From Candidatus Poseidoniaceae archaeon (GTDB taxonomy: Archaea > Thermoplasmatota > Poseidoniia > Poseidoniales > Poseidoniaceae): a stretch of 64,000 bases of DNA. The notes below the pieces were generated by a model. It had not been told where the DNA came from and did not search any database. It saw nothing but the letters and a program-made list of their open reading frames with translations. The stretch covers positions 9,920-73,919 of the forward strand of contig CBFIJH010000011.1 of assembly GCA_965662895.1 (NCBI GenBank), written 5' to 3'. This document shows positions 1 through 64,000 of this stretch, in pieces. How positions within the stretch are numbered: the first letter of the stretch is position 1; each line of letters begins with the position of its first letter. A program made the position numbers and the translations under genes.

Positions 1-89
1 ACTCATCGCATGAATCAGGGTGAAAACAACCAGTTCGGAACGTGATGAATATTGGCAACGTTCATGACATACCTTGTCGTGGTCAACGC

Positions 90-1178
90 ATGACAGGAGG
101 CAGTTGGACACATCTTCGAGATGATGAAGATGGTTTGACAGCAGTCATAGAATTCCTCTCGGCGTTCACATTGTTCCTCATGATTCTGACTGCGTTTATG
201 TCGCTCGCCCAACTCGAGATGGGCTCGAATGATACTGAAATCGATCAAGTTGACCAGGCGGTTGTGTCAGGGCTCGATCGTTTAACAAGCAACTCTGGAT
301 GGTTTGTACCGAGTGACGGAAACGAAGGTTACGATTATTCCAACTCGACAGAGGACTGGCATTTGCAATCAGCAGAAGCACTGGAGAAGGGTCGGGTTCA
401 GACCGGTTTAATGCTGAACAACCAACTGGACATGAATCGAGTTTCTGCGCTCTCCAATGTTACATTGACGAGTTTCTCGAACGGTCTTGGATTGGATGAG
501 GGCATGACTGCCTTTTTGCGAATTTCTATCCACGCATCCAACGACGAGGATCGTATGGGGGTGAATCTTTTCGAGGGCGGTGCAAGTTTGAACACTGCTC
601 GAATGGCCTCGACGGCGTCAAGTACGGTTCGCATGGGCTCGGAGCTGGCTCTCGTCACGCTTGAAGTGCATGATGCTGGACGAACAAATGAAAACCTCAT
701 TCTCACGGAGGTCATGGCAAGACCAGTCAGCGGCGGACCTGAATGGGTTGAAATTTACAACGATAACGCATTCGCAACAAGCCTTTACGGCTGGTCGGTT
801 AATGCAACTTCCGTTTCAACCTCCAACGAAATACTTCTTCAAGGCGGTGTTCTGCAAGGATATTCTGTTGGAATCTTCACAGGTTCGATAACTTCGCAAG
901 AGAACGGGAATGCTTCTCAAATCTTTGACTTGGGTCAGTACGGTTTGCTTGGTACAGGCTCCATGAATCTTCTTGATGATGGTGCTGGAACGGTTGCACT
1001 AAAGTTTACTCGCCCAGGTCAAATTACCCCAATCACTGTATCCATCGCTGAATGGGGTGGACAAACCGGCCTGCTCATGGGATTGAATCAGGTCATCGTT
1101 TGGGAGGGTGGAAGTACAACATCTTCCACGTCATGGTCGGTTCAATCAAACCCCACGCCTGGCGATGTGTTCTTCTGA
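90..1178 (+). CDS. Archaeal type IV pilin-like protein (class III signal peptide) with C-terminal lamin-tail domain (LTD)
   Basis: N-terminus RDDEDG|LTAVIEFLSAFTLFLMILTAF (charged leader, G, hydrophobic helix). C-terminal LILTEVMARP..GPEWVEIYN...PTPG is the LTD signature. ATG at 90 preferred over 42. Confidence 0.65.
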   Translation: MTGGSWTHLRDDEDGLTAVIEFLSAFTLFLMILTAFMSLAQLEMGSNDTEIDQVDQAVVSGLDRLTSNSGWFVPSDGNEGYDYSNSTEDWHLQSAEALEKGRVQTGLMLNNQLDMNRVSALSNVTLTSFSNGLGLDEGMTAFLRISIHASNDEDRMGVNLFEGGASLNTARMASTASSTVRMGSELALVTLEVHDAGRTNENLILTEVMARPVSGGPEWVEIYNDNAFATSLYGWSVNATSVSTSNEILLQGGVLQGYSVGIFTGSITSQENGNASQIFDLGQYGLLGTGSMNLLDDGAGTVALKFTRPGQITPITVSIAEWGGQTGLLMGLNQVIVWEGGSTTSSTSWSVQSNPTPGDVFF

Positions 1179-1193
1179 ACCATCAAATGCTTC

Positions 1194-2009
1194 ATGAACT
1201 CGATGCAACTGGGTCAAACGATAGCCGTGCAAGCCGCATCCACATATTCCAGAGACCGCTGTGTGACCGGCATCCATGGTCTCGATGAGATTCTTCGTGG
1301 CGGCATCCCGTACGGTTCAACAGTGCTTGCATCCGGAACCTGCGGTTCTGGAAAGACAACGCTTGGTATGGAATTCCTTGTTCGAGGCGCACTTGCTGGT
1401 GAAGCATGTGCGCACTTTACAGCGACTGAACCCTCGGTGAAATTGCTTGAAAATATCCGTCAATACGCCTTTTTCGATATGAATATGGTTGACACTGGAT
1501 TGATCAACGTTTTTGACATGGACGTTTTGTACTCTTGGCTCGGTTTGGACAAATCAACATTTGATTTGGACGACGTCCATGCATTGATTAAATCCATTAC
1601 GGACATCGTCAATACGATTGGTGTTACTCGCCTCGTCATCGATTCGGTTACGACGCTGTGTTACAAAATCAAATCCGAACAATTGATTCGAGATTTCCTG
1701 TTCACGCTCGGGAAAAAACTCGCAACATTGGGTTGCACAACCATCCTCATCTCAGAAATTACATCCGCAACAGAAAACGCTCACTGGTCGTCGTTCGGTG
1801 TTGAAGAAGCAATTGCAGACGGCATTGTCGTGATGGGTGATGTCGAGCGTATGGGCCATTTGTTGCGATTTCTTCAAGTTGTCAAGATGCGTGGTACTGC
1901 GCACAGTCGTGCGAAACATGCCATCGAACTCACACCCCTCGGTGTTATGTTAACGCCGATGCTGAAGTGGGGTGCTCAAAGTGATAAAACAACGAAGTGG
2001 GGTGCTTGA
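1194..2009 (+). CDS. KaiC/RAD55-like RecA-superfamily ATPase (single domain)
   Basis: TGIHGLDEILRGG, Walker A GTCGSGKT, LVIDS, GVEEAIADG, VVKMRGTAH. Confidence 0.9.
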   Translation: MNSMQLGQTIAVQAASTYSRDRCVTGIHGLDEILRGGIPYGSTVLASGTCGSGKTTLGMEFLVRGALAGEACAHFTATEPSVKLLENIRQYAFFDMNMVDTGLINVFDMDVLYSWLGLDKSTFDLDDVHALIKSITDIVNTIGVTRLVIDSVTTLCYKIKSEQLIRDFLFTLGKKLATLGCTTILISEITSATENAHWSSFGVEEAIADGIVVMGDVERMGHLLRFLQVVKMRGTAHSRAKHAIELTPLGVMLTPMLKWGAQSDKTTKWGA

Positions 2010-2011
2010 TT

Positions 2012-2596
2012 ATGTTTGAGCTCGATCAACGAATTGCAGAGCAACTGTCGACCATCTCGCTCAACAGTTCAGTGCAAGTCCGGTGTGGAAATTCAAATGC
2101 CTTCATGGTTACTGCAAGCACAATGCTCCCGCTTATGCAGATGTTTGAGATGGGAGGAGTCTACATCTCTGCGAGTCGAGGGGCAGTTGAAATCATTCAG
2201 GCATTCGAATCCATCGGCGTTGATGTTTCCAACATTCAATTCATTGATTTGGTTTCTTCAGGTATCCTAGGCGGAACCGATGTCACCTACCCAAACATCC
2301 ATTTTGTCGATAGCCCGATTATGCTCGAATCCGTCCTGCTACGCACACTCTATATTTTGCGAACGACAACAACGCAGCGAAATTTTGTTTTCTTGGACAG
2401 CGTGAACGCACTGGCAATTTACAATGAGGACCGAATGCTTGCCGAGTATCTGCACACGTTCATCAACACGTTTCGACAGCGTGAGGTTCTTTCAGTTATT
2501 CTCAATGTACCGGATCAAACGCCTCCTCTCGTTCTTTCGAATCTTGACCTGTACTGTACAGATTTGGTTGACCGTGGACAGGTTGTCATTCATTGA
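2012..2596 (+). CDS. Inactive KaiC-derived (DUF835/FlaH-like) domain protein
   Basis: GVYISASR, FIDLVS, VFLDSVNALAIYN; no Walker A; lies between two KaiC-like genes. Confidence 0.65.
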   Translation: MFELDQRIAEQLSTISLNSSVQVRCGNSNAFMVTASTMLPLMQMFEMGGVYISASRGAVEIIQAFESIGVDVSNIQFIDLVSSGILGGTDVTYPNIHFVDSPIMLESVLLRTLYILRTTTTQRNFVFLDSVNALAIYNEDRMLAEYLHTFINTFRQREVLSVILNVPDQTPPLVLSNLDLYCTDLVDRGQVVIH

Positions 2597-2609
2597 TGGA
2601 GTGGAAAGC

Positions 2610-3413
2610 ATGCGAAAGAACATCACATTCGATAAAGACGATGAAGAATTCTTTGGGCAAGTTGGCTCATTCGGCGTTCCGAAATTCGACAACGAGATGC
2701 GCGGCGGTGTTCCTCGAGGTTTTACCATGGTCGCGTTTACTGAAACAGGGTCAGGAGCAGAACTTTTTGCGAAACAATTCGTCTCACCTGCTGAAGAATC
2801 CGAGAACACACTTTACATTTCAACAAACGAAGCCCAACCAGAAATTGTTCGTGTTTTTCAAAAGTACAGTTGGCCACTCGACATCAATGTCCGAACAATT
2901 GGTGAAGAATACAATGCGAACGTCTTGGAGCGCGAACTTCTCGCTAGTCGCTACCGGCTTGAAGGATTCCGACTTGAAGACATCCAACGGCTTGCACAAA
3001 CACGTTTCGTTGAGGATTCAACACAGGATTATCTCACAGAAGTGACGAACGAGATCATGGCGCTTGGGCCATATTTCAGAGCGGGAATCGATAGTCTGGA
3101 TTTCTTCCTACAACGAGACGATCCAGGTCGAGTTGTTGCAATGATTCGAATGCTTCAAGCACACACACAAATGTATCGTGGTCTGTTGTTGATTATGGTC
3201 TCAGTCAATGGTTTACCAGCTTCAGTACGCCAAGAACTTTCAAGCATTGCTGACATGGTCCTCACGTTTGGTGTACGAACCATTGGTTCGGATTTTGAAA
3301 CCTCAATGATCGTATCGAAATTCCGAAACGCTCCTGAAAATCTCAAAATGCTGGTCTTCCGTGTTACGCCAGAAGAAGGAATTACGCCAGAAACCGTCGA
3401 ACGTATCGCTTGA
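2610..3413 (+). CDS. KaiC/RAD55-like protein with degenerate Walker A
   Basis: FGVPKFDNEMRGGVPRG, TETGSGAELF (no Lys), GIDSLD, VSKFRN; ATG 2610 follows GGAG. Confidence 0.8.
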   Translation: MRKNITFDKDDEEFFGQVGSFGVPKFDNEMRGGVPRGFTMVAFTETGSGAELFAKQFVSPAEESENTLYISTNEAQPEIVRVFQKYSWPLDINVRTIGEEYNANVLERELLASRYRLEGFRLEDIQRLAQTRFVEDSTQDYLTEVTNEIMALGPYFRAGIDSLDFFLQRDDPGRVVAMIRMLQAHTQMYRGLLLIMVSVNGLPASVRQELSSIADMVLTFGVRTIGSDFETSMIVSKFRNAPENLKMLVFRVTPEEGITPETVERIA

Positions 3414-3468
3414 TGTGTTTTGTGGACGAAGCGACACGTCCAAAGAGGGCGAATGTTGGGGTTGAATC

Positions 3469-4212
3469 ATGTCGAAGCGGGCAGCGACGGGTGGTTACGA
3501 CCCATCAGGAATTGATTTGGACGCTTGGACCGAATTGGAAGAGCAACTTGAAGCAACCATTCCAAATTACGATCGTGTCAATCGATTGATGACTTTTGGA
3601 CAAGATAAGCGATGGCGTCGAAACGTTCGCAATCATGCAACGAAGGGGATGAAGGTTCTCGAGGTTGGTTGTGGCCCTGGAAGTTTTGCAGAAGATCTCG
3701 TCGGTCTTGATGTGACCTGCCTCGACCCTTCCGAAGCGATGCTCAAAGTTGCAAAGAAACGGGTTGATGGCGCTCGAGCATCACGTGGAGAGGCTCCAGC
3801 AGCCTACGTTCAAGCGCTCGCCGAAGACATTCCGCTTGAGGATAATTCGTTTGATATGGTCTTCTGTCTGTTTTCTTTTCGTGATTTTCAAGACAAAAAG
3901 AAAGGATTAGAGGAAATCTTTCGCGTCTTGAAACCTGGTGGCCAACTGGTGATGTGTGACGCTGGAAAGGCGAACTATCTCCATGGTCTCACTGGCAGAA
4001 TTTGGATGAGCACTGTGGTTCAATGGATGGCTCGATGGGTGACAAAAAGCAAGGATCATCCCTGGAAAGGCTTAGCTCGATCCTACACACATTACGGTAC
4101 CAACAAATACTACAGAAATATGATGAAAGATGTAGGTTTTCAGGAAGTGTCCGGCCGGCTTCTCTATCCATTCATGATGTCGAGCCGATTCCGTGGACGA
4201 AAACCCCTGTAG
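3469..4212 (+). CDS. UbiE/MenG-family SAM-dependent methyltransferase
   Basis: YDRVNRLMTFGQDKRWR, VLEVGCGPG, DNSFD, RVLKPGG. Confidence 0.85.
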   Translation: MSKRAATGGYDPSGIDLDAWTELEEQLEATIPNYDRVNRLMTFGQDKRWRRNVRNHATKGMKVLEVGCGPGSFAEDLVGLDVTCLDPSEAMLKVAKKRVDGARASRGEAPAAYVQALAEDIPLEDNSFDMVFCLFSFRDFQDKKKGLEEIFRVLKPGGQLVMCDAGKANYLHGLTGRIWMSTVVQWMARWVTKSKDHPWKGLARSYTHYGTNKYYRNMMKDVGFQEVSGRLLYPFMMSSRFRGRKPL

Positions 4213-4446
4213 TTGTGGCATGACTCCTTCCTCGACACAGGAAAGCCGCGTGAAGGGGGACACTTTTACAAGAAACAAAGCATCTATTCTATTCTGAAGT
4301 GACAGAAGATTGTATGAGGGAACATTGAATATCTAGCGAAAAGTGTCGATAATTACGTAGGGAACGAGAGATAGTTGGAACGACTGTCTCCTCCCAAAGT
4401 ACAATACGCAGCGACACCCCATATCTGTGTCAGGGAGAAGGATTCG

Positions 4447-5184
4447 ATGAAAAAAATATTGAAGCGGATCTTGCCTCGAAAAGTACGACACTTTTTGCAT
4501 ACATTCTCATTGGTCAAAATAGCCACTGAACCATTTCGAGAAAGAGAGTGCAATATTTGCAATTATGAAGGTTATTTCTCCGTTATTGGCCGCCCCCTTC
4601 GACTCGACGCGCTCTGTCCAAAGTGTCATTCATTGGAACGGCACAGGCTACTGATTCTTGCTGTGCAAAGAGGCGATATTCCCCAGCTCGAAAACGACAA
4701 TTCCGCAGTTCTGCATTTTGCTCCTGAATCCAGTTTGGAGCAGGTTTTCAGAGGTCGGTTCAAGAAATATGTCACTGCAGACTTTTATCAGGATGCTGAT
4801 CTTAAACTCGATATGGAAAGCATCGATTTAGGAGATAAGCAATTTGATGTTATCGTTGCGAATCATGTTCTTGAACACGTGGATGACAAAAAAGCGTCAA
4901 GAGAATTATCGCGTGTTCTTGTTGATGGTGGGATTTTGGTATGCCAAGTTCCAATCATTGAAGGATGGAAGTCGACCTATGAAAACAATTCGATAACCTC
5001 GGATGAAGAACGATGTTTGCATTTTGGACAAGGCGATCACGTCCGATACTATGGTGAAGATTTCCGAGAAAGAATAAGTGCTGGTGGGTTTAAACTAATC
5101 AACGAATTTACGGCTGAGGGTGAAGACGTCATTCGTTACGGGCTTTACCGGGGCGAGAAGACGTTCGTTTTCCAAAAGGTTTGA
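4447..5184 (+). CDS. Class I SAM-dependent methyltransferase, bacterial-like, with N-terminal CxxC..CxxC
   Basis: CNIC..CPKCHSLERHR, VLHFAPE, FDVIVANHVLEHV, HFGQGDHVRYYG; AT-richer flanks. Confidence 0.8.
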   Translation: MKKILKRILPRKVRHFLHTFSLVKIATEPFRERECNICNYEGYFSVIGRPLRLDALCPKCHSLERHRLLILAVQRGDIPQLENDNSAVLHFAPESSLEQVFRGRFKKYVTADFYQDADLKLDMESIDLGDKQFDVIVANHVLEHVDDKKASRELSRVLVDGGILVCQVPIIEGWKSTYENNSITSDEERCLHFGQGDHVRYYGEDFRERISAGGFKLINEFTAEGEDVIRYGLYRGEKTFVFQKV

Positions 5185-5418
5185 TCAGGCTGTTTGGAGT
5201 AACAAAGCATTTTTCACTTTTCTTAAGGCGTAAAAATTATTCAAAAGCCTCTGGAGATGGGAAGCTTCAAGAAACGCCGCAGCAATCGAAGCACAGGTTC
5301 ACGGTGTATGTCTATTTCAACGGCATATACTGCAACAACAGCCACAAAGATTCTTTGAACGAAGGACTCCATTAGCCTCATAAACCCCCTTCTTGTCGAC
5401 TTTTTCATAGTGGTTGTC

Positions 5419-5736
5419 ATGGGTATGGAAAAAGTCCTCCAAAGCATCAAAAAAGCAGAGCAGGCTGCTGAACAGACGCTCGCTGATGCACAATCCGAAT
5501 CAAGCCGCATCCTAAGCGATGCTCGTCGTGATGCTGCTGAAATCGTTGCGAAGGCAGCCGAGGAAGCGCAAGCATCTACCCAATCCACACTAGATTCGGC
5601 AAAAGACGCCGCAATGAAGGACGTGAAATCTGTTCAGAAAAAAGGCGCTAAGGACGTTGAGTCAATTGAATCAGGTGCTGGTTCCAAACAAGATGCTGCT
5701 GTTGCACTTATCGTCGAGAAGTTGCTCAATCAATGA
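5419..5736 (+). CDS. atpH: A1Ao ATP synthase subunit H (peripheral stalk, G-like)
   Basis: Ala/Glu/Lys coiled coil (LQSIKKAEQAAE); first gene of the operon. Confidence 0.8.
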   Translation: MGMEKVLQSIKKAEQAAEQTLADAQSESSRILSDARRDAAEIVAKAAEEAQASTQSTLDSAKDAAMKDVKSVQKKGAKDVESIESGAGSKQDAAVALIVEKLLNQ

Positions 5737-5745
5737 GGTGATACT

Positions 5746-7803
5746 ATGTTCTCGACGGTACCAATGTCACGATTGACGTTAGCAGCACCTGTTGACGTCA
5801 TGGCTGATGTTGTCCGAGCATGCTCTGACTTGGGCTGCGTGCACATCGAAGACTACACACAATTCGAAGAGGGCATCGGAGTTGGGCATGCGATTCAGAA
5901 CGACGATGCAAATCAGATTAGTGCAATGCTCGTGAAAGCTCGGTCGGTTCGATCAACCCTCTCTGTTTTCAATTCCAAAGGACCTGTATCTGCTCAATCT
6001 GCAAAGGCCCTCTCGATGAAGTTTGAGGAAGAACTCGACAACGCCCTCGCTTTGATTGAAACCGCTCGAGAAGCCGAGTCGGAAATCGCAACGCTATCGG
6101 ATCAGGCTCGGATTTACGAGAAACTCGCCCCTCTCAACATCTCACTCGATCTCCTTTCAGGTTACTCTGGTCTCGAGGTTTATGTTGCAGAGACAGCCAA
6201 TTCATCAAAGGCATCAAAGGTTTTTGCAGATATCAAAAACGACATTGAATTCATAGCGCCAGCAGGACTGGTTGCCGTTGCTTGCGCTCCGAACATGGCA
6301 GCAGAAGTCCAGATTGCACTTGCTGAACTTAACGCAAAAGCAATTCAGTTGCCGTCGGGCGAAGGAAAGCCACAACAGCGTGCCAAAGAAGCCAGAGATT
6401 CGATTGCAAAAGCCGAGCAAAAAATCGAATCGGCCAACAAGAAACTCGATGCGTGGGCAAAAAAGCATGGATCTGATCTGGTCATCGTTGAAGAATACCT
6501 CCAGCGCGAGGATGCAATCTTTACTTCTCCAACTTCACTCGCCGTCTCCAACCAAGCCTTTGCACTCGATGCATGGATACCGACCGAGAATTCTGAAAAA
6601 GCACGCTCTGGTCTGAAAAACTTGGTTTCACACCTCGAAATCGAAGAGCACGTCGACGACCATCATCACCACGATGGCCACGACGATCATCATGCAGAAC
6701 CAGAACCTCCAATCGCTTATCAGAACGGAAGCACCGCTGAGCCGTTCGAACTCGTTGTTGACCTCGTCGGCCGGCCGAAGTATGGCACCTTCGAGCCGAC
6801 AACACTGATTATGATCACACTCCCTCTTCTCTACGGACTGATTCTCGGTGACTTTGGGTACGGATTTGTCATCGTTTTGCTTGCCCTTTGGCTTCGTTCT
6901 CTCCCGTTCGCTAAGGAACCCATGGGCAAAAATGCAACAACCGTCCTCTTATGGATGGGCATTTGGTGTATGTTTTGGGGCTTTTTGTTTGCAGAAGGCT
7001 TTGGCTTCATTTGGGATGGTACGGGTCACGTGATGGGCGATTCATCCCCTTTGATTCCATTCTATGAGTGGACACAAGACCTAACGTATTCCTTCAAGAA
7101 GAGCGATATTGGAAAAGCGCTTGGTTTGACGCATACTTATGTTCCTTTCCATCGAGCCGATAGCGCCCTCACCGACTACGTTCTTGTATCGGTCTATGTT
7201 GGTGTTTTGCACCTCTTCGTGGGATTCGTTATCGGGTTCTTCAATGTCATGAAAGGTCACGGAATCGTCGCAGCATTCTTCGAGAAGGGAAGCTGGCTCA
7301 TGATTCTGGTTGGCGGATTCCTCCACATCTACGGGTTCATGAAGGGGAACAACGATGTCCTTGAAGGAACAATTCCTGGATTGATTGTTCTCCTCGGAAT
7401 TGTCGTGCTCATTATTGCCCTCGCAGTGTTTGAAGGCTTTGGGTGGGGCGGTGGCATCATCATGGGGCCAATCGAAACATTCGGACTTCTTGCAAACACG
7501 CTTTCTTACTTGCGAATTATGGCCGTTGGAGTTGCAGGTGTGAAAATTGCCGAAATCAGCAACAATATGGGCTTTGCATCCATGAGGGATGCACTTTCTG
7601 CAGGCGATTTCGCCCTCGTCCCAATTTTCTTCATTCTTTGGATCGGCATTCAAGTATTTGCAATTGCCCTCGGTCTACTCTCACCAAGCATTCACGCAGC
7701 CCGTCTCCACTTTGTGGAATGGATGGGCAAGTTTTACGATGGCTCCGGCAGGGTCTTTTCCCCGCTGGGTGGCCAACCTCTCCACGTGGAGGGGAAAGCA
7801 TAG
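5746..7803 (+). CDS. atpI: A1Ao ATP synthase subunit I (a)
   Basis: PKYGTFEPT, GDFGYG, LSYLRIMAVG, RLHFVEWMGKFY; GAGGTGA RBS. Confidence 0.97.
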   Translation: MFSTVPMSRLTLAAPVDVMADVVRACSDLGCVHIEDYTQFEEGIGVGHAIQNDDANQISAMLVKARSVRSTLSVFNSKGPVSAQSAKALSMKFEEELDNALALIETAREAESEIATLSDQARIYEKLAPLNISLDLLSGYSGLEVYVAETANSSKASKVFADIKNDIEFIAPAGLVAVACAPNMAAEVQIALAELNAKAIQLPSGEGKPQQRAKEARDSIAKAEQKIESANKKLDAWAKKHGSDLVIVEEYLQREDAIFTSPTSLAVSNQAFALDAWIPTENSEKARSGLKNLVSHLEIEEHVDDHHHHDGHDDHHAEPEPPIAYQNGSTAEPFELVVDLVGRPKYGTFEPTTLIMITLPLLYGLILGDFGYGFVIVLLALWLRSLPFAKEPMGKNATTVLLWMGIWCMFWGFLFAEGFGFIWDGTGHVMGDSSPLIPFYEWTQDLTYSFKKSDIGKALGLTHTYVPFHRADSALTDYVLVSVYVGVLHLFVGFVIGFFNVMKGHGIVAAFFEKGSWLMILVGGFLHIYGFMKGNNDVLEGTIPGLIVLLGIVVLIIALAVFEGFGWGGGIIMGPIETFGLLANTLSYLRIMAVGVAGVKIAEISNNMGFASMRDALSAGDFALVPIFFILWIGIQVFAIALGLLSPSIHAARLHFVEWMGKFYDGSGRVFSPLGGQPLHVEGKA

Positions 7804-7833
7804 TCCACTGGACATAAAATGGAGGTAGAAAAA

Positions 7834-8142
7834 ATGAACAAGAATACCCTAAAAACAAGCCTACGAATGATGATTGTACTTGGCGCACTTGTCCTGATTG
7901 CTCAGGGCGCTGCTGCAGCCAATGTCGATACAGATGGTAACTACGACGACTGGGCCAAGTACTTGGGAGCAGGTATTGCTCTCGGACTTGCAGCGGTTGG
8001 TGCTGGCCTTTCCCAGGCCGCAATCGGTAGCGCTGCTGTCGGTATGATTGCAGAAGACGGATCCAAATTCGGACCTGCACTCATCTTCACGGCTCTTCCT
8101 GAGTCGATTGTTATTCTCGGTGCATTGCCACTCTTCCTCTGA
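7834..8142 (+). CDS. atpK: A1Ao ATP synthase subunit K (c proteolipid) with N-terminal presequence
   Basis: GAGIALGLAAVGAGLSQAAIG...ALPESIVI; GGAGGT RBS at 7821. Confidence 0.95.
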   Translation: MNKNTLKTSLRMMIVLGALVLIAQGAAAANVDTDGNYDDWAKYLGAGIALGLAAVGAGLSQAAIGSAAVGMIAEDGSKFGPALIFTALPESIVILGALPLFL

Positions 8143-8192
8143 AGATTGGCTCCGAAACAGACCCGTTCTGTTGTACCGAAGGAGATGATATT

Positions 8193-8756
8193 ATGACACT
8201 TGAAACACTTGCGAAAGACATTGCAGCATCTGCTGAATCACAAGCGAAAGCAATGCTTAAAGAAGCGAAAGCAGAAGCAAAGACAATTGTCGAAGAAGCT
8301 GAAGCAAAGGCAGCATCCATCCGTGATGAAGCCCAAGCCCGTGCTGAGCGTGAAGCAGAGCAAATCTCTCAGGAGATGGTTGCGAGCGCTCGACAAGGGA
8401 ACCAGAAAGAACTGCTCATCGCTCGACGTAGCGTCCTTGATGCAACGTTGGATGCAGCAAAGTCACAACTCGCCGATCCGGGAATGAAAGGGCGTGCAAC
8501 GCTCCTTAAGTCCCTCCTCAAGCGAGCGAATGATGTTTCTGGAAAAGACTTCGTTCTTCGACCTGTCTCTGTCGATGTTGCTGCGTTGAAAAAAGAAGCA
8601 GGCTCTCGAACCATCGGAGAAGAAATCGATGGAATGGGCGGATTTATGATGGAAGCTGCAGATGGTTCGGTCTCGTACGACTTCCGATTTGAATCGCTTC
8701 TCAACCGCACATGGACTGAAGAGCGTGCAGCGATCAATGAAACACTGTTTGGATGA
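8193..8756 (+). CDS. atpE: A1Ao ATP synthase subunit E
   Basis: N-terminal coiled coil, GMGGFMM..DGSVSYDFRFE; operon position. Confidence 0.93.
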   Translation: MTLETLAKDIAASAESQAKAMLKEAKAEAKTIVEEAEAKAASIRDEAQARAEREAEQISQEMVASARQGNQKELLIARRSVLDATLDAAKSQLADPGMKGRATLLKSLLKRANDVSGKDFVLRPVSVDVAALKKEAGSRTIGEEIDGMGGFMMEAADGSVSYDFRFESLLNRTWTEERAAINETLFG

Positions 8757-8759
8757 GGG

Positions 8760-9803
8760 ATGAAGATGTTGTCAGGGAATGTACCTTATGTTGCATCACG
8801 AGCAAAGGCTCGTCGACAAGCACTGATGGACAAAGCCCGACTTCGTCAACTCATCAATCAATCGACCGAACAACTGATCAACACGGTTTCCGACAGTGGT
8901 TACCAAAGCGAAATCAACCTCTATGCTTCCAGATACACTGGCAGCGATCTTGTTGAAGCGGCACTGACGCACAATTTGGAGAACGAACTTGACAACATTC
9001 TGTCGCACTGTCGCGGAAAAGTTCGGAAAGTGGTTGAGATTTACTCAAGTCGCTATGAATATCAAAACGCAAAAGCGGTGTTACGAGCGGTTGCCAACGG
9101 TATCGAAGCAGAGAAACTTAGCAGAGACATTCTTCCAGATTTGAATGAAATCAACACACCGTGGATCAAGATTCTTGAAAGTTCGGAAGACCTTCGTTCA
9201 GCGGTGCAGCAGATGCGTCGCAAGTCGTTTGGATCCGCTTTGCTCAGTCTTCCTGAAGATGCTCGACTTGCGCACTATGAAGATGCGCTCGATCGACACT
9301 ACTTCGCAACCTCGCTCAAAGCGCTGTCGCACAGCAGCAACGATACACGATATCTTCGAAATATCCTCGGAACAGAAATCGACCATCGAAACATCCTCAA
9401 CATCCTTGAAGCATCCGCATTCGGTATACAAGGGAATGATTTGCTGGAAGAACTTCTTCCAGGTGGTCGTTTGTTACCGAAGCGTTCCCTGTCTGCTGTT
9501 GCAAACGGGGGTAGGGCTGCCATGCTCGATGTGTTGAGAGGCAATGCAAAATTCGACATTGCTGGTTTTGAAGAAGCCCTACAGAAGTCAGAGGCTGAGC
9601 GTTCTCTTGATTCGGTCGTAACTTGGTTGCAAGCAAGAGAATATGCGCAGATGCAAAAGATGAGCTACCTCCATCCTGTATCTGCGTTGCCCATCGTCTA
9701 CTACATTGCCATGAAGGTCAAGGAGGTCACAGATCTCCGTATGATTGTCCGTGGTCGTTTTGCAGGTTTGCCGCCTGAAATCCTAGAGGCTCACATTCTA
9801 TGA
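8760..9803 (+). CDS. atpC: A1Ao ATP synthase subunit C
   Basis: YVASRAKAR, EIDHRNI, EVTDLRMIVRG; operon position. Confidence 0.93.
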   Translation: MKMLSGNVPYVASRAKARRQALMDKARLRQLINQSTEQLINTVSDSGYQSEINLYASRYTGSDLVEAALTHNLENELDNILSHCRGKVRKVVEIYSSRYEYQNAKAVLRAVANGIEAEKLSRDILPDLNEINTPWIKILESSEDLRSAVQQMRRKSFGSALLSLPEDARLAHYEDALDRHYFATSLKALSHSSNDTRYLRNILGTEIDHRNILNILEASAFGIQGNDLLEELLPGGRLLPKRSLSAVANGGRAAMLDVLRGNAKFDIAGFEEALQKSEAERSLDSVVTWLQAREYAQMQKMSYLHPVSALPIVYYIAMKVKEVTDLRMIVRGRFAGLPPEILEAHIL

Positions 9804-9812
9804 GGTGAAAAC

Positions 9813-10112
9813 ATGGAAATTGCAGTCGTAGGATCACCAGAATTTACACTCGGATTCCAGCTCGCTGGTATCTCGAACCTTTACAATCCAGAAGGTGAAG
9901 AAGAACACGTCAAAGTGTTCCGTAGCCTTCTCAATGCAAAGGATGTTGGAATTGTTGTTGTTGACTCCGCAGTTCTCGCATCCTTGCCAGACCGGTTGCG
10001 TTCGCAATTATCTGGTTCTGTCTCGCCGACGGTTCTTGGAATCGGTACGGATGAAGACAACACGCTCCGAGAAACAATTCGAAGAGCAATCGGAGTCGAC
10101 CTATGGAAATGA
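9813..10112 (+). CDS. atpF: A1Ao ATP synthase subunit F
   Basis: IAVVGSPEFTLGFQLAG...IRRAIGVDL. Confidence 0.95.
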   Translation: MEIAVVGSPEFTLGFQLAGISNLYNPEGEEEHVKVFRSLLNAKDVGIVVVDSAVLASLPDRLRSQLSGSVSPTVLGIGTDEDNTLRETIRRAIGVDLWK

Positions 10113-10136
10113 TGTTCCAAAATGGAGGAAAAGAGC

Positions 10137-11876
10137 ATGAGCAAAGAAGGAGTAATTTACCGAATTTCAGGACCTGTGGTTACCGCAACTGGAATGAGCG
10201 CAGGAATGTATGACGTTGTCCGAGTGGGCAATGAAGGATTGATGGGAGAAGTCATTGAATTGCACGGTGACAAGGCTGTCATTCAAGTCTACGAAGACAC
10301 ATCGGGTATTCGACCTGGTGAACCGGTCATCAACACGGGAGAGACGCTCTCGGTTGCATTGGGGCCAGGTTTGCTGACGCAAATTTACGATGGTATCCAG
10401 CGACCTCTTCCAACATTGGAAGAAGTCATGGGTGTGTTCATTACTCGTGGTGTCGATGCAGATGCGTTTGACCTTGAAAAGAAGTGGACCTTTGAGCCGG
10501 TTCTCGAGAAGGGAACTGAAGTCGAAGGCGGACAGGTCATCGGTCACGTTCAAGAAACTGAAACCATTGTTCACAAGATTATGGTGCCTCCAACCATGAA
10601 CGGTGTGATCAAGGATATCAAGTCCGGAGACTTCAACGTTACAGAATCTGTTTGTACGCTTGAGGATGGCTCAGAAATTCAAATGATGCAAAAGTGGCCA
10701 GTCCGAACACCTCGTCCTTACCGCCAGAAGTACGCACCTGATACACCACTGATCACTGGGATGCGCATTCTTGACTTCCTCTTCCCACTCGCCAAAGGCG
10801 GTGCAGCAGGTATTCCAGGTCCATTCGGTTCAGGAAAGACAGTTACACAACAATCGCTTGCCAAGTATTCTGACGCTCAAATCGTTGTTTACATTGGATG
10901 CGGTGAGCGTGGAAACGAGATGACAGAAGTATTGGACGAATTCCCTCACCTGATTGACCCGAACACCGGTAAGCCTCTGATGAACCGAACGGTCATGATT
11001 GCCAACACCTCCAACATGCCTGTAGCAGCTCGAGAAGCATCTGTGTACACTGGAATTACCATCGCTGAGTACTTCCGTGACATGGGCTACGACGTTGCTC
11101 TAATGGCAGATTCAACGTCACGATGGGCCGAAGCAATGCGTGAAATTTCTTCTCGTCTCGAAGAGATGCCTGGTGAAGAAGGATACCCAGCTTATCTTTC
11201 ATCCCGAATTGCGGAGTTCTACGAACGTGCTGGTCGTGTTGAAACCAAGAACGGTGAAGACGGATCGGTTACCGTTATCGGGGCTGTTAGCCCGCCAGGT
11301 GGTGACATTTCGGAACCTGTTTCTCAAGGTACGCTCCGAATTGTCAAGGTTTTCTGGGGATTGGACGCTGGTCTTGCACGACAACGTCACTTCCCTGCCA
11401 TCAACTGGCTCAGTTCTTACTCTCTGTACCCACAGAGCCTCAATCAGTGGTTCCGTGACAACATTGCACAAGACTTCCCTGAGATTCGAACCCAAATCAG
11501 TGGTTTGTTGCAAATTGAAGCAGAATTGCAGGAGATTGTCCAACTTGTTGGTTCGGATGCACTTCCCGTTGACCAACAACTCACACTGGAAGTCGCTCGT
11601 ATGATTCGTGAATTCTTCCTGCAACAAAACGGATTCCACGAAGTTGATGCATACTGTGACATCCACTTGCAATACTCCATGTCCAAGGCCATTCTCAGTT
11701 TCCAGGAAGCTGCCAAGAATGCAATGGCTGCTGGAGCACAACTCAACGATGTTGTCAACGTACCAGCACGAACGACGCTCATGCGTGGTCGATTTGAGAA
11801 GGGATACATCGATGTAATCGAAGAGATGGTCAAGGCCATGGTCGATGAAATTGCCGATACCGTGGAGGACAACTAG
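10137..11876 (+). CDS. atpA: A1Ao ATP synthase catalytic subunit A
   Basis: [30 protein letters not shown]; no intein; GGAGG before ATG 10137 (alternative start 10122). Confidence 0.98.
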
Positions 11877-11887
11877 GACGTGATATC

Positions 11888-13267
11888 ATGACAGGAAAAG
11901 AATACCGAACCATTACCGACGTCAAGGGACCACTTGTCTTCTTGAACAAAACAGAACCAGTTGCCTTTGGTGAAATTGTTACCATCCGTCTTGCTGATGG
12001 ATCCATCAAGAATGGACAAGTTCTCGACACCTCCGACGATCTTGTAATCGTCCAAGTTTTCGAAGGAACAGCAAAGATTGACCGAACTGCTGGCGTTACC
12101 TTCATGGGTGACGTTTTCAAACTCCCTGTAAGCGAAGACCTTGTTGGTCGAATTCTCGATGGTGCAGGTCGACCCCGTGATGGTGGACCTGATATCGTTG
12201 CTGAAGAAAACGCTGACATCATTGGAGCTGCAATCAACCCTTTTAGTCGACAGAGTCCTCACGATTTCATTCAGACTGGAATCTCTGCAATCGACTGCTG
12301 TACAACACTTGTACGTGGGCAAAAGTTGCCAATTTTCTCCGCATCGGGTCTTCCGCACAACGACATCGCCCTCCAAATCGCTCGACAGGCGAAATTGAAG
12401 GGCAGCGACGAGCAATTTATCGTTGTTTTCTGTGCAATGGGAATTACTGCTGAAGAATACAACTTCTTCCGTTCCGACTTGGAGCGAACCGGTGCGCTTG
12501 AGAACGCTGTACTTTTCGTGAATCTTGCTGACGACCCTGCAGTTGAGCGAATCATTACGCCTCGTCTTGCTCTGACGGCCGCTGAATACCTTGCTTTCGA
12601 GCATGATTACCACGTTCTGGTTATCTACACGGACATGACCAACTACTGTGATGCACTTCGACAAATCGGTGCTGCTCGTGAAGAAGTTCCTGGTCGACGT
12701 GGATACCCTGGTTACATGTACACGGACCTTGCAATGCTTTACGAGCGTGCTGGAATTGTTAAGGGGAAGAAGGGATCGATTACACAATTCCCAATTCTGA
12801 CAATGCCTGGTGACGATATTACACATCCAATACCTGACCTGTCTGGTTACATTACAGAAGGACAGATTGTTATCTCTCGTGAGCTTCATCAACAAGGTAT
12901 CTATCCACCGATCAACGTTTTGCCATCGCTTTCCCGACTGATGGGTTCCTGTATTGGTGCTGAAACAACCCGTGAAGACCACAAATCTGTATCGGATCAA
13001 ATGTATGCCGCATATGCACAAGGTCGTGAACTCCGTGGACTTGTTGCGATTGTCGGTGAAGACGCATTGAACGAACGTGACAAGCAACTGCTTGACTTCT
13101 CAGGTGTCTTCGAAGACCGCTTCCTCCGTCAGTCTCGTGACGAGGACCGTTCCATCGATGAAACACTTGATTTGTGCTGGGAATTGATGTCGTCCATTGA
13201 AACGAAGTATCTTGTCCGTCTTGACCAAAAGTGGATCGAGAAGTACCATCCTGAGAACAAGGCCTGA
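11888..13267 (+). CDS. atpB: A1Ao ATP synthase subunit B
   Basis: [30 protein letters not shown]. Confidence 0.98.
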
Positions 13268-13283
13268 ATCCTGAGGTGAGACC

Positions 13284-13901
13284 ATGGCGCTTGACATTAA
13301 ACCAACCCGTAGTGAGTTGATTAAACTCAAGGGCCGCATCAAGCAAACCAAGAATGGGTACAAACTTCTCAAAATGAAGCGAGACGGTCTCTTCCATGAG
13401 TTCCGGCAACTTTTGGCTGAAATGATTGAAGCAAAGCGTGAAATTACCGAGGCTTTCCGTCTTGCAAAGCAACGAATTGACCTCGCAAATGCAATTGAGG
13501 GTGGTCTTGCGGTGCGTGCTGCAGCAATTGCGAACAGTGCACATCCTGAAGTCGAAGTTGAACGCCGTAACATCATGGGTGTCGTTGTACCGAGTGTAAG
13601 CGGAACAAATCTCAAGTCGACGTTCGCAGAACGTGGTGTCGGGTTTATCGGATCATCGCCCTACATCGATGAGGCCAGCGATAGTTTCAGCGAATTGATT
13701 GAAAAAATCGTCAAAGCTTCTGAAATGGAAGCAACGTTGAAGCGACTCCTTGAAGAAATCGAAGCGACAAAACGTCGTGTCAATGCTCTGGAATTCAAGG
13801 TCATACCTGAACTTGAGGAAGCCAAGGTCTTCATTCAACTCAGACTCGAAGAAATGGAACGCGAAGAGACATTCCGGCTTAAGCGGTTTAAGAACAAGTG
13901 A
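13284..13901 (+). CDS. atpD: A1Ao ATP synthase subunit D
   Basis: PTRSELIKLK, LLKMKRDGL, TKRRVNALE. Confidence 0.97.
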   Translation: MALDIKPTRSELIKLKGRIKQTKNGYKLLKMKRDGLFHEFRQLLAEMIEAKREITEAFRLAKQRIDLANAIEGGLAVRAAAIANSAHPEVEVERRNIMGVVVPSVSGTNLKSTFAERGVGFIGSSPYIDEASDSFSELIEKIVKASEMEATLKRLLEEIEATKRRVNALEFKVIPELEEAKVFIQLRLEEMEREETFRLKRFKNK

Positions 13902-13979
13902 GTCCAACTCTCGCTCTGAAAAAAGGGCATGATTGATGTGGGAGGGGTGTGCAGTTCTTGTTAGGGGGGCCAGAGTTTT

Positions 13980-16448
13980 ATGTCCGAAGTGAATGAAACT
14001 CAACTGAAGCAACTCGCTGTCCACAAGGATGCTTGGAATCAAAAAGACCTCCTCGAAGGTATTGTCCAACGTTATCTCACCATACGATCGCATGTGGGTG
14101 GACTGTGGCCGACATGGGAAGTTGAATCGGACCAACTTGAAGAAAAACTGACTGAACTTAATCGCTATCTTGAAGGACTCGGGTGGATGGCTCGACTTCG
14201 TCGTGGTGACGTGAATCAGTTAACGACACTACCGCTCCCACATCGTCAATTTCCAGGTTCAAGAATTCACTTCTACATGTGGAGTGCATCCTTGATCACG
14301 CTCCTTCTTTCAGCTGTGCGATGGATGGATCATGGTCGGCCGGCTGGAGGCTGGTTTGCTGGTTCAATCTATCTCGATGCCTTGATTGGATTCACAATCC
14401 CTATTCTCGTTTCGTTGTTTTTAGCATCCTACATCCAAACACGGATTTCTGCAAAATTCGGTGTTCGAAGCGGCCACATTCTTCCTATTCCTGATCCTTC
14501 AGTCCTCTTGTGGTTGTTTTCAGGTTTATCGACTTCGTACTTTATCTGGCCATTCGGTATTTTTTTCATTCCAACGTTACCTCGCATGGACGCACGCCCT
14601 TGGCCCGATCGGAAATCACTGGCTTGGACTTCGATGACAGTCCCCGTTGTTTTCCTCGTTTCTGGATTTTTCTTGTGGGTTCTTGGACTGTTCTTGACAC
14701 CGGACTCGTACGCTCTTTCTGGAGAACCGTATCGAGCAAACCCTCCGTTTTTGATTGAACTCATCGGGAACGGATTTGACCTTTCATTCCAATCGACGCT
14801 CGATTGGGGGCATCCATTTTTCTTTGCTGCTGGGTTCCTTACCCTTGTTGGCTGGTTGCTGATGTTGCCCATTCCAACGTTCCCAGGAGGCCGATTGCTC
14901 GTAGCACGCATGGGGCTTGATGAAGCCAGAAGTTCAGGAACACAAATCCTGATGTTCATGCTTCTAATAACTGCTGCATTCTTCATTTTTGATGCATTTA
15001 ATGGATTTACTATTTGGATTCCAGTTCTCTCAGTCACAATTCCTCTCTTGCTGTTGATGGGCGGTGATTCTCGAATACCTGTGCTGATCGATGGTGATCG
15101 ACCGCTTTCTGAAGACAACCACCGCCGAATTGGTATCATCTTATTCATCGCTGTTCTCTTCGCTATCCCTCCACAATTTCCCGTGGAAGCAGTTGAGCGA
15201 TGGGATGCTGATGCAACCTACTCCATAGGAGTTCCAGAGTACGCTGAACTTAACGATGTATGGGGCGCTTCGTTGGAAATTACTCTGCAGAATCCATCCA
15301 TGGAAAACCGGTACTACACGGTGACAGGCGAGATTCCTGAATCATTGCTGTGGACAGCAGCCTTTTCATGCGATGCTCAGGCATGCGATGGCATTCTCAA
15401 ACCGGGTGAAAGCAAAACGATTGCGTACAACTTGACGCATCCAAACACGAGTCATGAGCCAACATTCATCGATTATGAGATCGACGTATCGTTTGACGAA
15501 GGGGATCCGTTTGAAGAAATAGGATCGGTTCATCCGAACCTGAATGTTACGGTTGGTTCACAGTGGTATCATGTCCGAATGAATGACAAGGTTCTGTCTT
15601 GTCTCGACGTGAATGTTATGCAATCAAACGAGATGAACATCACGTTACCCGATGTAGGAACAGAATGGCTGCCATACATATGGTTTGAAGGCCAAGCAGG
15701 GCTTACCCAGTCTCTTTCCTCTGAAGATAAACAGGTATGTTTGGATGGCGTGGACCAGGCATTACCGTACAATGCTCGTATGATGCTTCAAAACGTCACC
15801 GTTGAAAATTCATCGTTCAGTGTTGGATTTGATTCAACTTGGCCCCACGTCGTCTCAGCATCCGAACGTGGTTGGCTCGTTGATGAAAACCATACATGGG
15901 GTCCACCATTTGATCAAGGCGGGACGTTGTATCAGGAGAATGCCTCCTCATGCACAGGAAACGAATTCTTGAGCACCCCGCGTCGTTCAGATTCTTCAAA
16001 TTGGTCATGGGATTTGAGTATATGGCCAAGTCAAGCTCTGCCATCCATCGAATCCGGTGAGCGCCTCAACGTCAAGTTGCAACCTGATTCATACGTTCAC
16101 TGCAATCAAGAAGAGGTTCACGCAACCAGGTTCGTGATTCAGGAAGGACCTGACCTCATTCTCCATCTTGAACAAGAATCAATTCGTTTATGGGACGCCC
16201 CATTGACAGTTGAATCAAATCAACTTGAACTTGCTCTTTACAACAGCAATGAAGACGACGTGGTTTTGCGCCATTCATCCTTTGGAGAGAAAGATTGGAA
16301 TCTCGAGGTTCTACCTGCTGTCTTATCCTCCGGTTGGAACAATTTCACAATCGATGTTCCCTCATCACTCCTGAATACGTACCAATTGACGCATCAAGAT
16401 GGAGCGATTCTCATCACATTTGGTGCCTATTTGGAGGCCGAACTGTGA
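13980..16448 (+). CDS. Site-2 protease (M50)-like multi-pass membrane protein lacking Zn ligands, with large C-terminal beta-rich domain
   Basis: FLASYIQ..SAKFGVR in place of HELGH..ARxxGV; LLMLPIPTFPGG in place of LNLLPxGQLDGG; many TM helices followed by about 420 aa of soluble sequence. Confidence 0.65.
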   Translation: MSEVNETQLKQLAVHKDAWNQKDLLEGIVQRYLTIRSHVGGLWPTWEVESDQLEEKLTELNRYLEGLGWMARLRRGDVNQLTTLPLPHRQFPGSRIHFYMWSASLITLLLSAVRWMDHGRPAGGWFAGSIYLDALIGFTIPILVSLFLASYIQTRISAKFGVRSGHILPIPDPSVLLWLFSGLSTSYFIWPFGIFFIPTLPRMDARPWPDRKSLAWTSMTVPVVFLVSGFFLWVLGLFLTPDSYALSGEPYRANPPFLIELIGNGFDLSFQSTLDWGHPFFFAAGFLTLVGWLLMLPIPTFPGGRLLVARMGLDEARSSGTQILMFMLLITAAFFIFDAFNGFTIWIPVLSVTIPLLLLMGGDSRIPVLIDGDRPLSEDNHRRIGIILFIAVLFAIPPQFPVEAVERWDADATYSIGVPEYAELNDVWGASLEITLQNPSMENRYYTVTGEIPESLLWTAAFSCDAQACDGILKPGESKTIAYNLTHPNTSHEPTFIDYEIDVSFDEGDPFEEIGSVHPNLNVTVGSQWYHVRMNDKVLSCLDVNVMQSNEMNITLPDVGTEWLPYIWFEGQAGLTQSLSSEDKQVCLDGVDQALPYNARMMLQNVTVENSSFSVGFDSTWPHVVSASERGWLVDENHTWGPPFDQGGTLYQENASSCTGNEFLSTPRRSDSSNWSWDLSIWPSQALPSIESGERLNVKLQPDSYVHCNQEEVHATRFVIQEGPDLILHLEQESIRLWDAPLTVESNQLELALYNSNEDDVVLRHSSFGEKDWNLEVLPAVLSSGWNNFTIDVPSSLLNTYQLTHQDGAILITFGAYLEAEL

Positions 16449-17371
16449 GAGTTGGCATTGTAGGTGCAGGTTCAATCGGTTCCCTCTTTGCTGGATGCCT
16501 GTCCAAGACGACGTGTGACATTCTCCTCTATGGACGTGGCCTTCATGCAGCCCATCTAACAGCGGATGGCCTTCAAATCGAGGGTTTGGTTGACCAAAAA
16601 ACCCCTTCGAATCGGTGGGAAGTTCTTCTTGAGGAACAACCAATACCCGATACAGTACAATCCTCGTGCGATGTTGTCCTTATGTGCGGTAAAGCATCTG
16701 CATTTGATCACCATCTGAAGGTTGCCAAGCATATTTTGCGAAACGATGGCTATGTGTGCACACTTTCAAACGGTCTTGGCCATGAGGAGAAATTGGTGCA
16801 TGCTTTCGGTGCACATCGAGTACTTGCATCGACCACAACGCACGGAGCGTACAGGCCTCAAGCTGGAGTTGTTCACTGGGCAGGTTCCGGTCACGTTACA
16901 ATCGGACCATTCATGCATTCACACACAGAAGCGTCGTTTCGCTCCTTTATGGAGCTCCTTTCAGATGCAGACCTCCGTCCTCGATGGGAGGAGGATGGTC
17001 GCGTCATGCTCTGGAACAAAATGTTGCTGAATATCGCCATTAACCCGCTTGCTGGATTGCTCGGAAAAGAAAACGGTGCACTCATGGAACCTGCATTGTT
17101 TGAAACCTCTGTCTCGGTTATGCTTGAAGGCGCAAGAATTGCACGAGCTGAAGGCGTGAGCATTGAAGACGATGAATCGCTGGTCAACCGTTTACGTGAC
17201 GTTCTTGAACAAACAGGGAACAACTATTGCTCCATGTTGCAGGATATTCGTGCAGGCCGTGAAACTGAAATTCATTCTCTCAATGCTGAAGTCTGTCGTC
17301 GTGGAGAGATACTTGGAATCCCAACACCACTCAACCAAATGCTCGCATCGGTTATTGCTCATCTTCGATGA
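16445..17371 (+). CDS. panE: Ketopantoate reductase
   Basis: GAGSIG, LSNGLG, LWNKMLLNIAINPL, SMLQDIRAGRETEI; GTG start overlaps the upstream TGA. Confidence 0.93.
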   Translation: MRVGIVGAGSIGSLFAGCLSKTTCDILLYGRGLHAAHLTADGLQIEGLVDQKTPSNRWEVLLEEQPIPDTVQSSCDVVLMCGKASAFDHHLKVAKHILRNDGYVCTLSNGLGHEEKLVHAFGAHRVLASTTTHGAYRPQAGVVHWAGSGHVTIGPFMHSHTEASFRSFMELLSDADLRPRWEEDGRVMLWNKMLLNIAINPLAGLLGKENGALMEPALFETSVSVMLEGARIARAEGVSIEDDESLVNRLRDVLEQTGNNYCSMLQDIRAGRETEIHSLNAEVCRRGEILGIPTPLNQMLASVIAHLR

Positions 17372-18962
17372 GATCTTTGTTGTAATGAAGTCCCCTATTT
17401 TCGCTTCGACTGTTCGCATCTTTTGCAACGAGAATTCCTACGAGAATCATGTTTCGTAATTCGACAATTTCTCGTGTAGGTAGGCTCGATTTCCAAATAA
17501 CATCGATTTCTTTTTCCAACAGTTGAAGTCTTCGAATGGCTCGTTGCAATCTAGAGAACCGTCTTGAAACTCCGACTTCAAATCGCATGGTTTGATTCAA
17601 GGCTGCACGATCGTGGGCTATTGGTCCGTGTTCTCGAAGCTTATTCAAACCATCAGAACGCCAGTTCGGAGGTGATGCATCCTCGGCATTGATTCCAGTT
17701 TCGATGATGTGGGATGAACATCGGTGGGCAAAAACTACGGCCTCGAGAAGGCTATTTGAAGCGAGTCTGTTGGCACCATGCATACCTGTGCATGCAACCT
17801 CTCCAATTGCGAAAAGACCGGGTACTGGCTTTGTTGAATTGTTGAGGATTGCTGAACCCACGTCATCCACTTCGATACCCCCTACGATGTAATGCGCTGC
17901 TGGCGCTACTGGGAGTGGGTCAATTCCAAGTTCGAGGCCGTCCCTACGTAATCGGTTTGAAATCATTGGAAAACGCTCGTTCAAGTGCTGTGTGTCCAAA
18001 TGTTCGGTAACGAGGTAAACATGTGCTGCACCTGACTCTGCACATCGCTGATCAATCGATCGAGCGACAACATCTCGAGTTGCCATCGAACCAAGTTTGG
18101 ATGCTTCCAGCGTGAATGAAAAGGGAGCAGGGTCATCTTTACCACTCAATTTCCAGTTCTCATAACCATCATGATCGAGGAGAACCGCTCCTTCGCCGCG
18201 CAATGCTTCCGTGATGAGAAAAGGACGCTCTCCATCAACCACAAGAGCGGTTGGGTGGAATTGCACAAATGCCATGTTAACCACAGAGGCCCCCGTTCTA
18301 TAGGCCATCGCTATTCCATCTCCGGTCGAGACGGAAGGGTTGGTGGTTTTTTCCCACAATTGGCCAGCTCCACCAGTGGCGAGTATGACTGCATCACTCT
18401 GGATGGTCATGACTTCATTGGTTTCCTGATCGAGTGCCCAAACGCCACATACGCCTTTTTCTGGTGATTCGTGCACGCGTTGGATGAGGTCGATGGCTAA
18501 TGTGTTGGGTCGCATGATAATTCGACGATGATTTCGTGCGGCAGTTGTAAGGGCGCGTTCGATTTCTTTTCCGGTTGCATCCTTGGCATGAAGGATACGT
18601 CTCGAAGTATGGCCTCCCTCTTGCGCAAGTTGGAATGCACCCTCATCATCCCGTTCAAATTCAACACCGATGGAGAGTAAATCCTCAATTCGTTCCCCCG
18701 CTTCTTCAACCACCATTCGGACAACCTCCTCGTCACATAAGCCATCGCCAGCATTGAGGGTGTCGTTGATGTGACCTTCAATCTCATCGAGATTCGTTTT
18801 ATCCAAAATTGCAGCGATGCCACCTTGCGCCCAGTTGGTCGAGGAATCCTTTGGCCGCTGTTTTGTGATGATTTCAACCTCAAAACCGTTGTTCGCTAAA
18901 CGCAAGGCAGCAAACAACCCCGCAATGCCTGTGCCGATGATGAGTGCACGAGGCATGGTCAC
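17352..18962 (-). CDS. nadB: L-aspartate oxidase
   Basis: GTGIAGL, STNWAQGGIAA, QFHPT, GMHGANRLASNSLLE, ENRGLHY. Confidence 0.95.
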   Translation of the reverse strand: MTMPRALIIGTGIAGLFAALRLANNGFEVEIITKQRPKDSSTNWAQGGIAAILDKTNLDEIEGHINDTLNAGDGLCDEEVVRMVVEEAGERIEDLLSIGVEFERDDEGAFQLAQEGGHTSRRILHAKDATGKEIERALTTAARNHRRIIMRPNTLAIDLIQRVHESPEKGVCGVWALDQETNEVMTIQSDAVILATGGAGQLWEKTTNPSVSTGDGIAMAYRTGASVVNMAFVQFHPTALVVDGERPFLITEALRGEGAVLLDHDGYENWKLSGKDDPAPFSFTLEASKLGSMATRDVVARSIDQRCAESGAAHVYLVTEHLDTQHLNERFPMISNRLRRDGLELGIDPLPVAPAAHYIVGGIEVDDVGSAILNNSTKPVPGLFAIGEVACTGMHGANRLASNSLLEAVVFAHRCSSHIIETGINAEDASPPNWRSDGLNKLREHGPIAHDRAALNQTMRFEVGVSRRFSRLQRAIRRLQLLEKEIDVIWKSSLPTREIVELRNMILVGILVAKDANSRSENRGLHYNKDLIEDEQ

Positions 18963-19038
18963 TCCAGACGTTATTTGTTCTTGATGACATCGGTTTGCCC
19001 AGCGATAGGGCTATTTGTTGAGGATTCTTGCGAGCATC

Positions 19039-19797
19039 ATGTTGCGAAAAGTCATTGGTCTGCTCGGCCTCGCAACAATTGCCTTTGTTATCGCAAACGT
19101 TCACTTCGGAATCGTTGCGGAAAGCGTCGTTGAAGGTGCAGAATCAAGCCGACTTGATATCCTCCGCCTCGCCGACCCGGGGTGCACAATTCCTGAAATG
19201 GAAAAGGAAATACAAGAAACAGGTACAGCGTTTTGCTTGAGTGAAAAAGGAACGTGGGGTACAGCAGACATCCTCCTTTTGTTCTGGGGTATCCTCATCG
19301 TCACGGCTGGACGGTTCCGGATGCCATCCGATCCTCGTCTTGCAAAACGCATCCGCCGTGTGATGTTTACATCCGGAGCAGTCCTGTTCGGTTTGGCGAT
19401 TCTTGATCGCTTCCAGGCATTGCCAACCTCGGCGGATTCGCAAAGCATTTCCGATTTGATGCCGCTGCCGTTGGACCCTTGGATGGTACAAATTCTCTTC
19501 GCAGTCATCGGTGCTTTGCTCATGCGAGGGCCAAAGTATGAACTCTCTGAATTTGAAGAGAATTATCAGCGACTCGAGCACGAACGACAAAACGAACATC
19601 GCATCCAAGAGGTGTTCAATGAAAAAGCACGTTCGATGTCGGCTTCAAGAGAGGGACTGGCTCGTCGCAGCCGTCTTATCGATCGAGATGCTCATCTTGT
19701 TCCTTTCCGGACCCGGAATTCCCCTAAAATTCGAGCAACCTGCCCATTTTGCAAAGGAGGCGGATGCAAAGAGTGTCGTATGACGGGTGTTGTTTGA
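19039..19797 (+). CDS. Uncharacterised multi-TM membrane protein with C-terminal CxxCxGxGCxxCxxxG zinc finger
   Basis: About 4 hydrophobic segments; ends CPFCKGGGCKECRMTGVV; start uncertain (19015 or 19039). Confidence 0.7.
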   Translation: MLRKVIGLLGLATIAFVIANVHFGIVAESVVEGAESSRLDILRLADPGCTIPEMEKEIQETGTAFCLSEKGTWGTADILLLFWGILIVTAGRFRMPSDPRLAKRIRRVMFTSGAVLFGLAILDRFQALPTSADSQSISDLMPLPLDPWMVQILFAVIGALLMRGPKYELSEFEENYQRLEHERQNEHRIQEVFNEKARSMSASREGLARRSRLIDRDAHLVPFRTRNSPKIRATCPFCKGGGCKECRMTGVV

Positions 19798-19920
19798 AGA
19801 AACGGCAGTTTTTTCAAGCCTTGAAAACGATATGCTCCGACGCATAATCAACCGATTGTTTAAATGTCCTCGATGTCCGGTGATTGACCTAAGGTCAGTG
19901 TCGACCAACAGGGGATTGGG

Positions 19921-22900
19921 ATGTTTCTAAAAGCGTTGGAGATGGAAGATTTCAAATCATTTCGTGGCGAAGTCGTCATTCCTCTCGATCGTGGTTTTTC
20001 AGCAATTACTGGGCCAAACGGTTCAGGGAAGTCCAATTGTGGAGATGCCATTCAATTTGTTCTGGGGCCCAAATCAACGCGAACCATCCGTGCTCAGAAC
20101 ACAAAGCAACTCATTTTCAACGGTGCTGAAGGCTACAAACCTGCGCGTGGATGTGTTGTAACCCTCGTGTTTGGAAACCCCGTGTTGTCGAACGGTCGCC
20201 GAAGGCTTCCGATTGAGAACGATGAGGTTCGGATGACGAGAAAAATCCGTTTGACTGCTTCAGACAATGTTGTTTCAACATATTTACTCGATGGAGAAGA
20301 ATCATCGCAAAAATCGTTTCATCGGCTCCTGAATGCTGCGAACGCTCGCCCAGATGGGTACAACATTGTTCTCCAAGGCGACGTTACGGGTTTAGCACGA
20401 ATGACACCGATTGAGCGTCGAAAGGTTCTCGATGGTGTCGCGGGTGTCACGTCCTACGATGACGAACTTCGAAAAGCAAAGAAACAGAAGGACAGTGTTG
20501 ACTCTTATCTTGAACGGATTGGGATGCTCCAGGAGGAGCAGCAAGTACGCCTCAAGGAACTTGAGGAAGAACGGAAAGTCGCCATGAAGGCGCAATCCAT
20601 TACGGACGAACTCACCACCTCACGTTCACAACGCTACCAGGCCATGTTTGCGAGTTTAGGAATGGAATTGGAGCATCAAATTGCGGAACAATTACGCTTC
20701 GTTGAAGAGGCGACAGAACTTGAAGAGCAAGTCAAAAAGGGAAGCAAAAAATTGGTCGAACTTGATGACCGTATTGGAGATATACAGAAACAAATCGATG
20801 CCTTGCTTGGTGATGAAGGTGATGGCCTTTCAAAGGCAATTCATGATTTACGTGTCCAACTTGACCGCGATAAAGATCGAATTGAAGATGCCATCCAAGC
20901 CAATGTTGAGGACGAGCAAGAACGTGGGCATGTCCTTGAGCGATATCAAGAGGCTGAAGCGGCTCTCGCAGCTCTTCTTGAGGAAGCAAAAACCAGTCAG
21001 AGTCAAATGGAAGAAGCAGAGAAAATGCTTGAGGCCGCTCAGGTCGAAGAAGAAAAAGTCCGAGCACTACTCGAAGGTTCTGGCAAGAATCATGCTGAAC
21101 TCAATCGAGCATTAAGCGCTGCAATTGAACAACTTGAGAAAGCGAATCAAGCAGTCGCATCAGCACAATCGGATGTTGATCGGACTGCAGCGCAAGCAGA
21201 ACTTATCGAGGCGAATCTTGCAAAAGCACAGGAGACCGCTGAAGAGTCTCGACTTGAACTTGAAGAAAAAGAGGCCGAACTCAAAGAATTAACAGGAGGT
21301 AAGAAAGTCGACCGTTCATCGCTTGCAAAGAACATTCTCGAAGCGGAGCGTGCTGAATCCCGTCTCCTCGAAGAAGCGGGCGCAGTCGAACGAAAGATGA
21401 CGGAAACCGAAAGAAAACTACGTACAGCCCGAGCAGAATTGGAGAACAAATCGAATGCACGAGGCATGGCTGGTGGTGCAGCAGCAATTCTTGGTGCTCG
21501 AGATCGAGGCGAGCTGAAAGGCATTATTGGTACGATTGCTGAATTATGTGCTCCAATCGATGCCGAGCACGAAACTGCGTTAGCAACCGCATTCGGCGGT
21601 GCGATGACTTCGGTTGTCGTCGATTCTGACGAAGTTGCAGCCGAGGCAATACGGTGGCTTGCTCAAAGAAAGGCAGGACGTGCAACGTTTTTGCCACTGA
21701 ATAAACTCTCGACCAGCAGAGCAGGCGGCAAAGCGATGATGGTTGCTCGCAAGCCAGGCGTTATCGGATTTGCTTACGAATTACTCGAATACGACCCTCG
21801 AATCGATACCGCAATAAAATTCGCATTGCGCAACACGCTCATCGTCCAAAACATGGACATTGCCCGGCAAAACATGGGTGGTGTACGTCTTGTGACAATG
21901 CGTGGTGACGTTACAGAAGCTGGAGGCGCCATGGTCGGTGGTTCGAGGCTGAGAATGTCGGTCAGTTTTGGCGGTGGTATTGCCGGAGCCAAAGAGGTCG
22001 AACGATTGAGCTCGGAAATCGAGCGATTGCGCCTTATTTCAGATACGGTCTCTGCTGCATTAGCAGATGTCCGTAAAGAACAACAAACATTGCGTCAGCA
22101 AATCAATGAACTTGCAAACGAAGAAGGTGCCTTACGCAGAGAAACTTTGCGTGCCGAGGTTTCAACATTCAAGAAAGCACATTCGAAAAACATCGGCGTG
22201 GTTGAAACTCTGAAAGGAGATCTTCGTCGATTGGAAACATTGGCAAGTGCACAACTCGAATCGCTTGACGATGCTGAATCAAAAGTTGCCGATGCCGTTA
22301 TTGTTCGAACAAATGCGCAGACCGCTCTCGAAGATGCCAGCCCTCAACATCTCAAAGATCGCTTGCATGAGTGTACGGTTCAACGAACCCAAGCAGAAGG
22401 TATTCGTTCCAATGCTGAGGTTTCTCTCCGCTCAATTTCGGAACGCAAGAATCTACTTACTTCGACGGTAGGTGGCGAAAAGGATCGCTTAAACCAAATT
22501 GATGTTGCTGTTTCACAACGGGCAGAGCAAGCCAATAAACTCAAGCAAAGTGTGACTGAAAACGAAGCAATTCTTGCGGAAAAGGAAGCAGAGCGTGCTC
22601 AATTCCTCGAGGAGAACAAAGGTCTTGAGGACGAACGAATTGAACTTGTTGAAGAACGCGTAAGCCTTAACTCGACAATTACCCAAAAGGCAAATCAGGC
22701 TCGAAGTCATCGAAACCTGTCAACAGAACTCGAGCGAACGATTCAAGCGAAGCGCAAGGAACTTTACGATGTCGAAATGGAGATGGAGGCAATCGGAATT
22801 CAACCTGCTGAAGACGGAGTTGCACTTGATTCAGTTGCAGAAATCGATCGAAGAATTCGCCGTCTTGAACGACGTTTGGAGGACTTTGGAGCAGTCAACA

Positions 22901-23790
22901 TGCGAGCGATTGAGCAATACGATGCTGTTGAGCAGCGTTTGGAGGAAATGGAGGGCGACTTCAAGAAATTACAAGATCGAAAGAAGCATCTGGTTGATGT
23001 CGCTGAACGACTTGAAGAACAACGAAAGGTTAGGTTGATTCATGTCCTTGAGAAGGTGAATGAGAACTTCAAAAAGGTCTACAAATCTTTGAGTAACGGT
23101 GGCCGAGGTGAACTATACCTCGAAAACGAGGAAGAACCATTCAAGGGTGGCCTCGAGTTGTGGGCTCAACCAAAAGGTAAGTCGTCAAATGTTACTCGAC
23201 ATCAACTCTCTGGTGGTGAGCAATCCGTCGCTGCTCTTGCTCTGATTTTTGCAATTCAGGATTACGACCCAAGCCCATTTTACTACTTTGACGAAGTCGA
23301 CCAAAATCTCGACAGTGTAAACGCAGAGTGTATTGCAAAGATGTGTCGAGAGCGAAGTAAAGCGGCTCAATTCATCATGGTCACTCTTCGAAAGGTTTCC
23401 TTGCAACTTGCCGATCACCACATTGGAATTACACACGGTGGCGATGGATGCAGTCGTCGAATCATTGACTTCGATCAGGAACAAGCAATCGCACTTGGTG
23501 AACAAGCACTCAAAGAAGCAGAATCAGCAGTTGCCAAGAATACTCAGCGGGCAAAGGAAGAACGAGAAACGCTTGCAGAGATGCCTCGAGTACCGGATGC
23601 GCTCCCTGCACCGCAAAGCCTGGGCGGTCTGCTCAAGCATATGGACGATGACCAAAGTCTTGCTTCCCTCGCTGAGCGAACCGCAGAAACCAATGAAGAT
23701 ATTGAAGAACGAGCATCGCTTGTTGAATCTATTTCTGAAATAGAGTCAAAAGAAGTCATGGCCGAAGAACAAGTGGAACTTGAAGATTGA
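19921..23790 (+). CDS. smc: Chromosome segregation protein SMC
   Basis: GPNGSGKSN, long coiled coils, hinge GRATFLPLNK, LSGGEQS, FDEVD. Confidence 0.97.
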   Translation: MFLKALEMEDFKSFRGEVVIPLDRGFSAITGPNGSGKSNCGDAIQFVLGPKSTRTIRAQNTKQLIFNGAEGYKPARGCVVTLVFGNPVLSNGRRRLPIENDEVRMTRKIRLTASDNVVSTYLLDGEESSQKSFHRLLNAANARPDGYNIVLQGDVTGLARMTPIERRKVLDGVAGVTSYDDELRKAKKQKDSVDSYLERIGMLQEEQQVRLKELEEERKVAMKAQSITDELTTSRSQRYQAMFASLGMELEHQIAEQLRFVEEATELEEQVKKGSKKLVELDDRIGDIQKQIDALLGDEGDGLSKAIHDLRVQLDRDKDRIEDAIQANVEDEQERGHVLERYQEAEAALAALLEEAKTSQSQMEEAEKMLEAAQVEEEKVRALLEGSGKNHAELNRALSAAIEQLEKANQAVASAQSDVDRTAAQAELIEANLAKAQETAEESRLELEEKEAELKELTGGKKVDRSSLAKNILEAERAESRLLEEAGAVERKMTETERKLRTARAELENKSNARGMAGGAAAILGARDRGELKGIIGTIAELCAPIDAEHETALATAFGGAMTSVVVDSDEVAAEAIRWLAQRKAGRATFLPLNKLSTSRAGGKAMMVARKPGVIGFAYELLEYDPRIDTAIKFALRNTLIVQNMDIARQNMGGVRLVTMRGDVTEAGGAMVGGSRLRMSVSFGGGIAGAKEVERLSSEIERLRLISDTVSAALADVRKEQQTLRQQINELANEEGALRRETLRAEVSTFKKAHSKNIGVVETLKGDLRRLETLASAQLESLDDAESKVADAVIVRTNAQTALEDASPQHLKDRLHECTVQRTQAEGIRSNAEVSLRSISERKNLLTSTVGGEKDRLNQIDVAVSQRAEQANKLKQSVTENEAILAEKEAERAQFLEENKGLEDERIELVEERVSLNSTITQKANQARSHRNLSTELERTIQAKRKELYDVEMEMEAIGIQPAEDGVALDSVAEIDRRIRRLERRLEDFGAVNMRAIEQYDAVEQRLEEMEGDFKKLQDRKKHLVDVAERLEEQRKVRLIHVLEKVNENFKKVYKSLSNGGRGELYLENEEEPFKGGLELWAQPKGKSSNVTRHQLSGGEQSVAALALIFAIQDYDPSPFYYFDEVDQNLDSVNAECIAKMCRERSKAAQFIMVTLRKVSLQLADHHIGITHGGDGCSRRIIDFDQEQAIALGEQALKEAESAVAKNTQRAKEERETLAEMPRVPDALPAPQSLGGLLKHMDDDQSLASLAERTAETNEDIEERASLVESISEIESKEVMAEEQVELED

Positions 23791-23800
23791 GGTGAGATGG

Positions 23801-24973
23801 ATGGTTCAGCAAGGGCTCGATCAGTGGTTTTTGCGGCAAGACGTAATCGACCAACTTCTGCAAAGCGGGGACGATGATCTTGAAGGAATCAACGCTTATG
23901 CGGACCGAATCTTGATGATTGCTCAAACCGAAGAAGCAGAGCATCAAACGCTCGAAGATCCGTTCGATCGGAGTGTTGCTCTGGTCCTCTCGTTGGTTAA
24001 CAGTGAAGGTTTAGACGCATGGAACATCGATTTGACCTCCTTTTTACGGCAATTCATGAAACGGGTCAAGTCGCAAGCCAATCGTTTGGATTTGCCTGCA
24101 TGTGGACGCTTGATTCGGATGGCTTGGGAGGTTCTGCATTACCAAGCGGCTCATCTCTTTGATCGAATTCAATATCAAGATGCAGACGATGATTGGGATG
24201 CAAGCCTGGATTTTGGATGGGAGGCTGAGTACGATGACCATGAATTCCATTTCACCAATACAATCCTGCAAGGGGATGCTGACGAAGTTCTCGAGGATCT
24301 TTTTGATGAACGTGTTCGTCGTGATGAAGGACGTCCAGTGACGCTTGGTGAGTTGCTTTCCGCCCTCAAAGATGCAGCAGAAGATGCTGACGCCCTCAAA
24401 CTGCGAGAAAAGAATCGAATCGCTCATGCGATTGAAGTTGAAGAAATGGTCTCAAATGTAGGGGGGCGTATGCACAATGAAGATCTCGATGGTGACATTG
24501 AGCGATGTTGGAACGCATTACGCGAAACAACCCAAAAGATGAGTGTCAACAATGTTCCTTTGAAATCTGTCATTCAATCCCTCGTACCGATACTCGAAGC
24601 AACCTTTGGGGTTGTTCCAGAAGGTTATGATGACGACGCTCGGGTGAGTTCCTTCATTGCTGGCTTGTTCTTGACACACAAGGGTATGGCTTCCATTACC
24701 CAAGGCAATGAACTTGATGATGTGATTATGATTGAGGATTTGTGGCCGCATCTCGCAACGTTTGAAGAGGTTCTTGAAGCGACGTTGGAGGTAGAACGAG
24801 AAGCTCAGGTCGCTCGAGAGGATTCCAAAACAGGTTCAGTTTTGCACGCCGAGAGGCTCTTGGAGCGTGCAGAGAAGGCTCGCAAGGCTGAAGAAAAAGC
24901 CAAAATGAAGCTTGAAAAGGAACAACAGAAGGTTTCCGAAGAATTGGATGCCCATGAGTGGTTGGTAGAGTAG
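23801..24973 (+). CDS. scpA: Kleisin ScpA
   Basis: LDAWNIDL, RPVTLGELLSALK; between smc and scpB; GAGGTGA RBS. Confidence 0.85.
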   Translation: MVQQGLDQWFLRQDVIDQLLQSGDDDLEGINAYADRILMIAQTEEAEHQTLEDPFDRSVALVLSLVNSEGLDAWNIDLTSFLRQFMKRVKSQANRLDLPACGRLIRMAWEVLHYQAAHLFDRIQYQDADDDWDASLDFGWEAEYDDHEFHFTNTILQGDADEVLEDLFDERVRRDEGRPVTLGELLSALKDAAEDADALKLREKNRIAHAIEVEEMVSNVGGRMHNEDLDGDIERCWNALRETTQKMSVNNVPLKSVIQSLVPILEATFGVVPEGYDDDARVSSFIAGLFLTHKGMASITQGNELDDVIMIEDLWPHLATFEEVLEATLEVEREAQVAREDSKTGSVLHAERLLERAEKARKAEEKAKMKLEKEQQKVSEELDAHEWLVE

Positions 24974-24981
24974 GTGATGAA

Positions 24982-25578
24982 ATGTCTGAATTAGCCTTAG
25001 AAACACTTCTTGAAGCAACACTTTTTGGTTCTGGGAAGTCACTCTCTGTCAAAGATCTTTCAGAAGCCTTGGGTTATGAGGAGGATGAAGTCTCTGAAGC
25101 CCTTCTTTCACTCCAAGGTACGTTGAAACGTCGAAGAGGTGGCGCACTTCGTATTGTTGAGATTGGAGGCAAGTGGGCAATGGAGGTTCATTCGGGTGTT
25201 GCTGAACACCTACCAAAAGAAACCAAGACTGAAATGCCCAAAAAATTGCTGAAAGCAGCGGCATTAATCGCCTACCATCAACCAATGCCACAATCGAGGC
25301 TTGTCGAATTGCTCGGGCAGAAAGCCTACGATTACGTCCGTGAACTTTCTCAATATGGAATGATCATGCGACGCCGTGACGGAAATACGCGACGCTTGAC
25401 GACCACCCGCCGATTCTCCGAAGCATTTGGATGCCCACACACCGACTTGCGTAAAGTTCGGAAATGGTTCAGGGAGCAAGTTACTGAAGCGGGATTGTTC
25501 GATGGAATGGAATCTGAGGCGTTGAAAGATGTTGGTGAGGATGGGCTTATACAGTCGACGTTACCACTTGAAGAGTGA
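24982..25578 (+). CDS. scpB: ScpB (KITE subunit)
   Basis: LEATLF, ALIAYHQP, TTRRFSEAFG. Confidence 0.92.
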   Translation: MSELALETLLEATLFGSGKSLSVKDLSEALGYEEDEVSEALLSLQGTLKRRRGGALRIVEIGGKWAMEVHSGVAEHLPKETKTEMPKKLLKAAALIAYHQPMPQSRLVELLGQKAYDYVRELSQYGMIMRRRDGNTRRLTTTRRFSEAFGCPHTDLRKVRKWFREQVTEAGLFDGMESEALKDVGEDGLIQSTLPLEE

Positions 25579-26874
25579 TTATCTCCGCAAATCCTTGAGA
25601 ATTTCTACGACTCTTGTCTGCGTTTTTGGTCCTTCTTCGGAGATCAGTAGTTGAGCAACCTGTTCGATTTCTTCTCCTGTAGCGCCTGCACTCACTGCCA
25701 TGTTTTTCGCATGCAAGCGCATGTGTCCTTTTTGAATTCCACTCGTTGCTAGGGCGCGAAGCGCTCCAAGATTTTGTGCAAGTCCTGCTGCAGCCATGAC
25801 GGATGCAAGCTCTTGTGCGGACTCAACACCCAGAATCTCCAAATTTGCACGTGCTACTGGATGGACTTTTGATGCACCTCCAACGATGCCGACAGCCATT
25901 GGAGTTTCGATGGTTCCAACTAAATTTCCCTCCGCATCTGATTCCCAGTTGGTCATCGAGCCATACTTTCCTTGGCTATATGCAGCATACGCATGGCAAC
26001 CCGCTTCGACAGCTCGCCAGTCTTGTCCACACGCTACTGCGACCGCAGAAATTCCGTTCATGACGCCCTTGTTGTGTGTTGCAGCACGATACGGGTCTGC
26101 CATGGCAAAGTGATGCGCCTCGAGTATTCTCTGAATAATTTCCTCTCCGTCGGCTCGATCGCCTGTATTGCTGATTTCTTCAGGAGTAAACGTACCCGAT
26201 ACCCGAGCGAGACGTTGTGTGGCTAAGTTCGAGAGGATTCTCAACAATGAACGCCCATGTGTGATTCTTTCAAGTTCTGGAGCGAGGAGTTCAGCCATTG
26301 TGTTCACTGCATTTGCACCCATTGCATCTCTGCAATCAACGTGAATATGAACGATCAGCATTGGCCCAGATAGTGTCTCTATTGGGTGAGTTGTTATGTT
26401 CTTACATCCTCCTCCGAGGCGAATCATGGTGGAAGGTAAACTGTTTGCTAAGGCCATTAAGTCGTTTTTGTTTTCTTCGATGGCCTGAACTGCTTCCGCA
26501 TGGTTGGCGATGTCGAGAAGTTGAATCTGAGCAATCATGATTGGTTTGTCGTTGTTCGAGAAAAAGCCGCCGTGATTATGACAACGTTTTGCCATGTTCG
26601 AGGCTGCAGCCACAACACTCGACTCTTCAAGGCAAAATGGGACGACGTAATGCTTTCCGTCAAGTATGAAGTTGGTTGCAACTCCAACAGGAAGTGACAT
26701 GGTTCCGATGACGTTTTCAATCATACGATCTGCAGCAGATTCCTCCAAATCGCCAGATGCAGCCAAGGCAGCAACCTGGTCATCGTTGAGATTCGCAAGC
26801 CGGGCGATAGTTTCTCGACGTTGGTGAACATCGAGTTTGTAGAATCCTTTGAGACGGCTGTTGTCGACCGGCAT
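25579..26874 (-). CDS. hmgA: Class II (bacterial-type) HMG-CoA reductase
   Basis: ENVIG, EESSVVAAAS, DAMGANAVNT, RAATHNKG, GIQKGHMRLHA. Confidence 0.95.
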   Translation of the reverse strand: MPVDNSRLKGFYKLDVHQRRETIARLANLNDDQVAALAASGDLEESAADRMIENVIGTMSLPVGVATNFILDGKHYVVPFCLEESSVVAAASNMAKRCHNHGGFFSNNDKPIMIAQIQLLDIANHAEAVQAIEENKNDLMALANSLPSTMIRLGGGCKNITTHPIETLSGPMLIVHIHVDCRDAMGANAVNTMAELLAPELERITHGRSLLRILSNLATQRLARVSGTFTPEEISNTGDRADGEEIIQRILEAHHFAMADPYRAATHNKGVMNGISAVAVACGQDWRAVEAGCHAYAAYSQGKYGSMTNWESDAEGNLVGTIETPMAVGIVGGASKVHPVARANLEILGVESAQELASVMAAAGLAQNLGALRALATSGIQKGHMRLHAKNMAVSAGATGEEIEQVAQLLISEEGPKTQTRVVEILKDLRR

Positions 26875-26900
26875 ACGTTCTCCTCAAGTGTGGCTAGTTG

Positions 26901-26921
26901 GATTGGTTCCATGAACCAATC
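26901..26921. promoter_or_regulatory. Perfect 9-bp inverted repeat GATTGGTTC-cat-GAACCAATC upstream of hmgA
   Basis: Read directly from the sequence; 27-47 bp upstream of the hmgA ATG. Confidence 0.55.
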
Positions 26922-26930
26922 GGAAGAAAC

Positions 26931-27031
26931 TAACGGGTTTAACGCTTCAATTAACGCGTTACATTTGCGTTAAACATCCGTTAATTTGATTGATGCCTGG
27001 TTTACGGTGTTTTGATTAACGTCTCATAACA
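26931..27031. repeat. Phased symmetric array of TAACG/CGTTA motifs in a divergent intergenic region
   Basis: TAACG at 26931, 26940, 26952; CGTTA at 26957, 26968, 26979; TTACG 27002, TAACG 27017, TAACA 27027. Confidence 0.7.
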
Positions 27032-27090
27032 GGTTTGTCAAACACCTTTTGTTCGTGAAACATCATATACTTCCTCAAAGTTCTGCCCTT

Positions 27091-28806
27091 ATGCGTGGGG
27101 ACACAGTTGATTTTGGTTTTCCTTCAATGAGTGAAGATCCCTTTTCCTCTAGTCCCCTCGATAAAGATGAATTTGATTTGCTGGTTGGACGGCACGCAAT
27201 GTTTGAAGAGCTTGAGAGGAAGATATCGTTCAAATCTGCAGACAGAATTCTGATTGTGGGTGAGTTCGGATCCGGAAAAACTTCCTTTATGCAGTGCTTA
27301 GGTGAGCGGACAAACCTGCATCTGAGCATCGATAGGATTGCATTTTCAGAACCCGGTGTTGAATTGCTCAAAGATATGTATGCGCAATTGATCGACGGCT
27401 CGCCCCCTCACGATTATCAAAAATTGAGTCGAGATTTGCATCGTATGATTCACGACTCGAGACAAATGCTTCCACTGATTACAATTGATGCTGACATGAC
27501 AGATGTCTCTTCTTTGGAAGCATGCCTTCGTTCTTCACTGCACTTCTTTGAGCGCTTACCTGCACTGATTATTATCGCTATCAACCCGCGGCAACAGTCC
27601 CTCCTATCTGAACAATTGTTGCAGCGGTTTGAGTTACGCACAATGCCGAGTTTGGATATTGATGGGATCAAGGCATTAGTCGAGCGAAGAATCGCTAAAG
27701 TATCTGCACAACCCTACAAAATGTCGACCGATGATGCAACAAAACTGCTTCAATTAAGCAAGACCGGTCAGCCTGGTGCACTCATTAAGATTCTTCGAAA
27801 CGTTGTTTCTGGGAATTATGACAAACAATCCTCCTCATTGCCCTTACAACCCGAACCATTCGAACCTGAGGTAGAACAATTTCAATCCCCTTTACCGTCG
27901 CTTGCCGAAGATGATATTGAATCAGATTTGGATGTTGAGATGGATGAAACCCTCGATGAGGTGAACCAAGTGCCATGGGAAGAAACACCTGGAATGACCG
28001 AGGCGACAGGTTTTGACCTAGATTTTGAGCTTCTTGATGAGCCTGTTGAAGAACCAGTTGAAACACAAGAAGAGCCATCGTTTGAATCGAATGAAGCAAT
28101 GAGTGACGATGATTCCTATGTGACGCAGGACAGCCTACCGTTTGCAGGTGTTTTTGGTGGGCTGAGAGGTCGTGGAAAAATCGTCAACAACGAACTGGAT
28201 TCAACCCCTGAAGGTCAATTCAAGGCAACTGAAAAAGGGACGGCGTTCTGGTCGGCTGAAGAAGCGCTGGCAATTCCTGATGTTGAGGTCGTCGAAGAAG
28301 ATGAACCTCACATTGGAGAGGAATTTGAACCTGAAACTCAGAGGAGACTCGATCCTGAAGACTTGCAAGGACTGCAACCGCCAATCGATGCTTCAATTGA
28401 TACAAACGCAGTTGAGACCTTGTCACATCTTTTGGCTCAAATTCTCCAGCCCACAAAACATGGTGTCACAGGAAGCCAAGAACTCGTTGAACAACTCCGC
28501 GCACTATCAAGACCACGATTTACTCAAAAGGAAGAGCATACTCTGAGCATTGCTGTTTTGAGTTCCCTCACATCATCAGAATCGGTTGTGGTTGCAGAAG
28601 CCAAAAACCGAAACATCTCACCTTCAGACAAGGCGCTACTGGGACAGTTGTCGATAAAACGATCACGCCTTTCCCAAATTTGCAATCGTCTGCACAAAGC
28701 AGGAATCCTTCATGCCCGCATGGTCGGTCGTTCGCGAATGTTTGGTCTGACAAGGAGCGCCCTCGCCCAGTTGATTGCATGGGGCATCATTGGAGGTGAT
28801 GAATGA
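27091..28806 (+). CDS. AAA+/P-loop ATPase with long acidic linker and C-terminal winged helix-turn-helix
   Basis: Walker A GEFGSGKTS, atypical Walker B LITIDAD, LLQRF; E/D/P-rich middle region; IKRSRLSQICNRLHKAGILHARMVGRSRMFGL wHTH. Confidence 0.75.
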   Translation: MRGDTVDFGFPSMSEDPFSSSPLDKDEFDLLVGRHAMFEELERKISFKSADRILIVGEFGSGKTSFMQCLGERTNLHLSIDRIAFSEPGVELLKDMYAQLIDGSPPHDYQKLSRDLHRMIHDSRQMLPLITIDADMTDVSSLEACLRSSLHFFERLPALIIIAINPRQQSLLSEQLLQRFELRTMPSLDIDGIKALVERRIAKVSAQPYKMSTDDATKLLQLSKTGQPGALIKILRNVVSGNYDKQSSSLPLQPEPFEPEVEQFQSPLPSLAEDDIESDLDVEMDETLDEVNQVPWEETPGMTEATGFDLDFELLDEPVEEPVETQEEPSFESNEAMSDDDSYVTQDSLPFAGVFGGLRGRGKIVNNELDSTPEGQFKATEKGTAFWSAEEALAIPDVEVVEEDEPHIGEEFEPETQRRLDPEDLQGLQPPIDASIDTNAVETLSHLLAQILQPTKHGVTGSQELVEQLRALSRPRFTQKEEHTLSIAVLSSLTSSESVVVAEAKNRNISPSDKALLGQLSIKRSRLSQICNRLHKAGILHARMVGRSRMFGLTRSALAQLIAWGIIGGDE

Positions 28807-29855
28807 TGACATGGTCTGTGAGTTGGTCGTGGCAGTCACCCTCAAGAATCAGTGCAATAGAATCTGTAAGTGAACATTTTTGTGTGGCGTATGGGCTTGA
28901 ACTGGCTCTCTTCAATGAATCAAATGAACTTCAATGGGAACGAAGTATGCCGTTCAAAGTTCATTCCATATGCAGCGCAGATGGCCAAATCGGGGTGCTT
29001 GCTGCACATGCGTTCTATCTACTGAATACTGTTGATGGATCAATGGTCCATGAGGGCAGGTCAAGTCCAGGAGGATTTACGCATCTATTGAATCGTCCAG
29101 GTGGTGGATGGGTTTTGGCTGGCCGTGATGGTAATTTGCATCTTTTTGATGCGAGCGGAATTGGAATACGTCGCATTCAATCCGGTAATGTACGTCGCTT
29201 GATTGGATGGCTGGACCGTGAGCACTTGCTTTGGCAAGATGCCAGTGGTGTCGTTTATTGTGGTCAAATTGCTCAACAAGACAAACGAAGAGTCGTTGAT
29301 TCCACGGTATGGAGTTGGGTTTCTCAACTTACTGATGGACGTATACTGTTGCAATCAGCAGACGGACAACTTTGGGATGGTATTCCTCACCCGTATGGTT
29401 GGGATTCACTCGAACGAATTGAGATTGAATCGCTGGAACCGCTTGTTGCCACCCGGGTCGGAGACGGCTGGTGGGTTTTGGGTATTGAGGGGCATCTCGA
29501 TCATATGAGTTCAGGCGGCGAAGATGCACGAATTGGTGAAGGAATGGATCTCGGTGATCTTTTGATTCGACTCGGGACAAATTCGATGATAACCTGTCGT
29601 CGTGATGGACTGATTCGAAGATGGGTCGCACCCCATCTTGCTGAACAACAACGTCGTCACCGACAGAGAGAGGCTGCAGATGCAAAACTTGCACGATCTT
29701 GGGACGAACGTCGCCAACTCTTCCAACGAGCCCTTGCTGCAGAAGACGAAGGACGATTGTCCAGAGCTGTTGAACTCTATGAGGCGTTGGGCAGAAAGGA
29801 GGATGTCCAGCGACTTCTTCGAAGGCAAAAAGGAGGTGATTCAACTGAATCCTAA
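28803..29855 (+). CDS. Beta-propeller-like (WD40/PQQ-type) protein with C-terminal TPR-like helices
   Basis: Trp-rich repeats (AGRDGNLHLFD, CRRDGLIRRW); AEDEGRLSRAVELYEALGR; 4-bp overlap with the upstream gene. Confidence 0.6.
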   Translation: MMTWSVSWSWQSPSRISAIESVSEHFCVAYGLELALFNESNELQWERSMPFKVHSICSADGQIGVLAAHAFYLLNTVDGSMVHEGRSSPGGFTHLLNRPGGGWVLAGRDGNLHLFDASGIGIRRIQSGNVRRLIGWLDREHLLWQDASGVVYCGQIAQQDKRRVVDSTVWSWVSQLTDGRILLQSADGQLWDGIPHPYGWDSLERIEIESLEPLVATRVGDGWWVLGIEGHLDHMSSGGEDARIGEGMDLGDLLIRLGTNSMITCRRDGLIRRWVAPHLAEQQRRHRQREAADAKLARSWDERRQLFQRALAAEDEGRLSRAVELYEALGRKEDVQRLLRRQKGGDSTES

Positions 29856-30138
29856 TCAGACTCTAACCATTGAGCGTGTCAATCATTATCTTTCAATCAC
29901 GAAACAAGCAAGAGCAAAGGCAACACCAATGGCATCAACCCCGAATGAGGAGTTGATGCTCAAAACATTGCTCTCAATGGCGGACGATTACTCGAATGAT
30001 GCTCAATATTTCCTTGATCAAGGCGATCTAATCAGAGCATTTGGAGCGATAAATTACGCCCATGCTTGGATTGATGCAGGGGTGAAACTAAGGCTTCTGG
30101 ATGGCCATGGCGATGACGTTCTTTTCACGCTGCCATAA
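29845..30138 (+). CDS. DUF357 family protein
   Basis: DAQYFLDQGDLIRAFGAINYAHAWIDAG; probable CTG start 6 nt after GGAGGTGA. Confidence 0.8.
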   Translation: MNPNQTLTIERVNHYLSITKQARAKATPMASTPNEELMLKTLLSMADDYSNDAQYFLDQGDLIRAFGAINYAHAWIDAGVKLRLLDGHGDDVLFTLP

Positions 30139-30538
30139 AACTGACTTCAACCGTCGGTTCAATGTCAGTTACAAGATTGTTAATTGCATCAACTTTGTTC
30201 AAGATTTCTTTTGCTTGTTTTCTGGCTTTGCTGACAAAAGGTTGGATTGTTTGTTCGAGGGCCATTCGTAATCTGTAGACGTGGGCAGGCCGGCCACGTG
30301 AGGGCTCGGAACGAGGAGCGTAGTGCACGAGATTCATTTCACGCAATTCAGAAATTGCCATACTCACATCAGGTTGACGGATATTGCAACGTTCCTGCAA
30401 TTGTTTCGATGTTGAAGCACCATGTTTGTGCAGGCAAAGCAGAACGCTAGCAGTATTCACGTTTGCTCCGAGTTGAACAAGTCTTTGTCGTAGTTCGTGG
30501 TATTGATTTTGCATGTCTGACGTTGATTCTTCTGGCAT
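30125..30538 (-). CDS. Archaeal wHTH transcriptional regulator (TrmB/MarR-like)
   Basis: TSKQLQERCNIRQPDVSMAISEL...GRPAHVYRL; TATA-like TTTTATAT about 25-30 nt upstream. Confidence 0.85.
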   Translation of the reverse strand: MPEESTSDMQNQYHELRQRLVQLGANVNTASVLLCLHKHGASTSKQLQERCNIRQPDVSMAISELREMNLVHYAPRSEPSRGRPAHVYRLRMALEQTIQPFVSKARKQAKEILNKVDAINNLVTDIEPTVEVSFMAA

Positions 30539-30543
30539 ATATG

Positions 30544-30570
30544 AGAATATATATTGTAGAATATATAAAA
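30544..30570 (-). promoter_or_regulatory. TATA box plus 10-bp direct repeat (AGAATATATA x2) at the regulator promoter
   Basis: Copies at 30544-30553 and 30558-30567; the minus strand reads TTTTATATATTCTacaaTATATATTCT just before the ATG. Confidence 0.55.
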
Positions 30571-30629
30571 CGTCCACCGACGATTAATCGCAAAGACTTG
30601 ACAATGTGGTGTCGGATTATTTGGATTCT

Positions 30630-31004
30630 CTATAGACCATTGACAAGGCGTATCTTTTTGCCTTGAACAATTTCCAAAACTCCAAGTCCTGAATCAAGGA
30701 CCCGGCGCTTCATGTTCGCATCGACGGTCAGTACAGGAATGTTCCTTTGTTTGGCGACTTCCAACAATGCATCGTCAGTGTGCATTTCAGGATATTCAAC
30801 CATGGTTGATCGCTGGAGTAAGAGGTCAAGTATGAGCTTCTTGCCGTGAGGACGGTTTGCATCGAGTTCTTCCAACTCTTCAAGTACCAAATCAAGGAGG
30901 ATGAAGTGAGGGGGGCCAACGACATTCGATAGGGCGACGTCGATGTTGAACGAACCATCAACGAGTGCAACCCAGCCGCAGGCGTCTATGAGCACGTTGC
31001 CCAA
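30630..31004 (-). CDS. PIN-domain protein (Fcf1/Utp24-like)
   Basis: VLIDAC, VLEEL, HTDDALL, VLTVD; typical position downstream of aIF2-gamma. Confidence 0.85.
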   Translation of the reverse strand: MGNVLIDACGWVALVDGSFNIDVALSNVVGPPHFILLDLVLEELEELDANRPHGKKLILDLLLQRSTMVEYPEMHTDDALLEVAKQRNIPVLTVDANMKRRVLDSGLGVLEIVQGKKIRLVNGL

Positions 31005-31013
31005 GAAGTCACC

Positions 31014-32252
31014 TCACTGAATTGTTCCGTGACCGATAAGTCGCCATCGTGCACCAACTCGCCGTGACAGAGAGACACGTTGTCCTTGATCAGCACATAT
31101 AGGAAGTCGAAGTTCCAGATTTGCCTTACCTTTGTCAACACCTCTCACAATGCCAACGGAAGTCGAAGTTGCAACGTTCACCATCAACATCTCATTGTTT
31201 CGAAGTGGATGAATCTTCTCTGGTTGCTCGCCTTCACCAGCAACCATGTTCTTCATCAAGTGTATTTCAATCGCACATTTTGTACGAACTTCAGGTAAAT
31301 CACCTTTCTTCGCAAGAACTTGCCCAGACAGGTTGTCTGCAGTTGTAATCGACGGATCGAGGAGTGTTCCAAAACCACACAATCCTCCAGCAGCCATTTC
31401 ATCTCTCTTTCCACCACCACCTTGCATGCTTGTGATGGTCGTATGAATCGGTTCCCAGTGTGACTTGTTTCCTTTCTCGATTTTTCGACCAGGACCAATG
31501 ATGATTTCATCACCTTCTCGGAAGGTCCCTTCAACGATCGAACCGCCGATAACCCCTCCACTTAATTTTGAAGGCCGTGTCCCTGGTCGGTTGACGTCAA
31601 ATGAACGGGCGATGTGCATGACAGCCCGCTCATCTGAATCCCTATCGGGTGTTGGAATTGTCTCCTGAATCGCCTCGATGAGGACATCGAGATTGACATC
31701 GTGGTGTGCTGAAACAGGAATGATTGGGGCATCTTCAGCGATGGAACCATTGAGGAATGTTTTGATCTCGTTGTAGGATTCCATGGCACGTTCTCTCGTC
31801 ACCAAGTCGATTTTGTTCTGAACGATGACGATGTTCTTGATTCCTGCGATTTCCAAGGCCATCAGGTGCTCACGTGTTTGGGGTTGTGGACATTTTTCGT
31901 TTGCTGCAACCATCAACATTGCTCCATCCATGATGGATGCACCTGTGATCATAATCGCCATCAGTGTCTCGTGCCCAGGAGCATCGACAAAGGATACGAC
32001 GCGTTGAAGTTCAGATTCAACATCATCTCCACCTTCAGGGCGGCGACCTGTTGCATAGTACTTGCCAGAATCAGTTTTGTAAAATGCAGTGTCTGCATAT
32101 CCGAGTTTGATTGAGATGCCACGACGACGTTCTTCCGAATGCGTGTCTGTCCAGACGCCTGAGAGGGCTTGTGTAAGGGTCGTTTTACCGTGATCGACGT
32201 GGCCGACGAGGCCAATGTTCACTTCAGGTTGGGATGGAAGCGTTCGTGCCAT
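31014..32252 (-). CDS. eif2g: Translation initiation factor aIF2 gamma subunit
   Basis: QPEVNIGLVGHVDHGKTT, DAPGHE, QNKID, RWRLIGHG. Confidence 0.98.
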   Translation of the reverse strand: MARTLPSQPEVNIGLVGHVDHGKTTLTQALSGVWTDTHSEERRRGISIKLGYADTAFYKTDSGKYYATGRRPEGGDDVESELQRVVSFVDAPGHETLMAIMITGASIMDGAMLMVAANEKCPQPQTREHLMALEIAGIKNIVIVQNKIDLVTRERAMESYNEIKTFLNGSIAEDAPIIPVSAHHDVNLDVLIEAIQETIPTPDRDSDERAVMHIARSFDVNRPGTRPSKLSGGVIGGSIVEGTFREGDEIIIGPGRKIEKGNKSHWEPIHTTITSMQGGGGKRDEMAAGGLCGFGTLLDPSITTADNLSGQVLAKKGDLPEVRTKCAIEIHLMKNMVAGEGEQPEKIHPLRNNEMLMVNVATSTSVGIVRGVDKGKANLELRLPICADQGQRVSLSRRVGARWRLIGHGTIQ

Positions 32253-32294
32253 GCTTCCATTCCTCCTTGTTCACCGATTCAACCCTCTCGGGTT

Positions 32295-32810
32295 TCACTC
32301 CGCTGCAGCTTCTTCCTCACCGAGCAATTTGTCGAGGCCAATGTTTCCAGCATCAACAACTTTGAGATTGATTTGACGCGTATCTTGTGTCACCGTGTTT
32401 CCACGGAATACACGTCGCTTACGCATACCTTCTGGCTTGTATCGGAAACGCTTCTTTTCGCCTTTCTTTGTCTTTGAGACGAGATTGTGTCCCTTGAAAC
32501 CAGTTGAAGCAGTGACGAGGATTGCTTGGCGGGAACCACCTTCAAGATCTCGACGCATTGGAGTTCCGGTTTTATCGGATCCACCTGTAATCTCGAGTTT
32601 GTAACCAGTCAGTGTTGACTCTCCTTCGCCAACGAAGATACCATCGATGACATCACCGATTTTCTTACCGAGCAATTGCGCATGGTTGTTGCCGGAAATA
32701 ATCGTCTTGTAGGACGGTGAATAGGTCTTCTCCTTACCGTTCTTGGTGGTACGGGTCAACTTGGTTGTGGTATCGTTGACCACTGCAACAAATGAATTTC
32801 CATCAGCCAT
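32295..32810 (-). CDS. rps6e: 30S ribosomal protein S6e
   Basis: GKKIGDVIDG, LEITGGSDKTGTPMR, GMRKRRVFRGN, QINLKV. Confidence 0.95.
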   Translation of the reverse strand: MADGNSFVAVVNDTTTKLTRTTKNGKEKTYSPSYKTIISGNNHAQLLGKKIGDVIDGIFVGEGESTLTGYKLEITGGSDKTGTPMRRDLEGGSRQAILVTASTGFKGHNLVSKTKKGEKKRFRYKPEGMRKRRVFRGNTVTQDTRQINLKVVDAGNIGLDKLLGEEEAAAE

Positions 32811-32877
32811 GAAGCATTCCTCTAGCAACCTAGCGACAAACGACCCCTATTTAGCCTCACCGCATGCTATTTGTTCG

Positions 32878-34062
32878 TCAGCGCTTCAGTTTCTTTGCAA
32901 CTCGGCCTTCAATCCGTGCTGCAACATCCACAGGGAGAGCATGAGGCATGGAGATGTGAGTTGTTCGCCCTCTGCCTTCACCGATTGTATCCACACGCGT
33001 TGCGATGATGTTCAGGGCTTCGATTTGCTTCAAGAATTTCCAAATGGTTGTATGACTGCGGGGTTTAATCTCGTACTCTTCACAAATAACCGCGTAGATG
33101 GACTCAACATCTTTGCTTGTCATGAATTCTGCTTTTCGCAATCGCCGACAAATTCCGAGCAAAACAAGCATTGCGTGACCCGATAATTCGTCAAGGACGT
33201 CCTCAGGCATCACTTGAGGAACATCTCTTGCTTTGGTTTGGACGTGTTCAGGCATGATGCTTTTCTGACCATCCGATTCGGCATGCTCGACAGCAGCCCC
33301 AAGCAGTTCAATGACTTGTCGAGCATCTCCAGACGGAGCAGCAGAGGTTGCGATAAGTCTCAAGATATCCTCGTTCCATGATTTGGGGTTCAGTGCCTGC
33401 TCCGCACGCTGACGTGCAATGGCAAGGAGCCCTTTCATGTCGTAAGGTGGGATAGGAATGTGATTGGTGTGACCAAATCGGGAAATGACGGCATTTTCGA
33501 GGACGTCAAGAACCTGCTCTTGGCTGATAAGGATGAGTGAAAGCGTTCCACTACCTTCTTGATCTTCATCAATTCGCAGCAGCTGGTAAATGAGATCGTT
33601 CCCCGATTTCCGTAGCAGATGATCGACTTCGTCCAAAACCACAATCAAATGGCGTCCATTGCTTTTCAGCATCTTTCTGAGACTACCCAACAATTCTCCC
33701 ATTGAAAGCCCGCGGTCGGGGTGGCCAGGATCGAGCGACTGAACAATGCGTTGTGCGACACGAACGTTTGTTGTTGCGTTTCGACAATTGATGTGAACGC
33801 TTTGAAGGGGGCGTTTGTTTCGCAGATGATATCGGATATCGCGACAAAACGTTCGGGCTAGAAGCGTCTTTCCGCTCCCGACTGGTCCAGTGATGACGAC
33901 ATTTGAGCTCCCGTTCGGATGAGCAATTGAATGGAATTTTGCTGCAAGCGTTTCTTGAATTGCCTCACGACCAACCATCACTTCGGGAATGTAATCGAAG
34001 TCAAGTGGGTCTGGATTCAAAAGAATAAACCCAGAACCAATTCGGTCAAGATAGTCGCTCAT
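32878..34062 (-). CDS. cdc6: Orc1/Cdc6 replication initiation protein
   Basis: LDFDYIP, GPVGSGKT, VLDEVD, GDARQ, C-terminal wHTH with GRGRT. Confidence 0.93.
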   Translation of the reverse strand: MSDYLDRIGSGFILLNPDPLDFDYIPEVMVGREAIQETLAAKFHSIAHPNGSSNVVITGPVGSGKTLLARTFCRDIRYHLRNKRPLQSVHINCRNATTNVRVAQRIVQSLDPGHPDRGLSMGELLGSLRKMLKSNGRHLIVVLDEVDHLLRKSGNDLIYQLLRIDEDQEGSGTLSLILISQEQVLDVLENAVISRFGHTNHIPIPPYDMKGLLAIARQRAEQALNPKSWNEDILRLIATSAAPSGDARQVIELLGAAVEHAESDGQKSIMPEHVQTKARDVPQVMPEDVLDELSGHAMLVLLGICRRLRKAEFMTSKDVESIYAVICEEYEIKPRSHTTIWKFLKQIEALNIIATRVDTIGEGRGRTTHISMPHALPVDVAARIEGRVAKKLKR

Positions 34063-34130
34063 GCTGTGTACATCTTGACGCCAACCGTTCTTGAACACTC
34101 GCTCGTCCTCGAACGAAAACGAGTCAAACT

Positions 34131-35240
34131 TCAGGGGATTTCATCGAACTGGTATCCAAGTTCCCACTTCTTTTCCCCAAGTGCGACTTCGAGCTCAAAT
34201 GGAGTGAGAAGGGGCTTGGCATACTTCACGGCGTCGTCGATGGCGATTCGTGGGCATGCAGTGTTCACAAAAGCATCAACAGGATAGAAATCAATCAATT
34301 CGGGCCCAACATGTTCAAGCGCAAGAAGGTAGCCCTTCTTTCCGTGTTTTTCGAGCAATCGTTTCATCCGCAACGCAAGTGTTCTTCGCATTTGGCCCGG
34401 CTTTTCACCGATGAGAATTCCAAATTTTTGTGCGTCCATTGAAGACATAATCAAGCCAAAACGCTGTCGTAAGATGCGCTCAATCCGTTCAAAGGACATT
34501 TCGATGGCATCGCCAGAATAGGGATCGAGCATGGCAAGTGGTTTGCCCGTGTGAAGTACCAAGCCAATCGGGTGAAAATCACCACTCCCAAGAAACAAGT
34601 AATGACCAATTGTGTCATCGTCACCGGAGTAGTTGCATCCAAGCACTTGGCCAGGGAAAGTGAGCCGTGCTCCCCCCATCGGGATGGTGACATCAAAACC
34701 AGCTTGCTCAAGCCTGTCATGAAATTCTGGAAGCAAGTGAAGATGCTGGATGCTCCCGACCAATCCTAATTTTGTATCTTTGAGCGGTGTTAAGCGTCCA
34801 ACTGCATCCATGAATCGTTCTTGAGCCTCTTGTTCGGATACGTTCTCCGCAGGTTGTTCAGCCATTCGATTCTTAGCAATCTCTCGATGTGCATTGAGCA
34901 TCGGAAGGACCGGTGCAAGTTCAGGGTCTCCATCATAGGTGACATCGATAAATTGTGTTGGCATTCCTGAATCGATGTTCATTTGTGAATGTCCCATGTG
35001 TGCAACAAGCTCAACACCCATCATTTTCATCTTGTCATGGACAAGATCGCATGCACCATAACACGGGTCAGCAGCAAGAACAACCTTGGCACCTGAACCG
35101 GTTTCAATTTCATCCATCATTTCAAGTGCTTGCATCTTCAAACCTTCAGGCACTTGAAGCGCAACAAGTCGGTTATCGTTCTTCTGTATGCGCTCAATCA
35201 ATTCTTCAAGTTGGAAGTCATGTCGGTCCAAATCCATCAT
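34131..35240 (-). CDS. dph2: Diphthamide biosynthesis radical-SAM-type enzyme Dph2
   Basis: LQVPEGLK, PCYGACD, GQVLGC, TACPRIAIDD. Confidence 0.95.
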   Translation of the reverse strand: MMDLDRHDFQLEELIERIQKNDNRLVALQVPEGLKMQALEMMDEIETGSGAKVVLAADPCYGACDLVHDKMKMMGVELVAHMGHSQMNIDSGMPTQFIDVTYDGDPELAPVLPMLNAHREIAKNRMAEQPAENVSEQEAQERFMDAVGRLTPLKDTKLGLVGSIQHLHLLPEFHDRLEQAGFDVTIPMGGARLTFPGQVLGCNYSGDDDTIGHYLFLGSGDFHPIGLVLHTGKPLAMLDPYSGDAIEMSFERIERILRQRFGLIMSSMDAQKFGILIGEKPGQMRRTLALRMKRLLEKHGKKGYLLALEHVGPELIDFYPVDAFVNTACPRIAIDDAVKYAKPLLTPFELEVALGEKKWELGYQFDEIP

Positions 35241-35818
35241 ATCACCTCATCAATGAGCGCAACGGTGCCCTCAATCATTTCTACTCGTACGAGCGATGAA
35301 ATTTCAATGTGCGGGTACTTCTCCTGCAACAGTTTCAAACCAGGACCTTTTTCGACGACGACGATGATTGATTCAATGCTGGCTCCAATGGCTTCGACAC
35401 CGTTGATGATTGCTTCAAGTGTTCCGCCAGTCGAAAGAACGTCGTCGACAATGAGGATACGCTCTCCCTCGTTGATATCGTTAAGGAACATCGAACCTTT
35501 GGAGTAACCTGTTGATTGATCGATAGCAACCTCTCCATCAAGCCCGTAGGAACGCTTTCGGACCACAACCTGAGGTTTGTTGTTCCGCATTGAGAGAGGA
35601 CTCGTAAGCGGTAAGCCCATCGCTTCGATGCCAAGCATTAGGTCGATCGATTCCCAAGCCACTCTTCCCTCGATAAGTTCCACCACCGCTGAGAGAACAT
35701 CAGGGTCGAGGCGGGGGACGCCATCGGTCAACGGGTGGATGAAATACGGATAATCGCCTTTCCATATGATTGGTGCAGCAAGGAGTGACTCCTTTACTCG
35801 CTGCAACGGGCTTGACAT
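35237..35818 (-). CDS. hpt: Purine phosphoribosyltransferase (archaeal Hpt/Apt type)
   Basis: YPYFIHPLTDGVP, EAMGLP, IVDDVLSTGGT. Confidence 0.88.
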   Translation of the reverse strand: MSSPLQRVKESLLAAPIIWKGDYPYFIHPLTDGVPRLDPDVLSAVVELIEGRVAWESIDLMLGIEAMGLPLTSPLSMRNNKPQVVVRKRSYGLDGEVAIDQSTGYSKGSMFLNDINEGERILIVDDVLSTGGTLEAIINGVEAIGASIESIIVVVEKGPGLKLLQEKYPHIEISSLVRVEMIEGTVALIDEVI

Positions 35819-35834
35819 GGTTCCACTTCAGAGT

Positions 35835-36239
35835 TCAAAGTTCCGACAGGTACTCAACGTACTCGTCTGGCTCGAGTAGATTTTCCATGTCAAATTGGAA
35901 CGGTTGCAAGACCAAAATCCAGCCGAGGTCGTAAGCGGACTCGTTGACGAGATCGGGATTGATCTCGACTTCGCCGTTGACTTCTGTAATCGTGCCGGAA
36001 AACGGTGCCGTAAATGCAATTTTGTCATCAGCAGTCCAAAGTGAAAACATGTCTTGTCCTTCATCAACAACAGTTTCAGCTTGCGGCAGGATGATACGAA
36101 GGACGTCTCCGATTTCAACGCCCATAAACTCGCTAATGCCCACCATTATTTTCTCGTCGTCTTTTTCTTGATACCAAAGATGGTCAATCGAGTATTTACG
36201 GTTGTGTGCGATGTTAAATTCAACAACTTCTTCTTCCAA
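35835..36239 (-). CDS. Glycine cleavage H-protein-like paralogue (canonical lipoyl Lys replaced)
   Basis: YSIDHLW, VGIS, APFSGTITEVN, PDLVNESAYDLGW; VESVK site reads LWTAD; TTG start after AGGTGA. Confidence 0.8.
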   Translation of the reverse strand: MEEEVVEFNIAHNRKYSIDHLWYQEKDDEKIMVGISEFMGVEIGDVLRIILPQAETVVDEGQDMFSLWTADDKIAFTAPFSGTITEVNGEVEINPDLVNESAYDLGWILVLQPFQFDMENLLEPDEYVEYLSEL

Positions 36240-36358
36240 GTCATATCACCTATACGCGGCTCAAACATCTCCTATATGAATCATCGCTATTCCTGCAATG
36301 ATATGGCTTTTGCACATTCATTAAGAGAGGGCCCCATTTAGCAAGGAACGGCGAGCGA

Positions 36359-37528
36359 ATGGACTTCAAAGCAACCGATGAACAAGACATGATCCGAGAG
36401 ATGGTACGGGACTTCGCTGAAACTGTTTTGGCACCTACAGTTGAACATCGGGACCAGACCCAGACACCACCGTCTGAAGAATGGAAACAGTTCCTTGAAC
36501 TCGGTCTTCAAGGCGTTACCGTCCCCGAAAAATACGGGGGGATGCCAGTTGATGACATATCCGAATCGATAATCGTCGAAGAATTGGCCCGTATCGACCC
36601 TTCGTTCTCTGTCATGTTTTGCGTCCATGTCGGATTGTGTGCGAAAACCATCGCACTTCATGGAGACGAGTATCAAAAAGAAACCTATCTCACTCGTCTC
36701 GCAGAAGGCCATGTAGGTGCATACTCACTTTCTGAAGCGGGGGCAGGAACAGACGCTGCTGCCATGACCTGCAAAGCAAAACTCTCTGAAGATGGTACAC
36801 ACTATATTCTCAACGGCGAGAAGATGTGGGTGACGAACGGTGCACAAGCAAAAATCATTGTTTTGTTTGCCAAGGATGTCGATCATCCAGAATACGGTGT
36901 AAAGAAACACGGTGGAACTACTGCATTCATTGTCGATTCTGAATTTGAAGGATTTTCAGTCGGAAAAAAGGAAGACAAACTTGGAATTCGTTCCTCGGAT
37001 ACATGCACGCTTGTCCTCAAGGAATGTAAGGTTCCAATCGAGAACGTCATCAAGGGTGCAGGGAACGGCTTCCCGATTGCGATGAACGCTCTGGACAACT
37101 CTCGAATTGGAATTGCAGCGCAAGCCCTTGGTATTGCCCAGGGGGCATACGAAGCCTCGTTGAAATATGCGTATGAGCGAGAAGCTTTCGGGAAACCAAT
37201 TGCTCATCATCAAATGATTATGGGATACCTTGCAGATATGGCAACACGGATTGACGCTGCTCGACACCTTGTTTACAAAGCATCATGGTCAAAACAGCAA
37301 CATTACGAACACGATGGACCTCGGCACACGAAGGAGGCGAGTATGGCGAAACTCTACGCAGGTGATACTGCGATGTGGGTTTCAGAGCGAGCAATTCAGA
37401 TTCACGGAGGCTATGGGTACACCAAAGAATTCCCAGTTGAACGGTTCTTTAGAGATGCGAAAATCACACAGATCTATGAAGGGACGCAAGAAGTCCAGCG
37501 GATTGTCGTTGCGCGAAGTCTCCTATAG
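36359..37528 (+). CDS. Acyl-CoA dehydrogenase (short/branched-chain type)
   Basis: LSEAGAGTD, LNGEKMWVTNG, KLGIRSS, QIHGGYGY, IYEGTQEVQR. Confidence 0.95.
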   Translation: MDFKATDEQDMIREMVRDFAETVLAPTVEHRDQTQTPPSEEWKQFLELGLQGVTVPEKYGGMPVDDISESIIVEELARIDPSFSVMFCVHVGLCAKTIALHGDEYQKETYLTRLAEGHVGAYSLSEAGAGTDAAAMTCKAKLSEDGTHYILNGEKMWVTNGAQAKIIVLFAKDVDHPEYGVKKHGGTTAFIVDSEFEGFSVGKKEDKLGIRSSDTCTLVLKECKVPIENVIKGAGNGFPIAMNALDNSRIGIAAQALGIAQGAYEASLKYAYEREAFGKPIAHHQMIMGYLADMATRIDAARHLVYKASWSKQQHYEHDGPRHTKEASMAKLYAGDTAMWVSERAIQIHGGYGYTKEFPVERFFRDAKITQIYEGTQEVQRIVVARSLL

Positions 37529-38446
37529 ATACCGAAACGTTGTGGCGCCAAGCACGGCTCGTTTTCGACCTGTGTTCCAGTCGCAGATTTGTGCTTCCGC
37601 CTCGATGGTATGATTCTGTTGAAACTTCAGTGCGTTTTCCGTTGCTTCGGAAGGAAGTCTCAATTCAACCTCATAGCCGTGTTCACCATGAAGCCTGCCA
37701 ATTACGGTCACCCCGTTCTTGAGTGGTCCCGTTCCGACAAGTGTTTTCTCTATGGAATCGATTTGTACAGAACATGGTTGGATCGGTGATTGTGAAATTG
37801 CATGACGGCGCTCACTCGTAAGTTTCATGCCTTCAAGCAATTCAATAAATTGGGTGTGATCAATGGGTGTTCCATCCTCGTTGAGTAAAAGAGCATCAGG
37901 TTTGTTTCTTTCCGCCTCTTCTTGCTTTGCTTTTTCAGCGGCCTCTCGTTCAGCGGCTTCTTTCGCTTGTTGCTCTTCAAGCAAGCGTTGCTTCTCAGCT
38001 TCCTCTTGGCGAATACGTTCTTCTGCAAGTCGTCGAGCCTCTTCTTCAAGTTCTTTGTCAAGTTCTTGGAACTCATCTTGCTCAGGCTCGGGGTTTTCGA
38101 CCTCTTCTATTCCACTGGGCAACCCAATTGTTTCGAAATATGTGTGAAGGTCCGCCACAGTGACAGACCCATCCTTATCCATATCAAGAACGGACATGAG
38201 ACCGTTGATGACCCAGCCTGGTGGTTGGGTTCCAGTGGTCTTTTCAAGCGCGCTTGTGAGTTCCGTCGGCTGGATAACAGCATCCATATTCGAATCGATC
38301 ATTTTGATGATCTCTGCTCCGGTCAATCCTGACCCAAGAAGCCAACTCGTGAATTGTGTATTCAACTGACCAATCATCGGATTGGTTGCAACCATTTCCT
38401 GAATGTGTTGATTCATTTTTGCTTGTAGCGCTTGTTTGACAGCCAT
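37523..38446 (-). CDS. EF-hand pair protein with charged coiled coil and C-terminal beta (OB-like) domain
   Basis: Loops DSNMDAVIQPTE and DMDKDGSVTVAD; E/R/A-rich coil. Confidence 0.65.
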   Translation of the reverse strand: MAVKQALQAKMNQHIQEMVATNPMIGQLNTQFTSWLLGSGLTGAEIIKMIDSNMDAVIQPTELTSALEKTTGTQPPGWVINGLMSVLDMDKDGSVTVADLHTYFETIGLPSGIEEVENPEPEQDEFQELDKELEEEARRLAEERIRQEEAEKQRLLEEQQAKEAAEREAAEKAKQEEAERNKPDALLLNEDGTPIDHTQFIELLEGMKLTSERRHAISQSPIQPCSVQIDSIEKTLVGTGPLKNGVTVIGRLHGEHGYEVELRLPSEATENALKFQQNHTIEAEAQICDWNTGRKRAVLGATTFRYL

Positions 38447-38488
38447 TCAATCGCTCCCTGACCTGCTCGGTACACGCAGACTAATCGG

Positions 38489-39808
38489 TCAGGGGAATTG
38501 AACTTTTGGCCAACTTGTGATATCCGCGGCCTGCCAAGAAAGGGTGCATAAAAGCGTGTCAATCTCTTCAATAGAACGAAGATTACGAGCGATTTGTTCG
38601 TAAAACAACCACTCCTTGAGGGCCCCTAATTTTGGACCTTGAGGAACGCTTGTTTTTCGCATGATGTAGTCTCCATCTGCGAGCGGTTTTGCATCAAAAT
38701 CGATCTTGACGTGCATTATTCGTTCAATCCTTTTCTGAATGTCATCCTCAGTGTGCTGGCTGTGACCGTTTTTGGCAAAGAGTTGCTCAAGGTGTAGGTG
38801 TTGATGGCTCCATTTTCCTAGAGCCATAGCGTATACTCGGATTGCTGAATCTCGGTCGTCCGGAAGGTGGCCACTCTTTGCGTGACGAAAGAGGAGGCGC
38901 TTTCTTTCTGCACTACTCAACCGCAACCGTTTTGCTACTTGCTCACAATCGTTTGAATCATAATCGCGCAATAGGACGACCAATCGGTCGAGTACATCAT
39001 CTCCAGCAATCTGGTTGAGAAGTTGAATCCGAAGATCATCCTGCATCCAATCGATCGCAAAAATTTGTTTTAGTAAACCATCATCAGCCATACGTTGGAC
39101 GATTTCTGATGCATGTTTGCCGAGAAGGATTCGTTTTAGTTCCGACCATATGCGCTCTGACGCAATTCGATCAATCATTGGTTTTGTTTTGCGGAGTGCA
39201 TCCGCTAATTGTTGCTCAGGCCACCAGATTCCTGCATTGCCTTGATCCATAAATCGGTACGATCGAAGGATACGTAAAGCGTCCTCAGAGAGTCGCTGAA
39301 CCGGCTCTCCAACAGATCGTAATCGTTTCTTTTGCAAATCGTCATATCCTCCGAATGGATCATAGTATGTTCGCCTGGAAACATTGACTGCAATTGAATT
39401 CATGGTTAAATCCCGACGTGAGAGGTCGACAAGTAGAGAATCGCCCCATTCGACTTCATCAGGTCTTCGGCCATCGTTGTATCCAAATTCTGTCCTTAAG
39501 GTTGTTATTTCATAACTATGCCCTTGATTTCGAAAAGTGATTGTTCCATATCGTTCACCGGTTGGAATTGTATCTGGATATGCTTTCATTTCATCAGGTG
39601 TCATTGTTGTTGCAAGGTCGTACTCGTCAACTCTCGTACCGAGTAAAGCATTGCGATTTGCACCGCCAACAATCCAAACATGTGCATTGTTTTCTTGGAA
39701 CCAATCAATGATTTGAATTAGACTATCTGGAAGAGAATCAACCATCTGAGAGAGAGCTGGAAGAAGTGGCAATTCCTCCATTCCACGCACTGGGTCCATA
39801 CTCGACAC
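38489..39808 (-). CDS. Class II tRNA nucleotidyltransferase (CCA-adding/poly(A) polymerase family)
   Basis: IVGGANRN, EYDLAT, EITTLR, DLSRRDLTMN, EDALRILR; start could be 39799 or 39781. Confidence 0.85.
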   Translation of the reverse strand: MSSMDPVRGMEELPLLPALSQMVDSLPDSLIQIIDWFQENNAHVWIVGGANRNALLGTRVDEYDLATTMTPDEMKAYPDTIPTGERYGTITFRNQGHSYEITTLRTEFGYNDGRRPDEVEWGDSLLVDLSRRDLTMNSIAVNVSRRTYYDPFGGYDDLQKKRLRSVGEPVQRLSEDALRILRSYRFMDQGNAGIWWPEQQLADALRKTKPMIDRIASERIWSELKRILLGKHASEIVQRMADDGLLKQIFAIDWMQDDLRIQLLNQIAGDDVLDRLVVLLRDYDSNDCEQVAKRLRLSSAERKRLLFRHAKSGHLPDDRDSAIRVYAMALGKWSHQHLHLEQLFAKNGHSQHTEDDIQKRIERIMHVKIDFDAKPLADGDYIMRKTSVPQGPKLGALKEWLFYEQIARNLRSIEEIDTLLCTLSWQAADITSWPKVQFP

Positions 39809-39867
39809 TCATCCTTCCGTGTCCATACAAGACAAAGCATTATCCTGTGAATCCGGTTGGACGGAGC

Positions 39868-40314
39868 ATGTCTTGGACAGAAGACGATGTGCGGTTGGTT
39901 CCAGTTGAGTGGCTCAAAGCGCACGAGGAAATCAAACCAAAAAATATGGAAAAGCTCCTTGAAATGACCTTGAAATGGGACGGATTCACGAAACCATTGA
40001 TTGCAGACAAAGGTACGGGGACAATCCTCGATGGACATCATCGTCATGCAGTCGCTCGTCGTTTGGAACTCGCCCGCATACCAGTCGTATGCATCGACTA
40101 TCTCAAGGACGATACAGTTGAACTGGAATTATGGCCTGCATCAAATCTTGAATCCATTACAAAGCAAGAGGTGATCGATATGGCGCTTTCGGACGATCTC
40201 TATCCGCCGAAAACAACACGACATCGAATTTCAGATTATTTACCGCCCATCCACGTTCCCCTCAGTCGGCTCTCGCTTCTCACGCCGAGTCAGCCTGCAG
40301 AGACCGAATCGTAG
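39868..40314 (+). CDS. Small ParB/Srx-fold protein (SbnI/SerK-like core)
   Basis: LKAHEE, ILDGHHR, YPPKTTRH. Confidence 0.8.
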   Translation: MSWTEDDVRLVPVEWLKAHEEIKPKNMEKLLEMTLKWDGFTKPLIADKGTGTILDGHHRHAVARRLELARIPVVCIDYLKDDTVELELWPASNLESITKQEVIDMALSDDLYPPKTTRHRISDYLPPIHVPLSRLSLLTPSQPAETES

Positions 40315-42121
40315 ATTTCCACAATCGATTTCCATCGCTTGTTGTGACACTTGGATAATTTGGTTCCAAGACGACATTGAGAACACATTCATGCATGACA
40401 GAATTGCGTGCAAATAAGATGCGTACTGTCGTTCCAACTTTCCCTTTTAGATTCGATTTCAATTGTTCTGCATTGACGACGCGCACGCCATCAACAGCAA
40501 TGATCTCATCTCCAACCTGCAAATCCTCTCGAGCTGGTGAATGTTGCATGTGGCTGGTCACCTTCAGTTTGTTGCCTTGCGTGCGTATATGAACACCAAG
40601 CCAGCCCTGAGCGAACCCTTCCCATACGACGGTATCAGTTCCTTCTTTTCGTTTTGGCTCATCAGATGGTTTGTAAGTTAATCCAAACGATGAAAACGCT
40701 TTGTTCAAATCCAGATGACCGGCTTCTTTTGTTACCGAATCGAGGAATGAACCAAGTCTTTTTCCTCCCGGAAGCGAGGTGAGTGACTTGCGAATGTCGT
40801 TGTAATTCACACCGCGTAATGCTTCATCAGCAACATGGATGTTGTGACGTTCATACAACAGTTTCATTAAATCGCAAACACCCGTCTCGCCTTTGGATCT
40901 TCGACGAAGTTCCGCATCCAAAGCGAAGATGGTTAATTCACCTTCAAGATAATATGAGATTTGGGTCTCTCTAGAATAAGGGTTGCTTCTATAGAGGTGA
41001 ATCCACGCTTCATGACTGGCCTCACACAGGGCTTGGCATGAAGATCCACTTCGGGTATGATGCCGCTTAAGTTTCCGCTTCATGTCGGCAAAATAATCTT
41101 CAGCACTCCAAGCACCTGAGCGGAGACACATGATGTCGCCAATCCATGAGGTTGCACCTTCAAACCACCACAACAAATCAGTGTTTACTTCACGTTGGAG
41201 ATCGTAATCAAGGAATCGTTTTGGTCGCAACCGCTTCACGTTCCATTGATGAACATACTCATGGCTGAACAGACTCACAAGGTCACGATAATCTTCAACA
41301 TGGCCTGGTTGGAGGGACGTTCTCGGAACCATCGATGTTTGCGAATTGGTATGTTCGAGTCCGCCTCTTCCACCATCAGTTAGATGGAGAATTGTGGAAT
41401 AGGGTTCTTCCAATTGTCCAAAGAGCGCATGATGTTCGGCAATGATGTTTTTCATGTCTTCTAGAAATCGATTCAACATAATCTCGTTTGGTGCGTGTCC
41501 TCCAGAATCCCAATAGTGGAGGGAATGGTTTCGTCCACCAACCGTAAAGGTGTGAATTTTGTTTGCATTGCATTCTGCTATACCATCCAACAAGGCATCA
41601 CGGTGTTCGACCTGAAACGTGTGAAGTTGGGTACCATTTTGTTTTGCAGAGTGTTCAAGTTGCATCTGAGTTGAAACGTTCCATGTTTCTGGAAGAAGAA
41701 ATTCAACTCGATGCTGCATATTCATTCGCTTTGAATCGATACCATCCGTTGGCAGGAACCATGTAAATGGAGGCATGAGGTGCAGATGTGTCTCATCCAA
41801 GTGGTTCGAACGGACCGTATTGTCAACGCACAGAAGTTTGTAGGAGATACAGACCTTCGCTACCGATTGAACGCCTCTGATGATGATTGAATCAACATCC
41901 TTTCGAAGAACCTTGAGGGCGTGACCTTTCTCGTCACATGCGTTCAAGTCTGAGACGTGTTGTATAGGTTCTCGTAGGAAATACGACCCAGGAACCCAAC
42001 GAGGGAACGAGAGTTTGAGTGAAGGAGATGTGAAGGGTGCACTCACTTCGATTTCAACATCCAGGCGCTGATCTGCGCCATTGGTTGCATCAATGCGGTA
42101 GACGATATCTGAACGTGTCAT
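40280..42121 (-). CDS. M61 glycyl aminopeptidase with C-terminal PDZ domain
   Basis: PRWVPGSY, GGLEH, HEYVHQWNVKR, LWWFEG, GDEIIAVDG. Confidence 0.93.
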   Translation of the reverse strand: MTRSDIVYRIDATNGADQRLDVEIEVSAPFTSPSLKLSFPRWVPGSYFLREPIQHVSDLNACDEKGHALKVLRKDVDSIIIRGVQSVAKVCISYKLLCVDNTVRSNHLDETHLHLMPPFTWFLPTDGIDSKRMNMQHRVEFLLPETWNVSTQMQLEHSAKQNGTQLHTFQVEHRDALLDGIAECNANKIHTFTVGGRNHSLHYWDSGGHAPNEIMLNRFLEDMKNIIAEHHALFGQLEEPYSTILHLTDGGRGGLEHTNSQTSMVPRTSLQPGHVEDYRDLVSLFSHEYVHQWNVKRLRPKRFLDYDLQREVNTDLLWWFEGATSWIGDIMCLRSGAWSAEDYFADMKRKLKRHHTRSGSSCQALCEASHEAWIHLYRSNPYSRETQISYYLEGELTIFALDAELRRRSKGETGVCDLMKLLYERHNIHVADEALRGVNYNDIRKSLTSLPGGKRLGSFLDSVTKEAGHLDLNKAFSSFGLTYKPSDEPKRKEGTDTVVWEGFAQGWLGVHIRTQGNKLKVTSHMQHSPAREDLQVGDEIIAVDGVRVVNAEQLKSNLKGKVGTTVRILFARNSVMHECVLNVVLEPNYPSVTTSDGNRLWKSTIRSLQADSA

Positions 42122-42135
42122 GATGCAACGTTGAC

Positions 42136-43128
42136 CTATTCAGTGTATAGGTTCTGTGCTGCACTCAGAACAAGTTCATCGGTTGATTCTTGTACCAACA
42201 GTTCTGCAATCGTCTGAATCGCAGGTTCACCTTGTCGGTGCAATAATCGTTCCAGGAGTCTTGATTTGTCGATGCTATCAACTCGTTCATCAAACAACAA
42301 TTCTTCTCGCAATGCATCGCTCTTCGTGTCGTTTTTGCCAATGAGCCAACGGGCGACGATGGACGTACAATCCGCATCAAGGAGCATCTGAAGACGTGGG
42401 TCATCAGCATCAACAATTGTATCTTTGAGAGTCTGAACAAGGAACTTCCGTTGGGTATCTTTCTTCGTCTTGATGAGATCGACAGCGTACGGTTTTGCGT
42501 GTTCAAGTGCTATGGGTACTGCAAGTTTCCACAAAGCCTCATCGCTTTCAAGTGATTGTTGAAGTCGATTGTTTCCTTCAGCATCCAATTTCAACATCAA
42601 CAACGATGCAGCTGCTTGGCGACGTACATCGGGATGTGCATCCTCCAAGTATGCGAGCAGTTCAGAGGGCTCTTGACTCACCGAAGCAGCGGCTGCCCGA
42701 ACGACATGGTCATCCGAGGATTGGAAGCGTTGAAGTTCGGTTGAAGTTGCTTGATTCGTGGAAAGGAGTTGCTTCACGGATCGGCGAGCAACAACGGAGT
42801 CGGTACTGTCGAGCAAGAGTCTGGCAAGTTCTGCAGCATGGTTTTCATCAGCAATTGAATCCAACACCATCGCAACGCATCGCTGACCATCAAGTAGGCC
42901 CGTTTTGGCCAAATCGTTGAGGAGATGGGGTGCATGCTTCGGTGCCCATCGCCGATATGCCTCAATTGCTTTGTTTCGAAACCAAACGTCGTCGTCCTCA
43001 AGGAAAGGCGAGAACGCTTCCACACTTTCATGGGCATCAGAATCGAAGAGTATCCGGACAGCTCGTCGTCGCTGACGCACGTCCTTATGTTTCAATTTCG
43101 CAATGGCGGATTGTATGCTGGCTGCCAT
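42136..43128 (-). CDS. HEAT-repeat protein
   Basis: KDVRQRRRAV, DDVWFRNKAI, DHVVRAAAA, HPDVRRQAA. Confidence 0.75.
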   Translation of the reverse strand: MAASIQSAIAKLKHKDVRQRRRAVRILFDSDAHESVEAFSPFLEDDDVWFRNKAIEAYRRWAPKHAPHLLNDLAKTGLLDGQRCVAMVLDSIADENHAAELARLLLDSTDSVVARRSVKQLLSTNQATSTELQRFQSSDDHVVRAAAASVSQEPSELLAYLEDAHPDVRRQAAASLLMLKLDAEGNNRLQQSLESDEALWKLAVPIALEHAKPYAVDLIKTKKDTQRKFLVQTLKDTIVDADDPRLQMLLDADCTSIVARWLIGKNDTKSDALREELLFDERVDSIDKSRLLERLLHRQGEPAIQTIAELLVQESTDELVLSAAQNLYTE

Positions 43129-43137
43129 TGTTCAACC

Positions 43138-44082
43138 TCACGGTTTGAATTCATCAAAGTGAAAACCCATCTCATCATCATAATCAACATCACCGGGACG
43201 GGCAAGCGTCGGTGCGAACATTAACTGAATCATTGGCCACAATTGAACGAAGTGTTGCATGTTTGCGGTAATGAATTCTTCAAGTTCGTACTCCTCAGCG
43301 TTCTGCATGTCCCTCAAATCATCGGCAATTGTGCCCAAGCGTTGAAGTTCTTCAGCACCGCAATACTCCATTTCATGACACGTTTCAATTAAGGTTTCAA
43401 TCAAATCGGCAATTTCAATGGCGGAAAGCGGCTTGGGTTCACTCTCAACGATATCAACCGGTCCAAATGAAACTGGGCCCAACGACGTGGGGTGGAATTC
43501 GTCCAACTGTCGTTCAATTTTCATGAGTTCCTGGTGATGTTGATCACCAATTGGAGCAAGAACAAAACCGCCTTCGACAATCCGTTGCTGCATCCATTCT
43601 GGAATTTCGGCTAAACTGCCCGTGATCAAGACTCGGCTCAACTCTCCCGGCAATTCGATGGGTGAAACATCGATCGATTCAACATGCCGTATGTCAACAG
43701 TCGGCCATCCCGCAAGAGCATTGGCTGTGTGTCGAATAATTTCAGACGATGGGTCGATGAGGATGACTCGGCCACTTTCCCCAATCATTGTCGCAATCAG
43801 GGCAGCAATGTATCCACCTTTTGAACCAACAACCAGGATTTCTTGGCCTTCCTCGAGCTCCAAATGATGCAATAAAGTAACAATCATGTGTGGGGCAGAG
43901 ATGGTTTTCACACCTCCGTTCTCTGTCTCCATGAAAATCACGGGTCGGTCGTGGAAGAACCCATCAAAATCGTAACTCGTGAACTGATGAAGATGCAGTT
44001 CATACATGGCGTTTCGGACGGATTGAGGGACTTCGATACCCGACTTGGAAATTCGGTCAAGAAGTTCCTTCATCTCCTCCAT
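43138..44082 (-). CDS. pcm: Protein-L-isoaspartate O-methyltransferase-like protein with acidic C-terminal extension
   Basis: TISAPHMI, ILVVGSKGGY, GGFVLAPIG, LGPVSFGP. Confidence 0.75.
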   Translation of the reverse strand: MEEMKELLDRISKSGIEVPQSVRNAMYELHLHQFTSYDFDGFFHDRPVIFMETENGGVKTISAPHMIVTLLHHLELEEGQEILVVGSKGGYIAALIATMIGESGRVILIDPSSEIIRHTANALAGWPTVDIRHVESIDVSPIELPGELSRVLITGSLAEIPEWMQQRIVEGGFVLAPIGDQHHQELMKIERQLDEFHPTSLGPVSFGPVDIVESEPKPLSAIEIADLIETLIETCHEMEYCGAEELQRLGTIADDLRDMQNAEEYELEEFITANMQHFVQLWPMIQLMFAPTLARPGDVDYDDEMGFHFDEFKP

Positions 44083-44121
44083 ACGCTACTCAGCACATTG
44101 ACTCATAAAAACATGAGCGAA

Positions 44122-44991
44122 TTACGTCAAATCTTCCTGGATGTGCTTGAGAATTTCTTCAGGTTTCTGATTAATATCGAGGGCGGACATATTCTCGGCA
44201 TCATGATGTGGTTCATTGAGCATACTTTCCTTGATTCGATGAATGAGCCCAGCAAACGATTCAACTTGGTATTCCTTGGTTTGTTCCATATCCGCTTCCA
44301 TTGTTTCAACAATGGACCGAGCTTGTTCTGCTGTGAGTCGTACATCCGTCATCGATGAGAACATATCGTCCATCAGGATGCCTTCAATTTTGGTGAGGTG
44401 TTCAGATATTGTGGCCCTTGCAAGACCGAGTTGTTCAGCAAGTTCGGTAATTTTTATTCGCTTTGGCAAATCATAGTAGCCCCTATCGTAAGCGAATTTT
44501 GCAAGTTTCAATTGCCTCTCAGTCAGCACTGAATCATGTTGCTGAGGTGTGAGTTTAAGCGTCCTTGCACTCGTTCGATCGGGTTTCGACATAAGACGAA
44601 GAACACCAGAAAGAAGCCGCAATTTTAGGGACGACCCCTGAAGAATATACGTTAATCCACTCTCGTCAAGTCGAGAACCTGCTACCGTGTATGTTCCATT
44701 GGTCCGAGCATTAAGGGTCGGAAGCGGATGAATCACCTGACAGATGATCAAGTGCCCCTCATCTTTCTGTTCGGATTCTTGTATCACTTCAAGAACTTTG
44801 AGAGACTCAAAATTCCGTAGGTCATCGATTGTTTTTCCTTCGTGAAGATGAAATTTGAACAAACACCGAATGTCTTTGGGAACACGCTTGATGTAGGAGA
44901 GGAATTCAATTCTTCGAGCAACTTCCAGAATTGGGCCGATTCCAACAGCGTCCAAGCGGTCAGCACGCCAAAAAAATGAGACCTCCCGCAT
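44122..44991 (-). CDS. HTH-10 (bacterio-opsin activator-like) transcriptional regulator
   Basis: LTERQLKLAKFAYDRGYYDLPKRIKITELAEQLGLARATISEHL. Confidence 0.88.
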   Translation of the reverse strand: MREVSFFWRADRLDAVGIGPILEVARRIEFLSYIKRVPKDIRCLFKFHLHEGKTIDDLRNFESLKVLEVIQESEQKDEGHLIICQVIHPLPTLNARTNGTYTVAGSRLDESGLTYILQGSSLKLRLLSGVLRLMSKPDRTSARTLKLTPQQHDSVLTERQLKLAKFAYDRGYYDLPKRIKITELAEQLGLARATISEHLTKIEGILMDDMFSSMTDVRLTAEQARSIVETMEADMEQTKEYQVESFAGLIHRIKESMLNEPHHDAENMSALDINQKPEEILKHIQEDLT

Positions 44992-45036
44992 GGTATTCTC
45001 TCCGAGTCACTATGCATAAGTGAATCGACGTATGGT

Positions 45037-45669
45037 TCATCTCATTTCCAACCATCCGAGGAAGGTTGCTATCGGCAAAAAAATGGCCAAGAGAATGTTG
45101 ATTCGTTTCCTCTGATTTCGTAACCGTTCCGGCAATTCCGGGGCAATTTCAATCGCAGAGGTATATCTTGACTGCCTTGTTTTTGGAAATGTCTTGTCCA
45201 AGATTGAAAGAACTTTTGCGCGTAATTCGGGTTGCCTGCTTCCCCCAACACCTCGGCCAACCATGTACCGAACGGGGAATTCATCCGTGAGGGGAGTCGT
45301 GCGTTCTATGATTTCTTCAACTCGGCTTGAATCATGAAGATCAACTCGAACCGTTCTTCCATCGCTGCGGACGTGACTGAGCGCTCTCCATTTTCCTTGG
45401 CCCTCATCCATGCCCTCAAGCGCTTCCATTGTGCGTTGAATCGGCGGGATTCCAGATTCTACGGGGCGTTCTCTCCTTGCCAGGAATGGGCCCAAAAGAA
45501 TCCCTCCGATAAGTGGAAAAATCGTGATAAGATAGACGATTCGCATGAATTCCTCTGGATTTGTAAGTGCGGAAACGAGAGCAAGGCTGAAACCGAAATA
45601 CAGCCCGAGAAATGCTCCGGCTTGAAGTCCTAACCACAAGCCAACAGGCTCTGTTGATGACTCCGCCAT
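45037..45669 (-). CDS. Membrane protein (2 N-terminal and 1 C-terminal TM) enclosing an Smr-like domain
   Basis: VRVDLHD ... YMVGRGVGGSRQPELRAKV matches the Smr DxH / GxG / P pattern. Confidence 0.6.
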   Translation of the reverse strand: MAESSTEPVGLWLGLQAGAFLGLYFGFSLALVSALTNPEEFMRIVYLITIFPLIGGILLGPFLARRERPVESGIPPIQRTMEALEGMDEGQGKWRALSHVRSDGRTVRVDLHDSSRVEEIIERTTPLTDEFPVRYMVGRGVGGSRQPELRAKVLSILDKTFPKTRQSRYTSAIEIAPELPERLRNQRKRINILLAIFLPIATFLGWLEMR

Positions 45670-45746
45670 ACGTCCCTGATATGGATTCACAAAAAGAACC
45701 CGTCGATGGGGTCAAGGATTAAATCACTCGATTCATTGGGCGTCCC

Positions 45747-46442
45747 ATGGAACGAAATGGTCTCGACTCAAGAAGTAGAGACCGAAAGGTCGGTCTCTGG
45801 ATTGGAGGAATCAGTCTTTTTTTTCTTGTCTCTTTCTTTCTTGCTCCTGCAATGGTCGAACAAGGAACGATTAGCGAATTGTCGGGCCGAGCAAATATGT
45901 TGGATTTTCACAAAGAAAACGACCAGAACTTCACTTGGACAGAGTTGAATGTTTACAGTGCAACAATCTATGCATTCGGAGACCTAAATTGCCACAACAA
46001 GCATGAGCGTTCTTGGTCGATCAACGGCAACCAGATGCCCGTGTGTGTCCGTGATGTTGGAATATTCGCAGGACTTGCTCTCGGTGGTTTCATTTATTCG
46101 CGTCGAGGTGTGAACCGCTGGACGATTCGGGACACGTTTCTGTCCATTCTTCCAGATGAAAATCTGAAACCTGTTTACGCTTCCAACCGTAGGACGCTCG
46201 TCTTTATTGGATTGGGTCTCCTTTGCACCGTTCCACTTGTCTTGGATGGCTTCACTCAACTTCTCACCGATCGGGAATCAACAGCATTCCTTCGGCTCGC
46301 AACTGGGATACCGTTCGGGTTTGGACTCGGTTTGTTCTTCGCAGCTGCATACAGTGCTCGACCGAACAAATTCAGCAGCCCAGGTCAGGTGCTGCTACCT
46401 GGCAATGTCCGGTTTCAGAGACCGCCTCAAGACGAGGAATGA
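45747..46442 (+). CDS. DUF2085 membrane protein
   Basis: NCHNKHERSW..NGNQMPVCVRDVGI, PLVLDGFTQ..RES..LRLATG. Confidence 0.85.
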   Translation: MERNGLDSRSRDRKVGLWIGGISLFFLVSFFLAPAMVEQGTISELSGRANMLDFHKENDQNFTWTELNVYSATIYAFGDLNCHNKHERSWSINGNQMPVCVRDVGIFAGLALGGFIYSRRGVNRWTIRDTFLSILPDENLKPVYASNRRTLVFIGLGLLCTVPLVLDGFTQLLTDRESTAFLRLATGIPFGFGLGLFFAAAYSARPNKFSSPGQVLLPGNVRFQRPPQDEE

Positions 46443-47782
46443 TCAGGTGGAGGCATTGACCACCAGACCAACAATTCCTGTGCATTCTCAGGAATTGGGC
46501 AATGTTCGTGTCCACTGGTGAGTATGTTCAGGCGCTCAATCGTATTTGCCACCATTTTTGTGGAATGCGAATTGGCTTGACCAAGTATTTCCTTAAGTGC
46601 TTTCTCCCATGGCTTGTTTGGATTGTTTTTTCGCCACGTTGATAGTGCAACTCGAAACGGCCACATGGCCAGTGTTAGTCGAGCGAATCCTATCCATGCA
46701 TCACGTAATTTGAACACTTGTCCTTCTGCAAATGGGATGTGATTTTGCTGGCGATGTATCCAATTTGCCTCTTCCAACCATTTGACAAGCCTCTGGGTGT
46801 GGCGCTGTGTTACCATTCGATGAGGCCCCAGGGATTTGTGCAATCGTGGTATTTCGCAGGATCCAGCCATAAGCGAAAGCGTTCCGAGAATTGACCAACT
46901 TGAACGTGCGAGTGGATTGTTCGGCACATCCGATTTTCGTGCTTGATTGGAATCCCATTCAATTTCTGCACTTTGCATCCATTGTGCAGGAGAGCGTCCT
47001 CCAAGCCAGCCAATATGAACGGATGTGCGTTCCATCGGTGCTCCTGGCAAACGGGTTTGTTGTTGAACATCGTGAGCCAATTTGTCAAGTAAGTATCTGT
47101 CGACTTTATCGGCATCGACGTTGAGCGGCACAGGTCTTCGATTGAAGAACGAACGCAGTGCTTTTCGAAGTTTTTGACGCAATTCGTCCAATCCTCCCTC
47201 ATTCAATATGGGACCGACAATGCAGCATTTATCGAAGGGTGGTGCAACGTTCAACTCACCAGTAAACAGATCGTGAAACCCTTGACGAATGGTTTTTTGA
47301 ATTTCAGGCGTTTCAAAATACTCTTGCTTATCACTGCTCATTCGCAACGTTGCATGCTTGATTCGGTCGATCGCTCGGTCGGGGTCGCAATCAATCCAGA
47401 CGACAAGGTCAGGTACCATCGATGCTGAGTTAACATTGCAAACAGTGTTGATGCCGAGTTGTCCAACAACCCCTTGGTAGATAATCGAGGAATGGATGTT
47501 CCGATCGGAAACGACGACTTCACCTCGCTCAAGTCTTGGTTTGATCCATGTATGGGAATGGTCGAGTCGGTCTGCAGCGAACAATCCAGCCTCTTCGAGT
47601 GGCGTCTTATTTCCCTCTTTTACAGCTTCGAGAGCCAATTTGCCGAGATCACTATGCCGTCGCGGCTCATGGGTTTTGTGAACTTCTTTGAACGGGTATT
47701 GTGCGAGAAGTTCGGTAAGGATTCGGACCGCTTCTCCTTTTCCAGAACCATCTCCACCTTCAACGGTGATGAGATACATCAC
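46427..47782 (-). CDS. tmk: Thymidylate kinase with long C-terminal extension (wHTH-like)
   Basis: ITVEGGDGSGK, HEP, LFAADR, SDRNIHSSIIYQG; about 220 extra residues. Confidence 0.85.
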   Translation of the reverse strand: MMYLITVEGGDGSGKGEAVRILTELLAQYPFKEVHKTHEPRRHSDLGKLALEAVKEGNKTPLEEAGLFAADRLDHSHTWIKPRLERGEVVVSDRNIHSSIIYQGVVGQLGINTVCNVNSASMVPDLVVWIDCDPDRAIDRIKHATLRMSSDKQEYFETPEIQKTIRQGFHDLFTGELNVAPPFDKCCIVGPILNEGGLDELRQKLRKALRSFFNRRPVPLNVDADKVDRYLLDKLAHDVQQQTRLPGAPMERTSVHIGWLGGRSPAQWMQSAEIEWDSNQARKSDVPNNPLARSSWSILGTLSLMAGSCEIPRLHKSLGPHRMVTQRHTQRLVKWLEEANWIHRQQNHIPFAEGQVFKLRDAWIGFARLTLAMWPFRVALSTWRKNNPNKPWEKALKEILGQANSHSTKMVANTIERLNILTSGHEHCPIPENAQELLVWWSMPPPDHSSS

Positions 47783-48597
47783 ACCACCTCATAATCTTGA
47801 AATTCCTCACGTACAAGAATCATCAGGCCCATGCCACAGAGGATTAAAAACGGTCCAAAAACGATGAATCCACGGCTGAACAAAGCAAAACCTGCAAGAT
47901 ATTGTGTTCGTCGATAATTCGTTGCTTTTCGCACACCGTATGCCGCATTGATGCCAGCGACCCCAGCGATGATCGTAATGAGAGCAATTCCGGTTGAAAG
48001 GGCTACGGCATTTTCAAGCGACCATCCGGATGTGTCTTGGGTAAAATCCTCATCAATTGTACCGTTTCCTTTGGTGAGTGTGAACGGTGCTTGTGTGGTG
48101 CTTTCGGGTGTAAACGTTCGTTCAACAGTCACGTACGAGTCGAGTGAAATGCGAAGAATATGGGGTTTTGATGCAACGTTTTCGAAGTGATAATAGCCAT
48201 AGGAATTTGTTTCCATCGTTTGTATAACATTGCTCGTTTCTTTATCGATCAGTTCCACAACAACATCCTCAATCGAATCGCCAGAATCCGATTCCAGAAC
48301 AATTCCATAGACATCCACGACGCCGTCTTGATTCAGCGTATCATTCAGCAACTCTGCTGGATTGCCTTGCAACAAGAGGATTCCAGTGACAATTCCAAGG
48401 ATGCTTCCAATAAAGATCAACGATGATGCAAGAGCAAGGATTCCGTTGTTTTCCTCGATGAGAAGGAGATCGTCACCTTCCGTGGTTGAGGCGACGACTT
48501 CAGATTCTTGAACGACGAGTTCGTCCTCCTCTTCTTTGCCGGACAATTTTTCACGAACACGTGCACGAAGTGCTTCACGTCGTTCGTTTATGTCCAT
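47779..48597 (-). CDS. Membrane protein with carboxypeptidase-regulatory-like beta-sandwich
   Basis: TM, then VYGIVLESDSGDSIEDVVV..TNSYGYYHFENV..SYVTV, then further TM segments. Confidence 0.7.
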   Translation of the reverse strand: MDINERREALRARVREKLSGKEEEDELVVQESEVVASTTEGDDLLLIEENNGILALASSLIFIGSILGIVTGILLLQGNPAELLNDTLNQDGVVDVYGIVLESDSGDSIEDVVVELIDKETSNVIQTMETNSYGYYHFENVASKPHILRISLDSYVTVERTFTPESTTQAPFTLTKGNGTIDEDFTQDTSGWSLENAVALSTGIALITIIAGVAGINAAYGVRKATNYRRTQYLAGFALFSRGFIVFGPFLILCGMGLMILVREEFQDYEVV

Positions 48598-48664
48598 GAT
48601 GAAACCCCTTCGAGTGCACAGTGCGCGAAAACGTTCGCTTCCCGCTGTATCCGCGTACGCAGGC

Positions 48665-49804
48665 CTACCGTTTCAAACGCACGCTCTCATGGAGGCCCAG
48701 AAAAACGAGCGCAATGATGGCAATTAATGAGAAGATTGACCCCGTGACCAAGGGGTGGAACGCTTCAGTGGAGTTTTCAGATTCGCTGGGAATGGAAGAG
48801 GACTGATTCTGTTCAACATCGAGCCATGAGCCTAAGCGAAGTCCAAGTTCAAGAAGGCGGCCAATGTGGGCGAGCGAATTCGCGGAGACCTTGTCTGGTG
48901 TGTCTTCATGCGTGTGCCAGTAACCTTCCCATTGAGAAGCGTTATCTCCATAACGGATGTCGATGAGATCGATGGCGGGTATCCCGACATTAATCATTGG
49001 AACGTGATCATCAATCACCCCGTCAGTTTGAGAGAAATTGACAATATCTTGTCCGGGGTTCCCAAAGCAATCTTCGACATTGTCCAACAATCCAAGAGGG
49101 CCTGAGAGGTTTTCAACAGCATTCCACAAACGGTTCCCTTCTTTGTTGTTCTCGTACGGAGGATACGTTCGATAGATTTTCAAATCTGCATCACCAATCA
49201 TGTCGACCAGAAGGAAAGCTTCGATACGCTCAATGTCCTCACTCGTTCTGTTTTCTGCCCATGCTTTGGCTCCGAGCATCGATGGCACTGGTCCTTGATC
49301 CTCTGCATCCGTCAGGAGTATCCAAACCTCATGGTCGAGCCCCATTGTTGGTAGGATTCGAGCCAGTTCCCATAAGACTGCTACGCCGCTTCCTCCATCG
49401 TTTGCACCTGGAATTGGCATGTTCGTCATGTTTGGGTTGGGGTCACGTTCAGCCCGATCTCTTGAGTCATAATGTGCAGCGAGGACGAGAACGGTGCTGT
49501 TCGTTTCTGCATCATTCGGCACGAGACGCCCCTCCAAGTTGGTCAAATTGTATCCGTCTCTTGTGTGCGGGTCGAGGTGCCAATCAAATTCTGGACGCGT
49601 TTCCATGAACCAATCTCGGAGCGCCTTTGATGCGTTGCTGCCAGGTGTCCGGTAACCAAATTCAACTTGAGTTGTGACACTCTCGTTGGCTCTCTCCCCG
49701 TCAAATTGGAGCGATTCGATGGTCGAACATACGTTCTCAGAAGATGCTGCTGGAGCCCATGCTGAGACGAGAAGAAGGATTGAAAGGAAGCACATTGTTC
49801 TCAA
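48665..49804 (-). CDS. Secreted, C-terminally anchored M28-family enzyme (glutaminyl cyclase-like)
   Basis: Signal peptide; AHYDSR, GANDGGSGV, DAED, DMIG, DDH, WHTHED; C-terminal TM. Confidence 0.85.
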   Translation of the reverse strand: MRTMCFLSILLLVSAWAPAASSENVCSTIESLQFDGERANESVTTQVEFGYRTPGSNASKALRDWFMETRPEFDWHLDPHTRDGYNLTNLEGRLVPNDAETNSTVLVLAAHYDSRDRAERDPNPNMTNMPIPGANDGGSGVAVLWELARILPTMGLDHEVWILLTDAEDQGPVPSMLGAKAWAENRTSEDIERIEAFLLVDMIGDADLKIYRTYPPYENNKEGNRLWNAVENLSGPLGLLDNVEDCFGNPGQDIVNFSQTDGVIDDHVPMINVGIPAIDLIDIRYGDNASQWEGYWHTHEDTPDKVSANSLAHIGRLLELGLRLGSWLDVEQNQSSSIPSESENSTEAFHPLVTGSIFSLIAIIALVFLGLHESVRLKR

Positions 49805-49908
49805 TTTTCTGCCTCCTGTTTGATGATGCTACTGACGCGGGGTATTAAATACCTCATTTCAATACAATAAATTACGGTATGGTATGCCGTTTTCATGAGG
49901 TTTTCTTT

Positions 49909-52900
49909 ATGTCTGAACGGCGCTCCATTAAAGCTCTCCTTCTTGTTGGTCTTTTGTTGACGTCTGTACTCACGCACGTCTCAGCAAACGAAACAGAAAT
50001 TGAATCTGAAGAAGACGTTGACTCGATTGGTGTTGTCTACGGCGATTTGACCGAATTCGATGTTGCAACAGGCTCAGAATATCTCTTGATTGAAGAAAAT
50101 CAACCTGTCGTCTCAGCAACGACGTTCATCAAACAAGCTTGGATCGATGAAGGTCGTCCCGGCGTGGATGAGATTCGATATCAACCCTCAATGGCGCGTT
50201 CAACATGTACACAACACGTCGTCGGAGACACGTTGACGGTACCAATTTCGGGCGGTTCAACCAATGTTTACGTCGCCAAAACGACGGCGAGTGTTGCATT
50301 CCTTGTTCAATCCGGCCGTACGCTCTCCTCAACGGTTCTCCAAAATCTCGCCTCAACATGGGACCAAACCATCTACCCGACCATGACGACGTACTTCGGA
50401 AAGGACTACCAAGACGGGCGCGGTCTCGCACCTCCGGACAACGACAACAATTGCCAAGTTGAAATTGTCATCTATGATATTGATGGGGCATTCAACATCG
50501 GCGGATATTTCTCGCCTGGAACCGCTGCAACTCGTGAAGTTGTTTACGTTGATTTTGCCGACATAACCCTTGCGTGGGGTAAATCCATTATCGCCCACGA
50601 GTTGCAACATCTTCTCCACAATGCGCAGGACCCGTACGAAAACCTCTGGTTGGATGAAGGAAATGCGGATGTAGCCATCTACCTCTGTTTCGGAGCTGAT
50701 GGAACCCTCGCTGGTCACCTGAATGGGTGGACGCAGCAATCCGATTTGAGCGTTCGATGGTGGAATCAACGAAATGGAGATTACGGGGCCGGGTTCATTT
50801 TCACAATGTACCTTGCTGATCATCTTGGAGGGGGGCCAGCCGTCCGACAGTTGGTCCAAGACTCCGCAACGGGAGGTCTAGGTGTCGAGAACTTAGCAGT
50901 CTCGCCGGTGTCTGGACAATCTGGCAAGATTGGGCGCACGATGGGAGAGATTTTTGCCAATTTCTCTATTGCAGCGACGATTGATTCTGACCAAGGAATT
51001 TACGGATTTTCCAACCTTGAATTAAACCCCGCTTGTGGAGGTACAACCTTCTGCCGAATTACGCCAGCTGACACAAATTCGGATTGGTCCACGCCATGGA
51101 GTTCTACTGGACACACCATGGAAGGCTGGGGCATTCGTTCCTTCAAATTCACTCCAGGTGCTGCTTCACCCGCACCGTTGACCTTGCGAGTGACGTCGGA
51201 TGTTTCGAACTTTGACGGAGTTCTGGTCTACAAATCAACGGCTGATGGCCTTTGGTCGACACAAGATTTGGACTTCAGCAACAACGTCGCAACAGGACTC
51301 ATCCAAGGGTTTGGTAATTTGACCGACGAAGTCTATGCGATCGTCTGGTATGCAAGCACTGTCGCAGATTGCGACTACACGTCCTGCGGCCCATCCTATC
51401 CTCAAGGGACCATCGACATCGAAGCAGCGCGAATTACGTCGCCAGCTACAATGATGTTGAACGGGACGGCCCTCGGCGACCGGGACGGTGATGGATCGGC
51501 CGACACGGTGCAAGTCAACTACTCCATTCTCTCAAACGCATTTTTCGAAGATTTGGATGTTGATGCCGTTGTTCGAAACAGCAACGGGACCGTTGTTGAT
51601 ACCATCTCAACCCGGGTTCAAGCAGGCGGAGGTGTTCATGTTCCGAACAGTGTTTACTTCACTGCAAACAAAGACGATCAGTACACGGTTCAGTTTACCA
51701 TGAAAAACATGCTTGGTGCCGTACTTGACACAAAAACCACAGCACCGCAAGCGCTGACGAACATGGCACCTGCAGCAAACGGTTCGGTATCAACGAACAC
51801 CAGTCAAACCTATGAGAAGATTCAGTTTACTGGCGATGGGTTTGATGCGTGGGGTTTGTCCTTGGACAACAACACTTTGCCTTATTTCGATCAACCCATT
51901 GCTTATGCCTGGGATTTCGATGACAACATGACATCAGGACTTCGTTCTCCACTCCGATCATTTTCACAAGCAGGTTCGTACAACACGACGCTGCGTGTCA
52001 TGGATGTTGGAGGGACTTGGTCCGATGTAAGTGTCAACCAGATCAACATTACCGACAATTCGGAGCCCATACCCATTATCACAGTTAACAACAACGTCGT
52101 AACGGACAGACTCGAAATTCTCACCAACCAACGAATTGTGTTCTCTGCTTATCTAACATCAGACAACGTCCCATTGGAATTCCTCGACTTTGCGTGGGAC
52201 TGGGGAGATGGAACCTCGGTCGATTCGGGAATTGGGATGTACACCACCAATCATGAATGGGGTGATGTTGTTGGTCCGAATCAAACGTACAGTTTGACGT
52301 TGACCGTTTCCGACGGCGTTAATGTTGGGCAAAAAGTCATTGAGATTGTCGTCAACAACCGTTTGCCGTACCAAATCTTCTCCGATGAACTCACCACATT
52401 CACCTACACGCCTTTGCTGATGCCAGATGTCTTCACGGATGATGATGGCATGAATCTCTCGCTTAGTTGGAACTTCCCCGATGGCGTGAACCTCGATGGT
52501 GTTGATGTCGATCGCAGCGATGATTTCTCGACAACGTCGTCTGCTGCGTTGTATCCTTCCCCTGCTTGGAACACGCCGGGCATGAAGAACATCACTGTCA
52601 CGGTGACAGATGAGGATGGAGGTCTTTCGACTGCAGAACTGCGCGTGAATGTCATCAATCAATTGCCCGTTGCGAACTACGTCGTGAAAGAATCCGGTAC
52701 AACTGGTGCACCGCAAATTGATTTCCTTGTCTCAGAAGCGCAAGTGAACGTTCCGTACACATTCGATGGTCGAACCAGCTTTGACATTGATGGTACAACA
52801 GGAACGTACAACGATTTGACATTCAACTGGTCCTTCCCGGACGGGACATTTAGCAACAAAACATTGCCTGCCTTTTCGTTCACTGAGCCCGGTGAGCAAA

Positions 52901-54087
52901 CAATCCAACTCGTCGTTACCGATGAGCGTGGGGAACAAAGCGCTCCTAGGGTGATTGTCGTCGTTGTTGCGAATCCTCTCCCAATTATCGAATTGCAAAT
53001 TCTGGACGCTTGGGTTGACGGTATGCTGCTGATGGATACCGATGTGTTCCCGGAAAATGGTTTGCCAGATCAATGGTCACGAACCTTTGATGAGAATGGC
53101 GTAAATGTTGCAATACCTGGTGCCATGCTTTACTTTGATTCAAGCGGAACCCGGGATGGTGATCAGAAATTTGAGGGCAAGTATGTTCCTCTTGAGCAGC
53201 AGTCTCCTGATTGGAACGGCCTCTTGGAATACACGTGGGATTTCGGTGACGCAACGCCAATTGTTCACGAGCCAATGCCTTGGCATTCGTACGAGCGCCC
53301 TGGTTTGTACACCGTGAAATTGACCGTTCGTGATGCATTTGGAACCGGAGATGTCACACGTGCGGAGTTCAACATACACATCGATTCACCTCCCGATATT
53401 CAGGGCATTGATCTTCCCGATGAAATCTTCGAGGACTTTTCCTCTGCAGTCATCGTCAATGTTTCTGATGCTGAGTCTCTCTCAGACCTTGTGTTCTATA
53501 GAGACCTGAACGTTCTCGATGGTTCGAATTCCGATCGTGATGAAACCATTAGCAATGACTTGATGATTGAATGGGAGCAAGACATTCTCACCGACCAAGA
53601 CGAAGATGGTATAGCGGACAATGACTGGTTCACTTCCACAAATACGCTCGTCACGCTCGCTACTGTTGTATGGGATGAACCTGGTGAAGCAATTTTACGC
53701 GTCAAAGTATGCGATGGCATGGATCTTTGTGATATACACGAAATCGATGTCACAATTCTTCCAGAACAGGACGCAGACCCATCGCTTTCGGACTTCAGTT
53801 TGGACGAGTGGAAGTCGTGGATGTCCGATGCGGGTAGCGATGCACTTGGCTACATTGCTCTTATCATCGCAGCGCTCATCCTCGGCTGGTTGGTCATGCG
53901 CCAGCCCAATGAAATTGAAGAGGAAGCCAAACAGAATGCAGAAACGTACGACGTTGAACACGCTGACGACGGAGGCCTGTTGGGTATGGATCACCATGCA
54001 CCACCGCCTGCGCCCAAGATTCTCTCCAAACAAGAACGTCGAAATGATGAGAGCGGCTACATACGGCCGTTACGCCGTCGCGAGTAA
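49909..54087 (+). CDS. Large secreted zinc metallopeptidase (M30/M6-like) with multiple PKD domains and C-terminal TM anchor
   Basis: Signal peptide; AHELQHLLH..WLDEG; several WDFxDG/WDWGDG PKD repeats; C-terminal TM. Confidence 0.85.
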   Translation: MSERRSIKALLLVGLLLTSVLTHVSANETEIESEEDVDSIGVVYGDLTEFDVATGSEYLLIEENQPVVSATTFIKQAWIDEGRPGVDEIRYQPSMARSTCTQHVVGDTLTVPISGGSTNVYVAKTTASVAFLVQSGRTLSSTVLQNLASTWDQTIYPTMTTYFGKDYQDGRGLAPPDNDNNCQVEIVIYDIDGAFNIGGYFSPGTAATREVVYVDFADITLAWGKSIIAHELQHLLHNAQDPYENLWLDEGNADVAIYLCFGADGTLAGHLNGWTQQSDLSVRWWNQRNGDYGAGFIFTMYLADHLGGGPAVRQLVQDSATGGLGVENLAVSPVSGQSGKIGRTMGEIFANFSIAATIDSDQGIYGFSNLELNPACGGTTFCRITPADTNSDWSTPWSSTGHTMEGWGIRSFKFTPGAASPAPLTLRVTSDVSNFDGVLVYKSTADGLWSTQDLDFSNNVATGLIQGFGNLTDEVYAIVWYASTVADCDYTSCGPSYPQGTIDIEAARITSPATMMLNGTALGDRDGDGSADTVQVNYSILSNAFFEDLDVDAVVRNSNGTVVDTISTRVQAGGGVHVPNSVYFTANKDDQYTVQFTMKNMLGAVLDTKTTAPQALTNMAPAANGSVSTNTSQTYEKIQFTGDGFDAWGLSLDNNTLPYFDQPIAYAWDFDDNMTSGLRSPLRSFSQAGSYNTTLRVMDVGGTWSDVSVNQINITDNSEPIPIITVNNNVVTDRLEILTNQRIVFSAYLTSDNVPLEFLDFAWDWGDGTSVDSGIGMYTTNHEWGDVVGPNQTYSLTLTVSDGVNVGQKVIEIVVNNRLPYQIFSDELTTFTYTPLLMPDVFTDDDGMNLSLSWNFPDGVNLDGVDVDRSDDFSTTSSAALYPSPAWNTPGMKNITVTVTDEDGGLSTAELRVNVINQLPVANYVVKESGTTGAPQIDFLVSEAQVNVPYTFDGRTSFDIDGTTGTYNDLTFNWSFPDGTFSNKTLPAFSFTEPGEQTIQLVVTDERGEQSAPRVIVVVVANPLPIIELQILDAWVDGMLLMDTDVFPENGLPDQWSRTFDENGVNVAIPGAMLYFDSSGTRDGDQKFEGKYVPLEQQSPDWNGLLEYTWDFGDATPIVHEPMPWHSYERPGLYTVKLTVRDAFGTGDVTRAEFNIHIDSPPDIQGIDLPDEIFEDFSSAVIVNVSDAESLSDLVFYRDLNVLDGSNSDRDETISNDLMIEWEQDILTDQDEDGIADNDWFTSTNTLVTLATVVWDEPGEAILRVKVCDGMDLCDIHEIDVTILPEQDADPSLSDFSLDEWKSWMSDAGSDALGYIALIIAALILGWLVMRQPNEIEEEAKQNAETYDVEHADDGGLLGMDHHAPPPAPKILSKQERRNDESGYIRPLRRRE

Positions 54088-54138
54088 ACGAATGTCTCAA
54101 GAACCTCTTGGGTAACCATCACTCAGGGGGGTAGAGCT

Positions 54139-55161
54139 GTGATTCAAAGACGAGCCGTTGCTTTGCTCATGATTTTGATCGTTCCGCTCTTAAGCGGAGT
54201 CTTTTCTCCCAGTAGTGGGTTTGCCTCTGCGGCAATCGATGATTGCAAAGGAGATTTGTCTCCTATTATGGAGAATGAAACCATTGCTCGCCACGCTGAA
54301 GTACCTCACAACACTTGGTGGAGTTCGTACTTTCCAGAAGATTGGGATGATGACGAGACCAGAGGCCGTACTTCAGAACCGATGGATTCCAATGAAGAAT
54401 CAACCATCGATCCATTGCTCTCTCCGGAGGAACCTTGGTTGTACCAATCGTATCATTCGCCGATGCCGGTAAAAAAACTGACAACCAACATCGCCACGAC
54501 GATGGAGATAGGAAATGACAGTGTTGGAGCATTGCGCGTCAATCTTTCAAGCGCACACCGAACGACCATCTGTGTTGAAATTCAAGGAGTTGTAGGAAAC
54601 TCGACGGTACCTGCAAACGCAGACGTCTATCTGATGACAACATCGCAATACGATAGCTATGAGTTGTCGTACGACCGCATGCATGGTCAGGATTTTGATA
54701 TGTGGTTTAATCGAGAAAGCTTAAGCGATGATGAATTTGTCACTGAGGTCTCACCTGAATGGGCTGCGTTCGATGTCACGGGATGGAAAACGTACAGGGA
54801 TGCGCACATCTATGAAAACACCGACTCTGTTGTCATGAGTGTTTCTCTGGATGGCCCCGAAATCTACTCATCGTTGTTCTCGGGCGTCACCTATCAGGAA
54901 TTTTTCATCGTCGTTGACGCATGGGACAACTCGAGGAGAGGCGATGCAGGTGTTCAAAACAAAGTCCTCGTCGCCGATGTCGCCATTTCAACTGTCGAAC
55001 GCTCCGTCGTGCTCCCAAATTGGACGGTTTCGATCACTTTCTTTGTTTTCTTCATGTCGATTATGCTTGCACCAATACTCATCAATCGCCGTTATATGAA
55101 CGCTGGATTGGAGCCACAAATTGAAACAGAAAAGCAACTTATGCCTTCGATGAATCAATAA
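54139..55161 (+). CDS. Uncharacterised secreted, membrane-anchored protein
   Basis: N-terminal signal peptide, acidic ectodomain, C-terminal TM. Confidence 0.7.
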   Translation: MIQRRAVALLMILIVPLLSGVFSPSSGFASAAIDDCKGDLSPIMENETIARHAEVPHNTWWSSYFPEDWDDDETRGRTSEPMDSNEESTIDPLLSPEEPWLYQSYHSPMPVKKLTTNIATTMEIGNDSVGALRVNLSSAHRTTICVEIQGVVGNSTVPANADVYLMTTSQYDSYELSYDRMHGQDFDMWFNRESLSDDEFVTEVSPEWAAFDVTGWKTYRDAHIYENTDSVVMSVSLDGPEIYSSLFSGVTYQEFFIVVDAWDNSRRGDAGVQNKVLVADVAISTVERSVVLPNWTVSITFFVFFMSIMLAPILINRRYMNAGLEPQIETEKQLMPSMNQ

Positions 55162-55164
55162 AAT

Positions 55165-55998
55165 TCAGTACTCAAGCAGTGTCCAAGCATCTCGTAAATC
55201 TCGGACATTGATGAGACCCTTGTTGCTGATGCGGTGTTCCATTGACATCGTTGCGTAAACCATGGAAACACCGAGAATCGGTGCGTGGATACGGGCCCAA
55301 TCACCGCCGCTGTTGACAGCCATAACACTGTAATCGATGCCTTCTCCTTTCAACTCGATTGCTGCATCGACAATTTGCAAGGCATCGAGATGTGAGTGAG
55401 CAGTTGAGCAGAATTTCAAAAGATCGCCTTTCTCAGTGTTGTCTCGGACAAAAGATGCGATGTCCTCTGAATTTGGCGTGCCATTGATGTCATGGCTTGA
55501 GTAGACAATTTTGCACCCCTTTTTCTTCGCTGCAGCCATCAAACTGTCGAGGGCATCCTGTTCAATGGAGGATTCAAGGTCTATCCACGTCACCGCTGAG
55601 TCAATGGCTTGGTGAAGGATTGCAATTCGCTCTTCCTCAGTTCCTGGGAAAAATCCTCCTTCTCGAGGTGGTCGCACAGTGAAGATTACGGGAACTGCAA
55701 TCGCATCTTTGAGGCGTTGGATGCTTTCTTCAGGGTTTAGGGTCGAGGCATCTGAAATGGGCCACTCTGTTTCAGGTGGCATCACGCTTTTTGTTTCACC
55801 GTCTTCCTGTTCGACAAGGTTCGGTTCAGGCTTGGTAAGGTAGAGTCGGTCAAATCGAACTTCCACCAAGTCTGCACCAGCGGTGGAGGCACGGGCAGCC
55901 TCGTCGACCATATCATCAATGTTCGTCGAGTCGAGGGCTACGCAGATGGTCGGTTCAGGCATAGGTCTACCGACTTTCGTCATCTTCTTAACGCTCAC
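55165..55998 (-). CDS. aroD: Type I 3-dehydroquinate dehydratase
   Basis: ADLVEVRFD, IFTVR..EGG, WIDLE, SSHD, DLLK; start uncertain. Confidence 0.88.
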   Translation of the reverse strand: MSVKKMTKVGRPMPEPTICVALDSTNIDDMVDEAARASTAGADLVEVRFDRLYLTKPEPNLVEQEDGETKSVMPPETEWPISDASTLNPEESIQRLKDAIAVPVIFTVRPPREGGFFPGTEEERIAILHQAIDSAVTWIDLESSIEQDALDSLMAAAKKKGCKIVYSSHDINGTPNSEDIASFVRDNTEKGDLLKFCSTAHSHLDALQIVDAAIELKGEGIDYSVMAVNSGGDWARIHAPILGVSMVYATMSMEHRISNKGLINVRDLRDAWTLLEY

Positions 55999-56196
55999 GG
56001 AAGATACTCATGGTGGCAAACGACAAAATTCGTGCCGTTTGAAACGACATTTTCTCCACGAAAAACGCATGACGGAAGACTGCTTTAGGGGTAGGTTTAT
56101 ACCCCCTCGTCAAGCATCTTTAACAGTTAGAGGGGTGGCGTGTCAACTGAAAGAAAAAACAGCCGACAGCGCCAAAATTTTGACTGGATTTGATGA

Positions 56197-60958
<4,762 letters not shown>

Positions 60959-61036
60959 TACGGTCTCATCGACGAGTTCAAACATGATTCATGACTGGTT
61001 GGTACGTGCGGGGGATTTCCTCGTAGGTGAATTGTT

Positions 61037-62293
61037 ATGGATGAGCGCTCCTTGATTTACGATTGGAATACAATTGAGTATGAGTTTAATCGAAATCCAA
61101 ACAATCACCCGCATGGTGTCTGGTTTGATGATGAAACCTTACGAGACGGTCTCCAAAGCCCATCTGCTCGAAACCCTACCATTGAACAGAAAATTGAACT
61201 TCTTGATTATATGGAAAAACTGGGAATTCAGAAGGTCGATCTGGGGCTTCCTGGTGCAGGTCCATTCCACGTCGAGCACATCGATGCTATGCTCACTCAT
61301 ATTACTGAAAACGACTATCAAATACGGCCTGGTGCTGCAGTTCGGACATTGATGCAAGATATTGAACCACTTGTCGAACTTCAACAAAAACATGGAATTC
61401 CAATTCAGGCATCTGCGTTCCTAGGAACCAGCCCAATTCGCCAATATGCCGAAGGATGGACCATGGATAAACTTCTCTCTACCATGGAAAAAGCAGTCAC
61501 TTTTGCCGTTGACAACGATGTGCCCGTGATGTTTGTTACGGAAGATACCACTCGATCAAATCCTGAAGACATCAAGAAAATTTACCAGCGGGCCATGGAA
61601 CTCGGCGTCCGTCGAATTTGTGTTTGCGATACGTGCGGACACGTCACGCCGAATGGTGTGAAGAAGTTGCTCAATTTTATTGATGAAGAAGTCATCAAAG
61701 ATGGCGGCTATGATCGACGTGATATCGAGGTCAATTGGCACGGGCATCAAGACCGTGGATTGGGTGTAGCCAACAACATTGCAGCAGTTGAAGCCGGTGC
61801 TGACGTTGTTCATGGAACAGCATTGGGACTTGGTGAGCGAGCAGGAAATGCACCGCTCGATCAGACATTGGTGAACCTCAAACTTATGGGGGCTATTGAC
61901 AACGATCTTTCTGTTCTTGGTGAATACATGCAGAAAGCTCACGAATTCACTGAAGTTCCACTTCCTCGGAATTACCCAGTCTTTGGACAAGATGCTTTTG
62001 AGACTGGAACAGGAGTTCATGCATCAGCCGTCATCAAGGCGATGAAGAAAGGTGATCACTGGCTTGCAGATCGTGTCTATTCCGGTGTTCCAGCAGGAGA
62101 ATTTGGACTCGAACAAGTGATCCGAATTGGACATATGGCCGGACGTTCAAACATTATTTGGTGGCTTCAACAACGAAATTACGAGGTGACTGACGAACTC
62201 GTTGCTCATCTTTTTGATGTTGCCAAATCGCAACGAAGACTGATGCATGATTCCGAAGTTGTTGAGGCAATTGAAGCCTTTGCAGGTCAGTAA
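61037..62293 (+). CDS. DRE-TIM metallolyase (LeuA/homocitrate synthase family), no C-terminal regulatory domain
   Basis: DETLRDGLQ, HGHQDRGLGVAN, GLGERAGN. Confidence 0.85.
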   Translation: MDERSLIYDWNTIEYEFNRNPNNHPHGVWFDDETLRDGLQSPSARNPTIEQKIELLDYMEKLGIQKVDLGLPGAGPFHVEHIDAMLTHITENDYQIRPGAAVRTLMQDIEPLVELQQKHGIPIQASAFLGTSPIRQYAEGWTMDKLLSTMEKAVTFAVDNDVPVMFVTEDTTRSNPEDIKKIYQRAMELGVRRICVCDTCGHVTPNGVKKLLNFIDEEVIKDGGYDRRDIEVNWHGHQDRGLGVANNIAAVEAGADVVHGTALGLGERAGNAPLDQTLVNLKLMGAIDNDLSVLGEYMQKAHEFTEVPLPRNYPVFGQDAFETGTGVHASAVIKAMKKGDHWLADRVYSGVPAGEFGLEQVIRIGHMAGRSNIIWWLQQRNYEVTDELVAHLFDVAKSQRRLMHDSEVVEAIEAFAGQ

Positions 62294-62298
62294 GAATC

Positions 62299-63378
62299 CT
62301 ATTCTTCCTCGATGTTGTTCGCCATCATCAAAGCGACCGAGCGCGTCTTCTCGTTTTCATCTAGAATGAGTCGTGCAATGATGATGATTGGAGCTCCAAT
62401 GATTGCACCAGCAATTCCCCAGACCTGAGAAAACAACATCACTGTTAACAACAAAACGAAGGGGGATATTCCTATTTTGGCTCCGGATAAATTTGGCTCA
62501 ACAAACGATCCAAAGACTTGCTGATTGCCAATGAGTAGGGCAATCATGAGCAGAGCCATTCCCGGTTCAAGCAAGATGACTCCAATAATGACGGGGGGAA
62601 TTGTTGCGAAGAGTGCTCCCAAGATTGGAATAAAATCCAACAAAAAGCACAAAATTCCAAACAAAAACCATCCAGGGACATTAAATCCGTAGAGGATGAT
62701 GGCCATGACAAGAGCTTGTCCCGCACTGCATGTCACCTTTGAGACAACATAAGCCTGGATTGATTCCGTTGATTCACTGACAATTCTCTTTGCTCTCTCG
62801 TACGAATTTGGAAATGCTGCTCCAAAACGTTGAGCGATGGTGTGCTCTTCAAGGATAATAAACAAGAGGAAAATCAAAACAGTAATCATCGTACTGAAGA
62901 ATCCACCTAATGTGCCTAGAATTCCGAGGACGAACGTTTCGATATTGCTCGGTGATGCAACACTAGCAAGAAGTTCAGCGTCTGAAAATATGACTTCAAG
63001 CCCGTAGAGATTCGAATCCGCTAAGTTCGACCTTTTTTCTTCAAATGCTTCCGTTATTCTCGGGATCTCTCCAACAAAATCGGACAGATTGTCGTACAAA
63101 AACAGCGACGTAAAGTAGACTGATACGACAAATGTCAGAAGAACTGTACCGTACGATACAAAGCGATTTCCGACCTTCTCATAGATGAATTGTTCAGGAG
63201 GCTTGATCATAAAATACAGAAGAATTGCAATGGCGAGAGGCATCAAAATTGACTTCAAATGAATTAACGAAAGATAGACCACCAAACCGACGATGGCAAC
63301 ACTAGCAGCCGTCGTTCGCTTCGAATCAATACCAACCTTGGACAATTCTTCCATGACTGCATTGATGCTTTTCTTCAT
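62299..63378 (-). CDS. AI-2E (PerM/UPF0118) family transporter
   Basis: Multi-TM; LDFIPILG, FVEPNLSG..GISP, WGIAGAIIGAP. Confidence 0.9.
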   Translation of the reverse strand: MKKSINAVMEELSKVGIDSKRTTAASVAIVGLVVYLSLIHLKSILMPLAIAILLYFMIKPPEQFIYEKVGNRFVSYGTVLLTFVVSVYFTSLFLYDNLSDFVGEIPRITEAFEEKRSNLADSNLYGLEVIFSDAELLASVASPSNIETFVLGILGTLGGFFSTMITVLIFLLFIILEEHTIAQRFGAAFPNSYERAKRIVSESTESIQAYVVSKVTCSAGQALVMAIILYGFNVPGWFLFGILCFLLDFIPILGALFATIPPVIIGVILLEPGMALLMIALLIGNQQVFGSFVEPNLSGAKIGISPFVLLLTVMLFSQVWGIAGAIIGAPIIIIARLILDENEKTRSVALMMANNIEEE

Positions 63379-63601
63379 CTAAGGTTTGCCCCGAATAACG
63401 TGTTCAAATCTGTATTTGCACACAAAGATCAATTTTGCAAGATGGTAATCAGAGGGTAGCGTCTGACAAGACCCACTGCAAGCCCTTTGGTTTCTCAATA
63501 ACTGAGCAATGGGTATTCGGATAGGCCCTATGAATCTGTCCGATAATTCAATTACTGGGCAATAGTTTATTTTCTGTTCCGATTAATTCAGCCTGCGGTG
63601 A

Positions 63602-63964
63602 ATGATTATGCCTAAATGTGGAAGATGTGGTGGTTGGTATGATGATATTTCGGTTGGATGTATTAAGTGTGGTTCAATTATTCCACCTACTGTATCACGT
63701 GTTCCCAATAACATCCAACCTAGTGTCTCACGTGTTCCCATTAACATTCGATCTCCTGAACATTCGCCATTTGGAGGGTTGCTGAGCGGGATGTTCGTTC
63801 TAATTGGTTTCATGTTTTGGTGGATGTATTGGGGATACATCGAAGATCTAGAATTAGATACTGCCCATACGATGCAGGGGCTAGCGTATATGTTCTGGGT
63901 GGCTGCAATTGTTGTCGCAATTCATTCGACTGGAAAATACATCGTGGAAAATCTCAAAAAATAA
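63602..63964 (+). CDS. Small zinc-ribbon membrane protein with internal tandem repeat
   Basis: CGRC..CIKC, two copies of PxVSRVPxNI, two TM helices; AT-rich. Confidence 0.6.
   Translation: MIMPKCGRCGGWYDDISVGCIKCGSIIPPTVSRVPNNIQPSVSRVPINIRSPEHSPFGGLLSGMFVLIGFMFWWMYWGYIEDLELDTAHTMQGLAYMFWVAAIVVAIHSTGKYIVENLKK
63686..63751 (+). repeat. In-frame 33-bp tandem duplication (2 copies, 28/33 identical)
   Basis: cctactgtatcacgtgttcccaataacatccaa versus cctagtgtctcacgtgttcccattaacattcga. Confidence 0.85.
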
Positions 63965-64000
63965 TCCACCCAGATTTGTTTCTAACTTGGATTTGCAAAG

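Follow-up and report, generated by a model that had tools for sequence, protein, structure and literature searches.

Within the window, the whole 64-kb stretch of DNA that was analysed, a 216 bp gap separates hmgA on the minus strand (25579..26874) from a divergent gene on the plus strand, here called gene 1 (27091..28806). The former encodes a class II HMG-CoA reductase, identified by Pfam HMG-CoA_red (E 4.6e-108) and NCBIfam TIGR00532 (416.9 bits; cut-off 259.95). The intergenic region is common to both genes and holds an array of TTAACG-type sites. Gene 1 is followed on the same strand by gene 2 (28803..29855) and gene 3 (29803..30138). An earlier, sequence-only reading of the region named smc-scpAB and cdc6 in the surroundings of the array but not the divergent neighbour hmgA; with hmgA overlooked, the plain reading of the array as an operator serving autoregulation was overlooked too.

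The symmetric motif array that had been noticed upstream of gene 1 is real and consists of seven TAACG/CGTTA sites in nested inverted repeats. The forward pentamers are at 26931, 26940, 26952 and 27017 and the reverse ones at 26957, 26968 and 26979. They are about one helical turn apart, and the inverted repeats nest around the palindrome TAACGCGTTA at 26952-26961. The core array (26930..26984) is made up of forward CTAACG (26930) and TTAACG (26939 and 26951) and reverse CGTTAC (26957) and CGTTAA (26968 and 26979). A distal pair on the plus strand (27016..27031), TTAACG (27016-27021) and ATAACA (27026-27031), is 10 bp apart and is kept in family f1 as GATTAACgt.TcaTAAC. On both strands of the window there are 15 TTAACG sites against 18.07 expected by chance (sd 4.40), and five of these fall within the 83 bp from 26939 to 27021. 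The whole genome, 1,864,816 bp, has 443 hexamer sites. When a cluster is defined as at least three hexamer sites with gaps of no more than 60 bp, there are two: this array and C3:157094-157114, which is composed of overlapping CGTTAACG plus one site and lies within coding sequence. The array is the sole true TTAACG cluster in the 1.86-Mb genome, and site pairs away from it occur at chance level. In the complete 1.6-Mb genome of a relative (G039) the array is likewise the only such cluster.

Nearer to gene 1, a variant site CGTGAAAC (27054-27061) abuts a TATA-like TCATATAC (27063-27070). Based on conservation and a repeat match, this segment (27054..27070, plus strand) is proposed to be the promoter of gene 1, overlapped by a weak operator. 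CGTGAAACATC repeats the CGTTAAACATC of the array at 91%. In family f1 the variant site and TATA-like element are conserved as cgTgAAA.aTcAtATAC, and the equivalent place in family f3 has GCGTGA..GCGTGAAtATTAT, its sites spaced by 22 and 11 bp. In both families, variant sites abut the conserved TATA-like element of gene 1. In f3 the distance from the core array is about 110-170 bp to the start of hmgA and about 150 bp to that of gene 1; direct promoter occlusion there would depend on the weaker proximal sites. In f1 the leftmost array site appears to overlap the expected position of the hmgA TATA box. The start of gene 1 is likely to be the ATG at 27091, rather than the TTG at 27049, since database gene calls are 566-577 aa and the conserved TATA-like element is about 24 nt upstream.

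Every Poseidoniales (marine group II) archaeon examined has an unannotated gene for a putative DNA-binding protein beside a genome-unique TTAACG array. The sequence-only reading had proposed comparing the synteny of array and operon across relatives; the order hmgA (minus), array, gene 1 (plus) is kept in all 36 Poseidoniales loci and persists among gene 1 orthologues at about 20-30% protein identity. Across these loci there are 245 pentamer sites where 5.5 are expected, with at least four in 35 of the 36. The spacing of same-orientation neighbours is 10-12 bp in 83 of 117 cases and exactly 11 bp in 59. The sites stand out as conserved islands inside otherwise diverged intergenic DNA. The genomes compared are kin, and the conservation counts are therefore not independent events. 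A scan of 185,579 species genomes for the array pattern found 80 loci, 71 of which have gene 1 within 600 bp; two further loci are cut at the locus edge with hmgA still visible.

The gene 1 family was present in 41 of 41 genomes and in 63 of 63 profile-searched Poseidoniales genomes, and judging from these searches it is confined to the Poseidoniales and found in every genome of the order searched. Among eight sister-family genomes the gene 1 profile found nothing in seven and a P-loop-only match in the eighth (E 7.9e-4). At the three sister-family hmgA loci fetched there is no array, and hmgA is in other contexts. Searches of five sister-family genomes with the array pattern gave match counts at or below the control. 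These comparisons support the view that the array and gene 1 form a lineage-specific pair. Because hmgA is also adjacent at all 36 loci, assignment of the array to gene 1 depends on the single sister-family contrast together with the promoter-proximal sites.

Gene 1 encodes 571 aa from the ATG and has a degenerate AAA+ module (AAA_16 / Orc1-Cdc6-like; residues 1-250, 27091..27840), an acidic disordered linker (residues 251-485, 27841..28545) and an ArsR/SmtB-type winged helix-turn-helix (residues 486-571, 28546..28803), all on the plus strand. The AAA+ plus winged-helix architecture suggested from the letters of the sequence holds in hhalign and in AAA_16 and ArsR profile matches. Against a Poseidoniales Cdc6 profile, hhalign gave a probability of 96.5% (E 9.1e-10, 213 columns), and in the in-genome comparison the module is closest to Orc1/Cdc6 over its full length. 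AAA_16 matches all 41 members (E up to 1; best 6e-9), nSTAND1 30 and NACHT eight (E up to 1); the AAA_16 and nSTAND1 matches are sub-threshold or marginal. The Walker A motif GEFGSGKTS (residues 57-65, 27259-27285) and the atypical Walker B, ITIDAD (residues 130-135, 27478-27495), are as had been described, and a lid, G.P...R.LR, is at 27766-27801. The Arg-finger-like LQRF is present at residues 177-180, but its Arg is kept in just 10 of the 41 members. Neither a Walker B Glu nor a conserved Arg finger was found in the 41-member family. In the motif census the Walker A Lys is changed to Arg in 34 of the 41, which may have abolished nucleotide binding altogether.

The linker, previously put at roughly 200 aa, is 235 aa in length with 60 D/E against 12 K/R, and ranges from 170 to 382 aa over the 41 members. 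It has two conserved short motifs on the plus strand, F.GL..R.[RK] (28150-28179) and a near-invariant Trp, W387 (28249-28251); R361 is invariant, and L358 and W387 are conserved at 90% or more. In the three loci read that lack gene 2, F.GL..R.[RK] was matched in L020 and L027 but not in L028, and the Trp is near its expected place in all three. The C-terminal winged helix was also correctly recognised and is ArsR-like (PDB profile matches, E 6e-5 to 1e-3). The winged-helix profile A3 matched the ArsR family protein 3f6v (E 6.3e-5), BigR 3pqj (9.8e-5) and HlyU (5e-4), and the hhalign probability against Cdc6_C is 1%. The invariant positions are S-P-S-D, R.RLSQ, G, L, G and R, with R.RLSQ in 25 of 25 sequences. 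The putative recognition helix, R.RLSQI, is as invariant as the array site itself.

The three genes had been called tightly coupled, as their overlapping junctions confirm. Gene 1 ends in GAATGA and the ATG of gene 2 is at 28803, giving an ATGA overlap, and gene 2, which ends at 29855, runs into the frame of gene 3. In relatives, neighbouring genes of the operon are 0-4 nt apart or overlap by as much. Gene 2 (350 aa) is indeed Trp-rich, with 15 W, and is an order-specific, optional operon member of no known family. The propeller with TPR-like helices read from its letters is a putative fold: it has no match among Pfam and PDB sequences, its self-repeats are not significant, and there are weak TPR-like matches at its C-terminus. 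It is found in 31 of 41 genomes, each time directly after gene 1. In nine of the ten genomes where it was not found, DUF357 is directly after gene 1. Gene 3, with its start at ATG 29803 or GTG 29836, is the DUF357 gene (arCOG01224) it was thought to be (Pfam 66.9 bits; cut-off 29.4). It is present in 40 of 41 genomes, directly after gene 1 or gene 2 wherever the relative place is readable. DUF357 is pan-archaeal and has been recruited to the gene 1 operon in the Poseidoniales only.

Taken with the domain homologies, the position and conservation of the array suggest that it is most likely the own operator of the gene 1 protein. In full, the proposal is that gene 1 oligomers, by binding the array, regulate the operon that encodes them, and possibly hmgA too, for which a probability of about 0.5 is given. 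The ArsR-type winged helix would read the TTAACG half-sites, and the N-terminal AAA+ module, without hydrolysis residues, would be a nucleotide-binding oligomerisation module rather than a motor. Oligomerisation would let several winged helices occupy 5-9 half-sites cooperatively, the half-sites recurring at each helical turn and so facing the same side of the DNA. Through weaker GCGTGA-type sites that cover the putative BRE/TATA of gene 1, the assembly would then repress the gene 1-(gene 2)-DUF357 operon. It is possible that hmgA is co-regulated in f1, where the leftmost site is where its TATA box should be. By competing with DNA, the acidic linker may be autoinhibitory, and its two conserved motifs probably recruit a partner.

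Gene 1 may instead bind the array as a chromosomal landmark, with autoregulation incidental and the linker motifs recruiting SMC-ScpAB loading, segregation or replication factors. The logic would be that of ParB-parS or SegB sites, which lie next to the gene for the protein that binds them. It is in keeping with a lone cluster of sites in each of two genomes, which belong to two families, with a gene that is never lost, and with a degenerate ATPase and a long linker that has an invariant Arg and near-invariant Trp and keeps its first motif in two of the three loci read that lack gene 2. Of eight annotated loci, seven have smc-scpA-scpB next to hmgA and all eight have a cdc6 within about 6 kb. 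The exception is L020, which has no adjacent smc-scpAB, so synteny inside one order may reflect inheritance and not function; the chromosome-organising link to SMC drawn in the sequence-only reading is weakened to that extent. Gene 1 has no homology to ParB, SegB or kleisin-loading factors, and the sites abutting its TATA-like element argue for autoregulation at least. A landmark role is unlikely and, like that of an origin, is not supported. For the array to be all or part of a replication origin, with gene 1 as either an initiator peculiar to the lineage or an accessory factor of that origin, is very improbable. The Orc1/Cdc6-like module and the nearby cdc6 favour it, as do the gaps of just 32 bp and 49 bp that leave the window's cdc6 without upstream intergenic space of its own, beside which repeats were looked for and none seen. 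The initiator suggestion made earlier found no support, however, in a protein with an ArsR-type rather than Cdc6_C-type winged helix, no Walker B Glu or Arg finger and mostly Arg for the Walker A Lys. The array has 6-bp half-sites, apparently not long ORB elements, its core has no AT-rich unwinding stretch, and a second cdc6 is present elsewhere in the genome. In G039 no extremum of nucleotide or gene-orientation skew falls at the array (614 kb); those of GC skew are at 428 and 716 kb, of AT skew at 343 and 1175 kb and of gene orientation at 185 and 940 kb, and this mutual disagreement makes them weak evidence against an origin.

A different transcription factor could bind the array as its operator and control hmgA, the gene 1 operon or both, with gene 1 active at other places or on different DNA. 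The intergenic region is common to hmgA in all 36 loci, the leftmost f1 site may overlap the hmgA TATA box, and a small MreA/TFE-like winged-helix gene (30125-30577) is 3' of the operon in this genus. This last gene is absent from the locus in L020, L027 and L028, and no array accompanies hmgA at the three sister-family loci fetched, with pattern counts in five sister genomes no higher than the control. A genome-unique array also fits a regulator devoted to this locus, next to which gene 1 is the one DNA-binding gene invariably present. A different factor is considered improbable. Slightly less probable again is a split STAND-like sensor-regulator, as had been suggested earlier, with gene 1 as the NTPase and winged-helix effector and the gene 2 repeat protein as a detached sensor gating oligomerisation on ligand. 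The AAA_16, nSTAND1 and NACHT matches, the translational coupling of gene 2, found only directly after gene 1, and its weak TPR-like C-terminus point that way. This reading is weak because most STAND-type matches are below Pfam cut-offs and gene 2 was not found in 10 of 41 genomes. In addition, gene 2 matches no Pfam or PDB sequence, its self-repeats are not significant, and the conserved N-terminal module stops near residue 250, too early to include the winged-helix/arm part of a STAND NOD.

The proposed autoregulation by gene 1 at its array has partial parallels in known systems. The MalT / LAL-type STAND activators have an AAA_16-class NTPase and an HTH and bind arrays of boxes; the P-loop NTPase drives oligomerisation, placing the HTHs on short asymmetric direct and inverted boxes. 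They are bacterial, with a LuxR-type HTH, several target promoters, sensor repeats in the same polypeptide and a full NOD with a winged-helix/arm part. In gene 1 the AAA_16 and nSTAND matches are marginal, and its candidate sensor would be a gene of its own, the optional gene 2. ParB-parS and archaeal SegB sites are unique site clusters beside the gene of the binding protein and combine autoregulation with chromosome organisation. These proteins have no sequence relationship to gene 1, which has an AAA+ module and not a CTPase fold and whose operon has no ParA/SegA-type partner gene. The ArsR/SmtB repressors (PDB 3f6v, BigR 3pqj, HlyU 4k2e / 3jth) match the C-terminal 50-60 residues of gene 1, HTH plus wing, at E 6e-5 to 7e-4, including the segment that is LSQ in gene 1 and SQ in the two repressor alignments. 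They are dimers of roughly 100-150 aa with sensing sites, and have neither AAA+ module nor linker.

Archaeal Orc1/Cdc6 with ORB elements at oriC resembles the locus: the gene of an AAA+ winged-helix protein adjoins a cluster of intergenic repeats, some inverted and some direct, among genes of replication and chromosome maintenance (smc, scpAB, cdc6). Four of the six defining features of that system are absent from gene 1 and the array, AAA+ homology is present, and the skews are mutually discordant. A further parallel is Orc1-2 of the Sulfolobales, a non-initiator Orc1/Cdc6 paralogue described as a transcription regulator of the DNA-damage response (PMC6061795; PMC9738581). It too joins an Orc1/Cdc6-kind AAA+ to a winged helix and binds promoters in a sequence-specific way instead of firing origins, the same use proposed for gene 1. 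Orc1-2 keeps the canonical order of AAA+, ISM and Cdc6-type winged helix, lacks a linker and controls a global regulon. In gene 1, by contrast, an acidic linker of 170-382 aa precedes a winged helix of the ArsR type, the Walker A and B motifs are degenerate, an Arg finger is absent, and each genome has only one cluster of sites. A gene that is present throughout the order and never lost, with a long linker bearing invariant short motifs, seems over-built for a regulator of one target, which hints at a further function.

The cluster of TTAACG sites (pentamer TAACG/CGTTA) in the gap between hmgA and gene 1, here called the array, makes up with gene 1 a protein-DNA module that is real and strongly conserved, has so far gone unannotated, and defines the order Poseidoniales. 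No published description of the gene 1 family or of the array was found in the open-access text searched, and the combination of a degenerate AAA+ module, an acidic linker with motifs, an ArsR winged helix and a unique phased array is likewise undescribed there. In the window, smc (19921-23790), scpA (23780-24973) and scpB (24958-25578) on the forward strand are followed by the reverse-strand hmgA, encoding a class II HMG-CoA reductase (25579-26874). After an intergenic gap of 216 bp come gene 1 (27091-28806), gene 2 (28803-29855) and gene 3, a DUF357 gene (about 29803-30138), all on the forward strand. On the 3' side of this operon, and on the reverse strand, are a small MreA/TFE-like winged-helix gene (30125-30577), the PIN_9, aIF2-gamma and ribosomal protein S6e genes in that order, the Orc1/Cdc6 gene (32878-34098) and a diphthamide synthesis gene. 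The sequence-only reading had correctly placed the operon between smc-scpAB and cdc6, but had missed that its promoter region is divergent and common to hmgA.

The hexamer TTAACG is not in overall excess in the 64-kb window, with 15 sites observed against 18.07 expected, and five of the 15 lie within 26939-27021. At the level of the pentamer the array has seven sites, three forward and three reverse being nested around the palindrome TAACGCGTTA (26952-26961), and the seventh, forward, at 27016, with ATAACA 10 bp further on. There are 443 TTAACG sites in the whole 1.86-Mb assembly and the array is their sole true cluster, the other match being overlapping CGTTAACG within a gene. The same is found in the complete 1.6-Mb genome of a relative from another family (G039), where the sole cluster is again at the orthologous place, so that the array first noticed from the sequence alone is both real and unique in the two genomes. 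Pairs of sites 9-12 bp apart occur outside the array at chance frequency. An RNA element at this place was rejected, since Rfam gave no match on 26500-27400 and the array folds as a single strand no better than shuffled sequences do (z -0.99). Between the hmgA start and the array there is also a perfect 9-nt inverted repeat, GATTGGTTC/GAACCAATC (26901-26921), of which only the right arm is conserved across family f1, inside CATGAACCAATCGGAA. The repeat may belong to the promoter or 5' UTR of hmgA.

The divergent arrangement of hmgA and gene 1 is kept across 216-370 bp in all 36 of the loci read, which bears out the synteny and co-conservation that had been proposed as a check. In these 36 gaps the pentamer occurs 245 times against 5.5 expected from the flanks, with at least four sites in 35 of them, and in alignments of the gaps the array sites stand as conserved islands amid otherwise diverged sequence. 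Of 117 distances between neighbouring sites in the same orientation, 83 are 10-12 bp and 59 are 11 bp exactly, these being counts over related loci and not independent events. A scan with a 20-base core pattern of one genome per species, covering 185,579 species, gave at least 119 stretches, 80 of which are listed as loci. Gene 1 is within 600 bp in 71 of the 80 listed; two are cut at the locus edge with hmgA visible, and in the remaining seven, all bacterial records, the pattern matches once and gene 1 is missing, about the count that chance would give. Three contigs carrying array and gene 1 (L173, L200 and L205) come from MAGs labelled Salipiger, Verrucomicrobiales and Rhodobiaceae, and are most likely mis-binned Poseidoniales.

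In the sister family, which belongs to the same class and lies outside Poseidoniales, hmgA is found in unrelated contexts with no array (3 of 3 loci), and no array-like cluster was found in five genomes. Gene 1 was not found when eight genomes of that family were searched by profile, the sole match covering only the P-loop (E 7.9e-4). The array therefore travels with gene 1 and not with hmgA as such. Tandem 18-nt units containing TAACGAACGG occur at a contig end in a sister-family genome (G066:C71:22-72), in a layout unrelated to that of the array.

Gene 1 is present in 41 of 41 relatives and, by profile, in all 63 Poseidoniales genomes of a second draw (41/41 in family f1 and 22/22 in f3). 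None of the 237 other Thermoplasmatota genomes of that draw has a gene 1 with both domains in the profile search; 41 of them give short matches only (E 1e-3 to 1.5e-8), which fall almost entirely in the P-loop region, with a few in the winged helix. Gene 1 is a signature of the order, present in all of its genomes that were searched and found in no genome outside it, and that occurrence with fixed synteny does not fit a mobile or defence-type distribution. The family forms 133 clusters among 1.84 billion cluster representatives, and its public names are 'hypothetical protein' or the automatic 'ExeA-like ATPase'. A role in anti-phage defence was rejected, PADLOC matching gene 1 only at the level of the P-loop (E 0.0047 or worse) and genes 2 and 3 not at all, as was a viral origin, with nothing better than 2.4e-4 in PHROGs and no relative in viral contigs.

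From its likely start, the ATG at 27091, gene 1 encodes 571 amino acids (566-577 in database calls). A conserved TATA-like element, TCATATAC, lies about 24 nt upstream, which suggests that the mRNA is leaderless or has a short leader. Against solved structures the N-terminal module resembles a generic AAA+ protein. Residues 1-250 of 41 sequences align by hhalign with eight Poseidoniales Cdc6 proteins at 96.5% probability (E 9.1e-10) over 213 columns, lid included. Compared with individual AAA+ proteins from the window's genome, the module aligns over the greatest length with Cdc6 (207 columns, E 3.7e-5) and RFC (187 columns, E 2.8e-4), a ranking partly confounded by short P-loop matches, such as that to an ABC ATPase. 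The Pfam matches among the 41 members are mostly below the curated cut-offs and comprise AAA_16 in 41, AAA_22 in 31, nSTAND1 in 30 and ORC-CDC6-like in 11. At E values up to 1 the best STAND-type matches are 6e-9 for AAA_16 and 2e-5 for nSTAND1, and NACHT is matched by 8 of the 41; the window copy itself matches AAA_16 at E 0.015 (16.3 bits against a cut-off of 32.6). A profile search for named relatives of the module outside the family gave only fragments of the family itself and one unnamed AAA_16/nSTAND protein (E 2.2e-5). Another protein of the window's genome combines HTH and AAA_16 (G000:C14, about 16108-17664; L122:609-2165, reverse strand; 517 aa) in the reverse domain order, an N-terminal Crp-like HTH preceding AAA_16 (E 4.5e-13).

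The catalytic positions of the module are degenerate. Lysine is found at the Walker A position in only 7 of the 41 members, the window copy among them, and arginine in 34. Walker B D133 is invariant (41/41), and the residue after it is hydrophobic in 39, serine in one and histidine in one, and never glutamate. The lid arginine R236 is kept in 38 of the 41. The Arg-finger-like LQRF seen earlier is present in the window copy but is a local feature and not one of the family, because arginine at the position of the Cdc6 SRF (box VII arginine finger) is kept in only 10 of the 41 members.

The AAA+ module is followed by a linker that is acidic in the window copy (235 aa, 60 acidic and 12 basic residues) and that sets the ArsR-type winged helix 170-382 aa away from the lid across members. 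Two short stretches of the linker are conserved, namely the motif F.GL..R.[RK], whose Arg is invariant, and a near-invariant Trp. Of three loci that lack gene 2, two match F.GL..R.[RK], and all three have a Trp close to where it is expected. In two genomes of genus g7 (G039:C1:614607-616686, equal to L021:6587-8711, and G037:C1:277899-279882) gene 1 appears as a pair of overlapping ORFs, one for the AAA+ module and one for linker plus winged helix (454 and 275 aa in L021), while a third genome of the genus, G031, has a single frame of 656 aa. Either the gene is naturally split within the linker, or the assembly has a frameshift.

The C-terminal 86 residues form a winged helix of the ArsR/SmtB type. 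A profile of 25 of these C-terminal domains matches 3f6v (E 6.3e-5), BigR 3pqj (9.8e-5), 4k2e (5.3e-4) and, at about 7e-4, 5znx and HlyU 3jth in the PDB, and among Pfam models MarR_2 is matched by 9 of the 41 members (best 3.5e-4). The domain is not a winged helix of the Cdc6_C type: hhalign against the Cdc6 profile gave a probability of about 1%, and Pfam Cdc6_C matched no more than 5 of the 41 members, none better than E 0.014. Within it R.RLSQ is invariant in 25 of 25 sequences, and is taken to be the putative recognition helix, as invariant as the DNA site.

We infer binding, oligomerisation and the promoter relationships alike: gene 1 probably binds its own array, which would be its operator. 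This is the most economical reading because the array is the sole such cluster in the genome, because no DNA-binding gene other than gene 1 is always at its flank, and because the site and the putative recognition helix are equally invariant. The phased half-sites, both direct and inverted, call for a multimer, and an AAA+ module without hydrolysis residues would be a natural unit of oligomerisation or of nucleotide switching. In both families variant sites lie directly against the TATA-like element of gene 1, as CGTGAAAC in f1 and as GCGTTAA, GCGTGAG and GCGTGAA, spaced 22 and 11 bp, in f3, which points to autorepression. The leftmost site in f1 coincides with the expected position of the hmgA TATA box; co-regulation of hmgA is possible but less secure, since the core array of f3 is 110-170 bp from the hmgA start. 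AAA+/STAND-type regulators oligomerise on arrays of short boxes, and the proposed action of gene 1 would be most like theirs. It would also resemble that of Orc1-2, a non-initiator regulator of the Sulfolobales.

The position of the array near cdc6 had suggested a replication origin, and this idea is weakened. Archaeal origins of the ORB type adjoin cdc6 and have long ORB repeats on either side of an AT-rich unwinding element. The window cdc6 and the array are separated by 5.8 kb. A second cdc6 lies elsewhere in the genome, and, as the sequence-only reading had seen for the nearby gene, no ORB-like repeats were found beside either. The array sites are instead half-sites of 5-6 bp around a GC-containing palindrome. 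In G039 (one contig, 1,598,520 bp) GC, AT, RY and MK skews and gene orientation have no extremum at the array (614 kb), but these measures are mutually discordant and map no origin. Gene 1 resembles Orc1/Cdc6 in the homology of its AAA+ base and lid. Four other defining features that were tested differ from those of the initiators and their origins: the canonical pair of Walker A lysine and Walker B Asp-Glu, the arginine finger, a Cdc6_C domain directly after the lid, and an ORB-type origin beside cdc6. Judged on the aligned sequences, gene 1 is not an Orc1/Cdc6 member, and its alignment with Cdc6 is one of AAA+ homology and not of orthology. Family membership could be assigned only to its winged helix (ArsR-type) and to gene 3 (DUF357). 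For the split STAND-like protein suggested earlier, the NTPase domain gives mostly sub-threshold matches (AAA_16 in all 41 members at E up to 1), and the gene 1 sequence shows neither the winged-helix/arm part of the NOD nor sensor repeats. Unlike STAND NTPases (MalT/LAL, NACHT, NB-ARC), its module ends near residue 250 and gives way to the acidic linker, and repeats are suspected only in gene 2, which is a gene of its own and was found in 31 of the 41 genomes.

A further and, in our judgement, unlikely explanation is that gene 1 marks one chromosomal site, like a centromere or SMC loader. As a single joint claim, a hydrolysis-dead, Orc1/Cdc6-like oligomer would be anchored by its ArsR domain at the sole TTAACG array, and its linker motifs would recruit chromosome machinery, either SMC-ScpAB from the adjoining genes or replication factors together with the Cdc6 encoded close by; gene 1 would then be lineage-defining and an archaeal functional analogue of ParB-parS built from unrelated parts. 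The one array site per genome, the universal retention of gene 1 and the motif-bearing linker are consistent with this. Against it, the proximity of smc-scpAB noted from the window is real there but fails in one of eight annotated loci, L020 (G035:C3), in whose genus genes for citrate synthase, a GDPD phosphodiesterase and an MFS/ATG22 transporter stand in for smc-scpA-scpB beside hmgA. The link between smc and the array locus is thus not universal.

In surface-ocean waters the Poseidoniales (marine group II) rank among the most abundant archaea. To our knowledge they have never been cultured, and their gene regulation and chromosome biology are almost wholly undescribed. The locus offers a defined protein-DNA pair, a 6-bp site in an array of roughly 110 bp and a winged helix of 86 residues, that is open to in vitro work without culture. 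HMG-CoA reductase catalyses the committed step of archaeal membrane-lipid synthesis, and the locus is a possible handle on its control. In gene 1 an Orc1/Cdc6-like AAA+ fold serves again, now with catalytic motifs that are dead, an exchanged DNA-binding domain and an acidic linker of great length. If gene 1 did mark a chromosomal site, this would bear on how archaeal SMC or replication machinery is targeted to specific places on the chromosome.

The tight coupling of genes 1 and 2 that had been noticed was confirmed as a translational coupling through an ATGA overlap. Gene 2, a candidate propeller/TPR protein by the earlier reading, is Trp-rich and restricted to the order. It has no sequence match in Pfam, NCBIfam or the PDB, no internal repeat was significant (E 0.019 or worse), and neither gene 2 nor an 87%-identical homologue has an entry in the ESM Atlas. 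Among the ten genomes with no match to gene 2, nine are of family f3 and have DUF357 directly after gene 1, and in the tenth, G003, gene 1 lies at contig ends. The assignment of gene 3 to DUF357 (PF04010, arCOG01224) stands, at 66.9 bits against a curated cut-off of 29.4, and DUF357 is found in 40 of 41 Poseidoniales relatives. DUF357 is pan-archaeal, and Table 1 of PMC6393860 lists DUF555 and a TagD-type cytidylyltransferase as its usual partners elsewhere. Yet a search of 151 Thermoplasmatota genomes detected no DUF555. In the sister family DUF357 adjoins the exonuclease VII large subunit, so its placement in this operon is specific to the order; this neighbour gives no clue to gene 1.

Some variation is seen in the genes around the module. 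The hmgA product scores as an NAD-dependent, 'degradative' class II enzyme (TIGR00532, 416.9 bits against a cut-off of 259.95). The MreA-family match of the protein encoded at 30125-30577 (77 bits) is below the cut-off of 100, and TFE-alpha/MarR-like models also match it. Its gene is at the locus in the window's genus and is not there in L020, L027 and L028, where PIN_9 abuts DUF357. The block of PIN_9, aIF2-gamma, S6e and cdc6 is inverted between lineages (30630-34098 in the window, L017:9732-13154 and L024:9885-13276). The cdc6 gene is distal in the window's genus, and in L017, L019 and L024 it directly follows DUF357 on the same strand, with gaps of 108-160 bp.
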